Assembly (NCBI GenBank): GCA_046731695.1
Contig: JBKPLR010000001.1
Coordinates: 4,442-68,441 of the forward strand
Length of the DNA: 64,000 bases
Source of the DNA: Actinomycetota bacterium
GTDB lineage: Bacteria; Actinomycetota; Thermoleophilia; Gaiellales; Gaiellaceae
Direction of reading: 5' to 3'
A program made the position numbers and the translations under genes. The notes beneath the pieces were generated by a model. That model was not told the origin of the DNA. It did no database searches and worked only from the letters and a program-made list of their open reading frames with translations. The stretch's first letter is position 1. Every line of letters starts with the position of its first letter. This document shows positions 1 to 64,000 of the stretch, piece by piece.

Positions 1-557
1 TGAGGACGTGCGCCGTTCGCACCGCCGGCGACGATCGTCTCGAACGCCGGGCCGACTGCGCCGAGCTCGTGGAAGAGGCTGTCCAGCCGCCAGGCGAGCT
101 CGCGCTCGGTCCTGCCGGTGAACCGCTCCTCCGCGAACCGTGCATACGCCTCGCTCGTGATCTTCCCCGCCTCGCGGATCGCGGAGAGCTCGCCCTCGTC
201 CTTCACGGCGCGTAGCGCCTCGACGAGCCCACGCCTCGGGACGAGCTCGAGGTCGCCGCCCGCAAGGGTCTCGTAGTGCGCGTAGCTCGTTGCGTCCGCC
301 TCGAACCCGATTCGGCCCGAAAGGAGCTCGGCGAGATGGGCGAAAAGGTTGCGCTTCGCCTCGACGAACTCCACGTCCTCGACCTCCCGGCCCGCCTCGG
401 CGTAGCGAAAGTCGCTGAAGAGGCGGGCGCCGTCTGGCTCGACCAGCAGCGCCGCGTTCGAGCTCGCGAAGCCGACCAGGTAGCGGATGTTGGACCCGTT
501 CGAGACGAGCAGCGGCTCTTCGAGCGACTGGCGCAGCCGGTCCAGCCGCGCGCTCAC
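1..557 (-). CDS. pepP: Xaa-Pro aminopeptidase (M24B), N-terminal part; the 3' end lies outside the window
   Basis: Own minus-strand translation from GTG 555-557: VSARLDRLRQSLEEPLLVSNGSNIRYLVGFASSNAALLV...LRAVKDEGELSAIREAGKIT, a creatinase/prolidase-type N-domain. GTGA overlap with the aroQ stop. Not in the ORF track because it is open at the window edge. Confidence 0.7.
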   Translation of the reverse strand, partial: MSARLDRLRQSLEEPLLVSNGSNIRYLVGFASSNAALLVEPDGARLFSDFRYAEAGREVEDVEFVEAKRNLFAHLAELLSGRIGFEADATSYAHYETLAGGDLELVPRRGLVEALRAVKDEGELSAIREAGKITSEAYARFAEERFTGRTERELAWRLDSLFHELGAVGPAFETIVAGGANGARP

Positions 558-985
558 GTTCGCCGCTCCGCCAGGAACTCGAGCGCCTCGCGGTAGCCGT
601 CGGGGCCCTTTCCGATCACGCGCGCAGAGGCTACCTCGGCGAGCACGGAATGCTTTCGCCACTCCTCGCGGTCCTCGATGTTCGAGAGGTGCACTTCGAC
701 GACCGGCGCGTCGAAGAGCTCGAGTGCATCCCTGATCGCATAGCTGTAGTGCGACCATGCCCCCGGGTTCGCGACGACGCCGCCTGCCCAGTCGAGCGCG
801 TCATGGCACCAGGACACGTACTCGCCCTCGTTGTTCGTCTGTCGGCAGTCGGCGAGGAGCTCGAGCTCGCGCGCCCAGGCGTAGATCTGGCTCTCCAACT
901 GATTGAGGCTGAGGCCGCCGTAGAGCTCGGGGTTGCGTCGGTGCAGGACGTTGAGATTCACGCCGTTGAGAACCGCCACCCGCAC
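554..985 (-). CDS. aroQ: 3-dehydroquinate dehydratase, type II
   Basis: 143 aa, MRVAVLNGVNLNVLHRRNPELYGG...HLSNI..RE.WR, typical type II DHQase; GTG start. Confidence 0.95.
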   Translation of the reverse strand: MRVAVLNGVNLNVLHRRNPELYGGLSLNQLESQIYAWARELELLADCRQTNNEGEYVSWCHDALDWAGGVVANPGAWSHYSYAIRDALELFDAPVVEVHLSNIEDREEWRKHSVLAEVASARVIGKGPDGYREALEFLAERRT

Positions 986-995
986 CGTCAGGACT

Positions 996-2402
996 CTAGT
1001 CGGCGATCAGCTCGTTCAGGGCTGCGCGCACCTCTTCGTCGGGACGCTCGACGCCGGTGACGGGTCTGCCGGGCGCCTCCAACAGCACCAGCCGCGTCTT
1101 GCCGCCGCGTGCCTTCTTGTCGCGCCCGAGCGCCTCCCACGCCGCGTCGCGGTCGACCCGCGCAGGCTCCGGCGCGAGCACCTCCTCCACCACCTGCGTG
1201 TCGAGCCCCGACAGACGCAGCGCGGCGAGCAGCCCGAGCGCAACGGCCTCGCCGTGGCTCACCTCGTCGTACCCGGCCGCCGCCTCGAGCGCGTGCGCGA
1301 ACGTGTGCCCGAGATTCAGCACCGCCCGCTCTCCGCGCTCGTGCGGGTCGCGCAGGCACACGCCCCCCTTGTATGCGGCACACCGGCGCACGAATTGCAG
1401 ATCCGGCACCTCCCACACCGACTCTCCGAGAAGCAAGCCGGTCTTCACGACCTCCGCCATCCCGGCCCGCCGCTCCGTCTCCGACAGCGTCGCGAGTAGG
1501 CGCGGGTCGATCACTGTGCATACCGGCCAGTGGAAGGCGCCGACGAGGTTCTTGCCCTCCGGGAGGTTCACCGCGGTCTTCCCGCCGATCGCGGCGTCCA
1601 CCTGGCCGACGAGCGTGGTTGGCACGGCAACCCACGGGACCCCGCGCAGGTAGTTCGCCGCCGCGAACCCGGCCGCGTCGGTGGTGCAGCCGCCGCCGAA
1701 GGCGACGATCGCCCCCGCGCGGTCGATCCGAAGCTCGCGCCAGAGCCGCTCGACCGCGCGCAGTGTCTTCGCCTCCTCGCCGGCGCGAAGCTTGTGCACC
1801 GGCACGCGCAGCGGAGGCTCATGCAGCTTGTAAGCGGTCCTGTCTACGACAAGCTCCAGCTCACGGTCCGGGACGAGCTCTGGTAGCCGGCCGAGAGCAC
1901 CCTCGTCGACCACGATCCCCGCAGCCGCGAGCACGATCTCGTCGGCGCCTGTCGCCGTGACGTCGGCGCACTCGCGGTAGAGGGGCTGCCTCCGCTCGTG
2001 CAGGGCCCGGAAGCTCTCCTGGTCGCGGGCGAGCGGGCGGTTGCTGCGGCGCACCCGGCCCCAGGCGGTCTTTACCTCCACCGGCACGTGCACGGTCAGC
2101 GCGTACTCGCGCAGCGCCTTCCGGATCTGCGGCGTCTCGACCGCCCCACCCCCGAGCGCGAGCACGGCAGGCCGCTTGCGCTCGAGCGCGGCAAGCGTCG
2201 CCTGGGCCTCGAGCAGCCGGAACTCGACCTCGCCGCGCTCCTCGAACAGCTCCGGAATCGTCTGCCGCACCGAACGCTCGAGCTCGCGATCGAGATCGAC
2301 CAGTCGTCGCCCGAGCCGCTCGGCGACCTCGACCCCCAAGACGCTTTTGCCCGCGCCCATGAACCCGATGAGCGCGACGTGCCGGTCTAGGGCGTGCGCC
2401 AC
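996..2402 (-). CDS. aroB: Bifunctional shikimate kinase / 3-dehydroquinate synthase (AroK-AroB fusion)
   Basis: The C-terminal 468 codons of ORF 996..3209 carry a P-loop (LIGFMGAGKS) followed by DHQ synthase motifs (FGGGCTTDAAGFAA, GGKTAVN, HTFAHALE). Start placed at GTG 2400-2402, overlapping the aroC stop. The upstream Arg-rich 268 codons are a GC shadow overlapping aroC. Confidence 0.85.
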   Translation of the reverse strand: MAHALDRHVALIGFMGAGKSVLGVEVAERLGRRLVDLDRELERSVRQTIPELFEERGEVEFRLLEAQATLAALERKRPAVLALGGGAVETPQIRKALREYALTVHVPVEVKTAWGRVRRSNRPLARDQESFRALHERRQPLYRECADVTATGADEIVLAAAGIVVDEGALGRLPELVPDRELELVVDRTAYKLHEPPLRVPVHKLRAGEEAKTLRAVERLWRELRIDRAGAIVAFGGGCTTDAAGFAAANYLRGVPWVAVPTTLVGQVDAAIGGKTAVNLPEGKNLVGAFHWPVCTVIDPRLLATLSETERRAGMAEVVKTGLLLGESVWEVPDLQFVRRCAAYKGGVCLRDPHERGERAVLNLGHTFAHALEAAAGYDEVSHGEAVALGLLAALRLSGLDTQVVEEVLAPEPARVDRDAAWEALGRDKKARGGKTRLVLLEAPGRPVTGVERPDEEVRAALNELIAD

Positions 2403-3463
2403 GGGATCCGCTCTACGTAAGCGCGGTGGGCGGCGACGAAGTCCTCGAGCGAGTCGCCGCCGAACTTGTCCCGCGCGGCGCGCGCCAGCTCGAACGCAAC
2501 GGCAGCTTCCGCGACGACCGCCAGCGCCTCCACGGCAGCAACGTCGCTCCGCTCGATCAGCGCCTCTCCGGCCTCTCCGCTTTCGAGGTCGACCGAGCGC
2601 AGGGGGCGCATCAGCGTGGGCAGCGGCTTCATGGCCGCCCGCACGACGACGTCCTCGCCGTTCGAGATGCCGCCCTCGATCCCGCCGGCGAAGTTCGTCT
2701 CGCGATAGAGCGCACCCTGCTCGTCCGCCACGATCTCGTCGTGCGCTTCGGAGCCGCGCCTTGCGGCCAGCTCGAACCCCGCCCCGATCTCGACGCCCTT
2801 TACGGCCTGGATTCCCATCAGCGCAGCGGCGAGACGGGCGTCGAGCCGATCCTCCTTCGTTACGTAGGAGCCGAAGCCGGGCGGGACGCCGCTCGCGGCG
2901 ACCTCGACGACGCCGCCCACGGTGTCGCGCTCGGCGCGGGCCTCGTCGATGCGCTGCTCGAGGTCCTCCGTGACCACGCGGCCCGCGACCGAGATCCCGA
3001 TCTCCGTCAGGAGCGCCTTCGCCACCGCGCCGGCGGCGACCGCGACGGCGGTCTGCCGTGCGCTTGCCCGCTCCAGCGCGTCGCGCGCGTCGGCGAGCCC
3101 GTACTTCAGCGAGCCGGCGAGGTCCGCATGCCCGGGCCGAGGGAGCGTGACCGGCTTCGTGCCCTTCCCCTCCGGCTCGCCCTCCGGCGGCCACGGGCTC
3201 ATGCCCCACGCCCAGTTCTTGTGATCTCGGTTGCGGACGACGAGCGCGAGCGGCGTCCCGAGTGTGCGCCCGTGCCGCAGCCCCGCGAGCACCTCGACCT
3301 CGTCCTGTTCGAGCTTCTGGCGCGGGCTGCGCCCGTAGCCCTGCTGGCGACGCCCGAGGTCGGCGTCGATCGCCGCGCGGTCGAGCACGAGCCCGGCCGG
3401 CAGCCCCGTCACGATCGCGACGAGCGCCGGCCCGTGCGATTCGCCTGCAGTCGTGAGCTTCAC
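2387..3463 (-). CDS. aroC: Chorismate synthase
   Basis: 358 aa, MKLTTAGESHGPALVAIVTGLPAG...RPGHAD; GTGA overlap with the aroE stop. Confidence 0.95.
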   Translation of the reverse strand: MKLTTAGESHGPALVAIVTGLPAGLVLDRAAIDADLGRRQQGYGRSPRQKLEQDEVEVLAGLRHGRTLGTPLALVVRNRDHKNWAWGMSPWPPEGEPEGKGTKPVTLPRPGHADLAGSLKYGLADARDALERASARQTAVAVAAGAVAKALLTEIGISVAGRVVTEDLEQRIDEARAERDTVGGVVEVAASGVPPGFGSYVTKEDRLDARLAAALMGIQAVKGVEIGAGFELAARRGSEAHDEIVADEQGALYRETNFAGGIEGGISNGEDVVVRAAMKPLPTLMRPLRSVDLESGEAGEALIERSDVAAVEALAVVAEAAVAFELARAARDKFGGDSLEDFVAAHRAYVERIPWRTP

Positions 3464-4164
3464 GCGTCTAAGCCTAGGGCCGCCCGCATCGCCTGGACAG
3501 GCGGCTCGATGCCGGTCCAGAGCCGGAACGACGCCGCGCCCTGGCGGACCAGCGCCTCGAGCCCGTCGACGACGAGCCGGCAGCCGGCCTCACGCGCGAC
3601 CGTAATCAAAGCCGTCGGCCGCCCGTCTGCGTTGTACGCGAGGTCGACCACGCCCTGGTCCGGGCGCGGCTCGACGAGCGGGTCGTCCCGAACCGGAGTC
3701 GCGTTCACGACCAGGTCGCAGCCCGAGGCGTCGGGCGGCCATTCGCCGCTCCGCGAGAAGACGCGCACGTCGCCCGGCAGCGCGGGCATGAGTGCCTTCG
3801 CAGCGCCTCCGGCTCCGATCAGGCAGACCCGCGAAGCCTCGATCCCGGTAACGATCTCCTTGTCGGTGTTGAAACCCAGCACGCGCCCGTCCTGCAAGAG
3901 CAACGTGTTCACGGCATCACCGTCGGCCTCGTCGCAGAACGCGACGACCGCCTCCTTGTGCGGCACGGTCACGTTCGCGCCAACGTAACCGAGTGCATGC
4001 AACCCCGCGACGGCCTCGCCCAGCCCTTCGGGAGCCACCTCGAGCGGGACGTACGCCCAGTCGAGCGCGCGGGCTGCGAAGGCCGCGTTCTGCATCCGCG
4101 GCGAGAGCGAGCCTTCGACCGGCTGCCCGAGCAGGCCGACGAGCCGCGTCGAGCCCCCGATCAC
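3460..4164 (-). CDS. aroE: Shikimate dehydrogenase (short, 234 aa)
   Basis: SLSPRMQNAAF, NVTVPHK, FNTD and IGAGGAA motifs; GTGA overlap with the mltG stop. Confidence 0.85.
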   Translation of the reverse strand: MIGGSTRLVGLLGQPVEGSLSPRMQNAAFAARALDWAYVPLEVAPEGLGEAVAGLHALGYVGANVTVPHKEAVVAFCDEADGDAVNTLLLQDGRVLGFNTDKEIVTGIEASRVCLIGAGGAAKALMPALPGDVRVFSRSGEWPPDASGCDLVVNATPVRDDPLVEPRPDQGVVDLAYNADGRPTALITVAREAGCRLVVDGLEALVRQGAASFRLWTGIEPPVQAMRAALGLDA

Positions 4165-5054
4165 GGGTAGCCGTGCGCCGCCTTGTACGCCTGGAAGGCG
4201 GCGAAGCTCGCCGTGAAGAAATGGTGCACGCGGTCCGGTTTCCGGACGAAGTAGAGCCAGCCCCCCGGCGCCGGGTGCGCTGCAGCCTGGATCGAGGCGA
4301 GCCCGGGGTTCGCGATCGGCGTCGGCGTCAGGCCCGTGATGTTCGGGTTGCGCGTGTTGTAGGGGTTCTGGCTCGCGAGCTCCGACTGCGTCAGCGGCTG
4401 CGTCGGCGGCACGTGCAGGCCGTAGCGTGTCGTCGCGTCGATGCCGAGGTTCATGCGCGCGTACAGGCGGTTGTAGATGACCCGCGCGATCTTCGGTCGC
4501 TCCTCGGGAGCGACTGCCTCCTTCTCGACGAGCGACGCGATGATCAGTACGTCGTACGGGGTCAGGTTCTTTGACTTGGCGTAGCCGAGATTGACCTTCG
4601 CCCAGTTGCGCTGGAAGGCCTCGAGCTGCTTCTCGACGAGCTCGGCGGAGGTCGTCCGGACCACGAACTGGTAGGTGGCTGGAAAGAGGAAGCCCTCGAG
4701 AGCGAGAGGCTTGCTCCCGAACCCCGGCTCCCGACGTGGCTGAGCCGACCGCGCGAGATAGCGAACGGCGTTCAGCCTCGGCTTCTTCCCGCGCTCCTCT
4801 TCGGCGATCTTCGCGACGGCGGTGACCCGCTTCGCCATGTCCTCGCGCGTGAAGCCCTCCGGAAAGACGATCTTGAACGGCTTCGGCGGGACGGGTCGCG
4901 CAGTCGTTGTGGGTTGGCCGCCTCCGCCGATGCTCGCGACGGCGAACCAGGCCGCGACGAAACCGGCTACGAGCACGGCCAGCGCCACGATGCGCCGGCG
5001 GTAGACGACGGCGCGCGGCGTTCGTCGCGGCGGCCGGGGCCGCGGCGGGATCAC
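4161..5054 (-). CDS. mltG: Endolytic murein transglycosylase MltG (YceG family)
   Basis: C-terminal about 297 aa of ORF 4161..5633: one TM (IVALAVLVAGFVAAWFAV) then the YceG domain (LEGFLFPATY, ASLVEKEA, YNTR..GL.PTPIANPG). Start set at GTG 5052-5054 overlapping the ruvX TGA; GTG at 5075 is an alternative. Confidence 0.8.
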   Translation of the reverse strand: MIPPRPRPPRRTPRAVVYRRRIVALAVLVAGFVAAWFAVASIGGGGQPTTTARPVPPKPFKIVFPEGFTREDMAKRVTAVAKIAEEERGKKPRLNAVRYLARSAQPRREPGFGSKPLALEGFLFPATYQFVVRTTSAELVEKQLEAFQRNWAKVNLGYAKSKNLTPYDVLIIASLVEKEAVAPEERPKIARVIYNRLYARMNLGIDATTRYGLHVPPTQPLTQSELASQNPYNTRNPNITGLTPTPIANPGLASIQAAAHPAPGGWLYFVRKPDRVHHFFTASFAAFQAYKAAHGYP

Positions 5055-5449
5055 TCCGGTCTGGCGCTCGACCACTCGAGGTAGCTGGACAACAGGTGTG
5101 CCGCGGCGCGCGCGTCCTCCGGCGCGTCGTCCGTGCCGACCCGCTCTGCGAGGCCCGTCGTGAACCGCTCGTCGAAGCTCTCGATGGGGACGTCGATCGC
5201 CGCCTGCAGCGCCTCGACGAACGCCTGCGTCTCCTGCGCCTGCGCGCCGTGCTCGCCTCGCAGCGTTAGCGGTAGTCCGACCACGACGCGCTCTGCGTCC
5301 TCCGTCCGAATCAGCTCGGCCAGCCGTTCGAGGCCGGCTTGGCTCCCCGCCCGCTCGACGACCTCCAGCGGCCGGGCGATCGTGCCCGACGGGTCCGAGA
5401 CTGCGACGCCCGTTCGCGCCGAGCCGTAGTCGATCGCAACGACTTTCAC
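5051..5449 (-). CDS. ruvX: Holliday-junction resolvase-like nuclease RuvX/YqgF
   Basis: 132 aa, MKVVAIDYGSARTGVAVSD...; GTGA overlap with the alaS stop. Confidence 0.9.
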   Translation of the reverse strand: MKVVAIDYGSARTGVAVSDPSGTIARPLEVVERAGSQAGLERLAELIRTEDAERVVVGLPLTLRGEHGAQAQETQAFVEALQAAIDVPIESFDERFTTGLAERVGTDDAPEDARAAAHLLSSYLEWSSARPE

Positions 5450-7971
5450 GCGAGCGCCCGGCGCAGGGCCTCCTCAGCCTTCGCCAGGGCGTCGCCGAGC
5501 TTCTCCGGCTTCTTGCCGCCGGCGCGGGCCATCGTCGCGCGCCCGCCGCCGCCACCGCCGACCTCGGCAGCGGCCTCGCGGATGACCGCCACCGCGTCGA
5601 GGCGGCCCTCGAGCGAGCGGTCGAAGTTCGCAACGAGATGGACGCGGCCGTCGTCGCTGGAGCCGAGCACGACCGCCGCTGGCGCCCGCTCCTGCTTGAT
5701 GCGGTCGGACTCGGCCAGAAGGGCGTCGAGGTCGACGCCGCTCGCCCGGCCGACGTAGACGTTGACGCCGCCGATCTCCTCCTCGCTGCTCGGCTCCAGC
5801 TGCACCTCCGAGGGCTGCTCGCGGCGCGGGCCTTCCTTGCGGGCGCGCTCGAGCTCGCCCCGAAGCTCGTCGACCTCGCGGGCCCGAGAGTGGAGCAGCG
5901 CGTACGCCTCGCCCGAGGTGACCGCCTCGATCCGCCGCGTCCCGGAGCCGATCGAGCTCTCGGACGTGATCACGAAGGGCCCGATCTCCGCCGTGGAGCG
6001 CACGTGCGTACCGCCGCAGAGCTCGCGTGAGTAGCCGGCGATCTCGACGAGCCGGACCTCGTCGCCGTACTTCTCGCCGAAGAGCATCATCGCGCCGAGG
6101 CGCCGCGCCTCGTCGATCGGGACGATGAACGCGCGCACGGGCAGGTTTTGGAAGACGCGCTCGTTGACCTGCCGCTCGATCTCCGCACGCTCCTCGGGGG
6201 TCACCGCCTGCGGGTGCGTGAAGTCGAAGCGCAGCTTGTCGGGCCGGACAGCGGAGCCCGCTTGGCGTGCGTGCTCGCCGAGCACGTCCTGCAGCGCCTT
6301 GTGGAGGAGATGCGTCGCCGTGTGGTTCGCCATCGTCGGGAAGCGGACCGACCACGGCACGACCGCGCGCACGCGCATGCCGGCGCCAAAACCCTCCCCT
6401 TTGAACTCCAGCGCCTGGTCGCCGCCCGAAAGCTGATGTGCGGCGACGAGCTCCGCACGCGCGCCCGTTTCCTCGTTCTCGATGTACCCGGAGTCCGAGA
6501 CCTGCCCGCCGCCCTCCGGGTAGAACGGCGACTGCTCCAGCTTCGCCTGAAAGCGGTCGTCGCCGAGGTGCTCGTATGCGAGGATCGCGGTCAGGACGTC
6601 GGTCTTCTCGTACCCGACGAACTCGCTGCGGACGTCGCCGCCGACTCGCACCTCGACCTCGTCGACAGCGCGCCGAGAGCGCTGCCGCTGCTCCTCCATC
6701 AGCCGGTTGAAGCCGTCCACGTCGACCGCGAGCCCACGTTCGCGCGCAAGCTCTTCCGTCAGCTCGACGGGGAAGCCATAGGTGTCGTGCAGGCGGAAGG
6801 CATCCTCGCCCGAGATTCCGTCGCCGTGCGCGACCTCTTCGAACAGCTTCAGCCCGCGCGCCAGCGTCTCCGAGAAGCGCTCCTCCTCAGCCGCGAGCAC
6901 GCTGCGAATTTCGTCCGCCCGCTCGCGCAGCTCGGGGTAGGCCTCGCCGGCCTGAGCGATCACGACCTCGCTCAAGCCCGCCAGGAACGGCGGATCGAGC
7001 CCGATGCGCCCGGCCTGCTGCACCGCCCGCCGGACGATCCGGCGCATGACGTAGCCGCGCCCTTCGTTCGAGGGCACGACGCCGTCCGCAGCGAGCAAGG
7101 TCATCCCGCGCCCGTGGTCGGCGAGGATCCGGTGTGCCTTGGTCGCCTGCTCGCTCTCGCCGTACGCCACGCCTGAGCGCTCGGCGATCCAGCGCATGAT
7201 CTCCTGGTAGCCGTCGGTGTCGAAGACCGACGGAACCTGCTGCAGGATCCGCGCCCCGCGCTCGAGTCCGAGGCCGGTGTCGATGTTTTGCTTCGGCAGC
7301 GGCGTCAGCGAGCCATCCGGGTGCAGCTCGAACTCCATGAAGACGAGGTTCCAGAACTCGAGGAAGCGGTCGCACTCGCAGCCGGGCGCACACTCAGGTC
7401 GCCGGCAGCCGACGTCCTCGCCCCAGTCGTAGAACATCTCCGAGTCGGGCCCGCACGGTCCCGGGCCGCCGACCGACCAGAAGTTGTCGGCGCGCGGCAG
7501 GCGCACGATCCGCTCCGGCGGCATCCCTTTCCGCTCCCAGGCCGCGACTGCGACCTCGTCCTCGCCGAGCCCGAGCTCCGGGTCGCCGGCGAAGACCGTC
7601 ACCCAGATCCGGTCGAGGTCCAGCTTCATGTGCTCGAACACGAACTCCCAGGCGAGGTCGACCGCGCCGTCCTTGAAGTACTGCCCGAACGAGAAGTTGC
7701 CCAGCATCTCGAAGAAGGTGAGAGTGCGGGCGTTGAGCCCGACGTCGTCGATGTCCGGCGTCCGGAAGACCTTCTGAACCGTCGTCACGAGCGGCGCCGG
7801 CGGCTCCTCGAGCCCGAGGAAGAACGGCATCAGCGGCTGCATCCCGGCCGAGACGAGGAGCGTCGAGCGGTCGTCCGCGCGCGGGATCAGCGACGCCGAG
7901 GGCCGGAACTCGTGGCCCTTGGACTCGAAGAAGGCGCGGAATCCCGCGCGGAGCTCCGCGGTCGTGCGCAT
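5446..7971 (-). CDS. alaS: Alanine--tRNA ligase
   Basis: ORF 5446..8061; conserved N-terminus starts at Met31 (MRTTAELRAGFRAFFESKGHEFRPSASLIP), ATG 7969-7971; HTATHLLH editing motif and C-terminal DHHA1-like GGGGG. Confidence 0.95.
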   Translation of the reverse strand: MRTTAELRAGFRAFFESKGHEFRPSASLIPRADDRSTLLVSAGMQPLMPFFLGLEEPPAPLVTTVQKVFRTPDIDDVGLNARTLTFFEMLGNFSFGQYFKDGAVDLAWEFVFEHMKLDLDRIWVTVFAGDPELGLGEDEVAVAAWERKGMPPERIVRLPRADNFWSVGGPGPCGPDSEMFYDWGEDVGCRRPECAPGCECDRFLEFWNLVFMEFELHPDGSLTPLPKQNIDTGLGLERGARILQQVPSVFDTDGYQEIMRWIAERSGVAYGESEQATKAHRILADHGRGMTLLAADGVVPSNEGRGYVMRRIVRRAVQQAGRIGLDPPFLAGLSEVVIAQAGEAYPELRERADEIRSVLAAEEERFSETLARGLKLFEEVAHGDGISGEDAFRLHDTYGFPVELTEELARERGLAVDVDGFNRLMEEQRQRSRRAVDEVEVRVGGDVRSEFVGYEKTDVLTAILAYEHLGDDRFQAKLEQSPFYPEGGGQVSDSGYIENEETGARAELVAAHQLSGGDQALEFKGEGFGAGMRVRAVVPWSVRFPTMANHTATHLLHKALQDVLGEHARQAGSAVRPDKLRFDFTHPQAVTPEERAEIERQVNERVFQNLPVRAFIVPIDEARRLGAMMLFGEKYGDEVRLVEIAGYSRELCGGTHVRSTAEIGPFVITSESSIGSGTRRIEAVTSGEAYALLHSRAREVDELRGELERARKEGPRREQPSEVQLEPSSEEEIGGVNVYVGRASGVDLDALLAESDRIKQERAPAAVVLGSSDDGRVHLVANFDRSLEGRLDAVAVIREAAAEVGGGGGGRATMARAGGKKPEKLGDALAKAEEALRRALA

Positions 7972-7978
7972 GGCGAGG

Positions 7979-7984
7979 ATTGTA
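7979..7984 (-). promoter_or_regulatory. -10-like TACAAT, 7 nt upstream of the alaS ATG (leaderless geometry)
   Basis: Minus strand reads TACAAT-cctcgcc-ATG; no Shine-Dalgarno in between. Confidence 0.45.
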
Positions 7985-7999
7985 GGGGCGGCTTCTGCG

Positions 8000-8779
8000 C
8001 TACCTGCCGCTCTCGCCGCCCGCGGCGAGGTCTTCCGGCTCGTCCACCGCGATCTCCTCACGGATCTTCTCCAGCGAGCGGCGGATGAGCCGGGAAACGT
8101 GCATCTGCGAGATCCCGATCTGCTGCGCGATCTGGGACTGCGTCAGGCCCTCGAAGAACCGGAGGTGAAGGATCTTCCGCTCGCGCTCGTCGAGGACGCG
8201 GAAACCTGGCGCGAGGACGGCGAGATGCTCCGACACCTCGTACTGGTGCTCCTCGGTGCCGAGCGACTCGAGCGGGTCGAGCTCGCCTTCCTCGTCCTGG
8301 CTCGAGCCGGCGGACAGCGAGAGCGAGCTGTACGCACGGCCGCTTTCGAGGGCCTCCAGCACTTCCTCCTCGCTCACCTCGGCTGCCTTGGCGAGCTCCG
8401 CGATCGTCGGTGAGCGGCTGAGCTGGACGGTCAGCTCCTCGAGCAGGCGCGAGAGCTGGATGTTCAGTTCCTGCAGGCCGCGCGGGACGCGCACTGACCA
8501 GCCACGGTCGCGGAAGTGGCGCTTGATCTCGCCGATGATGTTGGGGGTCGCGTACGTCGTCAGCTCGACGCCGCGGTCGATGTCGAAGCGGTCGATCGCC
8601 TTGATCAGGCCGATCGCCCCGATCTGGACGAGGTCTTCGAGCTGCTCGCCCCGATACGCGTAGCGGCGCGCCAGCGAGCGGACGAGCGACAGGTACTGCT
8701 CGATCAGCTGCTCCCGGGCCGAGAGATCGCCGTCCTCGTGATAGCGGCGGAGCAGGACCTTGTCGCTCGGAGGCATCAC
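8000..8779 (-). CDS. Group 3 RNA polymerase sigma factor (SigB/SigF type)
   Basis: 259 aa with region 2 (DLVQIGAIGLIKAIDRFD, TYATPNIIGEIKRHFRD), region 3 and region 4 (LTQSQIAQQIGISQMHVSRL). Confidence 0.9.
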   Translation of the reverse strand: MMPPSDKVLLRRYHEDGDLSAREQLIEQYLSLVRSLARRYAYRGEQLEDLVQIGAIGLIKAIDRFDIDRGVELTTYATPNIIGEIKRHFRDRGWSVRVPRGLQELNIQLSRLLEELTVQLSRSPTIAELAKAAEVSEEEVLEALESGRAYSSLSLSAGSSQDEEGELDPLESLGTEEHQYEVSEHLAVLAPGFRVLDERERKILHLRFFEGLTQSQIAQQIGISQMHVSRLIRRSLEKIREEIAVDEPEDLAAGGESGR

Positions 8780-9156
8780 GAGCCCTCCCGCTTCTCGACG
8801 TGCTTCGTCAGCTCGAGCCAGCCCTCGCCGTCGAGGTCGTAGTCGTCCACGACGGTGTCGAGGATGCGGCGCAACGTCACTTCGCCTGCGGTGTCCCGCT
8901 CGAGCTCCGACCTCAGGCTCTCGACCGGCAGCCGGCCGACGGCAGCGTGGATCGTTCCCTCCTCGAGGCGCAGCTTCACGGTGACGTTGCCATCAGTGGA
9001 GGCGCGCTCGAGGACCGCCTCGAGCGCGGTCTCGAGGTCGTCGAGGTTCTCGAACGTGAGGTTGAGCCTGGCCGCGAAACCGCCCAGCACGAGGTGCGCG
9101 ACCTCGTGGAACGGCTGTTCCCGCGGGATCGTGAGCGTGATCTCGTCGCCGGTCAT
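8776..9156 (-). CDS. RsbW/SpoIIAB-like anti-sigma factor homologue with degenerate ATP-binding motifs
   Basis: 126 aa from ATG 9154-9156 (MTGDEITLTIPREQPFHEVAHLVLGGFAARLNLTFENLDDLETALEAVLERAS...). Resembles the RsbW N-terminal half, but EAxxNxxxH is replaced by EAVLERAS and no G-boxes are seen. ATGA overlaps at both ends (mnmA stop, sigma start). Confidence 0.5.
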   Translation of the reverse strand: MTGDEITLTIPREQPFHEVAHLVLGGFAARLNLTFENLDDLETALEAVLERASTDGNVTVKLRLEEGTIHAAVGRLPVESLRSELERDTAGEVTLRRILDTVVDDYDLDGEGWLELTKHVEKREGS

Positions 9157-10451
9157 GCCCGTGAGTTCAACGCGCGAAGGCCTTGTGAGGTTTCGGAAGG
9201 ATTCGGCAGTCTGATGGTTCCTGCACCGACCACGACGTCTCCGTCGTAGAGGACCGCGGCCTGCCCTGGCGCGACACCGTAGGCGGGGTCGTCGAGGAGC
9301 AGTCGGAACCCGCTCTGCGTCGGCTCGACCTGGGCGGGAACCGCGGGTGCCCGATACCGGAGCTTCGCCGCGGCGCGCTCCGCGGGCACGTACAGGCGGC
9401 CGTGGACCTCGACCTCGCGCACGGCGAGAGCCTCTCGCGGGCCGACGACGACCGTGTTCGTCGCGGGATCGCTTCGCAGCGCGTAGAGCGGTTCGGTCCC
9501 GGCGACGCCAAGGCCCCGACGCTGGCCGGGAGTGAACCGCCAGAAGCCTTCGTGCGTCCCGAGCTTCCGGCCTCGGGCGTCGACGACCGGGCCTTCCTCG
9601 GACCGGATACCGTGCCGCCCGAGGAACGAGCGGTAGTCCCCGCCGGCGAGGAAACAGGCCTCCTGGCTCTCCGCACGGCCCGCCGCGGCGAGCCCCGCCC
9701 GCGCCGCCTCGGCCCGGGTCTCGTCCTTGGTCTGCTCCCCGAGCGGGAACCAGATCCGGTTGAGGAAGCTCGGGTCGAGCCGGCCGAGCATGTACGACTG
9801 ATCCTTCCGCGGATCCACTCCGCGCGCGAGCAGCAACCGCCCCTTGTGCTCGAGCGCCCGAGCGTAATGCCCGGTGGCCAGCCGCTCCGCGCCGACGCGC
9901 TCCGCGAACGCGAGCAGCTCGGCGAAGCGGAAGCTCCCGTTGCAGCGAATGCACGGGTTCGGCGTCTCGCCGGCCGCGTACCCACGAACGAAGGGCTCGA
10001 CGACCGCCCGGCGGAACTCCTCGCGCAGGTCGAGGGTAACGTGCGGCAGCCCGAGCGAGTGGCAGGTGGCGCGTGCCTGGAGGACGGCTTGGGGCGAGCA
10101 GCAGGCGCGCTCGGAGTCAGGCCCGCTCGGATCGAGCCAGAGCCGGAGGGTCACGCCGACGGCATGCCGCCCGGCGCGAAGGAGCGCGACGGCGCTGTCG
10201 ACGCCGCCGCTCATCGCGACGGCCACGCGCCACCGCTTCGGGGACGCCCGGAAGATCGGTCCGATCGCGTTCGCGAGCGCATCGACCGTGAGCACGTCGC
10301 CGCCCACGGCGGCGGCCTCGAGGAGGGTTAGGCCTTCGAGCGGCCGCGCGAGACCCTCGGCCTGCGCGCTCACGATTCGCTCGCCGTCGACGGTCAGCCG
10401 CACGAGTGCCCAGCGACCGTCGCGGGAGGCATCCCCCACTACCTCGATCAT
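9153..10451 (-). CDS. mnmA: tRNA 2-thiouridine(34) synthase MnmA with an about 75-aa N-terminal extension
   Basis: PP-loop VAMSGGVDSAVA, catalytic Cys regions ERACCSPQ and SQEACFLAGG, C-terminal barrel. The extension MIEVVGDASRDGRWALVRLTVDGERIVSAQAEG... has coding-like GC3. TAGCCT-N6-ATG sits at 10451. Confidence 0.9.
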   Translation of the reverse strand: MIEVVGDASRDGRWALVRLTVDGERIVSAQAEGLARPLEGLTLLEAAAVGGDVLTVDALANAIGPIFRASPKRWRVAVAMSGGVDSAVALLRAGRHAVGVTLRLWLDPSGPDSERACCSPQAVLQARATCHSLGLPHVTLDLREEFRRAVVEPFVRGYAAGETPNPCIRCNGSFRFAELLAFAERVGAERLATGHYARALEHKGRLLLARGVDPRKDQSYMLGRLDPSFLNRIWFPLGEQTKDETRAEAARAGLAAAGRAESQEACFLAGGDYRSFLGRHGIRSEEGPVVDARGRKLGTHEGFWRFTPGQRRGLGVAGTEPLYALRSDPATNTVVVGPREALAVREVEVHGRLYVPAERAAAKLRYRAPAVPAQVEPTQSGFRLLLDDPAYGVAPGQAAVLYDGDVVVGAGTIRLPNPSETSQGLRALNSRA

Positions 10452-10457
10452 GCACGC

Positions 10458-10463
10458 AGGCTA
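10458..10463 (-). promoter_or_regulatory. -10-like TAGCCT, 6 nt upstream of the mnmA ATG
   Basis: Minus strand reads TAGCCT-gcgtgc-ATG. Confidence 0.4.
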
Positions 10464-10473
10464 GCGAGTAACC

Positions 10474-10498
10474 GCGGGGGGACGCATGGTCCCCCCGC
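10474..10498 (-). terminator. GC-rich hairpin, putative terminator of the upstream operon (no U-tract)
   Basis: 9-bp stem GCGGGGGGA/TCCCCCCGC with a 7-nt loop, immediately upstream of the mnmA -10/-35 area. Confidence 0.35.
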
Positions 10499-10667
10499 AA
10501 AGCTCCACCCTGCCGTTGTCCTGGGCCCATTGCGAACCTGGACTAGCCAGGTGGGTGCCGCGTCGCCTCCGGCGCTCGGCGCCTCGGGTCGAACGACAGC
10601 TCCCTCTGCGTTGGTGTTGGTTCTACATTGAGGACCCGAGCCACGCACAGGGTCGAGCCATCTGAGC

Positions 10668-11099
10668 TTAGCTGGGATTCGTGCCGGCAAAGACCCAGCG
10701 GATCTTCTGGACGCCGTCGACGCCGAGCTTCTCCGCGAGCCTCGGCGTCAACTCGAATTTCCTGCCCGGCGGGACCGGCCGCCGCTCGATCACCTGCGTG
10801 AGCACGAGCGGGCTGTCCTTGAACGCAACGTAGACCTTGATCCCGCAAGGCAGCACCGAGTCGCTGATGCCGATGGTGGCCGGCCGCAGCAGCACGCCGC
10901 AGTTGGTGCGGTGCCCGTAGCGTGCGGCGGTTGCGCCGGCGAGATTCGTGCGCCAGCGGCCTCCGTCGAGCGTGACGGGCTGAAGAAGCGCTTTCGTCTT
11001 CGCTCCGTTGCCGTGCGACGTGACGGCCAGCGCGACGATCGCCGCAAGCAGCGCGACGCCCGCGAGGGCGATCTCTCGCTGCGCGAGGGCCGGGCTCAC
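10668..11099 (-). CDS. Membrane-anchored RlpA-like double-psi beta-barrel (DPBB) protein
   Basis: 143 aa: N-terminal TM, then [32 protein letters not shown]...[33 protein letters not shown], resembling RlpA/expansin DPBB domains. GTGA overlap with the upstream gene. Confidence 0.5.
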
Positions 11100-11680
11100 A
11101 CCAGGCCCTCGACGAGCGCATTGCCGAACGCCTCGCGGATCAGCGAGTCGAAGTCGGCGGGAAGGTCACCCGACGTATCCGCGAACGTGCGCAGGTTCAT
11201 GAGCAGGAGCGCTCGCTCTTCGTCGGCCGCAGGGTCCAGACCCTCGGTCTCGTTGGAAATTCGCTCGAGCTCCCAGATGTTCCACTCGCGTGGCGTCAGG
11301 TCGCGCTGGACGAGCGGCACGACGACCTCTGGCTCGGGCTCTGGCTCTGGCTCCGGCTCTGGTTCCGGCTCGGGCTCTGGGGCCGGCGCGAGTTGCACCG
11401 GCTCCGGCTCGGGTTCGGGCTCCGGTTCCGGTTCCGGTTCCGGTTCGGGCTCCGGCTCGGGCTCAGCCGCCACAATCTCTTCGGGCTCGGGTTCCGCGGG
11501 CGATGCGCTCGAGCGCGCCTCGCTCCGCTCGACGACGGCAACCAGCAGCCAGGCGCAGAACATCACGACCGCTATCCAGAGCCAGTCGAGCCCGGCGAGC
11601 CCCACCGCGGCCGCCACGAGGATCAGGAAGCCGGCCTCGAGCAGGAACCGGATCAGCGAGACCCGGCTCCGGAGCTTCAC
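11096..11680 (-). CDS. Two-TM membrane protein with long (Glu-Pro)n repeats
   Basis: 194 aa: TM hairpin, two EP runs ([22 protein letters not shown]; [17 protein letters not shown]), then an acidic C-terminal domain. GTGA overlaps at both ends. Confidence 0.6.
11328..11466. repeat. Hexanucleotide (GGCTCN)n coding repeat, two blocks
   Basis: Runs of ggctct/ggctcc/ggttcc/ggctcg encoding the EP repeats on the minus strand. Confidence 0.9.
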
Positions 11681-12276
11681 CTGCCGGCCTCCTCGGGCTC
11701 GTCAGCCTCGGAGCCGAAGAGCTCCGCCACCTCCTGAGCGGCGCGGCTCGGTTCCGGAGCTTCCCGCCGGGGGAGGAGCTTCACGTGGCGAGGCTGCGGG
11801 GCCGGAGCCTCTTCTTGGTCCGGCTCGCGCTTGCGCAGGCGCGCCCGCAACCGTCCCGCGAGCGAAGGCCCTTCGGATGAAGCTTCCGACACTGGCTCCG
11901 GCTCGGGCGCTGGCGCCGGTTCCGGCTCTGGCTCTGGCTGTGGCTCTGGCTCTGGCTCTGCCTCTGCCTCTGGCTCTGGCTCCGGCTCGCGCATGCTGGA
12001 AGGCGGGGCGACCACGGTCCGCTCCTCTGGTTGCGGCCCGAAGATCTTCTCCTCCGCCTCCTCCTCGACGGGTTGCGCGGTTGGAAGCAGGTACGAGATC
12101 GGGGAGCGCTCCATTCGCTCGGCGGTCAGCTCGGCGAGTGCGACGAGCACCCAAGCCGCGGCCATGATCGCGACGATGTAAAGCGGCCTGAGCCCTGCGA
12201 GACCTGCTCCTAGGGCAAGCAGAACGAGGAACAGGACCTCGAGCGCAAACCGGACTCCGAGCCGGCGCGGGAGCAC
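11677..12276 (-). CDS. Two-TM membrane protein with a (Glu-Pro)n repeat, paralogue of 11096..11680
   Basis: 199 aa. The N-terminus aligns with its neighbour (R..RF.LE..FL.L.A..GLAGL..L.I...M...W.LVA..E); repeat [32 protein letters not shown]. Confidence 0.6.
11893..11988. repeat. Hexanucleotide (GGCTCN)n coding repeat
   Basis: tggctccggctcgggcgctggcgccggttccggctctggctctggctgtggctctggctctggctctgcctctgcctctggctctggctccggctcg. Confidence 0.9.
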
Positions 12277-12285
12277 GCCGAGAGC

Positions 12286-13161
12286 CTAGCCGTCGTCGTT
12301 GCCGTCGCTCTCCGAAGGCTCACCCTGAACCTCGGGTGAGGGCGGCGGGGGCCCCGGCGATACCGGCGGAGAGACGGGGGGCTCGTCCTCGACGGCCTCG
12401 GGCGCGCGAAGCTCTCCTTGCGGCCCGCCGCGACTCGCCTCCGCGGCAGCCTCGGCAGCGCCGCGGATCGATTCGGCGACGTTGCCGACAGCCTCGTCGC
12501 CGAGGCCGGCCGCGCCGAGCAGCTGCTCCGCGCCTTCCTGGGCCCGGCTGATGATCGCAGCGGCCTGCGAGCGCGCCCACTCGAGCGTCTGCTCGACCTC
12601 GGCCCGCGTCGAGTTCGTCAGCTCCGTTGCCTGGTGCCGCGCCTGCTCCAGCAACCGAGCCGCGCGCGACTCGGCCTCCTTGATCTCCTGCGCAGCCTGT
12701 TGCTCGGCCTCCTGGCTCGTCTGCCTGGCCTCGGCCTTCGCGGCGTTCAACATCTCGGCTCGCTGCCGCTCGCTCTCGCTGCGGTAGCGATCGACCTCGG
12801 CCTCGCGATCCTGCAGCTCGTGCTGGCGCTTGCTCACCTCTTGTTGGGTATGTCGAAGCTGCGTGGCCGATGCGCTCTGAGCATCGCGCTCGATGGTGTC
12901 GGCCATCTCGGCCGCGGCGCGGATCAGGTGCAGCGCGTCCATCCGGACTGCGTGGCCAGTCGGCTCGATGCCGCTCTGGCCGGCTGCCTGCAATACGCGG
13001 AGCTGAACCTGGAGCTGGGTCGTGTGCCGGCGGAAGGCCTCGAAGGCTTCGCGCACCTTGTCACGGTCGTACCCGTCACGCGCGGTCGGGAGATCCTCGA
13101 CCCGCGGCAGCGACGTCAGCGCGGGCGCCTGAGACGCTCTTCCTTGACCTTCACTTGCCAT
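12286..13161 (-). CDS. DivIVA-domain coiled-coil protein
   Basis: 291 aa. The N-terminal DivIVA signature (LPTARDGYDRDKVREAFEAF) is followed by a long heptad-like Q/E/A/R-rich region and a Pro-rich acidic tail. A GAGGAG Shine-Dalgarno lies upstream of the ATG. Confidence 0.65.
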   Translation of the reverse strand: MASEGQGRASQAPALTSLPRVEDLPTARDGYDRDKVREAFEAFRRHTTQLQVQLRVLQAAGQSGIEPTGHAVRMDALHLIRAAAEMADTIERDAQSASATQLRHTQQEVSKRQHELQDREAEVDRYRSESERQRAEMLNAAKAEARQTSQEAEQQAAQEIKEAESRAARLLEQARHQATELTNSTRAEVEQTLEWARSQAAAIISRAQEGAEQLLGAAGLGDEAVGNVAESIRGAAEAAAEASRGGPQGELRAPEAVEDEPPVSPPVSPGPPPPSPEVQGEPSESDGNDDG

Positions 13162-13231
13162 TTCCTTGCACTCCTCGATCGACGACCTGCGGAAAGTATG
13201 ACTACTGCATCGGCTCCTGAAAACCGCGACG

Positions 13232-14967
<1,736 letters not shown>

Positions 14968-14971
<4 letters not shown>

Positions 14972-16203
14972 GCGCGGAGACGCTCGGAGAGCTCTTCGGT
15001 CGGCACGTCCTCGTCCTTTTGGCCGCGGCGCCTGATCGTGGACGTCTCGGGGCCCCACTGGACGACGGTGTTCGCGCCGAGGCGTTGCGCGTGGGTCATC
15101 TGCCCCTTCAGCGACCGACCGCCGTAGTCGACGTCGGCGCTCAGGCCTGCGCGCCGCAGTTCCATGACGAGGGGCAAGGCGCGGGGCTTGTGATCGGTTT
15201 CGAGAAGCGCGACGAAGACGTCGAGGCCGGGCTGCTCCGTGGTCACGCCGGCCGCCTCCATCGACAGCAGCAGGCGCTCGAGGCCAGCCCCGAAGCCGAC
15301 ACCCGGCGTTGGCGCGCCGCCGAGCTCCTCGATCAGCCCGTCGTAGCGTCCCCCGCCGACGATCGAGCTCTTTGCGCCGATCGCCTCGTCGACGAACTCG
15401 AAGGCCGTGCGCGTGTAGTAGTCGAGGCCGCGGACGAGTGTCGGCGAGACCGTGTACGAGATCCCGTAGTTGTCGAGGTGCTCACGAACGGCCTCGAAGT
15501 GGGCTCGGCACTCGTCGCAGAGGGCTTCGCCGATCTTCGGCGCATTCTCCAGGACCTCGAGCACCTTTGGGCTCTTTACGTCGAACACACGCAGCGGGCT
15601 GGTCGCCCGCTTCTGGCGGGCGTCGTCGTCGAGGACTTCGTCGTGCTCATCGAGCCACTTGCTCAGCCGCTCGATGTAGGCGGGCCGGCAGTTCGCGTCC
15701 CCGATCGAGTTCAGGAGCAGCTCGTACTCGGTCACTCCAAGGCGCGCGAGCAGCTCGGCGTAGAGCTGGATCACCTCCGCGTCGATCGCTGGATCTGCCG
15801 AGCCGATCGCCTCGACCGAGAGCTGCCAGTGCTCGCGGTAGTGGCCGCGCTGCGGCGCCGCGTAGCGGTACATCGTCGCGATCGTGAAGAGCTTGACCGG
15901 CTGACCCTCGCGGTGGAGGCCGTGCTCGAGGTACGCGCGCGCGATCGGGGCCGTTGCCTCGGGACGGAGCGTGAGCGAGCGGCCGCCCTTGTCGTCGAAC
16001 GTGTACATCTCCTTCTGGACGATGTCCGAGCCGGCGCCAGACGTTCGCTGGAAGAGCGCGGTGTCCTCGAAGGCAGGCGTCTGGATCCGGCGGTAGCCGT
16101 AGAGCTCGCAGAGACGTTCGGCCTCGCCGATCACGAGCCCCCAGAGCGGTTGCTCCGCGGGGAGGATGTCGTGGGTGCCGCGAGGCGCCTCGAAGGTCGT
16201 CAC
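14968..16203 (-). CDS. hisS: Histidine--tRNA ligase
   Basis: 411 aa, MTTFEAPRGTHDILP...LRPEATAPIARAY...YRYAAPQRGHYREHWQ. Confidence 0.95.
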
Positions 16204-16838
16204 GACGCGCGCAGCGGTGCGAGGAACGGATTCCGCGCGAGCTCGGCTCCGAGCGTGGTCGGCGGCCCGTGTCCCGAGTACACGACCGTCTCGGGCGAGA
16301 AGCGCTCGGTGAGCGCTCGCAGCGTCTCGACGAGCGTGTCCCAGTCGCCGCCCGGCAGATCCGTCCGGCCGACCGAGCCGGCGAAGAGCACGTCGCCGGA
16401 AAAGAGTGAGCCGTGAGCGTGGTACGCGAGGTGCCCCGGCGAGTGGCCGGGCACCTCGAGCGTCGCAAAGGTGATTCCGGCGAGGTCGAGCGTCTCGTCG
16501 CCGGCCAGGAGGACGTCGGGCGTGTAGGCGCTTGCGGGGACGCCCTGCGGCACGAGATCGGGCAGGTTCTGGAGCAGACCCTGCTCGTCCTCGGCCATGT
16601 AGACGGGCGCACCCGTGCCCTCGGCGAGCTCGGCGACTCCGAGCAGGTGGTCCCAGTGGCCGTGCGTGATCAGGATCGCCGCGCAGCGCGCGCCGAGGGC
16701 GGCCAACTCCAACCGCAGCTGTCCTGCGTCGCCGCTCGGGTCGATCACGACCGCTTCGTCCGCGCTTCTCGCCTTTCGAACGACGTAGCAGTTCGTCCCG
16801 ATCGGGCCGAGCTCGTAGCGGTCGACGACGATGCTCAT
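16200..16838 (-). CDS. MBL-fold metallo-hydrolase (glyoxalase II-like)
   Basis: Starts at Met41 of ORF 16200..16958 (MSIVVDRYELGPIGTNCYVV...ILITHGHWDHLLG...GHSPGH). ATGA overlap with the hisS start. Confidence 0.85.
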   Translation of the reverse strand: MSIVVDRYELGPIGTNCYVVRKARSADEAVVIDPSGDAGQLRLELAALGARCAAILITHGHWDHLLGVAELAEGTGAPVYMAEDEQGLLQNLPDLVPQGVPASAYTPDVLLAGDETLDLAGITFATLEVPGHSPGHLAYHAHGSLFSGDVLFAGSVGRTDLPGGDWDTLVETLRALTERFSPETVVYSGHGPPTTLGAELARNPFLAPLRAS

Positions 16839-16896
16839 GAACGGCGTGAGTCTAACGCCGGGCACGCTGCAGCCCGCCGCCCCGCCCGGGTCGCCT

Positions 16897-16978
16897 GCTC
16901 CCTGTTCACGGCGCGCCCAGCCTCCTCCCCACTGCGAGCCTACTGCGGAAACCGTCACGCGTGGGTGACGCGAATGTG
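16897..16978 (-). repeat. Conserved intergenic element, copy D (diverged)
   Basis: Sense (minus) strand: GTCACCCACGCGTGACGGTTTCCGCAGTAGGCTCGCAGTGGGGAGGAGGCTGGGCGCGCCGTGAACAGGGAGC. Shares the GGGGAGGAGGCTGGGCG core and AGGGAGC tail with copies A-C. Confidence 0.7.
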
Positions 16979-17006
16979 CCGAAAGCGTGTCGGTTTCGAG
17001 GGCGGG

Positions 17007-17012
17007 TAGGAT
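17007..17012 (+). promoter_or_regulatory. -10-like TAGGAT, 7 nt upstream of GTG 17020
   Basis: TAGGAT-cgccgcc-GTG, in frame with the cupin ORF. Confidence 0.4.
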
Positions 17013-17019
17013 CGCCGCC

Positions 17020-17370
17020 GTGCGGAGCTGGAACCTCCACGAGATCGAGACGCCCGGAGGTAGCCGCTCGCCCGTCGTCCTCGACTCGGACGACGCTGCC
17101 CGCGTCGTTCTTATCGGGCTCGACCCGGGTCAGGAGCTCGGCGAGCACCAGGTCAAGGAGCACGCGCTCGTGCTGGTTGTCGACGGGTCGGTCCGGGTCG
17201 GCGCAGGTGGAGAATCCCTCAACGCCCAACCGGGAACGCTCTTCACCTTCGAGCCGGACGAGCGCCACACCGTCGCCAGTGACGGCGGCGCCCGGATCCT
17301 TCTCTTCCTCGCTCCCTGGCCCGGACCAGGGCACTACCGAGGAGACACCGGGGCCGCCCCTACCGGTTAG
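17020..17370 (+). CDS. Cupin-domain protein
   Basis: ORF 16987..17370. The small beta-barrel pattern (LGEHQVKEHALVLVVDGSVRVGAGGE...GTLFTFEPDERHTV) fits a cupin. Start moved to GTG 17020 because of the -10 geometry; 16987 is possible. Confidence 0.6.
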   Translation: MRSWNLHEIETPGGSRSPVVLDSDDAARVVLIGLDPGQELGEHQVKEHALVLVVDGSVRVGAGGESLNAQPGTLFTFEPDERHTVASDGGARILLFLAPWPGPGHYRGDTGAAPTG

Positions 17371-17786
17371 CGGCGTCCTACGGCAGCCGGCGACTGGCCG
17401 GTTCGCTTCAGGTACGAGCGGTACATCGCGCGGTCGAGCAGGTACATGAACGGGATGAAGAAGGCGGTATAGAACGCCGTGATGAACACGTGCGTTCCGA
17501 CGGATTGCTTGCTGTTGATGAGCGTGAGCGCGAAGAAAATCGCCGGGGCGAGGATCAGCGCTCGACGGACGACGCGGCTCCAGGAGGGCGGATCGACCCT
17601 GCGAACGGGGCGGCCGCTTCGCGACTTCCTAGAGGTTGGCGCGGCGTCGCGACGCTTCGAAGGCCGCGCGGGCTCGACTTCCGCCTCATCGACCTCGACT
17701 TCACGCCCCTCCTCGTCGACGTAGACGTACTCGTACTCGTGCCGGCGCTCTTTCTGCCGGCGGCGCCGCTGTTTCCGAGAAGGCAC
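17367..17786 (-). CDS. Hypothetical membrane protein (basic/acidic N-terminus, two C-terminal TM segments)
   Basis: Distal part of ORF 17367..17966. Start guessed at GTG 17784-17786, just after the hutI stop. ...ALILAPAIFFALTLIN...HVFITAFYTAFFIPFMYLL. Confidence 0.45.
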   Translation of the reverse strand: MPSRKQRRRRQKERRHEYEYVYVDEEGREVEVDEAEVEPARPSKRRDAAPTSRKSRSGRPVRRVDPPSWSRVVRRALILAPAIFFALTLINSKQSVGTHVFITAFYTAFFIPFMYLLDRAMYRSYLKRTGQSPAAVGRR

Positions 17787-17805
17787 GGGGCTAGCGTACC
17801 GCCGC

Positions 17806-19053
17806 TCAGGCCGCCCAGATCGTCTCGCCCCGGCCGACGACCCGGGAGACGACGTCCCCCGCGAGGTGGTACGCGATGTACCGCCAGTCAGGGGCCTCGA
17901 GCAGGACGAAGTCTGCGTCATAGCCCGGAGCGAGCCGTCCGACTCGGTCCGCCCGTTCCACCACACGTGCGGCGTTCACCGTGCAAGCGACGAGCGCTTC
18001 CTCGGGCGACATGCCGAGCTGCGTGCATGCGAGCGAGCAGACGAGCGGAAGGCTCTCGCAGAACGCACTGCCCGGATTGAAATCCGTGGCCAGCGCAACC
18101 GCCGCTCCGGCGTCCAGAAGTCGACGTGCCGGCGGCATCGGCCGGTCCAGGAAGAGCGCGCTCGCCGGAAGCAGAACGGCCGTCACGTCGCTTGCGGCCA
18201 GCGCCGCGATCCCCTCGTCGCCGGTCGCCTCGAGGTGGTCGATGGATCGCGCGCCGAGCTCGATTGCGAGGCGGACTGCGCCACACTCGGTGAACTGGTC
18301 GCCGTGGAGCCGAAGCGCGAGACCCGCCGCTGCGCAGGCCTCAAGGAAGCGCCGCGCTTGCCTCGCGTCGAAGGCGCCTCGTTCCACAAACACGTCGGCT
18401 GCCTCGGCGATTTGCGCGGCGTGGGGCAGCACCTCGGCCAACGCGAAGTCGAGATACTCGTCCGCCCCGCCGAACTCCGGAGGCACCGCGTGCGCGCCGA
18501 GCCACGTCGGGATCCCCCCGGCGCTTGCGATCGCCCGGAGCGACGCGAGCTCCGTCTCGCGGTCCAGGCCGTAACCGGACTTCGCCTCGAACGTCGTCGT
18601 TCCGGCACGGGCCATCCACCGGCGGTGGCGCTCGACCGCCGCGTGAAGCCCGTCCTCGCCCGCAGCCCTCGTCGCGCGAACAGTCGACAGGATTCCCCCA
18701 CCGGCCGCATGGAGCTCCTCGTAGCTCGCCCCGGAAGCGCGCAGGGCGAACTCGCCCACGCGGTCACCTGCGAAGCACGCATGCGTGTGGCAGTCGATGA
18801 GCCCGGGAACGGCGCAGAGACCGCGACCGTCGAGCTCGACGACGTCTGCGGACGCGAGATCGAGCTCGCTCATCGCGCCGGTGGCCACGACACGGCCGCC
18901 CTCACAGAGGATGAACGCCCGCTCGAGGACCTGGACGTCGCGGAGCGCGGGACCGCGCAGCGGAGGCTCCGTGGCCGCGGGAGTGACGACCTGCTCGAGG
19001 TCGCGCACCAGGAGCTGCTCGACCGCGCCCCCGTTCGCGCTACCGGGGGTCAC
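17806..19053 (-). CDS. hutI: Imidazolonepropionase
   Basis: 415 aa, GLIDCHTH, amidohydrolase metal ligands. GTGA overlap with the hutU stop. Confidence 0.9.
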
Positions 19054-20762
19054 GCGCCGCCGGGGGGCGGCATCGGATGCTCGAGGCCGTGCTCCTCGGC
19101 TACCTCGAGCGCATCGCGATAGCCCGCGTCCACGTGGCGCAGCACGCCGATCCCGGGATCGGTCGTGAGCACGCGTTCGAGGCGCTCAGCTGCATCGGCG
19201 CTTCCGTCGGCCAACACGACCATGCCGGCGTGAATCGAGTTGCCGATCCCGACACCCCCGCCATGGTGAACGCTCACCCACGTCGCGCCTGCCGCGACGT
19301 TCAGGAGCGCGTTTAGGATCGGCCAGTCCGCGATTGCGTCCGAGCCGTCGCGCATTGCCTCGGTCTCGCGAAACGGAGACGCGACGGAGCCCGAGTCGAG
19401 ATGGTCGCGGCCGATCACGATCGGCGCCTTCACTCGGCCGGTACGGACGAGGTCGTTTATCGCGAGACCTGCGCGAGCCCGCGCTCCGTAGCCCAGCCAG
19501 CAGATTCGAGCCGGGAGGCCCTGGAAGGCAATCCGCTTCGGAGCCACCTGTAACCAACGCTGGAGCGCGCGATCCTCCGGGAACAGATCGAGCAAGGCCT
19601 GGTCGATCGCCTCGATGTCGCCCACCTCGCCCGAGAGCGCAGCCCATCTGAAAGGCCCGATTCCGTGGCAGAACAACGGCCGGATATAAGCCGGGACGAA
19701 GCCCGGGTATGTGAACGCTTCTTCGACGCCCGCCTCTTCGGCCTCACCTCTCAAGTTGTTGCCATAATCGAAAACATAGCTGCCGGCTCGGACGTACTCG
19801 AGCATCCCTCGCACGTGCTCCGCAATGGAGTCACGGGCGCGCCGGAGATACTCGTCGGGATCGCCCTGCCGAAGAGCGGAAGCCTCGTCGACTGTCAGGC
19901 CGGAGGGCACGTAACCGTTCAGCGGATCGTGGGCGGCCGTCTGGTCGGTCACGAGGTCGAACGGCTCGCCCCTGCGAGCGAGCTCCGGGACGATCTCAGC
20001 CGCATTCCCGAGGAGAGCCACGGAGAGCGCTCTCCCCTCGGAGGCGGCTGCGTGGACTCGTTCCAGCGCGTCGTCGAGCGACTCGGTCGCCTCGTCCAGA
20101 TACCGCGTGTCGAGCCGCCGCCGGATGCGACCCGAATCGACCTCGACGCAGAGAATCGCCGCTCCGGCGAGCGTCGCCGCGAGCGGCTGTGCCCCGCCCA
20201 TGCCCCCGAGCCCGGCGGTCAGGATCGTGCGCCCCGAGAGGTCAGGCGACCCGAAGTGCCGCTCGCCCGCCGCAGCGAAGGTCTGATAGGTGCCCTGCAG
20301 GATGCCCTGCGTTCCGATGTAGATCCAGCTGCCGGCGGTCATCTGCCCGAACATCGTCAGGCCGAGCCCTTCGAGCCGCCGGAACTCGTCCCACGTCGCC
20401 CAGCGCGGAACGAGCAGCGAGTTGGCGATGAGGACGCGGGGCGCAGCTGGGTGTGTGCGGAACACGCCCACCGGCTTTCCGCTCTGCACCAGCAACGTCT
20501 CGTCCTCTCCAAGCGTCAACAGCGCACGAACGATGGCTCGGAGAGCTTCGGGACTCCGGGCGGCCTTTCCCGACCCGCCGTAGACGACGAGCTCTTCGGG
20601 GCGCTCCGCAACCTCGCGATCGAGATTGTTGAGAAGCATCCGGAGAGGGGCCTCGGTCGACCAGGAGCGGGCGTTGAGCTCGGCCCCGCGCGGAGCACGG
20701 ATCGAGGTCAGGTCGCCGCAGAGAGCCTCGACCGCAGAATCCAGCGAGCGGGTGGTGCTCAT
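19050..20762 (-). CDS. hutU: Urocanate hydratase
   Basis: Conserved sequence from Met118 of ORF 19050..21113 (MSTTRSLD...[27 protein letters not shown]...[12 protein letters not shown]). ATG 20760-20762 overlaps the stop of the 75-aa ORF. Confidence 0.95.
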
Positions 20763-20986
20763 CGCCGCTGCTGTTCCGCCTCGCGGGCTCGGATGTTCCG
20801 CCACGTCCAGCCCGTGGCGACGACGAACGCGCCGATGGCGGCGACAATGGCCCACAGCACGCGGCCGCCCGTCAGCGTGGCGATCACGACGACGATCACC
20901 GCGAACGCCCCGTAGACGAGCGCGCTGTCGCGGTAGGGACGCGGCGAACGCCGGCGCCCAGGGTTCTTGCCGTTCCTGCCGCTCAT
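20759..20986 (-). CDS. Small two-TM membrane protein embedded in the hut operon
   Basis: 75 aa, [60 protein letters not shown].... High GC3; ATGA overlaps with both the hutH stop and the hutU start. Confidence 0.5.
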
Positions 20987-22521
20987 CGCAACTCACCGAC
21001 CTCGGCCTCGACCGCGTCGACGAGGGCGCCCTCGCGTACGGTCCGGGCGACTGCCTCGATGTCCCCCGAAAGCTGGCGGTCGTCGCGCAGCCTCGCGGAC
21101 AGCGACCTGACATGCTCCCGGGCGGCGCGGACGCCGATGCCGGGCTGCAACGGCGCCAGGAACTCGACGCCTTGCACCCCGGCGAGTAGCTCGATTGCGA
21201 GGACGCGCTCGGCGTTGTCGAGCACTTGCCAGACCTTTAACCCCGCGGCGTTGCCCATCGACACGTGATCCTCCTGGCCTGCGCTCGTCGGAATCGAGTC
21301 GACGCCGGCCGGATGCGAGAGCACCTTGTTCTCGCTCACGAGCGACGCCGCGACGTACTGCGGGATCATGAAGCCGGAGTTGAGGCCTCCGTCTCCGGTG
21401 AGAAAGGCCGGTAGTCCCTCCGAGAGGCTCGGGTTGACCAAGCGCTCGATTCGCCGTTCCGAGATGTCTGCGAGCTCGGCGACCGCCATCGCCATCGCAT
21501 CGAGCGCAAAGGCGAGCGGTTGTCCATGGAAGTTGCCGTTCGAGACGAGCAGGTCGTCGTCCACCAGGACGAGCGGGTTGTCGGTCGCGGCGTTCAACTC
21601 GGTGGTCACGGTGTAGTCGACGTAGTCCAGAAGGTCGCGGCTCGCCCCGTGAACCTGCGGCGCGCAGCGCAGCGAGTACGCGTCCTGCACCTTGTCGCAC
21701 CAGCGGTGTGCCTCGTTGATCGCCGAGTCCTCGAGCAGCCGCAGCACGTTGTTGGCGGCGGCGATCTGCCCGCGCAGCGGCCGTGCGGCGTGGACCTGCG
21801 GAATGAAGCTGCTCCGCGAGCCCTGAAGGGCCTCGATCGAAACGGCGCATGCGATGTCCGCTGTCTTCGCCAGCCGCCGCGCGCGTGCGAGCCCGAGCGC
21901 TCCGAAGGCCGCCATGAACTGCGTCCCGTTCACGAGCGAGAGCCCTTCCTTCGCCTGCAGGCGGACCGGCTGAAGGCCCGCGGCCGCGAGCGCCTCTGAC
22001 CCGGGAAGGAGCTTCCCTTCGAACCACGCCTCGCCCTCGCCGATCAGCGGGAGGGCGAGATGCGCGAGGGGAGCGAGGTCTCCACTCGCGCCGACCGATC
22101 CGCGGCTCGGCACGCGCGGGAGCACGCCGCGGTTGAGGCAGTCGACGATCAGCTCGACGGTGTGGACATGGGCACCCGAGAACCCCTTCGCGAGCGCATT
22201 CGCCCGGAGGAGCATGGCCGCGCGCACGATCTCCGGTGTGTACGGCTCGCCGACCCCGCAAGCGTGGCTGCGAAGGAGCCGGAGCTGGAGCTCTTCCGCG
22301 AGCTCTTCGGGAATGGAGCGCGAGACGAAACGGCCGAAGCCGGTGTTGACGCCGTAGGTGTGCTCCCGCTTGCCATGGACGGCCCGCTCGACGAGTTCGC
22401 GGGCGGCGCGCATCCGCTCGCGCGCGGAATCGGCGATCTCGACGGGCGCGTGCTCGACGGCGACGGCCCAAACGTCGGCGAGACCGAGGTCGTCGCCGGT
22501 GAGAGCCTTGCTCTCGATCAC
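20983..22521 (-). CDS. hutH: Histidine ammonia-lyase
   Basis: 512 aa with the MIO-forming [14 protein letters not shown] motif; GTG start. Confidence 0.95.
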
Positions 22522-22527
22522 GCCGCG

Positions 22528-22533
22528 AGTCTA
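22528..22533 (-). promoter_or_regulatory. -10-like TAGACT, 6 nt upstream of the hutH GTG
   Basis: Minus strand reads TAGACT-cgcggc-GTG. Confidence 0.45.
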
Positions 22534-22566
22534 TCCCGCGTGGATCAGACGCCTCCGGCCGCGACA

Positions 22567-22650
22567 GGGTCCCTTAGTACGGTCCGCCCGGCCTCCTCCC
22601 CAAGGCGATCGTAACGAGGAAATGCGCACGTGTCTGTCACGGATTCGTGC
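22567..22650 (-). repeat. Conserved intergenic element, copy C
   Basis: Sense (minus) strand: CACGAATCCGTGACAGACACGTGCGCATTTCCTCGTTACGATCGCCTTGGGGAGGAGGCCGGGCGGACCGTACTAAGGGACCC. Confidence 0.85.
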
Positions 22651-22670
22651 CGGATGTGTGTCGGCGCTCG

Positions 22671-23552
22671 CTACTCCTCGAGCAGCCTTAGCTCGAGCAC
22701 GCGCGAAGCGTCGAAGCCGTCGATCCGGAGCATGGCGCCGGCAGCCGCGACCGCCGCGCCGGCCGGCATCAGGCCGACGAGCTCGGACCCGACGACGTCC
22801 GCTCCGCGCGCCGCCGCTTCCCGCTCGACGCGTTCGACGATCTCGTGCAACGCCGCGGCCTCGTAGTCCTCGACGTTCATGCTCACCTGAACGATCCCGG
22901 CGCGCGGCAAGTCGAGCCCCAGCGCGCGCACCCCGGGAAAACCGCCGTCCCGCTCGCGCACCGCGCGCGCGGCTTCTCGTGCCGCCTCGAGCGACCCGCG
23001 CAGGTTGACGTTGAAGGCGATCAGCGGCCGTCGCGCGCCGACGAGGACGCCGCCAGCCCGCTCGTCGAGACGCGACGGCCCGAAGTCCGGCGCGAGCTCG
23101 CCGTTCTCCAACCGTCGCGCCAGCTCCTCCACGCCTCCCTGCCGGAAGAACGCGGGCCCGCGACCCGGCGCGAGCTCTCCGTACAGGAACACCGGCAGCT
23201 CCAGCTCCTCCCCCACGCGCCCCGCGAGCATCTGCGCCGCCGCCGAAGCACGCTCCATCTCGTCGCGCGCGAGCGGCACCACCGGCACGACATCGGCGGC
23301 TCCAATCCGCGGATGGGCCCCCTCGTGCCGACGCAGGTCGATTCGCTCCTTCGCACAGGCGATCCCGACCAGCAGCGACTCCACCAGCTCCCCCTCATCC
23401 CCGACAAGCGTGAATACCGACCGGTTGTGGTCCTCGTCCGCGTGGACATCGAGCAGCCGAGCCCGCCCATCGAGCGCCGCAGCCAAGGCGTCGATCGTCG
23501 CCCGGTCGCGGCCTTCCGAGAAGTTCGGCACCGACTCGAGCGGCCGCGGCAT
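22671..23552 (-). CDS. ftcD: Glutamate formimidoyltransferase (FtcD N-domain type)
   Basis: 293 aa, MPRPLESVPNFSEGRD...NRSVFTLVG...HPRIGAADVVP, typical of the formiminotransferase family. Confidence 0.9.
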   Translation of the reverse strand: MPRPLESVPNFSEGRDRATIDALAAALDGRARLLDVHADEDHNRSVFTLVGDEGELVESLLVGIACAKERIDLRRHEGAHPRIGAADVVPVVPLARDEMERASAAAQMLAGRVGEELELPVFLYGELAPGRGPAFFRQGGVEELARRLENGELAPDFGPSRLDERAGGVLVGARRPLIAFNVNLRGSLEAAREAARAVRERDGGFPGVRALGLDLPRAGIVQVSMNVEDYEAAALHEIVERVEREAAARGADVVGSELVGLMPAGAAVAAAGAMLRIDGFDASRVLELRLLEE

Positions 23553-23557
23553 AGACG

Positions 23558-23564
23558 TACTCTA
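23558..23564. promoter_or_regulatory. Symmetric TACTCTA box giving -10 hexamers on both strands between ftcD and the methyltransferase
   Basis: Plus strand: TACTCT-aggaag-GTG(23570). Minus strand: TAGAGT-acgtct-ATG(23552). The divergent start codons are only 17 bp apart. Confidence 0.45.
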
Positions 23565-23569
23565 GGAAG

Positions 23570-24157
23570 GTGAAGGCCTACTACGAGCGCCGCGCCCTCG
23601 AGTACGACGAGTGGTACCTCGGCGTCGGGCTGTATGCGGAACGCGATCGCCTAGGCTGGGAGGAGGAGCTCGACGCGCTCCGCCAGACCCTGGAGCGCAT
23701 GCCGCCCGCCCGCACGCTCGACGTCGCCTGCGGGACCGGGTTCCTCACCCGGCACCTCCCTGGCGAAGTCGTCGGCCTCGACCAGAGCCGTTCGATGCTG
23801 GACGAGGCCCGCCGCCAGGCATCCGGCGCCACCTTCGTCCTCGGCGACGCTCTCGAGCTTCCCTTCGCCGACCGCTCCTTCGAGCGTGTCTTCACCGGGC
23901 ACTTCTACGGACACCTCGACGAGGCGGAGCGCGACCGCTTTTTGCGGGAAGCGCGGCGCGTCGCGCCCGAGCTCGTCGTGGGCGACACGGCAACACAACC
24001 CGATACGCCTCCTGAGCACTGGCAGGAGCGGGTCCTCAACGACGGCTCCCGCTGGAAGGTCTACAAGCGCTACTTCGACCCGGAGGCGCTCGCGCGCGAG
24101 CTAGGCGGTGGCCGGGTCCTGCACGCCGGCCGCTGGTTCGTCGTCGTCCAGGCGTGA
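23570..24157 (+). CDS. Class I SAM-dependent methyltransferase
   Basis: 195 aa, LDVACGTGFLTRHL (motif I), LGDALELPFADRSFERV. Confidence 0.8.
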   Translation: MKAYYERRALEYDEWYLGVGLYAERDRLGWEEELDALRQTLERMPPARTLDVACGTGFLTRHLPGEVVGLDQSRSMLDEARRQASGATFVLGDALELPFADRSFERVFTGHFYGHLDEAERDRFLREARRVAPELVVGDTATQPDTPPEHWQERVLNDGSRWKVYKRYFDPEALARELGGGRVLHAGRWFVVVQA

Positions 24158-24774
24158 CGCGCCGGCGCTCGTCCTATCGGTCCCTCACCTCCCTGCAACG
24201 CGACAACCGCGTCTGCCGCGCCTGCGTCGAGGCCGGCCACCCGCTCTTCTCGCTGCCGGTCCTGGAAGGACACGACGGCCAGAAGGCCTACATGCACGGC
24301 CAGGCACCCGGTATGGTCGAGGGCGAGGAGCGGCGCCCGTGGCGAGGCCGGGCCGGCCGGACGCTACGCAGTTGGCTCGGCCTGGGCGAGGAAGAGTTCT
24401 ACGAGACCTTCTACTGTGCCTCGGTCACCCGCTGCTATCCCGGCAAGGCCGCCCGTGGGGACCGGACGCCGACGCGACAGGAGCAGGCCCTCTGCGCCTT
24501 CTGGAGAGAGTGGGAACTTCGTCTCTTGCGTCCTCGGCTGATCGTCCCCGTCGGTGGGCTCGCAGTGGAGCGCCTCCTCGGGCCGCAGAGCCTCCGCGAA
24601 TGCGTCGGGTGCACGTTCACGTACGGCGATGCGGTCGCGATCCCGCTCCCCCACCCGTCCGGCGCGAGCGCTTGGCCGAATGCTCCGGCGAACCGGCGGC
24701 GGCTCGACACGGCGATCTCGTTGATCCACGCCGAGCTGGCGGAGCTCTCCGATATGCGGAACCCCGGTCGCTAG
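24154..24774 (+). CDS. Uracil-DNA glycosylase superfamily protein
   Basis: 206 aa with motif A-like HGQAPGMVE, motif B-like PHPSGAS, and Cys pairs CRAC/CASVTRC compatible with an Fe-S type UDG. GTGA overlap with the upstream gene. Confidence 0.7.
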   Translation: MTRRRSSYRSLTSLQRDNRVCRACVEAGHPLFSLPVLEGHDGQKAYMHGQAPGMVEGEERRPWRGRAGRTLRSWLGLGEEEFYETFYCASVTRCYPGKAARGDRTPTRQEQALCAFWREWELRLLRPRLIVPVGGLAVERLLGPQSLRECVGCTFTYGDAVAIPLPHPSGASAWPNAPANRRRLDTAISLIHAELAELSDMRNPGR

Positions 24775-24777
24775 ATT
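24772..24777 (+). promoter_or_regulatory. -10-like TAGATT, 6 nt upstream of the ABC transporter GTG
   Basis: TAGATT-tcgagg-GTG(24784); the hexamer includes the UDG stop codon. Confidence 0.4.
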
Positions 24778-24783
24778 TCGAGG

Positions 24784-26559
24784 GTGCAGGAACGACCGCG
24801 GTATCGAGACACCTTCATCCGACTGCTCGGGTTCCTGCGCCCGTACAAATGGTCGCTCTGGATCTCGGTCGCGCTCGCGCTGCTCTCGCAGTTCTGCCAA
24901 TTCATCACGGCGTACCTGACGGGAACCGCGGTCGCACACGCCGTCCACGGCAACGACCGGCACGCACTCGACCTCGTCGTCGTCGCCGTCGTGCTCGTGG
25001 GGCTCTCGCGCGCGCTGGCGATGATGGGCCGCCGCCTGATCGCCGGCAAGCAGGCGCTCGGCGTCGAGCTCGACCTGCGCAGCGCGCTCTACGCGCATCT
25101 GCTCCGGCTCTCGTTCGGCTTCTACGACCGGCACCAGACCGGGCAGCTGATGTCCCGCGCGACGGTCGACCTGCAGACCGTGCGGTTCTTCCTCGGCTAC
25201 GGCCTCATCTTCTTCTTCCAGAACGTCTTGACCGTGGTCGGCGCCGGGATCGTGATGTTCGTCGTCAACTGGCGCCTGGCGCTCGTGAGCCTCTGGATCG
25301 CGCCGCTGCTGGTCGGCCTCGCGTATCGCTACTCGCACGTCGCGCATCCGCTGCTGCGTGACGTTCAGCAGAAGATGGCCGACGTCGCGACCGTCGCCGA
25401 GGAGAACATCGTCGGCGTCCATGTCGTCAAGTCGTTCGCGCAGGAACAGGCCGAGCAGCGGAAGTTCGAGGAGCGCTCGGAGGCGGTCTTCAAACAGAGC
25501 GTCGCGGCCAACCGCCAGCGCGCGCTCTACGTGCCGCTGCTCTCCTTCCTGCCGCTGCTGGCGCAGGGCACCGTCCTGCTCGTCGGCGGCCGGATGGTCG
25601 TGCACGGCTCGCTGCCGCTGCACGACTTCATCTTCTTCAACGTGCTCGTGCTGATGCTCGTGATGCCGTTGCGAATGCTCGGAATGTGGATCGGGCAGGC
25701 GCAGCGGGCGACCGCGTCCGGCGAGCGCATCTTCGAGGTGATGGACGAGCCCGAGGACGTCGCCGACCGGCCGCACGTGAGCGAGCTCCGGCCGGGCCCG
25801 GGGCACCTGCGGTACCGCGATGTGCACTTCGAGTACTCGCCCGGCCGGACAGTACTGGACGGGATCGACCTCGAGCTCGCTGCCGGGACTACGGTTGCGG
25901 TGATCGGGCACACGGGCTCCGGCAAGACGACGCTCGCGTCCTTGGTCCCGCGCTTCTACGACGCGACGGCCGGCGCAGTCGAGCTGGACGGCGTCGACGT
26001 CCGAGACGTGACGCTGGCCTCGCTGCGGCAAGCCATCGGGGTCGTGACGCAAGACCCGTTCCTGTTCTCGGCCTCCGTACGGGAGAACATCGGCTTCGGA
26101 CGCCCGTACGCCAGCGACGAGGAGATCGAGCGTGCGGCCGAGCTCGCACAGGCACACGAGTTCATCGCTGAGCTTCCCGACGGCTACGACACGGTCATCG
26201 GGGAGCGCGGCATCACGCTCTCGGGAGGCCAGCGCCAGCGGATCGCGATCGCGAGGGCGCTTGTCGTTGACCCGCGCGTGCTGATCTTCGACGACGCAAC
26301 CGCGTCGGTCGACGCCACCACCGAGGCGAGGATCAAGCTCGGCCTGCGCGAGGCGATGCGCGGCCGGACGACGATCATCATCGCGCACCGGCTCTCGACG
26401 ATCTCCCTGGCAGACGAGATCGTGGTCCTCGACGGCGGCCGCATCGCGGCCCGCGGGACACACGACCAGCTGATCGCGACGAGCCCGGTGTACGGCGAGA
26501 TCCACGAGCACGGCCTGCTCGAGCGTGAGTTCGCCGAGAGAGTGGAGGCGACGGCATGA
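24784..26559 (+). CDS. ABC exporter, fused permease/ATPase, subunit 1
   Basis: 591 aa: six-TM domain then Walker A GHTGSGKTT, signature LSGGQRQR, Walker B LIFDDATS. Confidence 0.9.
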   Translation: MQERPRYRDTFIRLLGFLRPYKWSLWISVALALLSQFCQFITAYLTGTAVAHAVHGNDRHALDLVVVAVVLVGLSRALAMMGRRLIAGKQALGVELDLRSALYAHLLRLSFGFYDRHQTGQLMSRATVDLQTVRFFLGYGLIFFFQNVLTVVGAGIVMFVVNWRLALVSLWIAPLLVGLAYRYSHVAHPLLRDVQQKMADVATVAEENIVGVHVVKSFAQEQAEQRKFEERSEAVFKQSVAANRQRALYVPLLSFLPLLAQGTVLLVGGRMVVHGSLPLHDFIFFNVLVLMLVMPLRMLGMWIGQAQRATASGERIFEVMDEPEDVADRPHVSELRPGPGHLRYRDVHFEYSPGRTVLDGIDLELAAGTTVAVIGHTGSGKTTLASLVPRFYDATAGAVELDGVDVRDVTLASLRQAIGVVTQDPFLFSASVRENIGFGRPYASDEEIERAAELAQAHEFIAELPDGYDTVIGERGITLSGGQRQRIAIARALVVDPRVLIFDDATASVDATTEARIKLGLREAMRGRTTIIIAHRLSTISLADEIVVLDGGRIAARGTHDQLIATSPVYGEIHEHGLLEREFAERVEATA

Positions 26560-28358
26560 GGGTGTGGCAGCCCGGCGGCCACCTGATGCGCGAGCGCGGT
26601 GCGAAGGTCGAGGACTGGTCCTGGCGAGCCACCATGCGGCGGGTCTCGACGCTCGCCCGGCTGACGGCGCCGTACAAGCTGCGCACGACGCTGGCGATCC
26701 TGTCGCTCCTCGCGGCCACGGCTGCCAGCCTCGTCCCGCCGTATCTGGCGAAGCTCGCGATCGACCACGGCGTCCTCCACGGCGACCTCGCCCAGCTCAC
26801 GTGGATCGTCGCAGCCTTCGGCGCCGCCGGCCTCGCGACGATCGCCACCTCTTCGGCGCAGACCTACTTCACCGGCTGGACCGGCGAGCGGATCCTGGCC
26901 GACCTCCGGAATCTGCTGTTCCGTCACCTCCAGCGGCTGTCGCTCGGTTTCTACGAGCGCAACCGCGCCGGCGTGATCATCAGCCGGCTCACGAACGACG
27001 TCGAGGCACTCGACCAGCTCGTCACCGACGGCGTCACGAGCCTCGTCCAGAACACGCTGACGCTCCTCGGGTCGGCGATCATTCTCTTCTTCCTCGACTG
27101 GCGGCTTGCGCTCGCGACACTCACGGTAATGCCGGCGCTGACGATCGGGACCGCCCTCTTCCGCAAGTACTCCGCCCGCGCCTATCGCGAGGTCCGCGAG
27201 CGGCTCGGGCTCGTCACGGCGACGCTCGCGGAGGACATCGCCGGGATGCGGATCGTGCAGGCGTTCACGCGCGAAGGGGCCGCCGAGCGCAACTTCCGCG
27301 AGGTAAGCGAGAGCTACCGCGACGCGAACCAGCAGACGGTCGTCCTGAACGGCCTTTACTTCCCGTTCGTCGACTTCCTGTACGCGATCGCCACAGCCAT
27401 CGTGCTCGGTTACGGCGGCTACCTGGTCTTCGGCCACTCGATGACGGCCGGCACCCTGTTCGCGTTCATCGGCTACCTCGCGAACTTCTTCGATCCCGTG
27501 CAGCAGCTGTCGCAGCTCTACAACACGTTCCTCTCCGCCACTGCCGCGCTCGACAAGATCATGGACGTGATGGACGAGGAGCCGGAGATCCGCGACAAGC
27601 CGGACGCGTACGAGTGGCCGCAGATCGACGGGCACGTTCGGTTCGAGAACGTGCGCTTCGGCTACGGGCAGGGGCCGGAGGTGCTGCACGGACTCGACCT
27701 CTACATTCCGGCGGGGACGACAGTCGCGCTCGTCGGGCACACCGGGGCCGGGAAGTCGACGATCGCGAAGCTGCTCGCGCGCTTCTACGACCCGCGCGAG
27801 GGCCGGATCACGATCGACGGCCACGATCTGCGCGACGTGATGCAGGAGTCGCTCCGGCGGCAGCTCGGGATCGTGCCGCAGGAAGGCTTCCTCTTCGCCG
27901 GCACCGTGCGCGACAACATCGCGTTCGGCCGTCCGGATGCTTCGCCGGAGGACGTCGTCGCCGCGGCGAACGCTGTCGGAGCGCACGACTTCATCCTGCG
28001 GCTCGAGGACGGCTACGAGACGGAGCTGCAGGAGCGCGGGTCTCGGCTCTCGCTCGGGCAGCGGCAGCTCGTCGCGCTCGCGCGCGCATTTCTGGCCGAC
28101 CCGCGGATCCTCATCCTCGACGAGCCCACGTCGTCGGTTGACATCGGGACCGAGCGCAAGATCGAGCAGGCGTTGCGGACGCTGCTCGCCGGAAGAACCG
28201 CGTTCGTGATCGCACATCGCCTTTCGACCATTCGCGACGCCGACCGGATCGTCGTTCTCGAGCACGGCCGCCTCGTCGAGCAGGGGACGCACGACGAGCT
28301 CATGCGACGCCGCGGGCTCTACACGTCGCTCTACGGCGACTGGGCCGAAGTGGCCTGA
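26556..28358 (+). CDS. ABC exporter, fused permease/ATPase, subunit 2
   Basis: 600 aa, GHTGAGKST, LSLGQRQL, LILDEPTS. ATGA overlap with subunit 1 suggests a heterodimer. Confidence 0.9.
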   Translation: MRVWQPGGHLMRERGAKVEDWSWRATMRRVSTLARLTAPYKLRTTLAILSLLAATAASLVPPYLAKLAIDHGVLHGDLAQLTWIVAAFGAAGLATIATSSAQTYFTGWTGERILADLRNLLFRHLQRLSLGFYERNRAGVIISRLTNDVEALDQLVTDGVTSLVQNTLTLLGSAIILFFLDWRLALATLTVMPALTIGTALFRKYSARAYREVRERLGLVTATLAEDIAGMRIVQAFTREGAAERNFREVSESYRDANQQTVVLNGLYFPFVDFLYAIATAIVLGYGGYLVFGHSMTAGTLFAFIGYLANFFDPVQQLSQLYNTFLSATAALDKIMDVMDEEPEIRDKPDAYEWPQIDGHVRFENVRFGYGQGPEVLHGLDLYIPAGTTVALVGHTGAGKSTIAKLLARFYDPREGRITIDGHDLRDVMQESLRRQLGIVPQEGFLFAGTVRDNIAFGRPDASPEDVVAAANAVGAHDFILRLEDGYETELQERGSRLSLGQRQLVALARAFLADPRILILDEPTSSVDIGTERKIEQALRTLLAGRTAFVIAHRLSTIRDADRIVVLEHGRLVEQGTHDELMRRRGLYTSLYGDWAEVA

Positions 28359-28445
28359 CTTCGTGCGGACTTCGTAACGAAAGCGTCAATTCCCTGATAC
28401 GAGGGATCACCGGGGCAATCGGCTGTCCCGATCGTGGGAAAGCCG

Positions 28446-29114
28446 ATGTCCCGCGCTCGTCTCGCCCTGGTCGCGGGGGCGGTCGCCACAGCCCTCGCGT
28501 GTTCTTTCGCACCGTCCGCCTTGGCGTGCACGCGCGGCTACTCGTACGCCGGCCTGTACGCGTCGCGCCCTTCCTTCGGCGTCGCCGCCTCGCTGAGCAT
28601 GCTCGAGTTGCCGACCGTCTCCACCGGCCACGTCGCCGCGTGGGTCGGAGTTGGTGGCCCTGGGCTCGGGCCGAACGGCGCGGACGAGTGGCTCCAGGTC
28701 GGCCTCGCGTCGTTCGACTCGTCAGGCGGGCGGCTCTACTACGAGCTGACCCTGCCCGGCCGCGAAGCGGAGTACGTCGAGCTCGCATCCGGGATCGAGC
28801 CCGGTCGCGTCGTCCGCGTGGCCCTGCTCGAGCTGCCAATCGCGCCGGGCAACTGGGTCGTGATCAGCCCGGCCGGCATTGCGGGCCCCTTCTATCTGCC
28901 CGCCAGCCACGACGCGTGGGGCCCGGTGGTCACGGCGGAGAGCTGGGCTCCCGGCGGCTCTCGGTGCAACCGCTCCGCGTATCGGTTCGGCCGGGTCGAG
29001 CTGGCCTCTGCGCACGGAAGATGGGAGCGCCTGCGGCACGCTTCGAAGCTGGAGGATCCGGGCTGGCGCCTGCGTCGGCTCTCTCCGTCGACGTTCAGCG
29101 CCAGCGGAATCTGA
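28446..29114 (+). CDS. Secreted hypothetical protein, possibly G1 (eqolisin)-like/concanavalin fold
   Basis: ORF 28434..29114; ATG 28446 gives a signal-peptide-like MSRARLALVAGAVATALACSFAPSALA. AAWVGVGG...EWLQVG...YYE loosely recalls the WVGIDG/LQTG pattern of glutamic peptidases. Confidence 0.5.
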   Translation: MSRARLALVAGAVATALACSFAPSALACTRGYSYAGLYASRPSFGVAASLSMLELPTVSTGHVAAWVGVGGPGLGPNGADEWLQVGLASFDSSGGRLYYELTLPGREAEYVELASGIEPGRVVRVALLELPIAPGNWVVISPAGIAGPFYLPASHDAWGPVVTAESWAPGGSRCNRSAYRFGRVELASAHGRWERLRHASKLEDPGWRLRRLSPSTFSASGI

Positions 29115-29131
29115 CGGCGACGAGCCTGGGC

Positions 29132-29137
29132 TACAAT
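29132..29137 (+). promoter_or_regulatory. -10-like TACAAT upstream of tRNA-Gln
   Basis: TACAAT lies 21 nt before the mature tRNA 5' end. Confidence 0.4.
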
Positions 29138-29158
29138 TCCCGCGCCGCAACGGCACGT

Positions 29159-29229
29159 TGCGGGGTCGTCTAACGGTAGGACGCTCGGCTCTGGACCGAG
29201 TAGTCTAGGTTCGAATCCTAGCCCCGCAG
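29159..29229 (+). tRNA. tRNA-Gln (anticodon CTG)
   Basis: Hand-folded cloverleaf: acceptor TGCGGGG/CCCCGCA (U1-A72), anticodon stem CTCGG/CCGAG with loop CT-CTG-GA, T arm CTAGG-TTCGAAT-CCTAG, discriminator G. CCA is not encoded. Confidence 0.9.
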
Positions 29230-29243
29230 CCTCGTTTTCCGGC

Positions 29244-29480
29244 CTAGCCCGAACGGTCTCGGGCGCGCCGCTCCTCGACCGACTCGCCCTCCTGCGGCGC
29301 CCCTGCCGGCCCGCTCATGACAACGCCTTCCTCCTCGACGAGCTCACGCGGATCGGCGTGGCGATACTCCTCGCTCTGAACGCCTCCACGTGGATCGCCT
29401 TCGACGTCCAGGGCGTGCGGATCGCCTTCCTGCTTGTCGGCGCGATGCTTCTCGCCGCGCTTTCGCCATCGTCCCGGCAT
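29244..29480 (-). CDS. Hypothetical small acidic hydrophilic protein (78 aa) between the two tRNAs
   Basis: MPGRWRKRGEKHRADKQEGDPHALDVEGDPRGG...; high GC3. GGGAAG lies about 12 nt and TAGTGT about 25 nt upstream of the ATG. The longer ORF 29244..29693 overlaps tRNA-Glu and is rejected. Confidence 0.3.
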   Translation of the reverse strand: MPGRWRKRGEKHRADKQEGDPHALDVEGDPRGGVQSEEYRHADPRELVEEEGVVMSGPAGAPQEGESVEERRARDRSG

Positions 29481-29504
29481 GGTTCGGTGCTTCCCGTTCG
29501 CCGC

Positions 29505-29512
29505 TACACTAA
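29505..29512. promoter_or_regulatory. Symmetric TACACTA box: TACACT (+) for tRNA-Glu, TAGTGT (-) toward the small ORF
   Basis: TACACT ends 12 nt before the tRNA-Glu 5' end; its near-reverse complement TAGTGT faces the 78-aa ORF. Confidence 0.4.
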
Positions 29513-29522
29513 GCCTCTTCCG

Positions 29523-29595
29523 GGCGCATTCGTCTAGTGGCCTAGGACACCGCCCTCTCACGGCGGCGGCACGGGTTCGAATCCCGTATGCGCCT
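29523..29595 (+). tRNA. tRNA-Glu (anticodon CTC)
   Basis: Acceptor GGCGCAT/ATGCGCC, anticodon stem CCGCC/GGCGG with loop CT-CTC-AC, T arm ACGGG-TTCGAAT-CCCGT. Confidence 0.9.
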
Positions 29596-29682
29596 TTCCC
29601 TGGCATTTGGTTAAGCCGAGTCCGGCTCGCCTGCCACCCGCAGCATAGGACTGGCGGCAGTCGAAGATGAGCCACTCGGCCC

Positions 29683-29928
29683 ATGGCGCTCAAAGCCGTG
29701 GCTCGGCATCCTCATGTCGTGCGGTTCTGCGGCGCCCGCCCACTCGTCAGCGCGTTCGTAATCTTCGCCATCGTCGCGGCTGTCCTGGCGTTGAGGTCGG
29801 CGCAGGCGATCGGCGCAAGTCACGACCAAACACCATGCGCGTGGGGCGCATCTTCGGTTAGCGCCGAGGAGACCGACGGGAAGCTCGTCGTCTCGCCTGT
29901 CGCGACCTCCGGCTGCATCCCGAAGTAG
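29683..29928 (+). CDS. Hypothetical small protein with an N-terminal TM/signal anchor
   Basis: 81 aa, ...PLVSAFVIFAIVAAVLALRSAQA...; moderate GC3, no recognisable homology. Confidence 0.3.
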   Translation: MALKAVARHPHVVRFCGARPLVSAFVIFAIVAAVLALRSAQAIGASHDQTPCAWGASSVSAEETDGKLVVSPVATSGCIPK

Positions 29929-30053
29929 CGCGTCCCGCCGAACGACAATGGCGCCACGATCGTGGCGAGGCTGTGCTAAGCAGAGACAGCGAGTAGAGGT
30001 TCATTGGAGACGGCACGTTCGGAGCGCGGGTTTTTCGCCGTGATGCCGATGCA

Positions 30054-30281
30054 GTGCAGATGGAGTTCGCTATCCCTCTCGCCGGTTTCGCGCTCGGCCT
30101 CGCGGTCGGACGCTGGTGGGTCGTCGCCGCCGCCGCCCCGTTCGGCGCCTACATCGCGTTGACGAATCCCCTCCCGGAGGAGCTCGGCACGTACGTCGCG
30201 ACGATGCTCACGCTGCTGCTCGCCTTCGCAATCACCGCTGGCGTCGGGCTTCGCCGCCTCAGGCGGCGCCGAGCTCTGTGA
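30054..30281 (+). CDS. Hypothetical small membrane protein
   Basis: 75 aa with two or three hydrophobic segments and a C-terminal RRLRRRR. Its 3' end overlaps the convergent pepF by 23 nt. Confidence 0.35.
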   Translation: MQMEFAIPLAGFALGLAVGRWWVVAAAAPFGAYIALTNPLPEELGTYVATMLTLLLAFAITAGVGLRRLRRRRAL

Positions 30282-31773
30282 GCAGCGGCCCGGTGTCGAG
30301 CGGCTCGAACCCGATCCGCGCGGCGATCTCCTCGCTCGAAGGCTTGGTCCCTTCGGAAAAGAGGGCCCGCAGGCGTTCGCCGGTCTCCGTGCTCTCCCAC
30401 CAGCCCTTGCCGATCTCGCTCTCGAGATAGGCGCGGAGCTGGGCGGAGCGGATCCATGCGCGCAGATAGTCCGCTGAATAGAAGCCGGCGTCCATATCCG
30501 CGAGGTAGCCGTCGGCGCGGTACCGCACCCCGGTCGCGTCCGTGAGCCGCTCGGCGTACCCGCCACTCGTGCCGCCGTCCTCCCCGAACCGGTCCCAGAA
30601 CTCGAGCTCGAACTGCAGCTTCGCGGCGTAGCGCTTGAAGAGGACCGCCTCGATGAACACCGTCGCCTCCGCGTTCTGCGCGGCCTCCTCGTCGGTGAGC
30701 TCGAAGTAGCGCGCGTGCCAGCCCGGCTCGCGTGAGATCGCCTCGAGGATGTACGAGTAGATCTCAGTCAGCGCGTGATCCCGCGAGATGTTGCGGAACG
30801 TGTACGGCAGCGCCGGGTCGCAGCCGGCGTAGTGGAGCGCATGGCCGGCCTCGTGCAGGAATGCCTGATAGTCGTGGAGGCCGCCCTGGGCCCGCGTGAT
30901 CAGGTGGACGACCTGCGGCGGATCGGACGGGATGACGCACGCGCGCGGTGACTTCTGCGGCCGGTCGTCGAGGTCGAGCTTGATGTTGGGCTCCGACTCG
31001 AGGTCGAGCCCCAGCCGCGAGAGCGTGTCCATGCAGATCGGAACGGCCCGCTCTTTGGTATAGATCTTCTCGAGCGGTGAGAGCCGCCGGACGTACGCGA
31101 CGTGGTAGGAGCTCGGCATCTCCTCGCGCTCCGGCCCGAGCAGGCGCTCGAACCAGACCTCCCGCAGGCTCGTGTAGACGTCCTCCGCAGCGTCGCTTGC
31201 ACGCGCGAGGGCGCCCTCGAGCTCCCGCAGCGAGATCCCCTTCTCCTCCTCGTTCCGCTCAACGGGATCGTCGGTCCCGCTGATCTCGGCCTCCAGCTGC
31301 TCGCCCGCGCGCAGCACGTCGAGCCGCTGGTCGTTGAACGTGGCCGAGAGGTCGCCGGCGTGCCGGCCGAGCTCCTCGCGGTCGGGGTACGAGGAGATCA
31401 CCGCCAGGCGCGCCTGCGCGGTGCGGATCGGGAGCTCTTCGCCCTTGAACTCCACGCGGGCCGCGAGGATCACGTTCTCGAGCGCGTCCTCCCGTTCCGC
31501 CAGCTCGGCTGCGATCAGTCCCGCCTCGCAGGTCTTCCGCAGCCGGTAGAGGCGCTCGCGCTCGTCACCCACGGGCGCTTCGCCTTCGGCCTCGCGCAGC
31601 GCCTCGAGCTGCTGCCGCGTGAAGAGATCGGAGTAGCGCGCGACGATCTCGGCGCGCTCGGAGACTTCCTTCTCGCCGACGCGTACCGCGCGCCCTTCCT
31701 CGGAGCGCTCGAACAGGTAGCGCTGAAGGCGCGACTCGTAATCGGCCGGCTTGAGGACTTCGGCGACGCTCAA
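30259..31773 (-). CDS. pepF: M3-family oligoendopeptidase (PepF-like)
   Basis: 504 aa with zinc motif FLHEAGHALH. The only available start is TTG 31771-31773, with TAGATT 9 nt upstream. Confidence 0.8.
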   Translation of the reverse strand: MSVAEVLKPADYESRLQRYLFERSEEGRAVRVGEKEVSERAEIVARYSDLFTRQQLEALREAEGEAPVGDERERLYRLRKTCEAGLIAAELAEREDALENVILAARVEFKGEELPIRTAQARLAVISSYPDREELGRHAGDLSATFNDQRLDVLRAGEQLEAEISGTDDPVERNEEEKGISLRELEGALARASDAAEDVYTSLREVWFERLLGPEREEMPSSYHVAYVRRLSPLEKIYTKERAVPICMDTLSRLGLDLESEPNIKLDLDDRPQKSPRACVIPSDPPQVVHLITRAQGGLHDYQAFLHEAGHALHYAGCDPALPYTFRNISRDHALTEIYSYILEAISREPGWHARYFELTDEEAAQNAEATVFIEAVLFKRYAAKLQFELEFWDRFGEDGGTSGGYAERLTDATGVRYRADGYLADMDAGFYSADYLRAWIRSAQLRAYLESEIGKGWWESTETGERLRALFSEGTKPSSEEIAARIGFEPLDTGPLLTELGAA

Positions 31774-31839
31774 GGTCGCGCCAATCTATCCGACTCCTGG
31801 GGCCGCGCCGCCGTATCTCTTTTCAGCGTCTGCTCGTTA

Positions 31840-31856
31840 TTATTCTTAAGCAATAA
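31840..31856. promoter_or_regulatory. AT-rich inverted repeat TTATT-N7-AATAA in the gltX-pepF spacer
   Basis: ttattcttaagcaataa stands out in otherwise GC-rich DNA; function unknown (operator or UP-like element). Confidence 0.3.
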
Positions 31857-31947
31857 AGGCGCCCGGCTTGACGTCCTCGCACTCAACCATGGACGACTTT
31901 CTCCCGAGACCAACAGCTCACTTTCGGCGCCAGGCCTGGCTCGAGTT

Positions 31948-33228
31948 TCAGCGAGCGCTCGATCCGCTCGGCCCGCCGCGGCCGCTGCCGCCCATTCGGG
32001 CGAGCGCCTCCTCCTTGCCCAGCAGCTCCAGGCTCTCGAACAGGCCGGGCGACACCGACGACCCGGTGACGGCCAGGCGAATCGGCTGAAACGCCTCGCG
32101 GGGCTTGAGCCCGAGGCGCTCAGCGAGCGCCCGTAGCGCCGCTTCGATGCTCTCGGCCTCGAACGGCTCGACCTCGGCCAGCGCAGCAGCGGCTTCCGGA
32201 AGCACGGCCCCGTCGCCGAGCTGTTCGGGATCCGGCTCCACGCGCGCGAACAGAAAGCCGGCAAACGCGGGGAACTCGCCGAACGTCGTGATCTTCTCCT
32301 GGACGAGCGGCGCCGCCCGCCGGATCAGCTCCTCGTCCCAGTCGTATCCGTGCTCATGCAGGTAGGCGACCAGGCGGTCGGCGTACTCGGCCAGCGGCAG
32401 CGCGCGCAAGTAGACGCCGTTGAAGTGGTTCAGCTTGGCGTAGTCGAATACCCCCGGGCTCGCGCCCACACGCTCCAGCGTGAAGCGCTCGACGATCTCG
32501 TCAACGCTCATGATCTCCGTGCGGTCGTCGTAGCTCCAGCCGAGCAGCGCCAGGTAGTTGGCGAGCGCCTCCGGGAGATAGCCCTGGTCGCGGAACTCCT
32601 CGACCGACGTCGCGCCGTGCCGCTTCGAGAGCTTCTTGCCGTCTGAACCAAGGATGTTCGCGACGTGCCCGTAGGCGGGAAGCGGCGCTCCGAGCGCCTC
32701 GAGGATCCGGATCTGTCTCGGCGTATTGGAGACGTGGTCGTCGCCGCGGACCACGTGCGTGATCCCGTCGAGCCAGTCCTCGACGGGGCTCGCGAAGTTG
32801 TAGGTCGGCCGGCCGTCGGCCCGGACGATCACGAGATCGTCGAGCCGCTCGTTCTTCCACTCGATTCGGCCGCGGATGAGGTCGTCCCAGGTCGTCACTC
32901 CCTCGTCGGGCATTCGAACGCGAATCGCGCCCTCGTCCTCGTAGGCCGTGCCCTCGGCGACAAGGCGCTGCGCCTCATCGCGGCAGCGATCCATCCGATC
33001 GAGCTGGAAGGTGACGTCGCCGTCCCAGTCGAGGCCGAGCCAGGTCAGCGAGTCCTGTATCTGCTGCGTGGCCTCCGCGACCTCGCGGCTCGTATCCGTA
33101 TTCTCGATCCGGAGACGGAACTCGCCGCCCTCGTGCCGGGCGAAGAGCCAGTTGAAGAGCGCCGTGTGGACGCCTCCGATGTGGAGGAAGCCGGTCGGGC
33201 TAGGCGCGAAGCGGACTCGGACGGTCAC
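31948..33228 (-). CDS. gltX: Glutamate--tRNA ligase
   Basis: 426 aa, PSPTGFLHIGG (HIGH) and KLSKR (KMSKS); GTG start. Confidence 0.95.
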   Translation of the reverse strand: MTVRVRFAPSPTGFLHIGGVHTALFNWLFARHEGGEFRLRIENTDTSREVAEATQQIQDSLTWLGLDWDGDVTFQLDRMDRCRDEAQRLVAEGTAYEDEGAIRVRMPDEGVTTWDDLIRGRIEWKNERLDDLVIVRADGRPTYNFASPVEDWLDGITHVVRGDDHVSNTPRQIRILEALGAPLPAYGHVANILGSDGKKLSKRHGATSVEEFRDQGYLPEALANYLALLGWSYDDRTEIMSVDEIVERFTLERVGASPGVFDYAKLNHFNGVYLRALPLAEYADRLVAYLHEHGYDWDEELIRRAAPLVQEKITTFGEFPAFAGFLFARVEPDPEQLGDGAVLPEAAAALAEVEPFEAESIEAALRALAERLGLKPREAFQPIRLAVTGSSVSPGLFESLELLGKEEALARMGGSGRGGPSGSSAR

Positions 33229-33233
33229 GCGAT

Positions 33234-33240
33234 TAGCGTA
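33234..33240. promoter_or_regulatory. Symmetric TAGCGTA box giving -10 hexamers on both strands between gltX and ycaQ
   Basis: Plus strand: TAGCGT-actaac-GTG(33246). Minus strand: TACGCT-aatcgc-GTG(33228). The start codons are 17 bp apart. Confidence 0.5.
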
Positions 33241-33245
33241 CTAAC

Positions 33246-34280
33246 GTGGCCGAGCGAGTCCTGACCCTCCGCGAGCTGAATCGGACGACGCTGCTGCGTC
33301 AACTGCTTCTCCGGCGCGAGCGGCTGCCGGTCGCGCGAGCGATCGAGCGAATCGCCGCGCTGCAGGCGCAGTGGGCGCCCGCGCCGTACGTTGCGCTCTG
33401 GACGCGGCTCGAGGGTTTCGAGCGGCAGACGCTCGAGCGCGCGCTTGCCCGCGGCAGCGTCGTCAAGGGCCTGCTCATGCGGGCGACGATGCATCTCGTC
33501 TCGGCGCGCGACTATCCGTGGTTCGACGCATGCGTGCGGGAGACGCGGACTGCCGTCCGCACTCGCGGGACGAAACCGCCGCCCGCGCGTGTCGTCCGGC
33601 GAGCCGTCGCGCTGACCCGCGGCCGGCCGCACACCCGCCCGGAGCTGATGCGCGCGCTCGGCTACGAGCCGCGCACGCAGGATCCGGACGAGATCCGCGA
33701 GTTCAGCTGGGTCGTCGCCCTCGCGCGGCTCGAGCAGACACCGGAGGCGGCATTCTGGAGCTTCCGCGGCTCACCGTCGCTCCGGCCGATGGACCACGAG
33801 CTTCCGCCGCAGCCCGAGGCCGTCGGATACCTGATTCGCCGCTACCTCGCGGCCTTCGGGCCGGCGTCGCGGGCGGACGTCTCTCAGTGGAGCGGCGTGC
33901 CGGTCCGCGACCTCCTGCCGGGCTTCGAGTCGCTCAGGCTGCGGCGCTTCCGCGACGAGCAGGGGCGCGAGCTGCTCGACCTCCCGCGCGCGCCGTTGGC
34001 GGACGCCGACGTGCCCGCGCCGGTGCGGCTCCTGCCGCGGTGGGAGGAGCTGCTCCTCTCGCACAAGGACCGCACGCGCGTGCTGCCCGACGAGTACCGC
34101 GCGGACGTGATCGCCGTGAACGGCGACGTGCGGCAGGCGATCCTGGTGGACGGATTGGTCGCCGGCTACTGGGAGCGGGACGGCGACCGCGTTGCGCTGC
34201 ACCTGTTCGCGCCGCTGCCGCGCAAGGCTCGGCGGGAACTCGAAGACGAGGCCGGGCAGCTGGCGGCCTGGCTCCGCTAG
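33246..34280 (+). CDS. ycaQ: Winged-helix DNA glycosylase, YcaQ/AlkZ family (DUF1006)
   Basis: 344 aa, LNRTTLLRQLLLRRERLPVARAIERIAALQAQ...VKGLLMRATMHLVSA, characteristic of the crosslink-repair glycosylase family. Confidence 0.75.
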   Translation: MAERVLTLRELNRTTLLRQLLLRRERLPVARAIERIAALQAQWAPAPYVALWTRLEGFERQTLERALARGSVVKGLLMRATMHLVSARDYPWFDACVRETRTAVRTRGTKPPPARVVRRAVALTRGRPHTRPELMRALGYEPRTQDPDEIREFSWVVALARLEQTPEAAFWSFRGSPSLRPMDHELPPQPEAVGYLIRRYLAAFGPASRADVSQWSGVPVRDLLPGFESLRLRRFRDEQGRELLDLPRAPLADADVPAPVRLLPRWEELLLSHKDRTRVLPDEYRADVIAVNGDVRQAILVDGLVAGYWERDGDRVALHLFAPLPRKARRELEDEAGQLAAWLR

Positions 34281-34290
34281 CGTCAACTTC

Positions 34291-35199
34291 GTGCTCCTCG
34301 GCGGCCACTGCTCGGGCGGGATCAAGAAGGCGCTCGACAACGCCCACGCCTTCGGGATGGACGCCGTGCAGCTGTTTGCCCAGAGCCCGCGCACCTGGCG
34401 TTTCCCCGACCACGATCCCGCCGACCTCGAGGCCTTCCGCGCCCGGCGCGAGGAGCTCGGGATCGGGGCCGTCTCCGTCCACGCGCTCTACCTGCTCAAC
34501 CTCGCGAGCCCGAAGAAGGACTTCTACGAGAAGAGCGTCGCAACGCTGCGGTCGACAGTGGACACCGCCTGTGCAATCGGCGCGGAGGCGGTCGTGTTCC
34601 ACGTCGGTTCGCACCTCGGGTCCGGGTTCGAGGCAGGCCTCGAGCGAGTCGTGCCCGCCTTGGCACAGGCCCTCGAACGCTGCGACGACACCACCTGGCT
34701 CTGCATGGAGAACACCGCCGGCACAGGCGGGACGATCGGCCGGTCGGTCGAAGAGCTCGCGGCACTCTTCGACGCCCTCGACGCGCACCCGCGGCTCGGG
34801 CTCTGCCTCGACTCCTGCCACCTATTCGCGTCCGGGTACGACATCACCGACCGCAACACGCTCGACCAGGTGCTCGCCGAACTCGACGAAGCAATCGGGC
34901 TGGACCGCCTGCGCTGTCTCCACGTGAACGACTCGAAGACGCCGCTCGGGTCGAACCGCGATCGGCACGACAACATCGGCGACGGGCTGATCGGCGAGAA
35001 GCTGACGGTCTTTCTCGGCCATCCGAAGCTGCAGGGTCTTCCGGCGCTGCTCGAGGTCCCAGGCACTGACGGCCACGGACCGGACGCAGAACAGATGAAG
35101 AGGCTCCGGAAGCTTTACGCGAAGGCTACGAGGCGCGGATCTGGGCGAAGACCCGGAAAGACGGCTCGCCCACCGGCAGCTCGTGGAACTCGGGGTTGA
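34291..35199 (+). CDS. nfo: Endonuclease IV
   Basis: Conserved part of ORF 34192..35199 from GTG 34291: HALYLLNLAS, FHVGSH, CMENTAG, LDSCH, HVNDSK. Confidence 0.9.
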   Translation: MLLGGHCSGGIKKALDNAHAFGMDAVQLFAQSPRTWRFPDHDPADLEAFRARREELGIGAVSVHALYLLNLASPKKDFYEKSVATLRSTVDTACAIGAEAVVFHVGSHLGSGFEAGLERVVPALAQALERCDDTTWLCMENTAGTGGTIGRSVEELAALFDALDAHPRLGLCLDSCHLFASGYDITDRNTLDQVLAELDEAIGLDRLRCLHVNDSKTPLGSNRDRHDNIGDGLIGEKLTVFLGHPKLQGLPALLEVPGTDGHGPDAEQMKRLRKLYAKATRRGSGRRPGKTARPPAARGTRG

Positions 35200-35545
35200 C
35201 GCAGCCGAGCTCCTCCGTCCGGCTCTCGTAGCACGCCTCGACCTCGACCTGGCAGAACGGCAGGGGCGGCGCGGTCACGCGCACGGCACCGAAGCCGCCG
35301 CGCCGCGATTCGGCCTCACGCAAGAGATCGGCGTCGATCTCGACCTCGTAGACGTTCTGCATGCAGCCCACATAGGTGTGGCCGAACTCCTCATATGCGT
35401 AGAGGAACGGGCAGGCTTTGTCGACGCAGGCGGCCGGGTAGACGACCTTGTCGCAGTGGACTCCGCAGCGGCGGCATTCGACCTCGTCTTGCGGGCGTAG
35501 CGGGAGCTTGCTCGGGCTCGTCGCCGCCTGCTCGCGCATCTGCAT
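35126..35545 (-). CDS. Cys-rich hypothetical protein (9 Cys, CxxC)
   Basis: ORF 35126..35581 begins with TTG. ATG 35543-35545 (MQMREQ...) has CACAAT-N6 upstream. ECRRCGVHCDKVVYPAACVDKACPF...; overlaps the convergent nfo by 74 nt. Confidence 0.5.
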   Translation of the reverse strand: MQMREQAATSPSKLPLRPQDEVECRRCGVHCDKVVYPAACVDKACPFLYAYEEFGHTYVGCMQNVYEVEIDADLLREAESRRGGFGAVRVTAPPLPFCQVEVEACYESRTEELGCVNPEFHELPVGEPSFRVFAQIRAS

Positions 35546-35677
35546 ACCGGAATTGTGGGTGCAGTCATGGGTTCTGCGCAAGACTTGACAACGCCTGGCG
35601 CGAACGCTAAGGCGTCGCTTGCGACGCCGACCAGAAGAGGTCGTGCCGGCTTTTGCCGGTGCGACCGCTCAGGCGTT

Positions 35678-36403
35678 CTAGCCGTCGAGCAGGCGCCGGG
35701 CGACGTTGAGCACGTCGAATTGCGTGAATGCCTGGTGATCCGGCTCGCGGCCGTCCGGATGCTCGTCGGCCCGGAACCAGAGGGCCTGCACCGTTGTCAT
35801 GCCGAGCTCGCCGGCCCCGCGGATGTCCTCGTAGAGCCGGTCACCCACGAAGAGCGCTTCTTCGGGGTCTACTTCGAGCGTGTCGAGCGCGCGCCGGAAG
35901 ATCTCCGGATGCGGCTTCCGCTTCCCGACCTCGGACGAGAAGACGGCGAAGTCGAGTCGCTCGGCGAGGCCCATCTGGTCGAGGTCGCGCTGCAGAAGCC
36001 AGCGAGGATCGAAGGCGTTCGAGACGAGCGCGAGCTTGAGACCGCGGTCACGAAGGGACTCGAGCAGTGCGTGCGTGTCGGCGGCGAGTCGGCGGGCAGG
36101 GTCCCAGGCCCTGTGTTCCGCCTCGAGGAAACGATCGAGCTGCTCGTCGTCGAGCGTCACGCCGAAGTGACCGAGTAGCTCCCGCACGAGGCCCGGATAC
36201 TCGATCTCCTCGATCGTTCCCGGGATCCAGAAGAAGGGCTCGTAGTGCTCTCGGAAATGCTCGGTGACTCGCTCGACATCCGGGAGGTCCGCGTCGCCGA
36301 TCGCCTCGAGCCCGGCCCGGTGCCCCGCAGCGACGAGGTCGGGCTCGTAGGCGAACTGCATCAGCGTGTCGCCCCAGTCGAAGAGGACGGCGTCGAGCGG
36401 CAT
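35678..36403 (-). CDS. HAD-superfamily hydrolase
   Basis: 241 aa with motif I VLFDWGDTL, motif II VSN, motif III/IV GKRKP...FVGD. Confidence 0.85.
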   Translation of the reverse strand: MPLDAVLFDWGDTLMQFAYEPDLVAAGHRAGLEAIGDADLPDVERVTEHFREHYEPFFWIPGTIEEIEYPGLVRELLGHFGVTLDDEQLDRFLEAEHRAWDPARRLAADTHALLESLRDRGLKLALVSNAFDPRWLLQRDLDQMGLAERLDFAVFSSEVGKRKPHPEIFRRALDTLEVDPEEALFVGDRLYEDIRGAGELGMTTVQALWFRADEHPDGREPDHQAFTQFDVLNVARRLLDG

Positions 36404-36410
36404 GCGCGGC

Positions 36411-36417
36411 TAGGGTA
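36411..36417. promoter_or_regulatory. Symmetric TAGGGTA box between the HAD gene and cax
   Basis: Plus strand: TAGGGT-agcggc-GTG(36423). Minus strand: TACCCT-agccgcgc-ATG(36403). The start codons are 19 bp apart. Confidence 0.4.
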
Positions 36418-36422
36418 GCGGC

Positions 36423-37469
36423 GTGGGCCGGAAGCTCCTGTGGGCGTCGCTCGTCCTGGCCCCGGTCACGTTCCTGCTGCGGTACGTGTTCGACGTCGGC
36501 GACGTCGTCCTGTTCATCTTCTCGGCGGTTGCGCTGATCCCGCTCGCGTGGCTGATCGGTGAGGCAACTGAGCACGCGGGCGAGCACACCGGGCCGGGGA
36601 TCGGCGGCTTCCTGAACGCGAGCTTCGGAAATGCCCCGGAGCTGATCATCGCGCTGTTCGCCGTGAACGAGGCACTTCCGAACGTCGTGCGCGGATCGCT
36701 GATGGGCAGCGTCGTCTCGAACATCCTCCTCGTCCTCGGCGTTGCGCTCATGGTGGGCCCGGACGGCGCTCGGCTCGACCGCCTGTCGCTGCTGAGCCAG
36801 CTGGGACTGGTGCTCGTGGCGGTGCTGCTCTTCCTGATCCCATCGGTGCCCGGATGGCACGGCGATCCCGAGCGGCACTCGCTCGCGATCCTCACGATCC
36901 CGGTGGCGGTGGTCCTCCTCCTGGTGTACGCGGGCGAGACGACCCGAGGGCTGAGGCGCCACAAGCGGCTCCACGAGGAGAGCGGCGCGGAGGCTCAGGG
37001 AGGGTGGGCGCTCCCAACGGCCCTCGGCGTGCTCGCCGCGGCGACGGTGGTCACTGCGTTCGTCAGCGAGATCCTCGTCCACTCGCTTCACGAGTTCGCG
37101 AAGGTTGCGGGCCTTTCGGAGTTCTTCATCGCTGCTGTGATCGTGGCAATCGTCGGCAACGCGGCGGAGCACGGCGGCGCGGTCGTGATCGCCCGGCGAG
37201 GGAAGCTGCCACTGGCGACGGAGATCGCGGCGTCGTCGAGCGCGCAGGTGGCGTTGCTCGTGACTCCGGTGGTCGCATTGCTGTCGTGGCTCGTGAAGCC
37301 TGCGCTGCCGTTGACGTTCCGACCGATCGAGCTCGCGGCGATGGGCGGCTCGGCCCTGATCGTCGCGTTCGTTCTGCGCGACGGCCGGTCGCGGCGCTGG
37401 GAAGGAGCGTTGCTCGTCGGGCTCTACGCGGTCGCGGCGGTCGGCTTCCTGATCGCCGGCGACCGCTGA
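36423..37469 (+). CDS. cax: Ca2+/H+ antiporter (CaCA family)
   Basis: 348 aa, polytopic, with alpha-repeat motifs GNAPELIIA and GNAAEHG. Confidence 0.9.
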   Translation: MGRKLLWASLVLAPVTFLLRYVFDVGDVVLFIFSAVALIPLAWLIGEATEHAGEHTGPGIGGFLNASFGNAPELIIALFAVNEALPNVVRGSLMGSVVSNILLVLGVALMVGPDGARLDRLSLLSQLGLVLVAVLLFLIPSVPGWHGDPERHSLAILTIPVAVVLLLVYAGETTRGLRRHKRLHEESGAEAQGGWALPTALGVLAAATVVTAFVSEILVHSLHEFAKVAGLSEFFIAAVIVAIVGNAAEHGGAVVIARRGKLPLATEIAASSSAQVALLVTPVVALLSWLVKPALPLTFRPIELAAMGGSALIVAFVLRDGRSRRWEGALLVGLYAVAAVGFLIAGDR

Positions 37470-37486
37470 CGAACCGGCACGCTTTC

Positions 37487-37570
37487 GTCACGGTCTCGTG
37501 ACAGACACGTGCGCTTTTCCTGGTTACGCTCGCCTCGGGGAGGAGGCCGGGCGAACCATGTTCAGGGAGC
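37487..37570 (+). repeat. Conserved intergenic element, copy A
   Basis: GTCACGGTCTCGTGACAGACACGTGCGCTTTTCCTGGTTACGCTCGCCTCGGGGAGGAGGCCGGGCGAACCATGTTCAGGGAGC, between the convergent cax and serine hydrolase genes. Confidence 0.85.
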
Positions 37571-37578
37571 TGCGAGGC

Positions 37579-38907
37579 TCAGGGAGGCGGACCGAAGATC
37601 TCCGGCTCCCGCGTGAACGGGTACGTCGCCCAGTAGAGCTTCAAGACCTCCCCGTCCGCTCCTCGCATGACCCGGAGCACCTCGCCCTGCTCGCGCCCCG
37701 ACACCGTCCGGAACCGGTCTTCACCGTCCGGCTCGAACACCGATGGCTCCCGCTCCCGCGGGAGGTGCGCAAGACGCGCCTCGAGCCGCCCGCCCCGCCA
37801 GCTGAAAATCGTCTCGTGCCCCTCCGACCACCAGCGGCCGAGGAGCGGCACGACCTCGTCTGGCGGCGGTTCCTCGGGCGCCCATGGCTCTGGCGCCGGC
37901 GCAAGTTCCTCCAAAGCCGCCTCGACGAGCGTCAACCCGGTCTCGACTGCCTTCGGCCAGGTGCCCGAGTTCGTCAGGAGCACTGCGCCGATCTTCTCGC
38001 GCCTCGAGTAGACAAGCATGGAGAGGAACCCCGGGAAGCCGCCCGTATGCCCGCCGAAGATCCGGTCGCCGCGGCGCCAAAGCTCGATCCCGAGCCCCCA
38101 CCCGAGCGTCCAGTCGGGCTCCGCCATGATCTGGACGTCGTGCATCTCCGCCGCGAACTGCGCCGGTAGGATCGATTCGTCCGGATCGCACAGGAACGAG
38201 CCCCAGCGCGCCAGATCCTCGACGGTGCTGGAAAGGCCGGACTCGCCGCCCTTGCCCCCGAGCTCGAGCTCCGGCTCGCGCTGCACGGCGTCCGAGTAGG
38301 GCTCGACGAAGTACGGCTTCGCCGCCGGCTTGGCCGCCGAGCCCCAAGTCGTTCGGCCCAGCCGAAGCGGCTCGAGCAACCGGCTCTCGACGTACTCGCG
38401 GAATGCCGACCCGGACACGCGAGAGACGACGTGGCCGAGCAAGGCATACGCCAAGTTCGAGTAGTGCCAGGCCTGATCGCCGGCGAGGACCTGCTCCGAG
38501 TCGCCAAGGCCGGCCAGCAGCTCCTCCTCGCCGGGGAAGACGAGCGACTCCCATACCTCGCCCGGTGGTTCGCGCTGGAGCCCCGATGCGTGCGCGAGCA
38601 TCCGCCGCAGCGTCAGTGTCCCGTGCGAGACGTCCGGGAGATGCCGCTCCAGTGGGTCGTCAAGCTCGAGCTTCCCCTCGTTCCGCAGCCGCATGACGGA
38701 GGTCGCCGTGAACGTCTTGGTTATGGAGGCGATCGGGTACTGGGTGTCAGTCGTCGCCTCGCGTCGCTCTTCGACGTCTGCGAGGCCGATCGCCTCCGAC
38801 CACACGAGCTCGCCCGCACGAAAGACTCCCGCCGAGAGGCTCGGAAGCCGAGCTTCACGCTGGGCTTCACGGACGAGGTGCGCGAAGCGCTCCTCAGGCG
38901 TGGGCAA
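37579..38907 (-). CDS. Serine hydrolase, beta-lactamase/PBP4* (class C-like) family
   Basis: 442 aa, active-site SITK, YSN-like HYSNLAY, HTGG near the C-terminus of the catalytic domain. Confidence 0.85.
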   Translation of the reverse strand: MPTPEERFAHLVREAQREARLPSLSAGVFRAGELVWSEAIGLADVEERREATTDTQYPIASITKTFTATSVMRLRNEGKLELDDPLERHLPDVSHGTLTLRRMLAHASGLQREPPGEVWESLVFPGEEELLAGLGDSEQVLAGDQAWHYSNLAYALLGHVVSRVSGSAFREYVESRLLEPLRLGRTTWGSAAKPAAKPYFVEPYSDAVQREPELELGGKGGESGLSSTVEDLARWGSFLCDPDESILPAQFAAEMHDVQIMAEPDWTLGWGLGIELWRRGDRIFGGHTGGFPGFLSMLVYSRREKIGAVLLTNSGTWPKAVETGLTLVEAALEELAPAPEPWAPEEPPPDEVVPLLGRWWSEGHETIFSWRGGRLEARLAHLPREREPSVFEPDGEDRFRTVSGREQGEVLRVMRGADGEVLKLYWATYPFTREPEIFGPPP

Positions 38908-39940
38908 GGGCTCCTAGGGCGCGCGGGATCAATTCGATCGCGCCCTCGATGTCATCGTCGTCGACGTCGAGATGCGTGACCGCGCGAAGGCGGGTCGGAT
39001 AGGCCGTCATCGAGAGCCCGACTCCGTGCTCCTGCAACCGCTCGAGGGCCTCGTGCGGCGAGAGCCCCAGCGACGCAAGGTCGATCTGCACGAAGTTCGT
39101 CTCGACCTGCTCGAGATCGACGGGCACGCCCGCAACTTCGAGCCCTTCTGCTAAACGGCGCGCCCGCCGGTGGTCCTCGGCGAGCCGGTCGATGTTGTGC
39201 TCGAGGGCGTACACACCGGCCGCCGCGACGATTCCAGCCTGTCGCATCGCGCCGCCGAACAGGTGCTTGAAGCGGCGCGCGTTCTGCATCAGCTCGGCCG
39301 AGCCCGCGACGAGCGCCCCGAGCGGGCACCCGAGCCCCTTCGACAAACAGAGCGTCACGGTGTCGAAGTGCCCACCGATCTCTGCGGAGGAGACCTCTGA
39401 TGCGACCGCAGCGTTCATGACCCGCGCCCCGTCGAGATGGAGATTCAGTTCCAGCTCGCGCGCCGTGGCCGCGACCGCTTCGATCTCGGCGAGCGGCCAA
39501 ACGCGTCCGCCCGAGGCGTTGTGGGTGTTCTCGACGGAGACGATCCTGGTCGGCGGGACGTGGGTGCCGTCGGTCACGCGGACCGTGTCGCGCAGCTGGT
39601 CCGGGGAGAAGCGCCCGGCCTCGCAGCGCAGCGGCCTGATCATCAGCCCGGAATGAACTGCAGGACCGCCTAGCTCCGCCAGCAGGATGTGCGAGTTCTC
39701 CTCGGCCACGACCTCGTCGCCGGGGTCCCCGAGTGTCCGAAGGGCGATCTCATTCGCCATGGTCGCGGTCGGGACGAAGACCGCGGCCTCTTGGCCGAGC
39801 AACGCGGCAGCCTGCTCCTCGAGCCGGTTGACGGTCGGGTCCTCGCGCTTTTGCTCGTCCCCGACCTCCGCCGCGGCGATCGCCGCTCGCATCTCCCGGG
39901 TCGGCTTCGTCTGCGTGTCGGAACGAAGGTCGATCATCAC
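38894..39940 (-). CDS. ltaE: Low-specificity L-threonine aldolase
   Basis: 348 aa, IDLRSDT.TKPT..M..A...A.VGDE; PLP-fold beta-eliminating lyase family. Confidence 0.85.
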   Translation of the reverse strand: MMIDLRSDTQTKPTREMRAAIAAAEVGDEQKREDPTVNRLEEQAAALLGQEAAVFVPTATMANEIALRTLGDPGDEVVAEENSHILLAELGGPAVHSGLMIRPLRCEAGRFSPDQLRDTVRVTDGTHVPPTRIVSVENTHNASGGRVWPLAEIEAVAATARELELNLHLDGARVMNAAVASEVSSAEIGGHFDTVTLCLSKGLGCPLGALVAGSAELMQNARRFKHLFGGAMRQAGIVAAAGVYALEHNIDRLAEDHRRARRLAEGLEVAGVPVDLEQVETNFVQIDLASLGLSPHEALERLQEHGVGLSMTAYPTRLRAVTHLDVDDDDIEGAIELIPRALGALAHA

Positions 39941-41433
39941 GCGCCTTTCGGCGCCTCGACGCCGGCCGCGGCTGGCTCGGCGGCGAGGTCCGGGTGCTCC
40001 TCGAAGTGGTAGCGCACGATCGCGCGTTTCGCCGCCTTCACCTCGTCGAGGCGACCCACGGGTGTTCCGTGCGGCGCCTCTTTCAGCAGCTCCGGGTGCT
40101 CGTCCGCCTCGCGGGCGATCTCGAGCATCGCGTCGGCGAACGCGTCGAGCGTTTCCCTTGCCTCCGTCTCGGTTGGCTCGATCATCAGCGCCTCGGGCAC
40201 GATCAACGGGAAGTAGATCGTCGGCGGATGGAACCCGTAGTCCATGAGCCGCTTCGCCACGTCGAGCGCGGTGACGCCGTGCTCGCGCTTGAACCGTCGC
40301 GCTGAGAGCACGAACTCGTGCATGCAGAGCCGGTCGAACGGAAGCTCGTACGCCTCGCGCAGCCGCGCGAGCAGATAGTTGGCGTTCAGCACCGCAATCT
40401 CTGACATCTCGCGCAGGCGGGGCCCGTACGCGCGGATGAACGCGTATGACCGGACGAACACGCCGAACGGCCCGAAGAACCCGCGCACCTTCCCGATCGA
40501 CTTCGGGCGGTCGTAGTCGAGCCGGTATTCAACGCCGTCGCGCACGACCGCCGGCACCGGCAGGAAGGGCTCGAGCCGGCTCGCCACGGCGATCGGCCCG
40601 CCGCCGGGGCCGCCGCCTCCATGCGGCTGCGAGAACGTCTTGTGCAGGTTGATGTGGACGATGTCGAACCCCATGTCGCCCGGCCTCGAGATCCCGCACA
40701 CGGCGTTCAGGTTCGCGCCGTCGTAGTACATGAGCGCCCCGGCCTCGTGGAAGATCCGCGCGATCTCCTCGATGTTCTCGTCGAAGAGCCCGAGTGTCGA
40801 CGGGTTCGTGAGCATCAACCCGGCGGTGTGCTCGTCGACCTTTGCGCGCAGGTCGTCGACGTCGATGTTCCCCCGCCGGTCCGTCTGCACCGGTGTGAGC
40901 TCGTAGCCCGCCATCGTGACGCTCGCCGGGTTGGTCCCGTGCGCCGTGTCCGGAATCGCAATCTTGCGGCGCTGCCCGTTCTCGCCCCGCTCCGCGAAGT
41001 ACGCGCGCATCAGCAAGAGGCCGGTGAGCTCCCCCTGCGAGCCCGCCGCGGGCTGAAGCGAGACCGCATCGAGCCCGGTGATTTCCGCGAGCGTCTCCTG
41101 CAGCTCGTGGCAGAGTCTGAGTGCGCCCTGCGACTGGGCTTCGTCGTCCAGCGGATGGAGATCGCGGAACCCTGGGAGGGCTGCGAGGCGCTCGTTCACC
41201 CGCGGGTTGTGCTTCATCGTGCAGGAGCCGAGCGGGTAGAAGCCCGTGTCGATCCCGAAGTTCCGCGACGAGAGCTCGGTGAAGTGCCGCAGCAAGTCCG
41301 GTTCGGCGATCTCCGGGAGGCGAGGCCGCTCGCCGCGGCGCAGCTCATCCGGCACCTCCGGGACTGGGAGGTCCGGTTGCGGCGGCCGGCCTGCGCGCCT
41401 GCCCGGGGCTGACTTCTCGTAGACCAGCTTCAT
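39937..41433 (-). CDS. gcvPB: Glycine dehydrogenase (decarboxylating) subunit 2
   Basis: 498 aa, FYPLGSCTMKHNP, NLHKTFSQPHGGGGPG. Confidence 0.95.
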   Translation of the reverse strand: MKLVYEKSAPGRRAGRPPQPDLPVPEVPDELRRGERPRLPEIAEPDLLRHFTELSSRNFGIDTGFYPLGSCTMKHNPRVNERLAALPGFRDLHPLDDEAQSQGALRLCHELQETLAEITGLDAVSLQPAAGSQGELTGLLLMRAYFAERGENGQRRKIAIPDTAHGTNPASVTMAGYELTPVQTDRRGNIDVDDLRAKVDEHTAGLMLTNPSTLGLFDENIEEIARIFHEAGALMYYDGANLNAVCGISRPGDMGFDIVHINLHKTFSQPHGGGGPGGGPIAVASRLEPFLPVPAVVRDGVEYRLDYDRPKSIGKVRGFFGPFGVFVRSYAFIRAYGPRLREMSEIAVLNANYLLARLREAYELPFDRLCMHEFVLSARRFKREHGVTALDVAKRLMDYGFHPPTIYFPLIVPEALMIEPTETEARETLDAFADAMLEIAREADEHPELLKEAPHGTPVGRLDEVKAAKRAIVRYHFEEHPDLAAEPAAAGVEAPKGA

Positions 41434-42743
41434 CCGGAGAGCACCTCGGCCAGGCGGTCGATCTCGTCGACGGTGCGCCTCTCGGTGACGGCCACGAGCA
41501 GGACGTCGTCCATCTCCGAGTAGTCCCGGCCGAGGGGGTACCCGGGGTGGATCCCCTCCGCGAGCGCGTCCCGGACGACATCCCGGGCAGGCCGTCCGGC
41601 GCGTACGGCAAACTCCTTGAACGTTGTCTGATCTGAGAACAGCAGTTCAACGCCGATTCGTTCCTTCGCGTACCCGGCGAGGGCCATGCAGGTCTCCCCC
41701 AGCTCGCGCAACCCCTGCGGCCCGAGCCACGAGAGGTAGACGAGGCCCGCCAGTGCCAGGAGCGTTTGGTTCGTGGTGATGTTCGAGGTCGCCTTCTCGC
41801 GCCGGATGTGCTGCTCGCGCGTCTGCAGGGTGAGGACATAGCCGCGGTTGCCCGCGGCGTCAGTGGTCTCGCCGACGATTCGCCCCGGCATCCTCCGGAT
41901 GAACTCGGAGCGCGCGGCCAGGAAGCCGTAGTGCGGCCCGCCGTAGGAAAGGTAGTTCCCCGCCGATTGCCCTTCTCCAATGGCGATCGCGCACCCGTAG
42001 TGACCGGGCGCCTCGAGCACTCCGAGGGAGACGGGATCGACGTGGGCTACGGGTAGCGCTTCCGCATCGGCTGCGGCCGCGGCTAGATCGGGCGCGGGCT
42101 CCAGGACACCGAAGAAGTTCGGATGCTGGAAGATGACGCATGCCGCGTCCTCGGCAGCTGCTCGGAGCTCGTCCGGGTCTGTCGCTCCGGCGCGGTGTTG
42201 CACCTCGACGACTTCGAGGCCGAAGCCGGGCGCGTACGTCTTCACGACCTGCCGGACCTGAGGGCTCGTCGCTTCCGTGACGACGACCTTCGAACGACCC
42301 GTTGCGTGCTTCGCGATGTAGCACGCGTCAGCAGCGACGGTGGTCCCGTCGTACCCCGACGCGTTCGAGACGTCCATTCCAGTGAGCTCGCAGATCGCGG
42401 TCTGGTACTCGAAGATCGCCTGGAGGACGCCCTGGCTCAGCTCCGGCTGGTACGGCGTGTAGGAGGTGAGAAGCTCTCCACGCTGGAGCACGGCGTCGAC
42501 GATTGCCGGCACGTAGTGGTCGTAGAGCCCGGCGCCGAGGAACGAGACGGGCGCGGCGTTCGCGGCCGCGAGCTCCTCGAAGTACGCCGTGAGCTCCTGC
42601 TCGCCGAGCGCCGGCGGGAGTTCGAGCTCACGGCCGAGCCGGACGCCGTCCGGCAAATCGGCGAACAGTTCGTCGATTGAGTCGACCCCGATCGTCTCGA
42701 GCATCGCGTCGCGGTCTGCGTCTGTCAGCGAGAGGTAGGTCAC
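41430..42743 (-). CDS. gcvPA: Glycine dehydrogenase (decarboxylating) subunit 1
   Basis: Conserved part of ORF 41430..42833 from GTG 42741-42743 (VTYLSLTDADRDAMLETIGV...). GTGA overlap with the gcvH stop. Confidence 0.9.
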   Translation of the reverse strand: MTYLSLTDADRDAMLETIGVDSIDELFADLPDGVRLGRELELPPALGEQELTAYFEELAAANAAPVSFLGAGLYDHYVPAIVDAVLQRGELLTSYTPYQPELSQGVLQAIFEYQTAICELTGMDVSNASGYDGTTVAADACYIAKHATGRSKVVVTEATSPQVRQVVKTYAPGFGLEVVEVQHRAGATDPDELRAAAEDAACVIFQHPNFFGVLEPAPDLAAAAADAEALPVAHVDPVSLGVLEAPGHYGCAIAIGEGQSAGNYLSYGGPHYGFLAARSEFIRRMPGRIVGETTDAAGNRGYVLTLQTREQHIRREKATSNITTNQTLLALAGLVYLSWLGPQGLRELGETCMALAGYAKERIGVELLFSDQTTFKEFAVRAGRPARDVVRDALAEGIHPGYPLGRDYSEMDDVLLVAVTERRTVDEIDRLAEVLSG

Positions 42744-43138
42744 GCCTGCTCGTCGAGGTGGCGCCGGTACGCCTCGACGTCGAGCAGCGCGTCGACCTCC
42801 GACGGATCGGTGAGGCGGACACGGACGAGCCACCCGTCGCCATACGGATCCTCGTTCACGGTCTCGGGTGCGTCGACGATCGCCTGGTTGATCTCCACGA
42901 TCTCGCCGGAGAGCGGAGCGATCACGTTCGAGACGGCCTTCACGGACTCGACCTCGGCGTAGGACTCGTCCCGTGTCACGGTCACTCCCTCTTGGGGCGG
43001 CTCGAAATGAACGAGCTCGCCCAGGGCGTCTTGCGCGAACCAGGTGATGCCGAAGACGGCTTCATCCCCGTCGATGCGGGCCCAGTCGTGCTCGGGGTGG
43101 TACCGCAGATCGTCCGGGTAGCTCTCAGCTCCCGCCAT
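42740..43138 (-). CDS. gcvH: Glycine cleavage system H protein
   Basis: From Met13 of ORF 42740..43174. Lipoyl-lysine motif EVESVKAVS. Confidence 0.9.
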   Translation of the reverse strand: MAGAESYPDDLRYHPEHDWARIDGDEAVFGITWFAQDALGELVHFEPPQEGVTVTRDESYAEVESVKAVSNVIAPLSGEIVEINQAIVDAPETVNEDPYGDGWLVRVRLTDPSEVDALLDVEAYRRHLDEQA

Positions 43139-44198
43139 TCCGCTCCTTCGAGTAGATCGGCTTCTTGACCACACGCGCGCCGCGTTGCCGGCTGCGGATG
43201 TCGATGGTCAACTCCCGTCCAGGCTCGGCCAGCTCCGCGCCCACGTAGCCAAGCCCGATCCCCCGCTCGAGCATCGGTGAATGCGAGCCCGACGTCACCG
43301 TCCCAACGGCCGAATCGCCGTCCTGAATCGTCATCCCCTGGCGGGGGATACCGGGCTCCTCCATGACGAACGCGGCCAAGCGCTGCTCGGGCCCTTCGTC
43401 CTTGATTCTGCGCAGCTCATCCGAGCCGGTGAAGTCCTTGTCGAGCGAGCAGACCCAGCCGAGCCCCGCGGAGATCGCGTCGGTGTCCGGGCCGATGTCG
43501 TTTCCGTGGAGCGGATAACAGACCTCGAGCCGGAGCGTGTCCCGGGCGCCGAGCCCACACGGCACAGCCCCGCGCTGGAGGACGCGATCCCAGAGCTCGC
43601 CGCCCGCATCGGCGGCTACGAGCAGCTCGACCCCGAGCTCACCTGTGTAGCCCGTCCGGTTGACGGTGCAGCGAACGCCGTCGATCTCCCCGTCGGCAAA
43701 TGTGAACGCCGGCGCATCGGGAAGGCCGAGACGCTCGATCGACCGCGCGCCCTGGACGGCGAGCAGCACGTAGTCGTCCGAGACGTCACGCACCGCGGCG
43801 CCGTCCGGCTCGCGATCGTGCAGCCAGGAGCGAACTGCCTCGCGGTTCGATGCATTGACGATCAGGAGGAACCGCTCGGCGTTGCGCACGTACACGATGA
43901 GGTCGTCGACGATCCCGCCCTGCTCGTTCGTGAGCAGCGTGTACTGGGCCTTGCCCGGGCCGACACGGTCGAGGTCATTCGAGAGGACCGACTGCAGGAA
44001 CTCCCGCGACCGCGGCCCCTCCACCTCGAGCTCCCCCATGTGCGAGACGTCGAAAACCCCACAGTCGCTGCGCACCGCCAAGTGCTCCGGGATGACGCCC
44101 TCGTACTGCACGGGCATCTCCCACCCGGCGAAGGGGACGAGCCGCGCATCGAGCGCGACGTGCCGGTCGTAGAGCGGCGTTCGGAGCAGTGTCTGCAT
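43125..44198 (-). CDS. gcvT: Aminomethyltransferase (glycine cleavage T protein)
   Basis: 357 aa, TPLYDRHVALDARLVPFAGWEMPVQY...FDVSHMG. Confidence 0.95.
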   Translation of the reverse strand: MQTLLRTPLYDRHVALDARLVPFAGWEMPVQYEGVIPEHLAVRSDCGVFDVSHMGELEVEGPRSREFLQSVLSNDLDRVGPGKAQYTLLTNEQGGIVDDLIVYVRNAERFLLIVNASNREAVRSWLHDREPDGAAVRDVSDDYVLLAVQGARSIERLGLPDAPAFTFADGEIDGVRCTVNRTGYTGELGVELLVAADAGGELWDRVLQRGAVPCGLGARDTLRLEVCYPLHGNDIGPDTDAISAGLGWVCSLDKDFTGSDELRRIKDEGPEQRLAAFVMEEPGIPRQGMTIQDGDSAVGTVTSGSHSPMLERGIGLGYVGAELAEPGRELTIDIRSRQRGARVVKKPIYSKERNGGS

Positions 44199-44207
44199 CG
44201 GCCGCTG

Positions 44208-44213
44208 ATGCTA
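44208..44213 (-). promoter_or_regulatory. -10-like TAGCAT, 9 nt upstream of the gcvT ATG
   Basis: Minus strand reads TAGCAT-cagcggccg-ATG. Confidence 0.35.
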
Positions 44214-44253
44214 AAGGCGCGAGACTTGCCCGCGCGGCTCTACTGAGAGAGGC

Positions 44254-44303
44254 CCAAAAAGGAGCCGCCCCGGCTTCGGCTTTGAGGCCGAGGCCGGGGC
44301 GGC
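44254..44303 (-). terminator. Intrinsic terminator downstream of ftsZ (end of the dcw transcription unit)
   Basis: Minus strand: GCCGCCCCGGCCUCGGCCUCAAAGCCGAAGCCGGGGCGGC (about 18-bp stem) followed by UCCUUUUUGGG. Confidence 0.75.
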
Positions 44304-44425
44304 CGGACCGGGTCATCGCGGGCCGACCCTAGCGGTCGACCCGAGAGGGCAATGGGAATCTTTACCAGGTGCGCACGGGCTTAAACCTGTTCAACCACAC
44401 CTTTTTCGAGCTCCGCGAAAACGGC

Positions 44426-45520
44426 TCAGGCGTCGCGGAGAAACGAAGGCACCTCGAGGATCTCCTCCGGTACCTCGAATCGCTCTGCGGGAACCTCGCG
44501 CCCGCCCTCCTGCTGCTCCTGCGGCGCCTCCGCCGGCTCCTCTACGCGGCGCCGTCGGCGCAGCCTCGCCGGGCCGAAGCCGGTGGCGATCACCGTTACG
44601 CGGATCTCGTCGGCGAGCGAGTCGTCGATGACCGCGCCGAAGATCACGTTCGCGTTCTGGTCGGCTGCCGACGTCACGACCTCGGCGGCCTCGTTCACCT
44701 CGAACAGCCCGATGTTCGGTCCGCCGGTCACGTTCAGGAGAATCCCGGTCGCGCCCTCGATCGACGACTCGAGAAGCGGAGACGAGACCGCCTGCCGAGC
44801 TGCCTCGGTCGCGCGGTTCTCGCCGGAGGCCGCGCCGATCCCCATCAGGGCCGACCCCGCCTCGTTCATGATCGTCCGCACGTCGGCGAAGTCGAGGTTG
44901 ACGAGCCCGGGGATCGTGATCAGATCTGTGATCCCCTGCACCCCCTGGCGAAGGACGTCGTCCGCCATCTTGAACGCGTCGATGATCGATGTCCTCTTCT
45001 CGACCACCTGCAGGAGCCGGTCGTTCTCGATCACGATCAGCGTGTCGACGTGATCGCGAAGGTCCTCGACGCCGAGTGACGCGACCTCGGCCCGGCGACG
45101 GCCCTCGAACGAGAACGGTCGCGTGACGACGCCGACACACAGCGCGCCGAGCTCTTGGGCAAGCCGCGCGACCGTCGGCGCGGCGCCTGTGCCCGTGCCG
45201 CCGCCCTCGCCGGCAGTGACGAAGATCATGTCGGCGCCCTTCAGCGCCTCTTTCAGCTCGTCGCGGCTCTCCTCCGCGGCGGCCTTCCCAATCCCCGGGT
45301 CAGCGCCCGCGCCGAGCCCTCTCGTGACATCGGCGCCGATCGGCATCTTCACGTCGGCGTCGCACATCAAGAGCGCCTGGGCATCGGTGTTGATCGCGAT
45401 GAACTCGACGCCGGTCAGCCCTGCGTCGACCATCCGGTTGACGGCGTTGGATCCGCCACCGCCCACCCCGACGACCTTGATCAGGGCCAGGTAGTTCCCC
45501 GCTTGATCTCTCATGCTCAA
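44426..45520 (-). CDS. ftsZ: Cell division GTPase FtsZ
   Basis: 364 aa, [13 protein letters not shown], tubulin signature [10 protein letters not shown]. Confidence 0.97.
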
Positions 45521-45568
45521 CTCGCCTCGACCTGAACCTCTACTGGAAGGCTACCTTCCAAGTCGGGC

Positions 45569-45597
45569 AGCGTACGCTGCTTCGACGTGCCTGTCAA
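45569..45597 (-). promoter_or_regulatory. Sigma-70-type promoter for ftsZ (TTGACA-N17-TACGCT)
   Basis: Read on the minus strand in the ftsQ-ftsZ spacer, followed by a 6-bp hairpin GGAAGG-UAG-CCUUCC (45545..45559) in the putative 5' UTR. Confidence 0.45.
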
Positions 45598-45625
45598 CGA
45601 GGAGATGCAGGCAAAACTCTAAGGC

Positions 45626-46444
45626 TCAATCTTCGGGTTGAGAGTTTGAGCCAGCGACAGGGCGCTCCGGAACGCTCACGTCGAGGTAGGCGTAGCCGCC
45701 GTGCGACAGCACTTCCGGCAGCACGCGCGAGGCAACGGCGAGCTTGAGGGGAACGGCCCGTACGTCGCCGAGACGGAGCTCCAGTCCCGACGCGAGCAGG
45801 AATGTGAGCTGGTGCGCCTGTGCGCGAACGACGCGGACCCGGAGGTGAAGCTTGATTCGCCGCGCGAGCGCGAGCGCCCGCACCGCGCGAAGGCCGAGGC
45901 GATCCGTGAGCGCTGCCCCGACCCGCGGTTCGCCGGACCGGGTGAGCCAGATTTGTGGCAGCCCGCGCCTCGACCGGGGCCGTACCTTCGTGATCACTCG
46001 CGCGTTTGCGGCGACGAGCCACGCACCCGCCCCGCGCCGGGCGATCGCAACCGGATGCTCGGGCCGAACGGCGACGCGCAGCGTATGGGGGAAGTCCCGG
46101 TCGTAGCTCGCATCTGCGACTTCGGTCAGCCCGCCGATCCGCCGGTCGATCTCGGCACCGTCGAGCGCGAGTAGGCTCGTGCCCTTCAGCGGGGCAAGCG
46201 CCGACCGAACGTGCGCGGCAACCGCCGGCGGAGCGCCGACGACCTCGATCTGGGTGAGCGCGAACACCGGGGTCACGCGCGCGAGTGCATACAGCCCGAT
46301 GGCACCGGCAACGATGGCGAAGCCGACGAGCAGCGAGCGCCCCGAGGGGAGCACGCGGAGGATCGGGGCGTCGTGCGTCCTTCCCGGGAGCGGGACAACA
46401 GCCGCGCGAGCGCGCGCGGATTGCTGAGGCCGACGCTGGGCCAC
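45626..46444 (-). CDS. ftsQ: Cell division protein FtsQ/DivIB
   Basis: 272 aa: basic N-terminus, one TM, POTRA-like IEVVGAP...VRSALAPLKGTSLLALD. Confidence 0.8.
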   Translation of the reverse strand: MAQRRPQQSARARAAVVPLPGRTHDAPILRVLPSGRSLLVGFAIVAGAIGLYALARVTPVFALTQIEVVGAPPAVAAHVRSALAPLKGTSLLALDGAEIDRRIGGLTEVADASYDRDFPHTLRVAVRPEHPVAIARRGAGAWLVAANARVITKVRPRSRRGLPQIWLTRSGEPRVGAALTDRLGLRAVRALALARRIKLHLRVRVVRAQAHQLTFLLASGLELRLGDVRAVPLKLAVASRVLPEVLSHGGYAYLDVSVPERPVAGSNSQPED

Positions 46445-46482
46445 GGCGCGGCTTTCGCCACGCTACCCGCGCCTCCTCCGCG

Positions 46483-47334
46483 CTACGGCAAGCGGGACCG
46501 CACTCCGGCCAAGCCTGACTCGACCAGCTCCGGGCGGCCGGTCCTGAGCCCGAACAGGACCGCGTGCCACGGCCCGAGCCGGTGGAAGTAGAGAGCCCGC
46601 TCCCGAAACGTCGAGCCAGCCTGGCCGCCCGCCGCGACATAGGCGCCGAGCAACGTCTCGCTGAAGGCCTCGCCCGGGCCGTGCAGCAGCCAGGCGAAGT
46701 CGAGCGCCGGATCGCCGACGCGAGCGTCGCTCCAGTCGATGACGCCGGTGACGGCCTCGTCTTGGCAAAGGACGTGTTCCGGACCCAGATCGCCGTGAAT
46801 GAGTACGGGGTTGAGCTCCGGCAGACTCGAGAGGTAGCTCTCGAACATCGACTCCGCGCGACGCGCCTCGCTCGAGTCGAGCAGCCGAATAACTGTTTCG
46901 CAGCGCTTCACAAATGCAACCTGCTCGTCGAGCCAGTCTCCCGTCGTGAGCTCGGGAAGCCCGGCCTCGGCTGCGCCCGAGATCTCGTGCAGCGCCGCGA
47001 GAAAGCCACCGACCTCATTCGCCAGAGCCGGGTCCTCGTGCGAAGAGCTCAGTGGCTTGCCGGGAATCTTTGGGTGCACCATGACGAAGGTCGAAGGTGT
47101 GTCCTCGAGAACGGCGACCTCCGGTACGGGGATTGGCAGCGTCCGCCCGAGCAGCGGGAGCAGCGCCGCCTCCTTTCGCAGGTCGGCGCGAACTTCGGGC
47201 CTCCGCGGCAGGCGCACGATCCATTCGTCGTCGACGTCGAAGGCAATCGAGTCCCACCCGTTGTCGATGCGAACGACGCTTCGGGCCTCGGCGCCGAGGC
47301 GCTCCTGCACCAGCGACAGGAGCTCGTCCTCCAC
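46483..47334 (-). CDS. APH/choline-kinase-fold phosphotransferase
   Basis: Distal 283 codons of ORF 46483..47886 from GTG 47332-47334. Catalytic loop LIHGDLGPEHVL and metal loop VIDWSDARVGDPALDF. Confidence 0.75.
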   Translation of the reverse strand: MEDELLSLVQERLGAEARSVVRIDNGWDSIAFDVDDEWIVRLPRRPEVRADLRKEAALLPLLGRTLPIPVPEVAVLEDTPSTFVMVHPKIPGKPLSSSHEDPALANEVGGFLAALHEISGAAEAGLPELTTGDWLDEQVAFVKRCETVIRLLDSSEARRAESMFESYLSSLPELNPVLIHGDLGPEHVLCQDEAVTGVIDWSDARVGDPALDFAWLLHGPGEAFSETLLGAYVAAGGQAGSTFRERALYFHRLGPWHAVLFGLRTGRPELVESGLAGVRSRLP

Positions 47335-48215
47335 TATGCGACGGGCGGGAGCTCGATCGGGCCGAGGAACTCGACCTCGTGCTCGAGCTCGACGCCGAAC
47401 TGCTCGCGGGCACGGCGCCTGGCCTCGACCATCAACGCCAGAGCGTCGCCGGACCCCGCGCCGTCCGCGTTCTCGATGAAGTTCGCGTGCCGCGGGGAGA
47501 TCTGCGCGCCGCCGATGCGGTGGCCCTTCAGGCCGCAGGCCTCGAGCATCCGGCCGGCTGAGAGCTCGTGCTCGGGGTTCTTGAACACACTCCCGAACGT
47601 GCGCTTGTTCGTCGGCTGCGCCGCCTTGCGAAGCGCCTGTAGCTCGAAGACGGTCGCCTTGATCTCGTCGACGGGCCGAGGCGTCAGCCGGAACTCCGCG
47701 CGGGCAACCACCTGACCGTGGTGAAGGTCGGATCGCCGATAGCTGAGGCCAAGCTTTCGGGGAGTCAGCCAGCGCGAGCCGCCGCCTTCGACGACGAGCG
47801 CGCGCTCGAGGATCGCAGCCCAGTCGCTGCCGTACGCGCCGGCGTTCATCCAGACGCCGCCTCCCACCGTGCCCGGGATCGCGCACGCGAACTCGAAGCC
47901 GCCGAGACTCGCCGCGCGAGCCCGGTGGAGACAGACGGCGTTGGTCGCCCCGCCGCCGGCGACCAGACGCTCGCCCTCGATCTCGGCGGTCGCCAGCTCT
48001 CCCGCCAGCCGCAAGACGAGCCCGCCGAATCCCTCATCGGCGACCAGCAGATTCGAGCCGAGTCCGATCGTGGCCACTTGTATTGCCTGCTCGCGCGCCC
48101 AGGCGAGAGCCTCCTCCAGCTCCGCAAGCGTTTCGGGCCTCGCGACGGCGCGCGCCGGCCCGCCGGTGCCGACGGTCGTGAAGCGGGAGAGTGCAACGCC
48201 CTCCTCGATCTTCAC
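47334..48215 (-). CDS. murB: UDP-N-acetylenolpyruvoylglucosamine reductase
   Basis: 293 aa, FTTVGTGGPA, IGLGSNLLV, FKNP. Confidence 0.9.
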   Translation of the reverse strand: MKIEEGVALSRFTTVGTGGPARAVARPETLAELEEALAWAREQAIQVATIGLGSNLLVADEGFGGLVLRLAGELATAEIEGERLVAGGGATNAVCLHRARAASLGGFEFACAIPGTVGGGVWMNAGAYGSDWAAILERALVVEGGGSRWLTPRKLGLSYRRSDLHHGQVVARAEFRLTPRPVDEIKATVFELQALRKAAQPTNKRTFGSVFKNPEHELSAGRMLEACGLKGHRIGGAQISPRHANFIENADGAGSGDALALMVEARRRAREQFGVELEHEVEFLGPIELPPVA

Positions 48216-49417
48216 TCGAGTGCCTCGAGGATCAGCGGCGCGGCTCGATCGACGTCGCCGGCCCCGATCGTGAGCACGAGGTCACCTGGACGAGCACGGC
48301 GCGCGAGGAAGCGGGCTGCGTCCTCGAGCGAAGGAGTCCACCCGATTTCCATCCCCGGTCGCTCCGTCGCGACCGCGTCGACGACGAGTTTGCCGTCGAC
48401 CCCGCCGATCGGAGCCTCGCGGGAGCCGTAGACATCGGTGACCGCGACGGTGTCGGCCGCGGCGAGCGCAGCGCCGAGCTCGCTGGCCAAGTGCCGCGTC
48501 CGCGAGTAGAGATGCGGCTGGAAGACGACAAGCACCCTGCCCCCGTTCGCCGCCGCCCGCGCGGTCGCGACCGTGGCCGCGATCTCGGTCGGATGGTGGC
48601 CGTAGTCGTCGAAGACGCGCACGCCGTGGACCTCGCCACGCGGCTCGAACCTGCGACCGGCTCCCTCGAACTCCAGGAGAACCCCTTCCGCGTCGGCTCG
48701 CGCCACTCCCGCGAGCTCGAGCGCGGCCAGCGCGGCGGCCGCGTTGCGCCGGTTGTGCTCGCCGCGCACGCGGAGCTCGAGGTGGACGGGCTCGAGCTCG
48801 TCGCCCCGCACTTGCTCGGGGGCTGCGTCGAGCCACCGATCGAGGAGCGTGCGGACCTCCGCCTGCGAAGCGAACGTCGTGTGGTGGTCGAGCTCGACGT
48901 TGGTGAGAACCGCGATGCCGGGGCGCAGAAGCTCGAGCGACCGGTCGGATTCGTCGCCCTCCGCGACGAGCCAGCCCTCGCCGGCTCGGCCGTTCCCGCC
49001 GAGCTGTGGAACCTCCCCACCGATCACGAATGCGGGATCCAGGCCGAGCCGGTCGAGACAGAACGCGATCATCCCCGCCGTCGTCGTCTTGCCGTGCGCG
49101 CCCGCGACGACGATCGATTGCCGCAGCTCGACGAGCTCGGCGAGAAGCTCTCCCCGCTTTCGCACCGCACGCCCCGCAATCTCCGGGTTGTCGGGCGCGA
49201 CGGCGGTAGAGACGATCACCTCCGCCTCCTCGGGGACGTTCGCCGCGTCGTGGCCGATCGCGACGGGGATCCCCGCAGTCTCGAGCTTCTCGACGTACGA
49301 CGAGCGAGCCTGGTCCGAGCCGCCAACCTCCGCGCCCCACTCGCTCGCCACGAGTGCGAGCGCGCTCATCCCCGCGCCGCCGATTCCGACGAACCAGAAG
49401 CGCCTACCCTCGAGCAA
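48212..49417 (-). CDS. murC: UDP-N-acetylmuramate--L-alanine ligase
   Basis: 401 aa, FVGIGGAGMSALA, GAHGKTTT. Confidence 0.9.
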   Translation of the reverse strand: MLEGRRFWFVGIGGAGMSALALVASEWGAEVGGSDQARSSYVEKLETAGIPVAIGHDAANVPEEAEVIVSTAVAPDNPEIAGRAVRKRGELLAELVELRQSIVVAGAHGKTTTAGMIAFCLDRLGLDPAFVIGGEVPQLGGNGRAGEGWLVAEGDESDRSLELLRPGIAVLTNVELDHHTTFASQAEVRTLLDRWLDAAPEQVRGDELEPVHLELRVRGEHNRRNAAAALAALELAGVARADAEGVLLEFEGAGRRFEPRGEVHGVRVFDDYGHHPTEIAATVATARAAANGGRVLVVFQPHLYSRTRHLASELGAALAAADTVAVTDVYGSREAPIGGVDGKLVVDAVATERPGMEIGWTPSLEDAARFLARRARPGDLVLTIGAGDVDRAAPLILEALE

Positions 49418-50474
49418 GCGCGATCAGCTCCTCGGCGATCTGGTCCGCGGCGTCGGGGCGTGCCACGCGCAGCATCGCCGCGCTCATGTCCGCGAGGCGG
49501 CGCGGGTCGTCCAGGAGCGAGCGAATGATCTCCGGCGCCCGCCCGAGGTCGGTCTCGGGCAAGACGATCGCACCGCCGGCAGCCTGGAAGTAGCGCGCGT
49601 TCTTGGTCTGGTGGTCGCCGGTCGCGAATGGGTACGGCACGAGGACCGCCGGCTTCCCGGCGGCCGCGAGCTCCCACACCGTCGAGCCGCTGCGCATGAG
49701 CGCGAGGTCGGCCGCGCCGTAGGCCGCGCCGAGTCCGTCGAGCACCGGCAGGAGCACGTAGTCGGGCCGCGTCACGCGCCGCCGCAATGCTTCGTAGTCG
49801 CGCTCGCCCGAGATGTGCAGAACGGCCGGGCCGGTCGGCCCGAAGGTCTCGACGGCGAAGTCGTTCAGCGCTCTCGCGCCGGCGCGCGCACCTGCGACGA
49901 GGAGGACGGGGCCCTCCGGCGGAAGGCCGAGCTCGGCGCGCGCCTCTCCGCGCGCACGTGCGTGCGCCTTCGCGGGCAGCGGGCGCCCGACGACCTCGTA
50001 CTTGGGGCCGTCCCGGCCCGGCACCGGGAATGCCAGGAAGACGCGCTTGGCGAAGGGCGCCGCGAGCCGGTTCGCGAGCCCGAGCTGCGCGTCGGCCTCG
50101 GTCAGCGCCGTGGGAATCCTCCGCCGCGCGGCCGCGAGCACCATCGGCCCCGCGACGTAGCTGCCCGCGCCGAGGACGACGTCGGGCCTCCGTCGCGCGA
50201 GAATCCTGTCGCAGGCGGCCGGCGCGGCGAGCGAGTGCAACGCGGCGCGCGCCTGCGCGAGCCCCGGCCTGCGCGGCAGGCCGCTCACGCGAAAGGTGTC
50301 GAGCTCGTACCCGGCCTCAGGAACGAGCTGCGCCTCGGCGCGACCCGGCGACCCGGCGAACGTCACGCGTGCTCCGCGGGCGCGAAGCGCTCCCGCCACG
50401 GCGAGCGCGGGCAGCACGTGGCCGGCCGTCCCCCCGGCTGCGATCAGGCACGCTGGCGCTTCTCGCTCCGGCAT
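49404..50474 (-). CDS. murG: Lipid I N-acetylglucosaminyltransferase MurG
   Basis: 356 aa, AAGGTAGHVLPALAV, C-terminal GT28 domain. Confidence 0.9.
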   Translation of the reverse strand: MPEREAPACLIAAGGTAGHVLPALAVAGALRARGARVTFAGSPGRAEAQLVPEAGYELDTFRVSGLPRRPGLAQARAALHSLAAPAACDRILARRRPDVVLGAGSYVAGPMVLAAARRRIPTALTEADAQLGLANRLAAPFAKRVFLAFPVPGRDGPKYEVVGRPLPAKAHARARGEARAELGLPPEGPVLLVAGARAGARALNDFAVETFGPTGPAVLHISGERDYEALRRRVTRPDYVLLPVLDGLGAAYGAADLALMRSGSTVWELAAAGKPAVLVPYPFATGDHQTKNARYFQAAGGAIVLPETDLGRAPEIIRSLLDDPRRLADMSAAMLRVARPDAADQIAEELIALARG

Positions 50475-51549
50475 TGCCCGCGATGTTAAGGAGGATCCCG
50501 ACCGAGGCGAGGCCGACGACGAGGCTCGACCCGCCGTACGAGACGAACGGAAGCGGGATTCCGGTCAGCGGCGCGAGGCCCATCACGGCGGCGAGGTTGA
50601 TCGCAGCCTGGCCGCAGACGAGCACTGTCAAGCTCGCCGCGAGGCGCTTGCCGAAGGGGTCCTTGCAGCCGAGGGCGATGCGCAGCCCGGCGTAGGCGAA
50701 GGCCGCGTACGCCAGGATCACCATCGTCGCGCCGACGAGGCCGAGCTCCTCACCGATGATCGCGAAGATCATGTCGGTGTGCGCCTCGGGGAGGAAGTTC
50801 GCCTTCTCGATGCTCTGGCCGAGCCCGCGCCCGAAGATCCCGCCGGAGCCAAGCCCGATGATCGCCTGCACGGTCTGGTAGCCCGCTCCCTGGGCGTCCT
50901 GCCAGGGGTTGATGAAGCTGAAGAGGCGGGCGCGGCGATACGGCTCGAACCAGACCGCGAGCAGGCTGAGCGCGGCGGCGATCCCGAGGCCCGCCCCGAG
51001 CGTGCGGACCGGCGTTCCAGCGACGAGCAGCACGGCGGCGAGCATGAGGAGAATCGCGATCGCCGTCCCCAGGTCGGGCTCGGCGAGGAGGAGGACGCAG
51101 AAGACGGCTGTGAGGAGGCCGATCGGGCGCCAAAGCTGCTTGAGCGTCTTCGGCGGTTTCTTGCGCGTGAGGTAGGCGGCCGCCCAGATCGCGAGAGCGA
51201 GTTTCGCCAGCTCGGACGGCTGGAAGACCGCGGGGCCGACGGTGATCCAACGCCGCGCGCCGTTCACCGCCTGACCGAGCGCGAGCACGCCGGCGAGGAG
51301 CGCGAGGCTCGTGACGATGAGGATCGGTGCGAGGCCCCTCAGGATCCGGTAGTCGATGCGCGACACGACGACCATCAGGACGAGCCCGAGGAGCGCGTAG
51401 CCGACCTGCCGCTTGAGGAAGTACGCGGGATCGCCGTTCGCAAGCGCCGCGGAGGCCGACGTCGCGCTGTAGACCATCACCAGGCCGAAGGCGACGAGGC
51501 CCAGGGTGACGAAGGTCAGGATGTGCGCCTCGAGCTGTCCGCGCTTCAC
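50317..51549 (-). CDS. ftsW: SEDS peptidoglycan polymerase FtsW
   Basis: 410 aa, polytopic, PSELAKL, GLPLPFVSYGGSS. An Arg-rich 50-aa tail overlaps the murG start by 158 nt (true stop uncertain). Confidence 0.85.
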   Translation of the reverse strand: MKRGQLEAHILTFVTLGLVAFGLVMVYSATSASAALANGDPAYFLKRQVGYALLGLVLMVVVSRIDYRILRGLAPILIVTSLALLAGVLALGQAVNGARRWITVGPAVFQPSELAKLALAIWAAAYLTRKKPPKTLKQLWRPIGLLTAVFCVLLLAEPDLGTAIAILLMLAAVLLVAGTPVRTLGAGLGIAAALSLLAVWFEPYRRARLFSFINPWQDAQGAGYQTVQAIIGLGSGGIFGRGLGQSIEKANFLPEAHTDMIFAIIGEELGLVGATMVILAYAAFAYAGLRIALGCKDPFGKRLAASLTVLVCGQAAINLAAVMGLAPLTGIPLPFVSYGGSSLVVGLASVGILLNIAGNAGARSASVPDRSRGDGRPRAARARRGGSASRPRSTRDVRRVAGSRRGAARS

Positions 51550-52703
51550 CGGGACAGGTTCTGCACCAGCCTCCTGAACTCCTCGCCGCGCGCCTCGAAG
51601 TCGCGGAACTGGTCGTAGCTCGCGCAGGCCGGCGAGAGCAGCACGACGTCGCCGGGCTCGGCGTCGATGCTGGCGAGCGCTGTGGCGAGGTCGCCGTCGC
51701 GCTCTGCCTGCGGGATTGCCGCCGCGAGCTCGTCCGCGGTCTCGCCGATCACGTGGACGCTCTTGACGTTCGATTCGAGCGCGGCGGCGAGCGGCGCGAA
51801 GTCCTCGCCTTTGCGCGACCCGCCGAGGACCAGGTGGACCGGTTCGTCTTCGTAGGCGGCGAGGGCGCGGAGCGCTGCGGCGACGTTGGTCGCCTTCGAG
51901 TCGTTCACGTAGCGGACGCCGTTCAGCTCGCGGACGAGCTCGAGGCGGTGCGGGACTCCGGGGAAGGTGCGGAGTGCATGCGCGATCTGCTCGTCGTCGA
52001 TGCCCGCGGCGCGGGCAGCGGCCGTTGCCGCGGCCGCGTTCTCGCGGTTGTGGGCGCCGCGGATGAGCGGCTCTGCCGGAAGCGGGTCGTCGGCCGAGAA
52101 CTCGATTCCGTCGAGGCCGAGGCCTCCGGGGACAATCTTGCTACGCGCCCGTTCGAAGATGCGGAGCTTCGCGTCGCGGTAGGCCTCGAAGGTGGCATGG
52201 CGGTCGAGGTGGTCCGGCTCGAGGTTCAACAGCACCGCGATCTCGCAAGCGAGCTCGTGAACGTCCTCGAGCTGGAAGCTGGAGATCTCGCAGACGACCC
52301 AGGCCCCAGACTCGACTTGCCCGTCGAGCTCGGTGAGGGCGCGGCCGACGTTTCCGGCCACCGGCGCGTCGAGCATCACGCCGAGCAGCTCCGAGGTCGT
52401 CGTCTTGCCGTTCGTGCCGGTGACGCCGAGGATCTTCGCGCCGAGGAGCCGGTAGCCGAGCTCGACCTCGCTCCAGATCGGGATCCCGCGCCGCTCGGCC
52501 TCCGCGACGAGCGGCGCCTCCCGGGGCACGCCCGGGCTCTTGACGAGCAGCTCCGCCCCGTCGAGCAGCGAGAGGTCGCCGTCGTTCCCGAGCTCCCTGT
52601 CTGCGCCGACGACCTCGACTCCGCGCCGCTCGAGCGCGGCTGAGGCCGCCCGTCCCGACCGCGCCAGCCCGAGCACGACAACCCGCTTAGGAAGCTCAGT
52701 CAT
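51546..52703 (-). CDS. murD: UDP-N-acetylmuramoylalanine--D-glutamate ligase
   Basis: 385 aa, VLGLARSG, GVTGTNGKTTT. Confidence 0.9.
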   Translation of the reverse strand: MTELPKRVVVLGLARSGRAASAALERRGVEVVGADRELGNDGDLSLLDGAELLVKSPGVPREAPLVAEAERRGIPIWSEVELGYRLLGAKILGVTGTNGKTTTSELLGVMLDAPVAGNVGRALTELDGQVESGAWVVCEISSFQLEDVHELACEIAVLLNLEPDHLDRHATFEAYRDAKLRIFERARSKIVPGGLGLDGIEFSADDPLPAEPLIRGAHNRENAAAATAAARAAGIDDEQIAHALRTFPGVPHRLELVRELNGVRYVNDSKATNVAAALRALAAYEDEPVHLVLGGSRKGEDFAPLAAALESNVKSVHVIGETADELAAAIPQAERDGDLATALASIDAEPGDVVLLSPACASYDQFRDFEARGEEFRRLVQNLSR

Positions 52704-52746
52704 GCGGCAACGTTAGATCCCAACGCGACGGGCCAGCGGCGCAGAC

Positions 52747-52773
52747 GGCCGAGCCAGCAAAGCCGGCTCGGCC
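52747..52773 (-). other. 12-bp GC-rich hairpin in the mraY-murD spacer
   Basis: GGCCGAGCCAGC-AAA-GCCGGCUCGGCC. The single mismatch is A.C on the plus strand but G.U on the minus (mRNA) strand. No U-tract. Confidence 0.35.
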
Positions 52774-52798
52774 TGAAAGCGACATCGCAAGCGACGTC

Positions 52799-53803
52799 TC
52801 AGCGGAAGCCGGTGAAGTAGCGGTAGTACAGGGCGAAGCCGATCGCGCAGAGGATCCCCGTCACGATCCAGAAGCGCACCATGATCTTCGTCTCGGACCA
52901 GGCTTTCAGCTCGAAGTGGTGCTGGATCGGCGCCATCAGGAACACGCGCCGGTTGAAGTACTTGAAGCTGAAGACCTGCACGATCACCGACAGCGCAGCG
53001 ACCGCAAAGATCCCGCCGATCAGCAGCAGGAGGAAGATCGTCTTCGTGAAGATCGCAAACGCCGCCAGTGCGCCGCCGAGCGCCATCGAGCCCGTATCGC
53101 CCATGAACACCTCGGCCGGCCAGGCGTTGTACCAGAGGAACCCGATTGCGCCCCCGATCAGCGCCGCGGCGATGATCCCGAGGTCGAGCTTCGTGTCGAA
53201 GCGGTGCCCGGGCGAACCGGAGCGGATCCACGAGATCACGATCATGGCCGCGAACGTGAACAGCGCGATGATCACGGTTCCGGCCGCGAGCCCGTCGACG
53301 CCATCCGTCAGGTTGACGCCGTTCGCAGCGCCGGCGATCACAAGGAAGAGCAGTCCGTAGTACGCGTACGAGAGCTCGATGTCGCCGATGCCCGGGACGT
53401 AGACGCTCGTCGGAATGTGCTGATGCTGCACCGCGACGGCTACCCCGACAGTGATCGCGCCGAGCAGGATCAGCTTCCAGCGTCCGTTCAGGCCGAGCGA
53501 GCGCCGGTGGGTCAGCTTGATGAAGTCGTCGAGGAAGCCGATCGCGCCGCACGCGAGTGTGACGAACAGCACTGTGAGCGCCGGAACGGTGTACTTGCTC
53601 AGCGCTAGGAAGCCCGCCGTCGCCGCCAGCAGGATCAGGAGACCGCCCATGATCGGCGTGCCCTGCTTGGTCGCGTGGTGCTCCGGGCCTTCCTCGCGGA
53701 TGTGCTGGCCGAACTCGTTTCGGCGCAGGAACTCGATGAACTTCGGGCCGAGGAGGATCGAGATGAGGAGCGCGAGGACGCCTGCGATCAGGACTCGGCT
53801 CAA
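52799..53803 (-). CDS. mraY: Phospho-N-acetylmuramoyl-pentapeptide transferase
   Basis: 334 aa, polytopic, NLTDGVDGLA, MGDTGS. TTG start overlapping the murF stop. Confidence 0.95.
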   Translation of the reverse strand: MSRVLIAGVLALLISILLGPKFIEFLRRNEFGQHIREEGPEHHATKQGTPIMGGLLILLAATAGFLALSKYTVPALTVLFVTLACGAIGFLDDFIKLTHRRSLGLNGRWKLILLGAITVGVAVAVQHQHIPTSVYVPGIGDIELSYAYYGLLFLVIAGAANGVNLTDGVDGLAAGTVIIALFTFAAMIVISWIRSGSPGHRFDTKLDLGIIAAALIGGAIGFLWYNAWPAEVFMGDTGSMALGGALAAFAIFTKTIFLLLLIGGIFAVAALSVIVQVFSFKYFNRRVFLMAPIQHHFELKAWSETKIMVRFWIVTGILCAIGFALYYRYFTGFR

Positions 53804-55029
53804 ACGCCCACCGCCGCCAGCGCCTCCGCCACGGCCTCGAGCCCGATCGCACGTGACGCCTTGACGAGCACGCAGTCGCCTGGCTCGACGACCTCTCGCG
53901 CGGCCGTCACCGCCGCGGGCACATCGGCCGCCCAGCGAGTGATCGGGACGTCCGCGGCGCCTTCGAGGTAGCCGCGGGCGAGCTCACCGACCGCGATCAG
54001 CGCCTGGACTCCGTACCGCGTCGCCACCGCACCGATCTCGCGGTGGAACGTCGGCGCGCCGGGTCCGAGCTCGGCCATGTCCCCGAGGATCGCGACGCGC
54101 CGCCGATCACCCGCGCGGTCGGCGAGGTACCCAAGCGCGGCGCGCATCGAGACCGGGTTCGCGTTGTAGGCGTCGTTGATGATCAGGCCACCGCCGGGGA
54201 GCTCGACCTCTTCACCACGCCAGCGGGCGAAGTCGACGTCCACGCGCTCCGGTCGCGGAAGGCCGAGCGCGTCGAGTGCGGCCAGCGCGGCCGTCGCGTT
54301 CGCGGCCTGGTGCCGCGAACTGAAGTTGAAGCTGACGCCGCCCACGACTGCGCGGCCGTGCTCGATTTTGAGCTCGGGCTCCGCCAGGCGAACCACCTCG
54401 ACGTCATCGCGCTCGACCGGGAACTCCGCCGGGACGATGGCGGTGCCGCCTGCGGGAAGCGCCGCGATCAGCTCGCCCTTCGCGCGCAGAACTCCCTCCA
54501 GTGAGCCGACGAGCTCCAGGTGCGCAGGGCCCACGTTCGTAACGACGCCGATCCCCGGCCGCGCGATCCGGCAGAGGTCGGCGATCTGCCCGAAGCCCCG
54601 CATCGCAAGCTCGAGGATGCAGACTTCGGTGTCGGACTCGAGCCGGCACAGCGTCAGCGGGACCCCGATCTCGTTGTTGTAGCTCGCCTCCGCGGCGACG
54701 GTGCGAGCGGCGGGCGCGCAGAGCGCGGCGAGGATGTCCTTGGTCGACGTCTTGCCCGTCGAGCCTGTGATGCCCACGACGCGTGCGCCTGCCCGCTCGC
54801 GGACGAGCGATCCCAGCGCGGCCATTGCCTCGAACGGATGCTTTGGGACGAGCGTCGCGGCCGCGCCGCGCACCAGCGCGTCCTCGCAAAAGTCGATGCC
54901 ACGACCGACCGCCACGAAGAGGTCGCCGGGCTCGACGCGCCGCGAGTCGATCCTGACGCCTGTGATGACGTCACCGCGTGCCTCGAGCTCGCCGAGCTGC
55001 GGCAGCTCGTCGATGCGGACCGGGATCAC
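53800..55029 (-). CDS. murF: UDP-MurNAc-tripeptide--D-alanyl-D-alanine ligase
   Basis: 409 aa, GITGSTGKTSTK, Mur ligase C-domain. Confidence 0.9.
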   Translation of the reverse strand: MIPVRIDELPQLGELEARGDVITGVRIDSRRVEPGDLFVAVGRGIDFCEDALVRGAAATLVPKHPFEAMAALGSLVRERAGARVVGITGSTGKTSTKDILAALCAPAARTVAAEASYNNEIGVPLTLCRLESDTEVCILELAMRGFGQIADLCRIARPGIGVVTNVGPAHLELVGSLEGVLRAKGELIAALPAGGTAIVPAEFPVERDDVEVVRLAEPELKIEHGRAVVGGVSFNFSSRHQAANATAALAALDALGLPRPERVDVDFARWRGEEVELPGGGLIINDAYNANPVSMRAALGYLADRAGDRRRVAILGDMAELGPGAPTFHREIGAVATRYGVQALIAVGELARGYLEGAADVPITRWAADVPAAVTAAREVVEPGDCVLVKASRAIGLEAVAEALAAVGV

Positions 55030-56417
55030 GCGGTCGCCCCGAGCCGGCGGAGCGCGTCGCGGGCGACCTCGCGGTCGTCGAAGGGGATCGTGCGGTCGGC
55101 GAACTCCTGGCCTTGCTCGTGCCCCTTGCCGGCGATCACGACGACGTCACCTTCGTTCGCGAGCGAGATCGCCCGCTCGATCGCCGTCGTCCGGTCCGGG
55201 TCGACCTCGACCTCGGCGGTGACGCCCTCCAGGATCTCGTCGATGATCGCCTGCGGCTCCTCACTGCGGGGATTGTCCGAGGTCACGATCGCGACGTCTG
55301 CGAGCTCCGACGCGATCCGGCCCATGATCGGACGCTTGCCGCGGTCGCGGTCGCCGCCGCAGCCGAAGACGCAGATGAGCTTCCCGCTCGCGAGCTCGCG
55401 CGCCGTGCGGAGCACGCTCTCGAGGGCCTCGGGCTTGTGGGCGTAGTCGACGAGCACCTCGAACGGCTGGCCTTCCGAGACCGACTCGAACCGGCCCGGG
55501 ACTCCCCGGACGGCCTCGAGGCCGCGCGCGATCGCCTCGTCGTCGATCCCGAGCAGCCGGCTCGCGGCGATCGCGCCGAGCGCATTCTCGGCGTTGAAGC
55601 GGCCCCGGAGCTTGAGGTCGATTCCGTGCAGCGCTTCGGGTCGCACCTTTGCGTCCCCGGCGAAGCCGAACGTGAGCGCATCGGGGCGGTCCTGCGCGAG
55701 CTTCCGGCCCCACTCGGTACCGACGTTGATCGCCGCAGGCGGCCGGGCCCCGACGAAGAGCCGCCGCTTGGCCTCGAAGTACCGCTCCATCGTCCCGTGG
55801 AAGTCGAGGTGGTCCTGGCTGAGGTTCGTGAAGACGAGGGCCGAGAAGCGCACGTGGTCGAGCCGCCCCAGCTCCGACCCGTGCGAGGTCGCTTCCATCG
55901 CACAGCTGCGGTCGCCGGCGTCGAGCATCTCCCTGAACGCGTGCTGGATGTCGATCGCCTCGGGCGTCGTCCGGATCGCCGGGCGGCGTTCGCCTCCGAC
56001 GCGGCCCTCGATCGTTCCCAGCAGCCCGGGTCGGCGACCGGCCGCGGCGAGGATCGAGTAGAGCAGGAAGGTCGTCGTCGTCTTGCCGTTGGTGCCCGTG
56101 ACGCCGGCGACCTGCAGCTCCTGGCTCGGGTGCCCGAAGAACTCGTCGGCGACAACGGCCATGGCGCGGCGGGCGTCGAGGACGACGAGCTGCGGCACGT
56201 CGAGCTCCAGCGGGCGCTCGACGACGAGCGCGGCGGCGCCGTTCGCTACGGCCTCGGAAGCGAAATCGTGCCCGTCGGCGCGGCTCCCCGGAACGCAGAA
56301 GAAGAGGGCGTCCGGGCCGACGGCACGGGCGTCGTAGGCGAGGTCGCCGATCTCCACGGGGGCGCGTCGCAGGACGTCCGCGGGGGCGAGCGCTGCGATG
56401 ACGCGCTCGAGGTGCAT
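55026..56417 (-). CDS. murE: UDP-MurNAc-L-Ala-D-Glu--2,6-diaminopimelate (or L-Lys) ligase
   Basis: 463 aa, GVTGTNGKTTT, DYAHKP. Confidence 0.9.
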   Translation of the reverse strand: MHLERVIAALAPADVLRRAPVEIGDLAYDARAVGPDALFFCVPGSRADGHDFASEAVANGAAALVVERPLELDVPQLVVLDARRAMAVVADEFFGHPSQELQVAGVTGTNGKTTTTFLLYSILAAAGRRPGLLGTIEGRVGGERRPAIRTTPEAIDIQHAFREMLDAGDRSCAMEATSHGSELGRLDHVRFSALVFTNLSQDHLDFHGTMERYFEAKRRLFVGARPPAAINVGTEWGRKLAQDRPDALTFGFAGDAKVRPEALHGIDLKLRGRFNAENALGAIAASRLLGIDDEAIARGLEAVRGVPGRFESVSEGQPFEVLVDYAHKPEALESVLRTARELASGKLICVFGCGGDRDRGKRPIMGRIASELADVAIVTSDNPRSEEPQAIIDEILEGVTAEVEVDPDRTTAIERAISLANEGDVVVIAGKGHEQGQEFADRTIPFDDREVARDALRRLGATA

Positions 56418-56426
56418 CGGCGGGCG

Positions 56427-56432
56427 AGTCTA
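56427..56432 (-). promoter_or_regulatory. -10-like TAGACT, 9 nt upstream of the murE ATG (internal dcw promoter candidate)
   Basis: Minus strand reads TAGACT-cgcccgccg-ATG. The same hexamer is seen before hutH and the MBL gene. Confidence 0.35.
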
Positions 56433-56498
56433 CCAAGCAGGCCAGCCGTCGCCGGGTCGGCTCGGCGCGTCAGATCCGGCGTTTTTGCAGCACTTTTT

Positions 56499-56582
56499 TC
56501 ACACTTCCGTGACGGACACGTGCGCCCTTTCTCGGTACGATCGCCTCGGGGAGGAGGCTGGGCGAACCGCATTAAGGGACCC
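56499..56582 (+). repeat. Conserved intergenic element, copy B
   Basis: TCACACTTCCGTGACGGACACGTGCGCCCTTTCTCGGTACGATCGCCTCGGGGAGGAGGCTGGGCGAACCGCATTAAGGGACCC, in the 173-bp ftsI-murE gap, opposite in orientation to the dcw genes. Confidence 0.85.
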
Positions 56583-56589
56583 GCACGGT

Positions 56590-58293
56590 TTACGGCGTGA
56601 GGGACGAGGCCGTGGACGTCGTCGGCGCGTCCGGCGTGATGCCGCCCTCGAGGTACTGGAGGTCGAACTTCGCGATCTGGGAGAACGCCGGCGCCGCGAC
56701 GACGCCGCCCCAGATCGCGCCCTGAGGCTCGTCGACCGAGACGAGGATCACGAGCCGCGGCCGAGACGCGGGCACGATCCCGACGAACGAAGCGACGTAG
56801 CGCGAGTCCGAGTACGTCCCGTCCGAATCCACCTTTGCCGCGGTCCCGGTCTTCCCCGCAACCTGGTACCCGGGCACAGCGGCGAGCGTGCCGGTGCCGT
56901 CGAGCACGACGTTCTTCAGCATGGCGAGCAGTTGCGCGGAGACAGCGCGCGAGACGATCCGCCGCCGCGGCTGAACTACCGATGCCCGGTCGCCGACGTG
57001 GTGGACGAGATGGGGCCGCACCCACACGCCGCGGTTCGCGATTGCCGCGTACGCGGAAGCGAGCTGGATGGGCGTGACCGCGATTCCCTGCCCGATCGGC
57101 ACGTTCCCGATCGTCGACCCGGACCAGTCCTTCTCCGGAACGACGATGCCGGGGCTCTCGCCTGGGTAATCGATCCCGGTCCGCCGGCCGAACCCGAAAC
57201 GTGAGATCCACTGCGCTAGCCGGTGCTGCCCCAGCTTCTCGGCCAGCGTGATCGCGCCGACGTTCGAGGAACGCGAGAGAATCTGAGCCACGGTCATCGT
57301 CTCGGTCCCGCGAGGCTCGGCGTCGTGGATGATCCGGTCGGCGACGTGGATCGAGTACGGAAGGACGAATCTCGTCGACGACGACACGAGCCGGTCTGAC
57401 AACGCCCCGGCGACGGTCACGACCTTGAGCGTCGACCCCGGCTCGTACGTGTCCGTCACGGCACGGTTGCGCTGGAAGACGCGCCAGATCTTCGGATAGA
57501 CGTTGGCGTCATAACCAGGCGCCACGGCCATCGCAAGCACTCCGCCGGTCCGCGGGTCGAGCACGATTGCCGTCGCGCTCTTTGCGTGCCAGCGGGCCAC
57601 CGTCTGCTTGAGCACGACCTGGGCGTTGGCCTGAATCGTGTGGTCGAGCGTCAGGTACACGTCGCGCCCGTCACGCTCCGTCTGCGACTGGACCGTGTCG
57701 ATCACCTGGCCGGAGGCGTCCTTGATGATCCGTTCCCGACCCGGTCGGCCGCCGACCACCTTCTCGAGCGAGAGCTCGAGCCCGGCGAGGCCGTGGTTGT
57801 CGACACCCGCGTACCCGAGCACCTGCGAAGCGAGCGCGCTCTGCGGGTAGAACCGACGCTCCTCGGGATAGAACCCAAAGCCGGCGAGGTGCCGCCGTTG
57901 GAGCTTTGCTGCCCGCGCAGGGTCCGCCTTCCGCGCGATGTAGACGAAGCCACGCGTCTTGTCCGAGAGCGCAGTTTCGACCTCAGCCGGATCGAGCCGC
58001 AGCAGCTGCGCGGCGACCGCCGCCTCGCGGCGTGCGTCCTGCACGAGTCGCGGGTCGGCGTACACCGTCGTCGCCTGCTCACCGATCGCGAGCTGGACCC
58101 CGCCGCGGTCGAAGATCGTCCCCCTTGCGGCGGGAATCGTGACGTCCTGGCTGTGCTGGCTGGCGGCCACGCGCCCGAATGAGCTCGCACGAACTCCTTG
58201 CAGCCACGCAGCGCGCAGGAAGGCGATGCCAAACGCGAGCGCGAAGACCGCGAGCAGCAGCCGGATGCGGCGGTTGGTGACCCTCGCGTTCAC
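56590..58293 (-). CDS. ftsI: Class B penicillin-binding protein (FtsI/PBP2-type transpeptidase)
   Basis: 567 aa: N-terminal TM, dimerisation domain, SxxK PGSTLK, SSN, KTGT. Confidence 0.9.
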   Translation of the reverse strand: MNARVTNRRIRLLLAVFALAFGIAFLRAAWLQGVRASSFGRVAASQHSQDVTIPAARGTIFDRGGVQLAIGEQATTVYADPRLVQDARREAAVAAQLLRLDPAEVETALSDKTRGFVYIARKADPARAAKLQRRHLAGFGFYPEERRFYPQSALASQVLGYAGVDNHGLAGLELSLEKVVGGRPGRERIIKDASGQVIDTVQSQTERDGRDVYLTLDHTIQANAQVVLKQTVARWHAKSATAIVLDPRTGGVLAMAVAPGYDANVYPKIWRVFQRNRAVTDTYEPGSTLKVVTVAGALSDRLVSSSTRFVLPYSIHVADRIIHDAEPRGTETMTVAQILSRSSNVGAITLAEKLGQHRLAQWISRFGFGRRTGIDYPGESPGIVVPEKDWSGSTIGNVPIGQGIAVTPIQLASAYAAIANRGVWVRPHLVHHVGDRASVVQPRRRIVSRAVSAQLLAMLKNVVLDGTGTLAAVPGYQVAGKTGTAAKVDSDGTYSDSRYVASFVGIVPASRPRLVILVSVDEPQGAIWGGVVAAPAFSQIAKFDLQYLEGGITPDAPTTSTASSLTP

Positions 58294-58655
58294 CGAGCCC
58301 GTCGCCCGAGCCGGACGTACGTGGTCTGGATCGGGTCAGCGGGCACGAGCCCTTGCCGCTTGGCCAGGAGCTGGGTCCGCGAGGACGCCGCGGCAAGCGA
58401 GATCTGCGACGCGAGCGCCTGCTTCTCGGCGCGAAGCTTCGAGCGCTCGGCGTTGATCTTGTCGAGCTTGACGTTCAACCGGAGCACCGCGACGTTGAGC
58501 GCGACGACCCCGGCCAGCAGGACGGCCGTGACCACGATCCACACGACGCCGCCGGCTACCCGGCGCTGCCGGGCGCGCCGCTTCGGGGCAGCCTTCGGGC
58601 GCGGCCTAGGACGAGGGGACGAAAGGGCAGGGGCGGCGTCGCTCCAAGAGGCCAT
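58290..58655 (-). CDS. ftsL: FtsL-like cell division protein
   Basis: 121 aa: basic N-terminus, one TM, coiled-coil LNVKLDKINAERSKLRAEKQALASQIS. Position between rsmH and ftsI. Confidence 0.6.
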   Translation of the reverse strand: MASWSDAAPALSSPRPRPRPKAAPKRRARQRRVAGGVVWIVVTAVLLAGVVALNVAVLRLNVKLDKINAERSKLRAEKQALASQISLAAASSRTQLLAKRQGLVPADPIQTTYVRLGRRAR

Positions 58656-59621
58656 TCAGTCCTCCTGCACCTTCACGGCCGCGCGCAGCCGCGCCGAGGC
58701 CGCCCGTGGGTTGGTGGCGATCTCCTGGGTGGAAGGCCTGATCGCCCGGCGCGAGATGGCGCGCAGGACGGGCTCCTGTCCGCAGACACACACCGGGAAG
58801 TCCGCTGGGCATGTGCACCCGTGCTCCTGCTTGCGGAGGAACCGCTTGACCATCCGGTCCTCGAGCGAGTGGAAGCTGATGACGGCGAGCCGCCCGCCGG
58901 GCCGCAGCAGCTCGAGCGCAGCGGGCAGCGCATGCTCGAGCGAACCGAGCTCATCGTTGACCGCGATCCGCAGAGCCTGGAAGACGCGCTTCGCCGGATG
59001 CCCATCGCCGAACCGCGCCGGCGCGGGAATCGAGTGCTTGATCACGTCGACGAGCTCGCCCGTCCGCTCGAACGGCTGCTCGCGCCGGCGCATGCCGATC
59101 GCCCGCGCGATCTGCCGTGCATACCGCTCCTCGCCGTACTCCTTGAAGATCCTCGTCAGGTCGCGCTCGCTCTCCTCGTTCACGAGCTCGCGGGCGGAGA
59201 TCTCTCCGTTCGGGTCCATGCGCATATCGAGCGGCGCGTCGGCCGCGTACGAGAAGCCGCGCTCGGGCCGGTCGATCTGCATGCTCGAGACGCCGAGGTC
59301 GAAGAGCACCGCATCCGCGCGCACGCCGTTCGACGCGAGCTGCTCCAGGACGACGGAGAACTCGCCGCGCAGGAACCGGCCCTGCACCGCAGTCTGGCGC
59401 CGGAAGCGGTCGAAGTACGCGCGCGCCGAGGGGTCGCGGTCGATTGCGATCAGCTTGCCCTCGCCGCGGAGGTCAGCGGCCAGGATCTCCGCATGCCCGC
59501 CGGAGCCGAACGTCGCGTCGACGACGGTCTCTCCCGGCTGAACGGCGAGCGCCTCCCGTACTTCTTCCGCGAGAACGGGGACGTGGTCAGTCGCGCTTGG
59601 TCGCAAGACGTTCGGCAACAT
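58656..59621 (-). CDS. rsmH: 16S rRNA (cytosine1402-N4)-methyltransferase
   Basis: HVPVLAEEV, DATFGSGGH, DLGVSSMQ. ATG 59619-59621 chosen; GTG 59630 is possible. Overlaps the mraZ 3' end. Confidence 0.9.
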   Translation of the reverse strand: MLPNVLRPSATDHVPVLAEEVREALAVQPGETVVDATFGSGGHAEILAADLRGEGKLIAIDRDPSARAYFDRFRRQTAVQGRFLRGEFSVVLEQLASNGVRADAVLFDLGVSSMQIDRPERGFSYAADAPLDMRMDPNGEISARELVNEESERDLTRIFKEYGEERYARQIARAIGMRRREQPFERTGELVDVIKHSIPAPARFGDGHPAKRVFQALRIAVNDELGSLEHALPAALELLRPGGRLAVISFHSLEDRMVKRFLRKQEHGCTCPADFPVCVCGQEPVLRAISRRAIRPSTQEIATNPRAASARLRAAVKVQED

Positions 59622-60021
59622 GCTCCGCACTCCCTTCGATCTCCCTCAGGTGCGCCCGCCAGGCCGCCCGGTCCCAGATCTCGAGGTGGTCGCGCACCCC
59701 GGCGACGACGACCTCCTTCCCGATTCCGGCGTGCTCGGCCAGCGTGACGGGCACCATCACGCGGCCCTGCTTGTCCGGCTCCGACTCCGAAGCGCCGGCA
59801 AAGAAGAAGCGCTGCATCAGACGGCCCTCCTTGCTGAGCGGGTCGAGCTCGGCGAGGCGCCGGTCCACCGTCCGCTCCCAGTCCTCGCGCGGGTAGCAGT
59901 AGAGGCACCCGTCCATGCCGCGTGTAAGGACAACGCCCCCGGAAAGCGCTTCACGAAACTTGGCCGGTAGCGTGAGCCGGTTCTTGTCATCGATCGTGTG
60001 CTCGAATTCGCCTAGCAGCAT
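59587..60021 (-). CDS. mraZ: Transcriptional regulator MraZ
   Basis: 144 aa, two DxxxR SpoVT/AbrB-like repeats (DDKNRLTLPAKFR; DKQGRVMVPVTL). Confidence 0.9.
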   Translation of the reverse strand: MLLGEFEHTIDDKNRLTLPAKFREALSGGVVLTRGMDGCLYCYPREDWERTVDRRLAELDPLSKEGRLMQRFFFAGASESEPDKQGRVMVPVTLAEHAGIGKEVVVAGVRDHLEIWDRAAWRAHLREIEGSAEHVAERLATKRD

Positions 60022-60023
60022 CT

Positions 60024-60079
60024 TCCACTCTGCCCCACTTTAGACCACTATTCACCACTCCGCAACCCCTAAAACCCAC
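60024..60079 (-). promoter_or_regulatory. Array of GTGG(N) direct repeats with 10-bp phasing (MraZ-box-like operator) plus candidate promoter TTGCGG-N17-TAAAGT
   Basis: Minus strand: GTGGGttttagGGGTTgcggaGTGGTgaataGTGGTctaaaGTGGGgcagaGTGGAag-ATG. Four repeats are exactly 10 bp apart (plus-strand CCAC at 60025, 60035, 60045, 60055). Confidence 0.5.
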
Positions 60080-60114
60080 ATCTCACACCTCACCGCGGCC
60101 GGGCGTTTGTAGCG

Positions 60115-60582
60115 ATGATGGAAGCAGTGGCCGTCCCACCGTTCGAGCGGTTCTACGAGGAGCACAAGAACGCCGTGCTCGGCCAGCTGCGGCGACTGCT
60201 CGGACGCGACGCAGCCGAGGACGCATTTCAGGAGACGTTCCTGCGCGCGTTGCGGGCCTACCCGTCGCTGAGGCACGGGCAGCACCTGCGCACGTGGGCG
60301 CTGACCATCGCCCGCAATGTCGCGATCGACACGCGGCGGCGCGAGAAGCTCACCTCCGCCGATGTGCCCGACCTCGAATCGGTCGACGAGCCGCTTCCCT
60401 ACGACGAGCTTCGCCGGCTCACGGCCGACCTTCCGCACAAGGAACGCGCCGCGGTCTTCCTCCGCTACGGCTACGACCTCAGCTACGAGGACATCGGCGC
60501 GGCGCTCGGCTCCTCCCCGGAAGCCGCGCGTCAGGCTGCGTCGTCCGGTGTCCGAAGGCTGCGCAGAAAGGAGCTCTCATGA
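60115..60582 (+). CDS. ECF-type RNA polymerase sigma factor
   Basis: 155 aa with region 2 (AEDAFQETFLRALRAY...WALTIARNVAIDTRRR) and region 4 (LPHKERAAVFLRYGYDLSYEDIGAALG). Confidence 0.85.
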   Translation: MMEAVAVPPFERFYEEHKNAVLGQLRRLLGRDAAEDAFQETFLRALRAYPSLRHGQHLRTWALTIARNVAIDTRRREKLTSADVPDLESVDEPLPYDELRRLTADLPHKERAAVFLRYGYDLSYEDIGAALGSSPEAARQAASSGVRRLRRKELS

Positions 60583-61142
60583 CCGTCTCCCCCGAACTCG
60601 ATGCACGCTTCCGCGACGCGGCTGCCGCCGAGGGCCTGCTCGACGTCGCGTACGAGCTGCACGACACGCCGGTCGGCCGGCTCCTGATCGCGGTCACGGA
60701 CCACGGCGTCTGCGAGATCCACTACGACGCCGACCCCGAGGCCGAGGCAGAGCGCCTGGCGCGGCTCTTCGGCACGCGCGTCCTCCGCTCGGCACGGCCG
60801 ACCGACGAGGCCCGCCGCCAGCTCGACGAGTACTTCGCCGGCGAGCGACGCGAGTTCGACCTTCCCGTCGACCTCCGCCCGGCTCGCGAGTTCGGCCGTG
60901 CCGTTCTCGAGGAGCTCGCACAGGTGCCCTACGGCGAGCTCACGACCTACGGCGCCCTCGCGAAGAGGGCCGGGCGCCCTCGCGCCGCCCGCGCCGTCGG
61001 AACCGTGATGAACCGCAATCCCGTGCCGATCGTCTTGCCGTGCCACCGGGTGGTCGGCTCGACCGGCTCGCTGGTCGGTTATGCCGGCGGACTCGACCGC
61101 AAGCGCACGCTCCTGGAGTTGGAGGGAGCGCTTCTCGCCTGA
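60579..61142 (+). CDS. ogt: Methylated-DNA--protein-cysteine methyltransferase
   Basis: 187 aa from ATG 60579 (ATGA overlap with the sigma stop). Active site PCHRVV; YGELTTYGALA helix-turn-helix. Confidence 0.9.
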   Translation: MTVSPELDARFRDAAAAEGLLDVAYELHDTPVGRLLIAVTDHGVCEIHYDADPEAEAERLARLFGTRVLRSARPTDEARRQLDEYFAGERREFDLPVDLRPAREFGRAVLEELAQVPYGELTTYGALAKRAGRPRAARAVGTVMNRNPVPIVLPCHRVVGSTGSLVGYAGGLDRKRTLLELEGALLA

Positions 61143-61178
61143 TAGAACCGCCGCATCGCCGTCCAAAAGGAGGAGGTC

Positions 61179-61586
61179 ATGAGGCGGGTTGCTCCACTGA
61201 TCGTCGCCGCGCTGGCGTTGACCCTCGCCGCGCCTGCCGGCGCCAAAGGGCCGACGCTGAAGTCGCTGCAGGCACAGATCACGGTGCTCCAGAAGAAGGT
61301 GAAGAAGCTGCAGGCCGCGCAGAAGGTCGACCGCAACATCGCGGTCGCCGGGATCGTCTATACCGGCTGCACGGCGGCGGCCACCGCCGACGCCCTGCAG
61401 GGAACCTGGATGACCGTCGACGGATACGTCACCGGCACCGGGCACGCGGCCCTTTTCGGGACGCAGACGCCGGTCAACGACTACCAGGTCTGCTCTCAAG
61501 GGTTCAACATCGTGCGGCAGAAGAACGCCGTGCCACCAAGCGTCGCCGTGATCCAGGCGGTGCTCGACTTCTTCTTCAAGCCCTAG
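61179..61586 (+). CDS. Secreted hypothetical protein
   Basis: 135 aa. Strong SD AAAGGAGGAGG-tc-ATG; signal peptide MRRVAPLIVAALALTLAAPAGA, then a coiled-coil-like LKSLQAQITVLQKKVKKLQAAQK. Confidence 0.55.
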   Translation: MRRVAPLIVAALALTLAAPAGAKGPTLKSLQAQITVLQKKVKKLQAAQKVDRNIAVAGIVYTGCTAAATADALQGTWMTVDGYVTGTGHAALFGTQTPVNDYQVCSQGFNIVRQKNAVPPSVAVIQAVLDFFFKP

Positions 61587-62036
61587 GTCTCAGCCCTCAC
61601 GCGTGACACTGGCGTGGATCTCACGCGTGAGGGCTGCCACCTGCTCGGTAGATCCTTGTCCTGTCGAGTCAGGTCCGTGTTCGACTCGAGCAGCGCGGTG
61701 AGTGCGGCGACCCTGTCGGCCGCTTGCTGCTCCATCTGGCTATGCCGTCGCTCGGCGCGATCGTCGGCGCGTTTGTCGCGCTCGGCCTGCCGCGTCTGGG
61801 CGAGGAGGATCAGCGGCGCTGCGTAAGCCGCCTGGGTCGAGAACGCAAGGTTGAGCAGGATGAACGGGTATGGATCCCAGTGCTGGGTGAGCGCAATCGA
61901 GTTGAGCGTGACCCAGAGAATGACCACGATCGTCTGGCCGAAGGATGTACTGCGGCGTTCCGAAGAACCGCGCCGCGTGCTCGGCGCGGCGCCCGAACGC
62001 GTCGGGCCCGAACGTCCCGTGATGCACGTCCCGCAC
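61583..62036 (-). pseudogene. DUF1003-family membrane protein with an apparent frameshift
   Basis: The N-terminal segment VRDVHHGTFGPDAFGRRAEHAARFFGTPQYI is in the frame of ORF 61740..62036. The TM/core FGQTIVVILWVTLNSIAL...WDPYPFILLNLAFSTQAAYAAPLILLAQTRQ is in the frame of ORF 61583..62044. The junction is near 61935-61955. Confidence 0.55.
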
Positions 62037-62075
62037 GCGGCCACGCGCTCAGAGGCTAGGTCGCGCGGCGGACGC

Positions 62076-62291
62076 TTACTCCGCTGGAGTGATCAGCTCC
62101 CGGGCACGCTCGACGTCGGTCTCGTGGACGAGGATCTCATGCGTCCCGTCCGCGCCGAGGCCCTCGAAGGCCGAGTCGGCCTCCGGCGTCGGGCGGTGCG
62201 CGCACTCGATTCCTTCGCTGCGAAGGAGCCCGCAGAGCAGCTCGGCCTCGGCTTCGCCGGGCACGGTCGTCAGGCGGACACCCTCATCCAC
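62076..62291 (-). CDS. Small DUF2007-like protein
   Basis: Distal 71 codons of ORF 62076..62465 from GTG 62289-62291: VRLTTVPGEAEAELLCGLLRSEGIECAH...HEILVHETDVERARELI. Confidence 0.45.
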   Translation of the reverse strand: MDEGVRLTTVPGEAEAELLCGLLRSEGIECAHRPTPEADSAFEGLGADGTHEILVHETDVERARELITPAE

Positions 62292-62313
62292 GGCGCGAGC
62301 GTAGCGCGTGAAT

Positions 62314-63033
62314 TCATGCGGTGCGGCGCGCAGGCTCGGCAGACGCGAGCAGGCGGTACCCAACCCCCCAGACATTGAGGACGCAGTCCTCGGCACCGGC
62401 GAGCGTGAGCTTGCGGCGCAGGCGCGACGCGTGCGAGTCGAGCGTCCGAGTCCGACCGAGCGCAACGAAGCCCCAGACCTCGCGTAGGAGCTCCTCCTTC
62501 GTGAACACGCGCGTCGCTTCGGACGCGAGCTTCACGAGCAGCTCGTATTCCTTCGCCGCGAGCGCGACCTGGAGGCCGTGCACGGTGACGCGGCGCGTCG
62601 GCCGGTCGATTGCAATCGGGCCGGCGGCGAGCCGGTCTTGCTCGGCCGGCCTCGTCCGACGGAGCACGGCGTGGATCCTCGCGACGAGCTCTTCGTAATG
62701 GAACGGCCGCGGAACGAAATCGTCGCAGCCGCGCTCGAAGGCGTGCACGCGGTCGACAGCGTCGGCGCGCGCCTCGCCGAGCACGATCACGGGCACGTTC
62801 CGGTCCCAGGCACGGCCGGGCTCGCCTTCGCGCAGGCGGCGACAAATCTCGGTCCCGGTCGCGTCCTCCAGCCCGCCCACGAGCACGAGGTCGGGCCGGG
62901 CCCGCTCAACAAGCTCGAGCGTCAGGTCCTGCGCGTCGGCGCCGAGCACCTCGAACCCCTCGCTCATGAGGTGCCGCTCCAGGAAGTCCCGGGTTCCCGG
63001 CTCGGCCTCGGCGAGAAGAAGCGCCCGCGACAT
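62314..63033 (-). CDS. OmpR/PhoB-type response regulator with a degenerate (aspartate-less) receiver domain
   Basis: 239 aa with a winged-helix output (LAAKEYELLVKLA...VWGVGYRL). The receiver lacks canonical residues: LLLAEAEP, DLVLVGG, VIVLG, FVPRPF. Confidence 0.85.
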   Translation of the reverse strand: MSRALLLAEAEPGTRDFLERHLMSEGFEVLGADAQDLTLELVERARPDLVLVGGLEDATGTEICRRLREGEPGRAWDRNVPVIVLGEARADAVDRVHAFERGCDDFVPRPFHYEELVARIHAVLRRTRPAEQDRLAAGPIAIDRPTRRVTVHGLQVALAAKEYELLVKLASEATRVFTKEELLREVWGFVALGRTRTLDSHASRLRRKLTLAGAEDCVLNVWGVGYRLLASAEPARRTA

Positions 63034-63040
63034 GCGGTCG

Positions 63041-63046
63041 AAGCTA
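63041..63046 (-). promoter_or_regulatory. -10-like TAGCTT, 7 nt upstream of the response regulator ATG
   Basis: Minus strand reads TAGCTT-cgaccgc-ATG. Confidence 0.4.
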
Positions 63047-63102
63047 CCGACGTGTGCGTGCCGCGGCTAGATGTCCTTTAGCGCGAAACTGCGCCGAGCT
63101 CT

Positions 63103-64000
63103 CTACAACCGCCCGGAGCGCACGACGCCCCATAGGAGCCACAGCCCGAGCGCGCCCGACAGCACGAACCCGACGAACGAGAGGAAGTTCACCCCGAGGA
63201 TCTGCGGCCCGGTCTTGGAGAAGATCCCGATCAGGCTCGAGCCGATCAGGCCGCCGACGACGACGAGGGCAACGACGAGTCGGTTGAACGCGACGTTGAG
63301 CTTGCGCATGAAGTCGTCGAGGCCCTTGTGCACGAAGCCGACCTCGATCTGGCCGTCGCGGATCTCCTCCAGGAAGTCGTGAATCTGGAACGGCATGTCG
63401 CGGGCGACCCGGGCGATCTCGATTCCTTCCGTGCGCGCCCGCGCGAGCACGCGCCGCGGCGTGTAGCGCTCCATCATCAGCCCGCGCGCGTAGGGCTTCG
63501 CGACCTCGAAGACGTTGAAGTCCGGGTAGAGGTCGATGCCGACGGAGCCGAGGGTCGCGATGGCCTTGTCGAGCAGGACGAAGCGCGTGGGCAGACGCAG
63601 GTTGAGCCGGTAGATCAGCTGGAAGGCCTCGCGGATCACCTGGAGCGGGTCGATCTCGGAGAGGCTCGCGCCGTAGTAGCGGTAGTACATCTCGCGCAGC
63701 TCTGCGATGAACTCCTCCTCGCGCTCCTTCGGATACCGGACGCCGAGCTCGGAGAGGCGGCGCGGCAGCTGCTCGATCTGCTCGTTCGCGGCGTCGATGA
63801 AAAGCCGCGTCAGCTTCGACATGTCGTCGTCGGTGAGCTTCCCGACCTGGCCGAAGTCGACGAGGCCGATCACGTTCCCGTCCTCGAGCACGAAGATGTT
63901 CGCCGGGTGCGGGTCGCCATGGAAGAACCCGTGCCGGAAGATCATCGCCATCCACGTCTCGGTCATCAGGTACGCGAGCCGGCGGCGCTCCTCCATCGTC
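63103..64000 (-). CDS. ubiB: ABC1/UbiB-family atypical kinase, C-terminal part (5' end outside the window)
   Basis: GFFHGDPHPANIFV, LVDFGQVG, two C-terminal TM segments. The reading frame is open to the window edge. Confidence 0.85.
   Translation of the reverse strand, partial: TMEERRRLAYLMTETWMAMIFRHGFFHGDPHPANIFVLEDGNVIGLVDFGQVGKLTDDDMSKLTRLFIDAANEQIEQLPRRLSELGVRYPKEREEEFIAELREMYYRYYGASLSEIDPLQVIREAFQLIYRLNLRLPTRFVLLDKAIATLGSVGIDLYPDFNVFEVAKPYARGLMMERYTPRRVLARARTEGIEIARVARDMPFQIHDFLEEIRDGQIEVGFVHKGLDDFMRKLNVAFNRLVVALVVVGGLIGSSLIGIFSKTGPQILGVNFLSFVGFVLSGALGLWLLWGVVRSGRL

Follow-up and report, generated by a model that had tools for sequence, protein, structure and literature searches.

The gap between ftcD and hutH raises the question of what a repeated, G-rich element is doing there, and whether it belongs to the transcript of either gene. 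We studied this element, copy C, in a window of 64,000 nt, that is, the whole stretch of DNA that was analysed (70% G+C, from a source assembly of 2.2 Mb that is 74% complete). The initial annotation had placed copy C between the ftcD stop codon and the hutH promoter, in the G-rich orientation and ending about 34 nt from the hutH hexamer. The minus-strand sequence bears this out, with a measured distance of 33-34 nt. The G-rich strand of copy C is the sense strand of both genes, and ftcD lies upstream of and co-oriented with hutH in 29 of 30 loci of the genus, the thirtieth being cut by a contig end. Coordinates and identities are collected in Table 1.

Table 1. Features of the ftcD-hutH locus, other copies in the window and further products of the module. 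Identity is the mean pairwise value over 25 orthologous hutH-locus copies.
Feature	Position	Strand	Basis or value
ftcD (glutamate formimidoyltransferase-type)	22671-23552	minus	Pfam FTCD_N 8e-50, FTCD 2e-20
ftcD stop codon TAG	22673-22671	minus	sequence
Element copy C, conserved part	about 22664-22568	minus	sequence
Upstream array of the cassette, four 5-nt units	22625-22662	minus	11-bp spacing, consensus of 27 copies
Units GACAC / GGCAC / GTGAC / GTGCG of copy C	22662-22658 / 22651-22647 / 22640-22636 / 22629-22625	minus	
Putative cassette -10 hexamer TACGAT (TAnnnT)	22608-22613	minus	T, A and final T kept across copies
Predicted start (22601/22600) and conserved initial transcribed region	22568-22601	minus	orthologue identity
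Unconserved 34-nt stretch, hutH core promoter region (about -45 to -13)	22534-22567	minus	identity 0.385
hutH -10 hexamer TAGACT, 6 nt before start codon	22528-22533	minus	kept in 30/30 orthologues
hutH (histidine ammonia-lyase), GTG start 22521-22519	20983-22521	minus	Pfam Lyase_aromatic 2e-194
Copy C segment -75..-41			identity 0.50
Copy C segment -40..-14			identity 0.70
Copy C segment -13..-1			identity 0.86
Copy C segment +1..+22	22601-22580	minus	identity 0.98
Copy C segment +23..+34			identity 0.69
Copy C segment +35..+60			identity 0.385
hutH codon positions 1 / 2 / 3			identity 0.90 / 0.93 / 0.62
Window copy	16897-16995	minus (G-rich)	
Window copy C	22567-22664	minus (G-rich)	
Window copy	37472-37570	plus (G-rich)	
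Window copy	56506-56595	plus (G-rich)	
OmpR/PhoB-type response regulator, near the mraZ end of the dcw cluster	62314-63066	minus	Trans_reg_C 74 bits
Second product, upstream of tgt	L019:2400-2501 (G000 C1 ~74623)		also L024, L021, L012, L014, L023
Third product	L016:2440-2501 (G000 C36 ~32541)		also G000 C122 ~28706, C36 ~43085, C22 ~5319, C58 ~20696

In Actinomycetota, transcription and translation of a leaderless mRNA begin at one point, the start codon, and the promoter carries TAnnnT about 7 nt ahead of it. The spacing of TAnnnT from the first start codon was scored for 1238 long ORFs of high GC3 in the genome, and gave counts of 125 at 6 nt, 53 at 7 nt, 27 at 8 nt and 44 at 9 nt, over a background at other spacings of about 3 per offset. 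Given this excess, leaderless-type promoters are habitual in the genome, and hutH falls into its modal class, N6. The TAGACT-N6-GTG previously read ahead of hutH is present, the six bases being CGCGGC, and TA[G/C]ACT is found in all hutH orthologues (n = 30 species of the same genus). These share GGGATA[G/C]ACTCG-N3-5-[G/A]TG and identical first codons, while the 30 nt ahead of that block are essentially unalignable, and the TA[G/C]ACT-N6/7-start geometry is kept even in the four species that lack the element. No Shine-Dalgarno sequence was found upstream of the hutH GTG, and because an in-frame TAG lies within TAGACT, four codons before the GTG, no start codon farther upstream is possible; the Lyase_aromatic profile begins at residue 12 of the protein. 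hutH thus shows TAnnnT 6-7 nt ahead of its start, no Shine-Dalgarno sequence and no possible upstream start, as actinomycetal leaderless genes do, conserved in 30/30; the likeness differs in that it belongs to hutH, the neighbour of the element, and that the hutH transcription start is a predicted one. The case that hutH has its own leaderless-type promoter is as strong as sequence can make it.

Since hutH has this conserved promoter of its own, copy C lies outside the leaderless hutH mRNA, and to that extent its earlier placement outside the hutH mRNA holds. It may not hold for every hutH transcript: no terminator lies between 22601/22600 and hutH, so that hutH may have a further transcript, with a leader that includes the G-rich part.

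Whether the element carries a promoter itself can be judged from its copies. Aligned on the hexamer, 27 copies give the consensus G.CAC / GgCAC / GTcaC / GTGcg in a strict 11-bp register, the units, of the G[T/G]CAC type, spanning about -62 to -26. A TTTc block follows, and then an invariant TAnnnT, with the fourth unit ending about 10-11 bp ahead of it in all copies. The T, A and final T of this hexamer are present in 13/13 full copies, in most partial copies and in 25/25 hutH orthologues. In four partial sister copies an ATG stands 6-7 nt past the TAnnnT of the module, and three of the four open real-looking reading frames, namely comEA and ORFs of 76 aa and 88 aa (GC3 0.83-0.86 for the latter two), the fourth opening a 10-codon frame only. 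This spacing is the leaderless geometry of the genome, and therefore the module hexamer behaves as a -10. The element is probably a promoter module, whose firing we infer from these features, and the most likely transcription start is one of the first two Gs of GGGGAGGAGG, at 22601/22600 on the minus strand. Of the roles initially considered for copy C, that of an independent transcript is accordingly the one that has gained support, as the element carries a promoter module of its own.

We consider copy C to be, with better than even probability, an ancient, position-conserved and Gaiellaceae-wide promoter cassette, autonomous and of the activator type, that starts a non-coding RNA. The four 11-bp-phased units would take the place of a -35 and would be activated by an OmpR/PhoB-type response regulator; the invariant TAnnnT would serve as the -10, transcription beginning 6-7 nt later; and the first 22 nt of the RNA would be conserved as primary sequence, complementary to the anti-Shine-Dalgarno sequence and followed by no start codon. 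Such a cassette would be neither the hutH promoter, nor a hut operator, nor part of the leaderless hutH mRNA. Several observations weigh against this reading. The cassette matches no canonical -35 of the TTGACA type and no sigma-70-type consensus promoter; neither a terminator nor excess structure follows the conserved part, so that the 3′ end of the RNA is undefined; many copies face a convergent gene at 23-60 nt, which is awkward for a constitutive promoter; and the invariant 22-bp block could instead be a DNA site bound by protein.

Copy C is under purifying selection, which is strong at +1..+22. This segment is the most constrained sequence of the region and exceeds the first and second codon positions of hutH, whereas the array is only 0.50-0.70 identical among the 25 orthologous hutH copies. 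The predicted 5′ end of the transcript, GGGGAGGAGG, contains two overlapping GGAGG, after which no start codon follows, and GGAGG is perfectly complementary to CCUCC in the 3′ end of the 16S rRNA of the genus. A match to the anti-Shine-Dalgarno sequence that lacks a start codon means that the product would be a non-coding RNA or the 5′ end of an RNA. As it is the sequence that is conserved and not a fold, what reads this RNA, or the DNA block in its place, would be a base-pairing partner or a protein, and we propose the G-rich 5′ end as the acting part of the RNA.

The same pattern of conservation could be produced by a site of about 95 bp at which a DNA-binding protein complex assembles on phased half-sites and an asymmetric 22-bp block. 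It would organise the nucleoid, or separate transcription units in the manner of an insulator or roadblock, with no meaningful RNA. The insulator that had been among the initial options would be of this kind, and the data favour it no more than they contradict it. Conservation of primary sequence with an RNA fold on neither strand is in keeping with such a site, as are the stable positions of the copies across the genus, an orientation unrelated to the flanking genes, and the frequency with which a convergent gene has its stop codon right beside, or inside, a copy. However, the invariant TAnnnT drives leaderless ORFs at a fixed distance in the sister copies, the G-rich block begins exactly at the predicted transcript start, and in sister promoters that block is replaced by other transcribed sequences that are likewise conserved. 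Exchangeable transcribed sequences behind the module fit a promoter with exchangeable products, and we regard a purely DNA-level site as unlikely.

A riboswitch-type role had been doubted from the start, and rightly so. RNAalifold on the 13 full copies gave -4.05 kcal/mol with 1 compensatory pair for one strand and -1.85 kcal/mol with 0 for the other, amounting to neither fold nor covariation. Rfam returned no match at gathering scores in the window or at 24 other loci, and none at E<=10 in the ftcD-hutH gap. The neighbours of the copies are unrelated, often convergent, so that the element is frequently antisense to them, and there is no consistent 5′ UTR position. A conserved mini-ORF was suggested by a 31-codon frame that is open in copies A-C. 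Its start codon is not conserved, a GTG being present in only 44/138 copies in one frame and 74/138 in the other; ORF lengths scatter; and variability shows no 3-nt periodicity. The element is multi-copy and intergenic, as a selfish repeat of the MITE or REP kind would be, but it is asymmetric and lacks terminal inverted repeats, occupies the same site in 25/30 species with one clean loss, and is under the purifying selection described above; no match to it was found in plasmids or phages. A mobile repeat, a mini-ORF and a riboswitch are, even when taken together, scarcely credible.

The cassette has a long history at the hutH site. It lies between ftcD and hutH in 25 of the 30 species, is absent from four and is a remnant in one, which amounts to a natural experiment on one leaderless promoter. 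The ftcD-hutH gap measures 141-245 nt with the cassette versus 47-72 nt in the four empty-site species. In a tree of hutH nucleotide sequences, the four species with empty sites group as a single clade inside those with occupied sites; the cassette was therefore ancestral at this site and lost once. The hutH -10 and start are untouched in the four species with this clean loss. Since the hutH promoter is kept with or without the cassette, it is independent of it; the contrast in occupancy separates the two and indicates which species to compare. The remnant (L173, upstream of hutH in G002 C9) is a natural internal deletion that removed the -10 and the G-run but left the array and the hutH promoter in place.

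The cassette may nevertheless be coupled functionally to hutH. It could be a second, activator-gated promoter of the hut operon, whose transcripts read through the leaderless promoter and occlude it. The resulting hutH mRNA would carry a leader of some 80 nt, in which no Shine-Dalgarno sequence lies close to the GTG. Cassette and hutH run in the same direction, and the cassette has stayed at the site in most species; no terminator or excess hairpin occurs from +35 to the hutH -10; and the distance from the first G of the cassette to the end of the hutH -10 hexamer is held at 71-77 nt, despite the stretch between being only 38.5% identical. A cassette followed by a leaderless promoter is moreover a recurrent layout: at least five other orthology groups have a gene that follows a G-rich copy in the same direction and brings a TAnnnT-N6-8-start of its own. 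This recurrence indicates that the cassette is not the promoter of those downstream genes. Known tandem promoters with occlusion share with this locus two co-oriented promoter-like sites, here separated by about 80 bp in which no terminator lies; the present case differs in being known from sequence and in that the cassette is dispensable for the architecture of the hutH promoter in one clade. That clade of four species, having deleted the cassette with no change to the hutH promoter, speaks against such a switch, as does the fact that most family copies have no co-oriented gene to control. The constant spacing also has another explanation: at the empty sites the ftcD stop codon lies as far from the hutH promoter as the cassette does elsewhere, and the simplest reading would be packing against a hutH promoter footprint of about 45 bp. 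We think a tandem-promoter switch rather unlikely, even though, within the favoured reading of an autonomous cassette, a transcript that reads through into hutH is as plausible at copy C as a short RNA. If the switch were real, activation of the cassette would alter the hutH mRNA in quantity and in translatability alike, and read-through would make the locus a model for switching of one gene between leaderless and leadered mRNAs.

A role at the other end of the gap, in ending ftcD transcription or in stabilising the ftcD 3′ end, includes the terminator that had been put forward as an option. Copy C directly follows the ftcD stop codon, 22/65 copies in the family follow a co-oriented gene, and in 18 of 27 measured copies a co-oriented stop codon lies 57-122 nt upstream of the G-run. 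The structural features of a terminator are missing: a stem-loop with a U-tract was found at 0 sites after the conserved part, there is no consensus structure, and folding does not exceed that of shuffled sequences. In 30 orthologues, the stretch ahead of the hutH -10 has a mean z of +0.15 versus dinucleotide shuffles. Over 113 family copies, the 46 nt downstream show complementarity to the G-rich arm, and folding, no better than reversed or shuffled sequences. Hairpins that had been glimpsed by eye in orthologues, between the G-rich arm and downstream sequence and ahead of the hutH -10, vanished against shuffled controls. Of the 65 copies with both neighbours scored, 43 have a divergent upstream neighbour and 22 a co-oriented one, a ratio of two to one, and in the empty-site clade ftcD and hutH do with only 47-72 nt between them. 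The terminator option thus finds no support, and any ftcD 3′ element is very improbable.

Another option raised initially, an operator of the hut genes, is not compatible with the distribution of the element in the genome, where the promoter module is present at 34 or more unrelated places. The three other copies in the window are 73-87% identical to copy C over 77-99 nt, and for a 25-nt piece of the element 0 chance matches are expected. At E 1e-30 to about 1e-2, an nhmmer search with a profile from the four window copies detected 13 full copies in the genome and about 15 partial ones that share only the 5′ 65 nt of the cassette, and a promoter-only profile gave 34 matches at E<1e-3. The neighbours of the copies include hutH, a metallo-beta-lactamase-fold gene, sugar or glycosyl transferases, an aminotransferase, dapA, tgt, era, hemD, hpf, ftsI, smpB, phoH and others. 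An element at so many unrelated loci is no hut-specific operator, and Pfam annotation of 40 neighbouring genes revealed no common theme, so that a coherent regulon is also rejected. A link to rRNA promoters is likewise without support, since in two genomes the 700 nt ahead of the 16S gene contain no array.

Orientations of the upstream and downstream neighbours relative to the G-rich direction are (-,-) for 25, (-,+) for 18, (+,-) for 12 and (+,+) for 10 of the 65 copies. More than half of the family copies face the 3′ end of a convergent gene, whose stop codon often lies as little as 23-60 nt away from the predicted start. Relative to GC skew, the four window copies point in both directions, which lends nothing to a replication-related polarity of the Ter or KOPS kind. 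The order, strands and spacing of the other three around hutH are kept in a nearly complete genome of the genus (G058), and the copy between ftsI and murE is found in another such genome as well (G049). As they are syntenic in relatives, all four window copies are old residents, including the antisense one inside the dcw cluster.

The full cassette was found in 18/18 sampled genomes of the genus and in 0/12 genomes from four other families of the order. A search for the G-rich block allowing up to 2 mismatches was positive in 35/151 genomes and 23/89 genera of Gaiellaceae, with 1 match for the reversed control pattern. Public genomes yielded more than 118 matches, nearly all in Gaiellaceae or in soil MAGs of Gaiellales. 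One exact match is on a 2.4-kb contig binned as Anaeromyxobacteraceae (DASWDS010000376.1, L072), which is most likely a mis-binned Gaiellaceae fragment. We found no publication on promoters or leaderless genes of Gaiellaceae. The promoter class has about 35-45 members per genome in this lineage, one that abounds in soil and is hardly cultured.

The architecture of the promoter is known in kind. As in promoters of the OmpR/PhoB family, the cassette has three to four tandem direct repeats with 11-bp periodicity, in an array that stands in for the -35, its last unit about 10 bp short of the -10. It differs from them in the fourth unit, GTGCG/GTGAC, and in products that are mostly short, non-coding G- or C-rich sequences, with no coherent gene set. 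The PhoP boxes of M. tuberculosis are TCACAGC-N4-TCACAGC, of which tri- and tetra-repeats are bound more tightly (PMC4832192), and the MtrA motif is cited as GTCACAgcg in PMC2945938. The core of the cassette units, [G/T]CACA[C/G], is near to TCACAGC and GTCACA, a likeness judged by eye. At least eight OmpR/PhoB-type regulators (Trans_reg_C) are encoded in the genome, none of them linked to an array. One of these genes, close to the mraZ end of the dcw cluster, falls within the window (Table 1); its product is a candidate activator of the cassette, among others.

Small RNAs present in several copies under one two-component regulator are exemplified by the streptococcal csRNAs, under CiaR, and the Vibrio Qrr RNAs, under LuxO. 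The cassette resembles these in having paralogous copies, one activator-type promoter and a conserved single-stranded sequence related to the ribosome binding site: 13 copies in the genome have the G-rich start, and this start region is 98% conserved. The csRNAs carry an anti-Shine-Dalgarno sequence and defined terminators, whereas the cassette RNA carries the Shine-Dalgarno-like sequence itself. Compared with both csRNAs and Qrr RNAs, the cassette has no conserved terminator or fold, and its RNA is a predicted one. The main product of the class, a 22-nt RNA start held more strictly than protein-coding positions, fits no known function. If the RNA is real, it would be a candidate regulator of translation initiation in an organism in which a large share of genes is leaderless.

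The promoter architecture has precedents; the main product, and the use of one module for G-rich, C-rich and coding starts, are undescribed. A second conserved product would begin with GCGGGnGGnGGGTGG, followed after 8-12 nt by CCCCACCC and after about 3 nt by GGGTGGGG. Its C-run is predicted to pair with either G-run, and the second G-run is at the Shine-Dalgarno position for tgt, era, an SDR gene and hemD. The arrangement resembles a switch that would sequester the Shine-Dalgarno sequence, and has no Rfam match. A third product would start with CCCAACCCCCACCCATT behind a module hexamer of the form (T/C)ACC(A/G)T; this sequence is C-rich and anti-Shine-Dalgarno-like, and most of it is complementary to the G-rich starts that the other two types have. 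It can be speculated that one module makes two sets of RNAs, a Shine-Dalgarno mimic (GGGGAGGAGG, 13 copies) and an anti-Shine-Dalgarno-like one (CCCAACCCCCACCC, 5 copies), which would titrate 30S subunits or each other and so shift the balance between Shine-Dalgarno-led and leaderless translation. hutH is a leaderless gene directly behind one G-rich unit. We hold this idea to be decidedly doubtful.

Two further features of the module were observed. A GC-alternating palindrome of the TTCACGCGCGCGTGAA type, which opens no ORF, lies about +45 to +60 past the predicted start at four loci (L008, L014, L024 and L011). The small ORFs behind two of the sister copies, of 76 codons (L018, G000 C45 ~11481; GC3 0.86) and 88 codons (L022, G000 C46 ~23550; GC3 0.83), both start 7 nt past the TAnnnT of the module and are candidates for leaderless small-protein genes of the cassette promoter class.

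Follow-up and report, generated by a model that had tools for sequence, protein, structure and literature searches.

Location and composition of the repeats

Four copies of one non-coding element were found in the window, that is, in the whole 64,000-nt stretch of DNA analysed. Copy A lies between a Na/Ca-exchanger gene and a convergent beta-lactamase-fold gene. Copy B is part of the dcw cluster. It is flanked by the stop of ftsI (56590) and the start of murE (56417) and points against both genes, which are on the - strand. Copy C separates a formiminotransferase stop (22671) from the hutH start (near 22521) and is co-directional with both. Copy D has a divergent cupin gene on one side (start 16987, + strand) and a metallo-beta-lactamase-fold gene on the other (start near 16850, - strand). 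Orientation to the neighbouring genes is variable, as an earlier note on this DNA had described. The features are listed below, with idx positions counted from the first base of the TAnnnT hexamer.

37475..37558, + strand: copy A, whole unit, idx -50 to +33 (nhmmer E 1.3e-25)
37469 and 37579: stops of the copy A neighbours, the Na/Ca-exchanger gene and the convergent beta-lactamase-fold gene, respectively
37475..37513, + strand: copy A, four-unit 11-bp-phased array, from position-frequency tables and the conservation profile
37525..37530, + strand: copy A, -10 hexamer TACGCT, with a G two bases upstream
37537..37567, + strand: copy A, predicted start G at 37537 (placed from spacing), initial transcribed region GGGGAGGAGGCCGGGCGAACC and W-rich/GGG tail
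56486..56569, + strand: copy B, whole unit, dcw cluster
56536..56541, + strand: copy B, -10 hexamer TACGAT
56548..56578, + strand: copy B, predicted start at 56548, G-box GGGGAGGAGGCTGGGCGAACC and tail
22580..22663, - strand: copy C, whole unit
22608..22613, - strand: copy C, -10 hexamer TACGAT
22571..22601, - strand: copy C, predicted start at 22601, G-box GGGGAGGAGGCCGGGCGGACC and tail
16909..16992, - strand: copy D, whole unit, subtype 2 (CGCAGT...GGGCGCGCC)
16937..16942, - strand: copy D, -10 hexamer TAGGCT
16900..16930, - strand: copy D, predicted start at 16930, G-box GGGGAGGAGGCTGGGCGCGCC and tail

The nhmmer profile was built from 118 relatives, and the search gave 137 hits in total. 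Exactly four of the copies are within the window (E = 1e-25, 1.3e-25, 4.3e-23 and 1.3e-17), and the next-best window match had an E-value of 0.087 in a window-only re-run with --max. The 17-mer GGGGAGGAGGCYGGGCG has exactly four occurrences, one in each copy, at 37537 (+), 56548 (+), 22585 (-) and 16914 (-). All copies were located where the earlier note had placed them. Its 61-nt core differs at 5 positions between A and C, at 8 between A and B and at 8 between B and C, without indels, and copy D is indeed more diverged, with 69-70% identity to the other three. The element of about 80 nt that it described is real, but this extent is too short on the 5' side, where the profile limits reach further (A 37470-37572, B 56481-56583, C 22566-22668, D 16895-16997). 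The unit measures roughly 95 bp and spans about -62 to +31 around the predicted start site. Its strictly conserved part covers idx -50 to +33, equal to -62 to +22. In an ungapped profile, conservation was limited to idx -50 to +43 and was weak in the spacer (idx -11 to -2). Two partial matches to the 5' block, at 17478-17495 and 57443-57460, were discarded as chance, both being within coding sequence and one of them in the region of a PBP active-site motif.

Beyond the window, the unit is carried by more than 117 genomic loci, nearly all from Gaiellaceae, Gaiellales or Thermoleophilia MAGs, and the conserved non-coding family proposed earlier is genuine. About 165 units were gathered. A literature search found no work on the motif of the element or on Gaiellales promoters.

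Genomic context and orthology

Positional orthologues of every window copy were identified in 6 to 13 or more further Gaiellaceae genomes or contigs: 8 for copy A, at least 13 orthologous loci for copy B, at least 12 for copy C and at least 6 for copy D. Every one of these loci was retrieved via the element itself, so the sample consists of element-bearing sites only. The 5.7-kb spacing between copies C and D is kept in L019, L085, L102 and L109. Flanking proteins of the orthologues are mostly 70-90% identical. Positional orthologues are kept while the flanking DNA is not conserved, which argues that the copies are under selection in place. No tandem clusters, terminal inverted repeats or mobile context were seen, and viral contigs gave no match to either search pattern.

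About 65% of the copies point at the 3' end of a convergent gene, and 35% have no incoming gene, as judged from gene calls by a crude GC3 heuristic. By subtype, the convergent share is 68% for type 1 and 53% for type 2, which is not decisive for a terminator role. The stop codon of the convergent gene can be as close as +23, leaving no space for a terminator. Some copies lie between divergent genes, and the distances to divergent genes are broadly scattered. Across the copy B orthologues, 129-131 nt invariably separate the murE start from the predicted start site.

Downstream genes in the same direction have leaderless promoters of their own, 60-140 nt beyond the unit, and the unit is therefore not their main promoter. 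Within the window, hutH retains the leaderless promoter GGGATAGACT downstream of copy C, and the metallo-beta-lactamase-fold gene beside copy D has its own TAGACT promoter.

The upstream half resembles a promoter

The order of parts in the unit is a phased array, a degenerate spacer, G-N-TAnnnT, a GC-rich 6-nt discriminator, a G run and the invariant 17-mer. Position-frequency tables revealed direct repeats every 11 bp, namely CG[T/G]SAC at idx -50, -39 and -28, and CGYGCG at -17. The four phased units occupy about -62 to -24. Such 11-bp direct repeats with the proximal unit at -35 are the pattern of OmpR/PhoB/GlnR-type sites, a likeness of sequence pattern only, and the array of copy A can be read as putative response-regulator boxes that reach the -35 region.

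A -10 element of the form TAnnnT is present in all four window copies. It was also kept in 15 related matches found without a search pattern that forces TAnnnT, and the profile shows a conserved G at idx -2. The -35 region is weak: cAGACA at idx -23 to -18 shares only GACA with TTGACA (nnGACA at best), and subtype 2 has CCCACG at this position. An E. coli-type promoter scan called no promoter at copy A. Resemblances to parS, sigma-54 and ECF-sigma promoters, attC and T-loops were dropped by eye, their defining bases being missing.

The 5' half recurs in related genomes and soil metagenomes, joined to unrelated downstream sequences that include other G-tract-rich leaders. Of 120 loci sampled from metagenomes without bias, 51 open with GGGGAGG, and the remainder have a leaderless ORF or a different G-rich leader. 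In sibling units that share this upstream module, the TAnnnT hexamer is 6-9 nt before the start codons of leaderless ORFs, among them a ComM/ChlI-type protein (Pfam domain from residue 20) and a conserved protein of 85-88 aa. The TAnnnT leaderless signature was found in 17 of the 56 window ORFs, compared with 0.7% of control codons. Because the 5' half precedes other leaders and leaderless start codons, the upstream half is best read as a promoter and the G-box as the initial transcribed region. The hexamer-to-start distance of 6-8 nt, and with it the predicted start, was judged from sibling ORF positions and spacing.

On balance, we favor the view that the four repeats are copies of one promoter unit, a self-contained transcription-initiation cassette. 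Two of the roles that the earlier note had offered survive in modified form: its protein-binding module would be the 5' half, a promoter with phased activator-type boxes, and its sRNA gene family the 3' half, a transcript start. Its third candidate, a REP-like or terminator element, was abandoned.

The G-rich start and the predicted RNA

The first 22-31 transcribed nt are nearly invariant and read GGGGAGGAGGCYGGGCG[AACC/CGCC], followed by a W-rich patch and GGG. It is puzzling that conservation here exceeds that of the promoter, and that two units in three are directed at a neighbour gene's 3' end. A G-rich start is typical of the whole promoter class, G making up 56-59% of idx 10-29. Four or more G2+ tracts were present at idx 10-29 in 94 of 110 units, compared with 21 of 110 in a control stretch. 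The GNGAAC / W-rich / GG motif is common to the families and may mark the RNA 3' end; as a GCGYGAAC / W-rich / GG 3' module it is found in at least two other families (F2b and F6).

Positions +3 to +10 are GGAGGAGG, a strong Shine-Dalgarno-like sequence. The anti-SD listed for Thermoleophilia is UCACCUCCUU (PMC10783764). The complementarity rests on this published class-level sequence, since the 16S rRNA 3' end of the lineage was absent from all fetched loci. In canonical copies, idx 22-33 is free of ATG, GTG and TTG, and neither an ORF nor a frame is conserved. A variant, GGGGAGGAGGTTGGGTGTGCC (L123, L153), has an in-frame GTG 6 nt past the SD, which opens a 245-codon ORF in L153. Family 2 leaders place GGGTGGGGG ahead of the era start codon.

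Downstream of +31, no conserved hairpin, T-run or terminator was detected in 12 copy C orthologues and copy A. The 5' G-box was no more accessible than in controls with shuffled downstream sequence (p = 0.3-0.6, no selection detected), and a seed or SD-decoy role is therefore unsupported. At one orthologous locus, species differ in the G-rich leader family they carry, which argues against a strictly sequence-specific RNA function.

The product is probably an untranslated RNA that is very short and G-rich and whose 5' end resembles a ribosome-binding site. For its role, we tentatively put forward a multi-copy regulatory or ribosome-binding RNA that would act via the conserved 5' end. Also conceivable, if somewhat doubtful, is regulator-driven transcription aimed at the neighbour, which would work by antisense or collision in about two thirds of the loci and by occlusion or read-through in tandem loci.

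Folding and Rfam

The Rfam scan proposed earlier matched no described family. At gathering thresholds, only two tRNAs were found in the window and only tRNAs in 29 related loci, and around copy A nothing better than E = 0.11 was found at E<=10. The element has no match among described RNA or repeat families. In single-sequence folding of both strands, only the - strand of copy A stood out (z = -4.0); copies C and D had z-scores of +0.2 to +1.0 on both strands, similar to shuffled sequence. RNAalifold on the 12 copy C orthologues gave 5 invariant pairs and zero covariation.

The hairpins drawn in the earlier note were not supported. Its CACG-N4-CGTG hairpin pairs in 30-35% of cells, as slid controls do, and the alternative pairing of the middle arm is equalled by the +2 slid control. 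Pairing of the pyrimidine tract with the SD (62%) is within the 55-74% of the controls, and the tract is in the poorly conserved promoter spacer. The GCCTC/GAGGC hairpin, with its 5-bp stem, lies across the predicted start site, and the CGCAGY subtype, copy D included, lacks it. What had been taken for a different, compensatory hairpin in copy D is GTSAC variation of a direct-repeat unit. An extended hairpin between the -10 region and the 3' part of the G-box, seen in the copy A fold, was rejected as well: TACGAT variants place A opposite an invariant G. The sole covarying pairs join idx 10-12 with 27-29. They straddle the predicted start and so fit neither a simple promoter nor an RNA that begins at idx 12.

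Alternative explanations

The unit might instead be a roadblock or insulator, holding polymerase, an activator or a G-box protein in place so as to end convergent transcription, lend its array to a divergent neighbour, or both, with the RNA as a by-product. The strictly conserved part equals a polymerase-promoter footprint, conservation ends at +31, and the 65% of copies that meet an incoming gene have no terminator in between. Covariation of TCG-N14-CGA with GCG-N14-CGC also resembles dyad operator half-sites centred near +8, and the constant distance from copy B to murE suits this explanation. We consider it rather unlikely, given the 35% of copies without an incoming gene, the wide scatter of divergent-gene distances and the 14 bp between the putative half-sites, which are asymmetric yet invariant. 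In addition, sibling families with the same promoter give longer, hairpin-bearing leaders and leaderless mRNAs, so productive transcription is the norm. A structured sRNA or cis-regulatory RNA over the whole 80-100 nt, on either strand, is improbable. It would draw on the copy A - strand fold, on a reverse-complement CCUCCUCCC loop like that of 6C or CcsR ('cuckoo') RNAs, and on the covarying 3-bp helix around a loop of 14 nt. Read on the opposite strand, the G-box becomes CCUCCUCCCC, which we take to resemble the anti-SD loops of known sRNAs. However, copies C and D fold like shuffled sequence, the helices proposed earlier are at slid-control level, and Rfam was empty of matches around copy A. 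The mutual information in the 5' half is explained by a 1-nt register shift and the subtypes rather than by Watson-Crick pairs, and this half is common to leaderless genes, where RNA structure is impossible. G:T variants at idx 10:29, 11:28 and 12:27 suit the + orientation and not the C-rich strand, and the opposite strand has no conserved promoter.

Multiple intergenic copies in both orientations, often near stop codons, would also be expected of a REP/MITE-like dispersed repeat or a bidirectional intrinsic terminator, both of which the earlier note had considered. This is already largely refuted and very improbable. Each window copy occupies the corresponding gap between genes in 6 to 13 or more other species-level genomes or contigs, and the element has no terminal inverted repeats, conserved palindrome, clusters or viral or mobile context, with fold z-scores of about 0 in copies C and D. 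A stem with a T-run is absent from copy A, the 5-bp GCCTC/GAGGC stem is missing in subtype 2, and the 35% of copies that follow no gene end on the relevant strand include some between divergent genes. There is likewise only a small chance that the strong SD serves a downstream ORF as its 5' leader or stabilises a downstream mRNA in the manner of STAB-SD, documented in Bacillus thuringiensis (PMC4113751). The GGGGAGGAGGTTGGGTGTGCC variant with its 245-codon ORF and the era leaders of family 2 are in line with this, but canonical copies lack a start codon at idx 22-33 and a conserved ORF, the downstream gene is convergent rather than co-directional in 65%, and co-directional genes have their own leaderless promoters.

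Proposed mechanism and implications

Most likely, the element works autonomously under a regulator and yields a short SD-like RNA, whose function is inferred only. An OmpR/PhoB/GlnR-type response regulator would bind the phased units on one helix face and recruit housekeeping-type RNA polymerase. Transcription would begin at the G run and yield a short untranslated RNA. In this RNA, positions +3 to +10 would pass for a strong Shine-Dalgarno sequence, and a two-tier G-quadruplex could arise from the G tracts. The unit would act independently of its neighbours, with dozens of copies per genome under one regulator. It appears to be the commonest and shortest member of a wider class of Gaiellaceae mini transcription units, which would share the promoter, the G-tract-rich starts and, in F2b and F6, the 3' module.

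If true, the Gaiellaceae (class Thermoleophilia), an abundant and almost unstudied soil lineage, have a dedicated promoter class. This class would apparently be response-regulator-dependent, with most members unattached to protein-coding genes and emitting very short G-rich RNAs, and the four-copy element would be its commonest type. It would amount to a concrete regulon, built on a single DNA motif, with many loci and with fixed positions, for example the ftsI-murE gap of the cell-division cluster, and would supply new non-coding RNA candidates absent from Rfam. The finding also bears on regulation and on how transcription ends in the compact intergenic regions of leaderless-rich bacteria. 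A bolder version, quite improbable, is a regulon of dozens of orphan promoters with an RNA of about 30 nt as sole product, its SD-mimicking 5' end being GGGGAGGAGG. Once the shared regulator turns the promoters on, these RNAs would occupy the 30S anti-SD tail, or form 5' G-quadruplexes read by a dedicated protein, and shift translation from SD-led genes to the lineage's many leaderless genes as an 'anti-SD sponge' under transcription-factor control.

Comparison with known systems

Several multi-copy sRNA families are under one two-component regulator: the streptococcal csRNAs under CiaR, Vibrio Qrr under LuxO, E. coli OmrA-OmrB under OmpR and Listeria LhrC under LisR. Like these, the Gaiellaceae element consists of dispersed, independent non-coding units with a shared promoter, regulator repeats and a conserved 5' segment, and its genomic context differs from copy to copy. 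Its copies are far more numerous (4 in 64 kb; by extrapolation, tens or more per genome). Conservation is confined to the first 22-31 nt, without a conserved terminator hairpin, and this segment is SD-like, not anti-SD-like. Two in three units point towards a convergent gene, and both regulator and transcript are predicted from DNA sequence.

With REP/BIME, 6C and CcsR, the element shares its multi-copy, intergenic nature and a reverse complement that holds CCUCCUCCCC. It differs from them in having no conserved palindrome, Rfam match or C-rich-strand promoter, and in being positionally orthologous, not mobile.

STAB-SD denotes an SD-like sequence close to the 5' end that is not followed by a start codon at translation-initiation distance (PMC4113751), as in B. 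thuringiensis cryIIIA and B. subtilis examples, and the G-box shares both traits. Unlike STAB-SD, most copies have no co-directional mRNA; about 35% have one, with its own promoter. The SD-like sequence starts here at +1 to +3, and the copies are dispersed and share a promoter.

For actinobacterial GlnR, GTnAC-n6-GTnAC boxes have been described (PMC3087709). Operators of the OmpR family include GlnR a/b sites (gTnAc-n6-GaAAc), AfsQ1 sites (GTnAC-n6-GTnAC), PhoP direct repeats and the MtrA motif GTCACAgcg. The unit likewise has pentamer or hexamer direct repeats every 11 bp, its four units equal two 22-bp boxes, and the promoter-proximal one overlaps the -35 region. In contrast to these operators, the likeness here is one of sequence, the fourth unit is CGYGCG, and most of the regulon would be orphan non-coding units instead of nitrogen, phosphate or cell-wall genes. 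The GT[C/G]AC core matches GTnAC, and CGTCACAGAC resembles the MtrA motif (PMC3087709, PMC2945938).

Four copies of a conserved unit in the window

The window was re-examined, and the four copies of one intergenic unit described in the earlier note were present at their reported positions. The 17-mer GGGGAGGAGGCYGGGCG occurred exactly four times in the whole window. A profile HMM made from 118 relatives of the unit found the same four copies (E-values 1e-25, 1.3e-25, 4.3e-23 and 1.3e-17), and the next best match, when the profile was re-run on the window only, had an E-value of 0.087. The earlier hand alignment was accurate: the 61-nt core differed at 5 positions between copies A and C, and at 8 both between A and B and between B and C, without indels. 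Copy D was 69-70% identical to the others. The profile boundaries placed the 5' end further upstream than reported.

Copies of the unit in the window, with profile extent and gene context
37470-37572 (+), copy A, between convergent genes for a Na/Ca exchanger and a beta-lactamase-fold protein
56481-56583 (+), copy B, directed against both neighbours, with the stop of ftsI on one side and the start of murE on the other
22566-22668 (-), copy C, flanked by formiminotransferase and hutH, both oriented like the unit
16895-16997 (-), copy D, between a divergent cupin gene and a metallo-beta-lactamase-fold gene

Two near-matches to the 5' block CGTGACRGACACGTGCGC, at 57443-57460 (-) and 17478-17495 (+), lie within coding sequence and were set aside as chance; the former codes for the NRAVTDTYEPGSTLK stretch of the PBP.

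A probable promoter in the 5' half

The 118 copies aligned gap-free, with information content only between positions -50 and +43, counted from the first base of a TAnnnT hexamer (idx). The consensus (T)CG[T/G][C/G]AC recurs at idx -50, -39 and -28, and a fourth unit, CGYGCG, follows at idx -17. Neighbouring units are exactly 11 bp apart, and conservation is highest in the promoter-proximal ones. A weakly conserved stretch covers idx -11 to -2, with a G at -2 before the hexamer. Downstream come a GC-rich hexamer (CGCCTY, or CGCAGY in the second subtype, to which copy D belongs), GGGGAGGAGGCYGGGCG, AACC or CGCC, a W-rich patch (GTACTAA-like) and GGG; conservation ends near idx +43.

Four lines of evidence support the 5' half being a promoter. 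TAnnnT was retained in related matches whose search pattern left the hexamer free, and the 5' half also precedes quite different downstream sequences in the related loci retrieved. A metagenome scan that fixed just the upstream block and TAnnnT, leaving the downstream sequence free, yielded 120 soil contigs: 51 had a GGGGAGG start, 25 had CCCCACCC-hairpin leaders, and 44 had other G-rich leaders or protein-coding starts. Finally, in some units with this promoter an ORF begins 6-9 nt 3' of the hexamer, as for a ComM/ChlI-type protein (Pfam domain from residue 20), a 78-aa protein and the 85-88-aa protein described below.

In the window, TAnnnT lay 5-8 nt before a candidate start codon in 17 of 56 high-GC3 ORFs, versus 0.7% of control codons, so leaderless mRNAs appear common in this genome. 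Since the hexamer-to-start geometry is the usual leaderless one of the lineage, transcription of the unit should start at the first G of the G-run (37537 in copy A, 56548 in B, 22601 in C and 16930 in D). The closest convergent stop codon starts at +23 from this predicted site.

A conserved 85-88-aa protein (MAKAATPWGPAELVEELTLAQRAGEKRFSS...) without a Pfam match was encoded in at least five loci (L041:319-585(+), L033 at reverse-complement offset 145, L137, L175 and L042). Its gene is leaderless, immediately 3' of the promoter module, so the protein may belong to the same regulon. The sole Rfam/ARAGORN matches in the window were tRNA-Gln(CTG) at 29159-29231 (+) and tRNA-Glu(CTC) at 29522-29596 (+), neither of which uses the module.

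Secondary structure

The structural model of the earlier note proved wrong. Its CACG-N4-CGTG hairpin paired in 30-35% of cells, the level of slid controls, and the alternative arm pairing was equalled by a +2 slid control. The pyrimidine tract, which sits in the degenerate spacer, paired in 62% versus 55-74% in controls. The GCCTC/GAGGC hairpin, straddling the predicted start site, paired in 88% of cells, yet showed no informative covariation and is absent in subtype 2, including copy D. Base pairing was rejected as the source of the top non-adjacent mutual-information pairs of the 5' half, which are explained by some copies being shifted by 1 nt in register and by the AGACACGTG versus CCACGCGTG subtype. 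Folded as single sequences, copies C and D did no better than shuffles, and no shared structure was found between +31 and the hutH promoter in twelve copy C orthologues.

Covariation was seen between idx 10-12 and 27-29, with 96% of cells paired (10:29 counts: T:A 83, G:C 23, G:T 4, G:A 6) and both sides switched at one orthologous locus. The 3-bp element lies across the predicted start site and could reflect a dyad operator, or some transcripts starting two bases earlier.

Genomic context and distribution

As noted earlier, orientation to the neighbours is not fixed; the four copies represent all four possible arrangements. With genes called by a crude GC3-based method, the downstream gene was convergent in 93 (65%) of 142 non-redundant copies and co-directional in 49 (35%). 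Where it is co-directional, the gene retains a leaderless promoter of its own (TAGACT or TACACT) 60-140 nt further on, and the unit is therefore not its main promoter.

Among loci retrieved by way of the unit itself, positional orthologues with the same two flanking genes were found for copy A on 8 other contigs, and for B, C and D on at least 13, 12 and 6. In copy B orthologues, murE always started 129-131 nt from the predicted start site, and the 5.7-kb spacing between C and D was repeated in four loci. Flanking proteins were mostly 70-90% identical, and the DNA past +31 was unconserved. All four copies being positionally orthologous amid unconserved DNA, the unit is no mobile repeat, and each copy is under purifying selection.

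Copy B lies in a dcw cell-division/cell-wall cluster on the - strand (55026-58293, probably ~43000-60000):
55026-56417 (-), murE
56590-58293 (-), ftsI
A TAGACT leaderless-type promoter belongs to murE itself; the two genes, with copy B in their gap, therefore appear to be transcribed separately.

The pattern TANNNT-N6-GGGGAGGAGGCNGGGCG matched at least 117 loci among species-representative genomes. Those listed were almost all from Gaiellaceae, Gaiellales or Thermoleophilia metagenome-assembled genomes, several sharing one genome, which places the window (G+C ~69-70%) in that lineage. The unit is widespread within this one lineage, and no carrier was found among viral contigs searched with either pattern.

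Possible function

The unit is real and under selection: a conserved promoter-type cassette whose phased boxes are followed by an invariant G-rich stretch where transcription is predicted to start, kept at fixed loci across family-level divergence. The earlier idea of an sRNA family or a protein-binding module was half right. Its other candidates fell away, as the unit failed the tests for a REP/BIME element, its copies being positionally orthologous, and for intrinsic terminators. It fits no Rfam family, and no description of the motif was found in Rfam 15 or the searchable literature.

Judged from sequence, the four phased units would be the binding site of a response regulator of the OmpR/GlnR/MtrA kind; the literature describes the actinobacterial motifs GTnAC-n6-GTnAC and GTCACAgcg (PMC3087709, PMC2945938). 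The bound regulator would activate a sigma-A-type promoter, and the product would be a short RNA starting GGGGAGGAGG. The AGGAGG core of this predicted start complements CCUCCU in the anti-SD listed for Thermoleophilia (PMC10783764), and no start codon was found after the SD-like box in canonical copies. Of the possible roles, a multi-copy regulatory or ribosome-binding RNA ranks first, as a tentative reading; against it, no accessibility signal was detected and, at one locus, leader families are interchangeable. Interference or antisense transcription driven by the regulator and directed at a neighbour ranks second and is rather doubtful; against it, a purely cis role would not need the invariant 22-nt start. 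In third place, a poised-polymerase or protein roadblock we consider unlikely.

Several multi-copy sRNA families share a two-component promoter, such as csRNA, Qrr, OmrA/B and LhrC, and in working terms these would be the closest match. Compared with them, the Gaiellaceae unit has a higher copy number, is conserved only in the first 22-31 nt, without a terminator, carries an SD-like rather than anti-SD-like segment, and tends to face gene 3' ends. STAB-SD stabilisers (PMC4113751) likewise have a 5' SD without an ORF, but the unit mostly lacks an mRNA to stabilise.

Related G-rich leaders

In units with this promoter, G made up 56-59% of idx 10-29, and at least four G2+ tracts occurred there in 94 of 110; a control stretch gave 21 of 110. 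A G-run/C-run/G-run layout with a short GC hairpin is seen in many of the longer members. At least 12 members (sibling families F2b and F6) share a 3' end made up of GCG[CT]G[AG]AC, then a W-rich patch, then GG; the count was 12 forward versus 1 in reverse complement. The GGGCGAACC-GTACTAA-GGG of the four-copy unit looks like the shortest form of this layout. At one orthologous locus, the leader family differs between species.

A second family, (C)GAGGG[A/C]GGCGGG-N6-8-CCCCACCC-N3-7-GGGTGGGGG, has the same promoter (L020:2421-2483(-), L103:6980-7060(+), L097:114-176(-), L169, L131 and L152). It lies directly 5' of the era GTPase start codon in several genomes. Its 5' G-run, C-run and SD-like G-run could pair alternatively, as a possible translational switch. 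In one related locus (L032:7790-7840 approx.), a masked run of 49 N exactly covers this leader upstream of era.

At least six more G-tract-rich families with the same promoter were seen in metagenome loci L118-L237 (examples L127, L192, L135, L146, L155, L149, L138 and L177), including GGGYGGCGGGTGGA..CCCCACCCGGGTGGGG, CATGGCAGGGGGGCGGGTCGGGACCCG, GGTGGGTTGGGGTTGGGATCCC, AGGGGTCCCGGGGGACCCCTGGGGGCAG and GGAGGGAGGCCCGCGGCC. Many are 55-85-nt units pressed against a convergent stop codon, and several terminate in GCGCGTGAAC and a W-rich patch. The leader RNAs of the class, the second and other sibling families included, are absent from Rfam.

A second copy of the G-rich start segment (G-box, CTCGGGGAGGAGGCCGGGCGAACCGTTCTTAGGG) was seen at L104:1002-1037(+), 200 nt 3' of a normal unit and without the promoter module. 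A strong hairpin (ACGGGGGAACCAGGGGTTTCCCCGT) precedes this G-box, which may be a decayed duplicate or may be driven by another promoter. The metagenome loci L123 and L153 carry the G-box variant GGGGAGGAGGTTGGGTGTGCC, with a GTG 6 nt past the SD-like box. From this GTG an in-frame ORF of 245 codons runs in L153, and in this variant the leader may serve as a true 16-nt 5' UTR.
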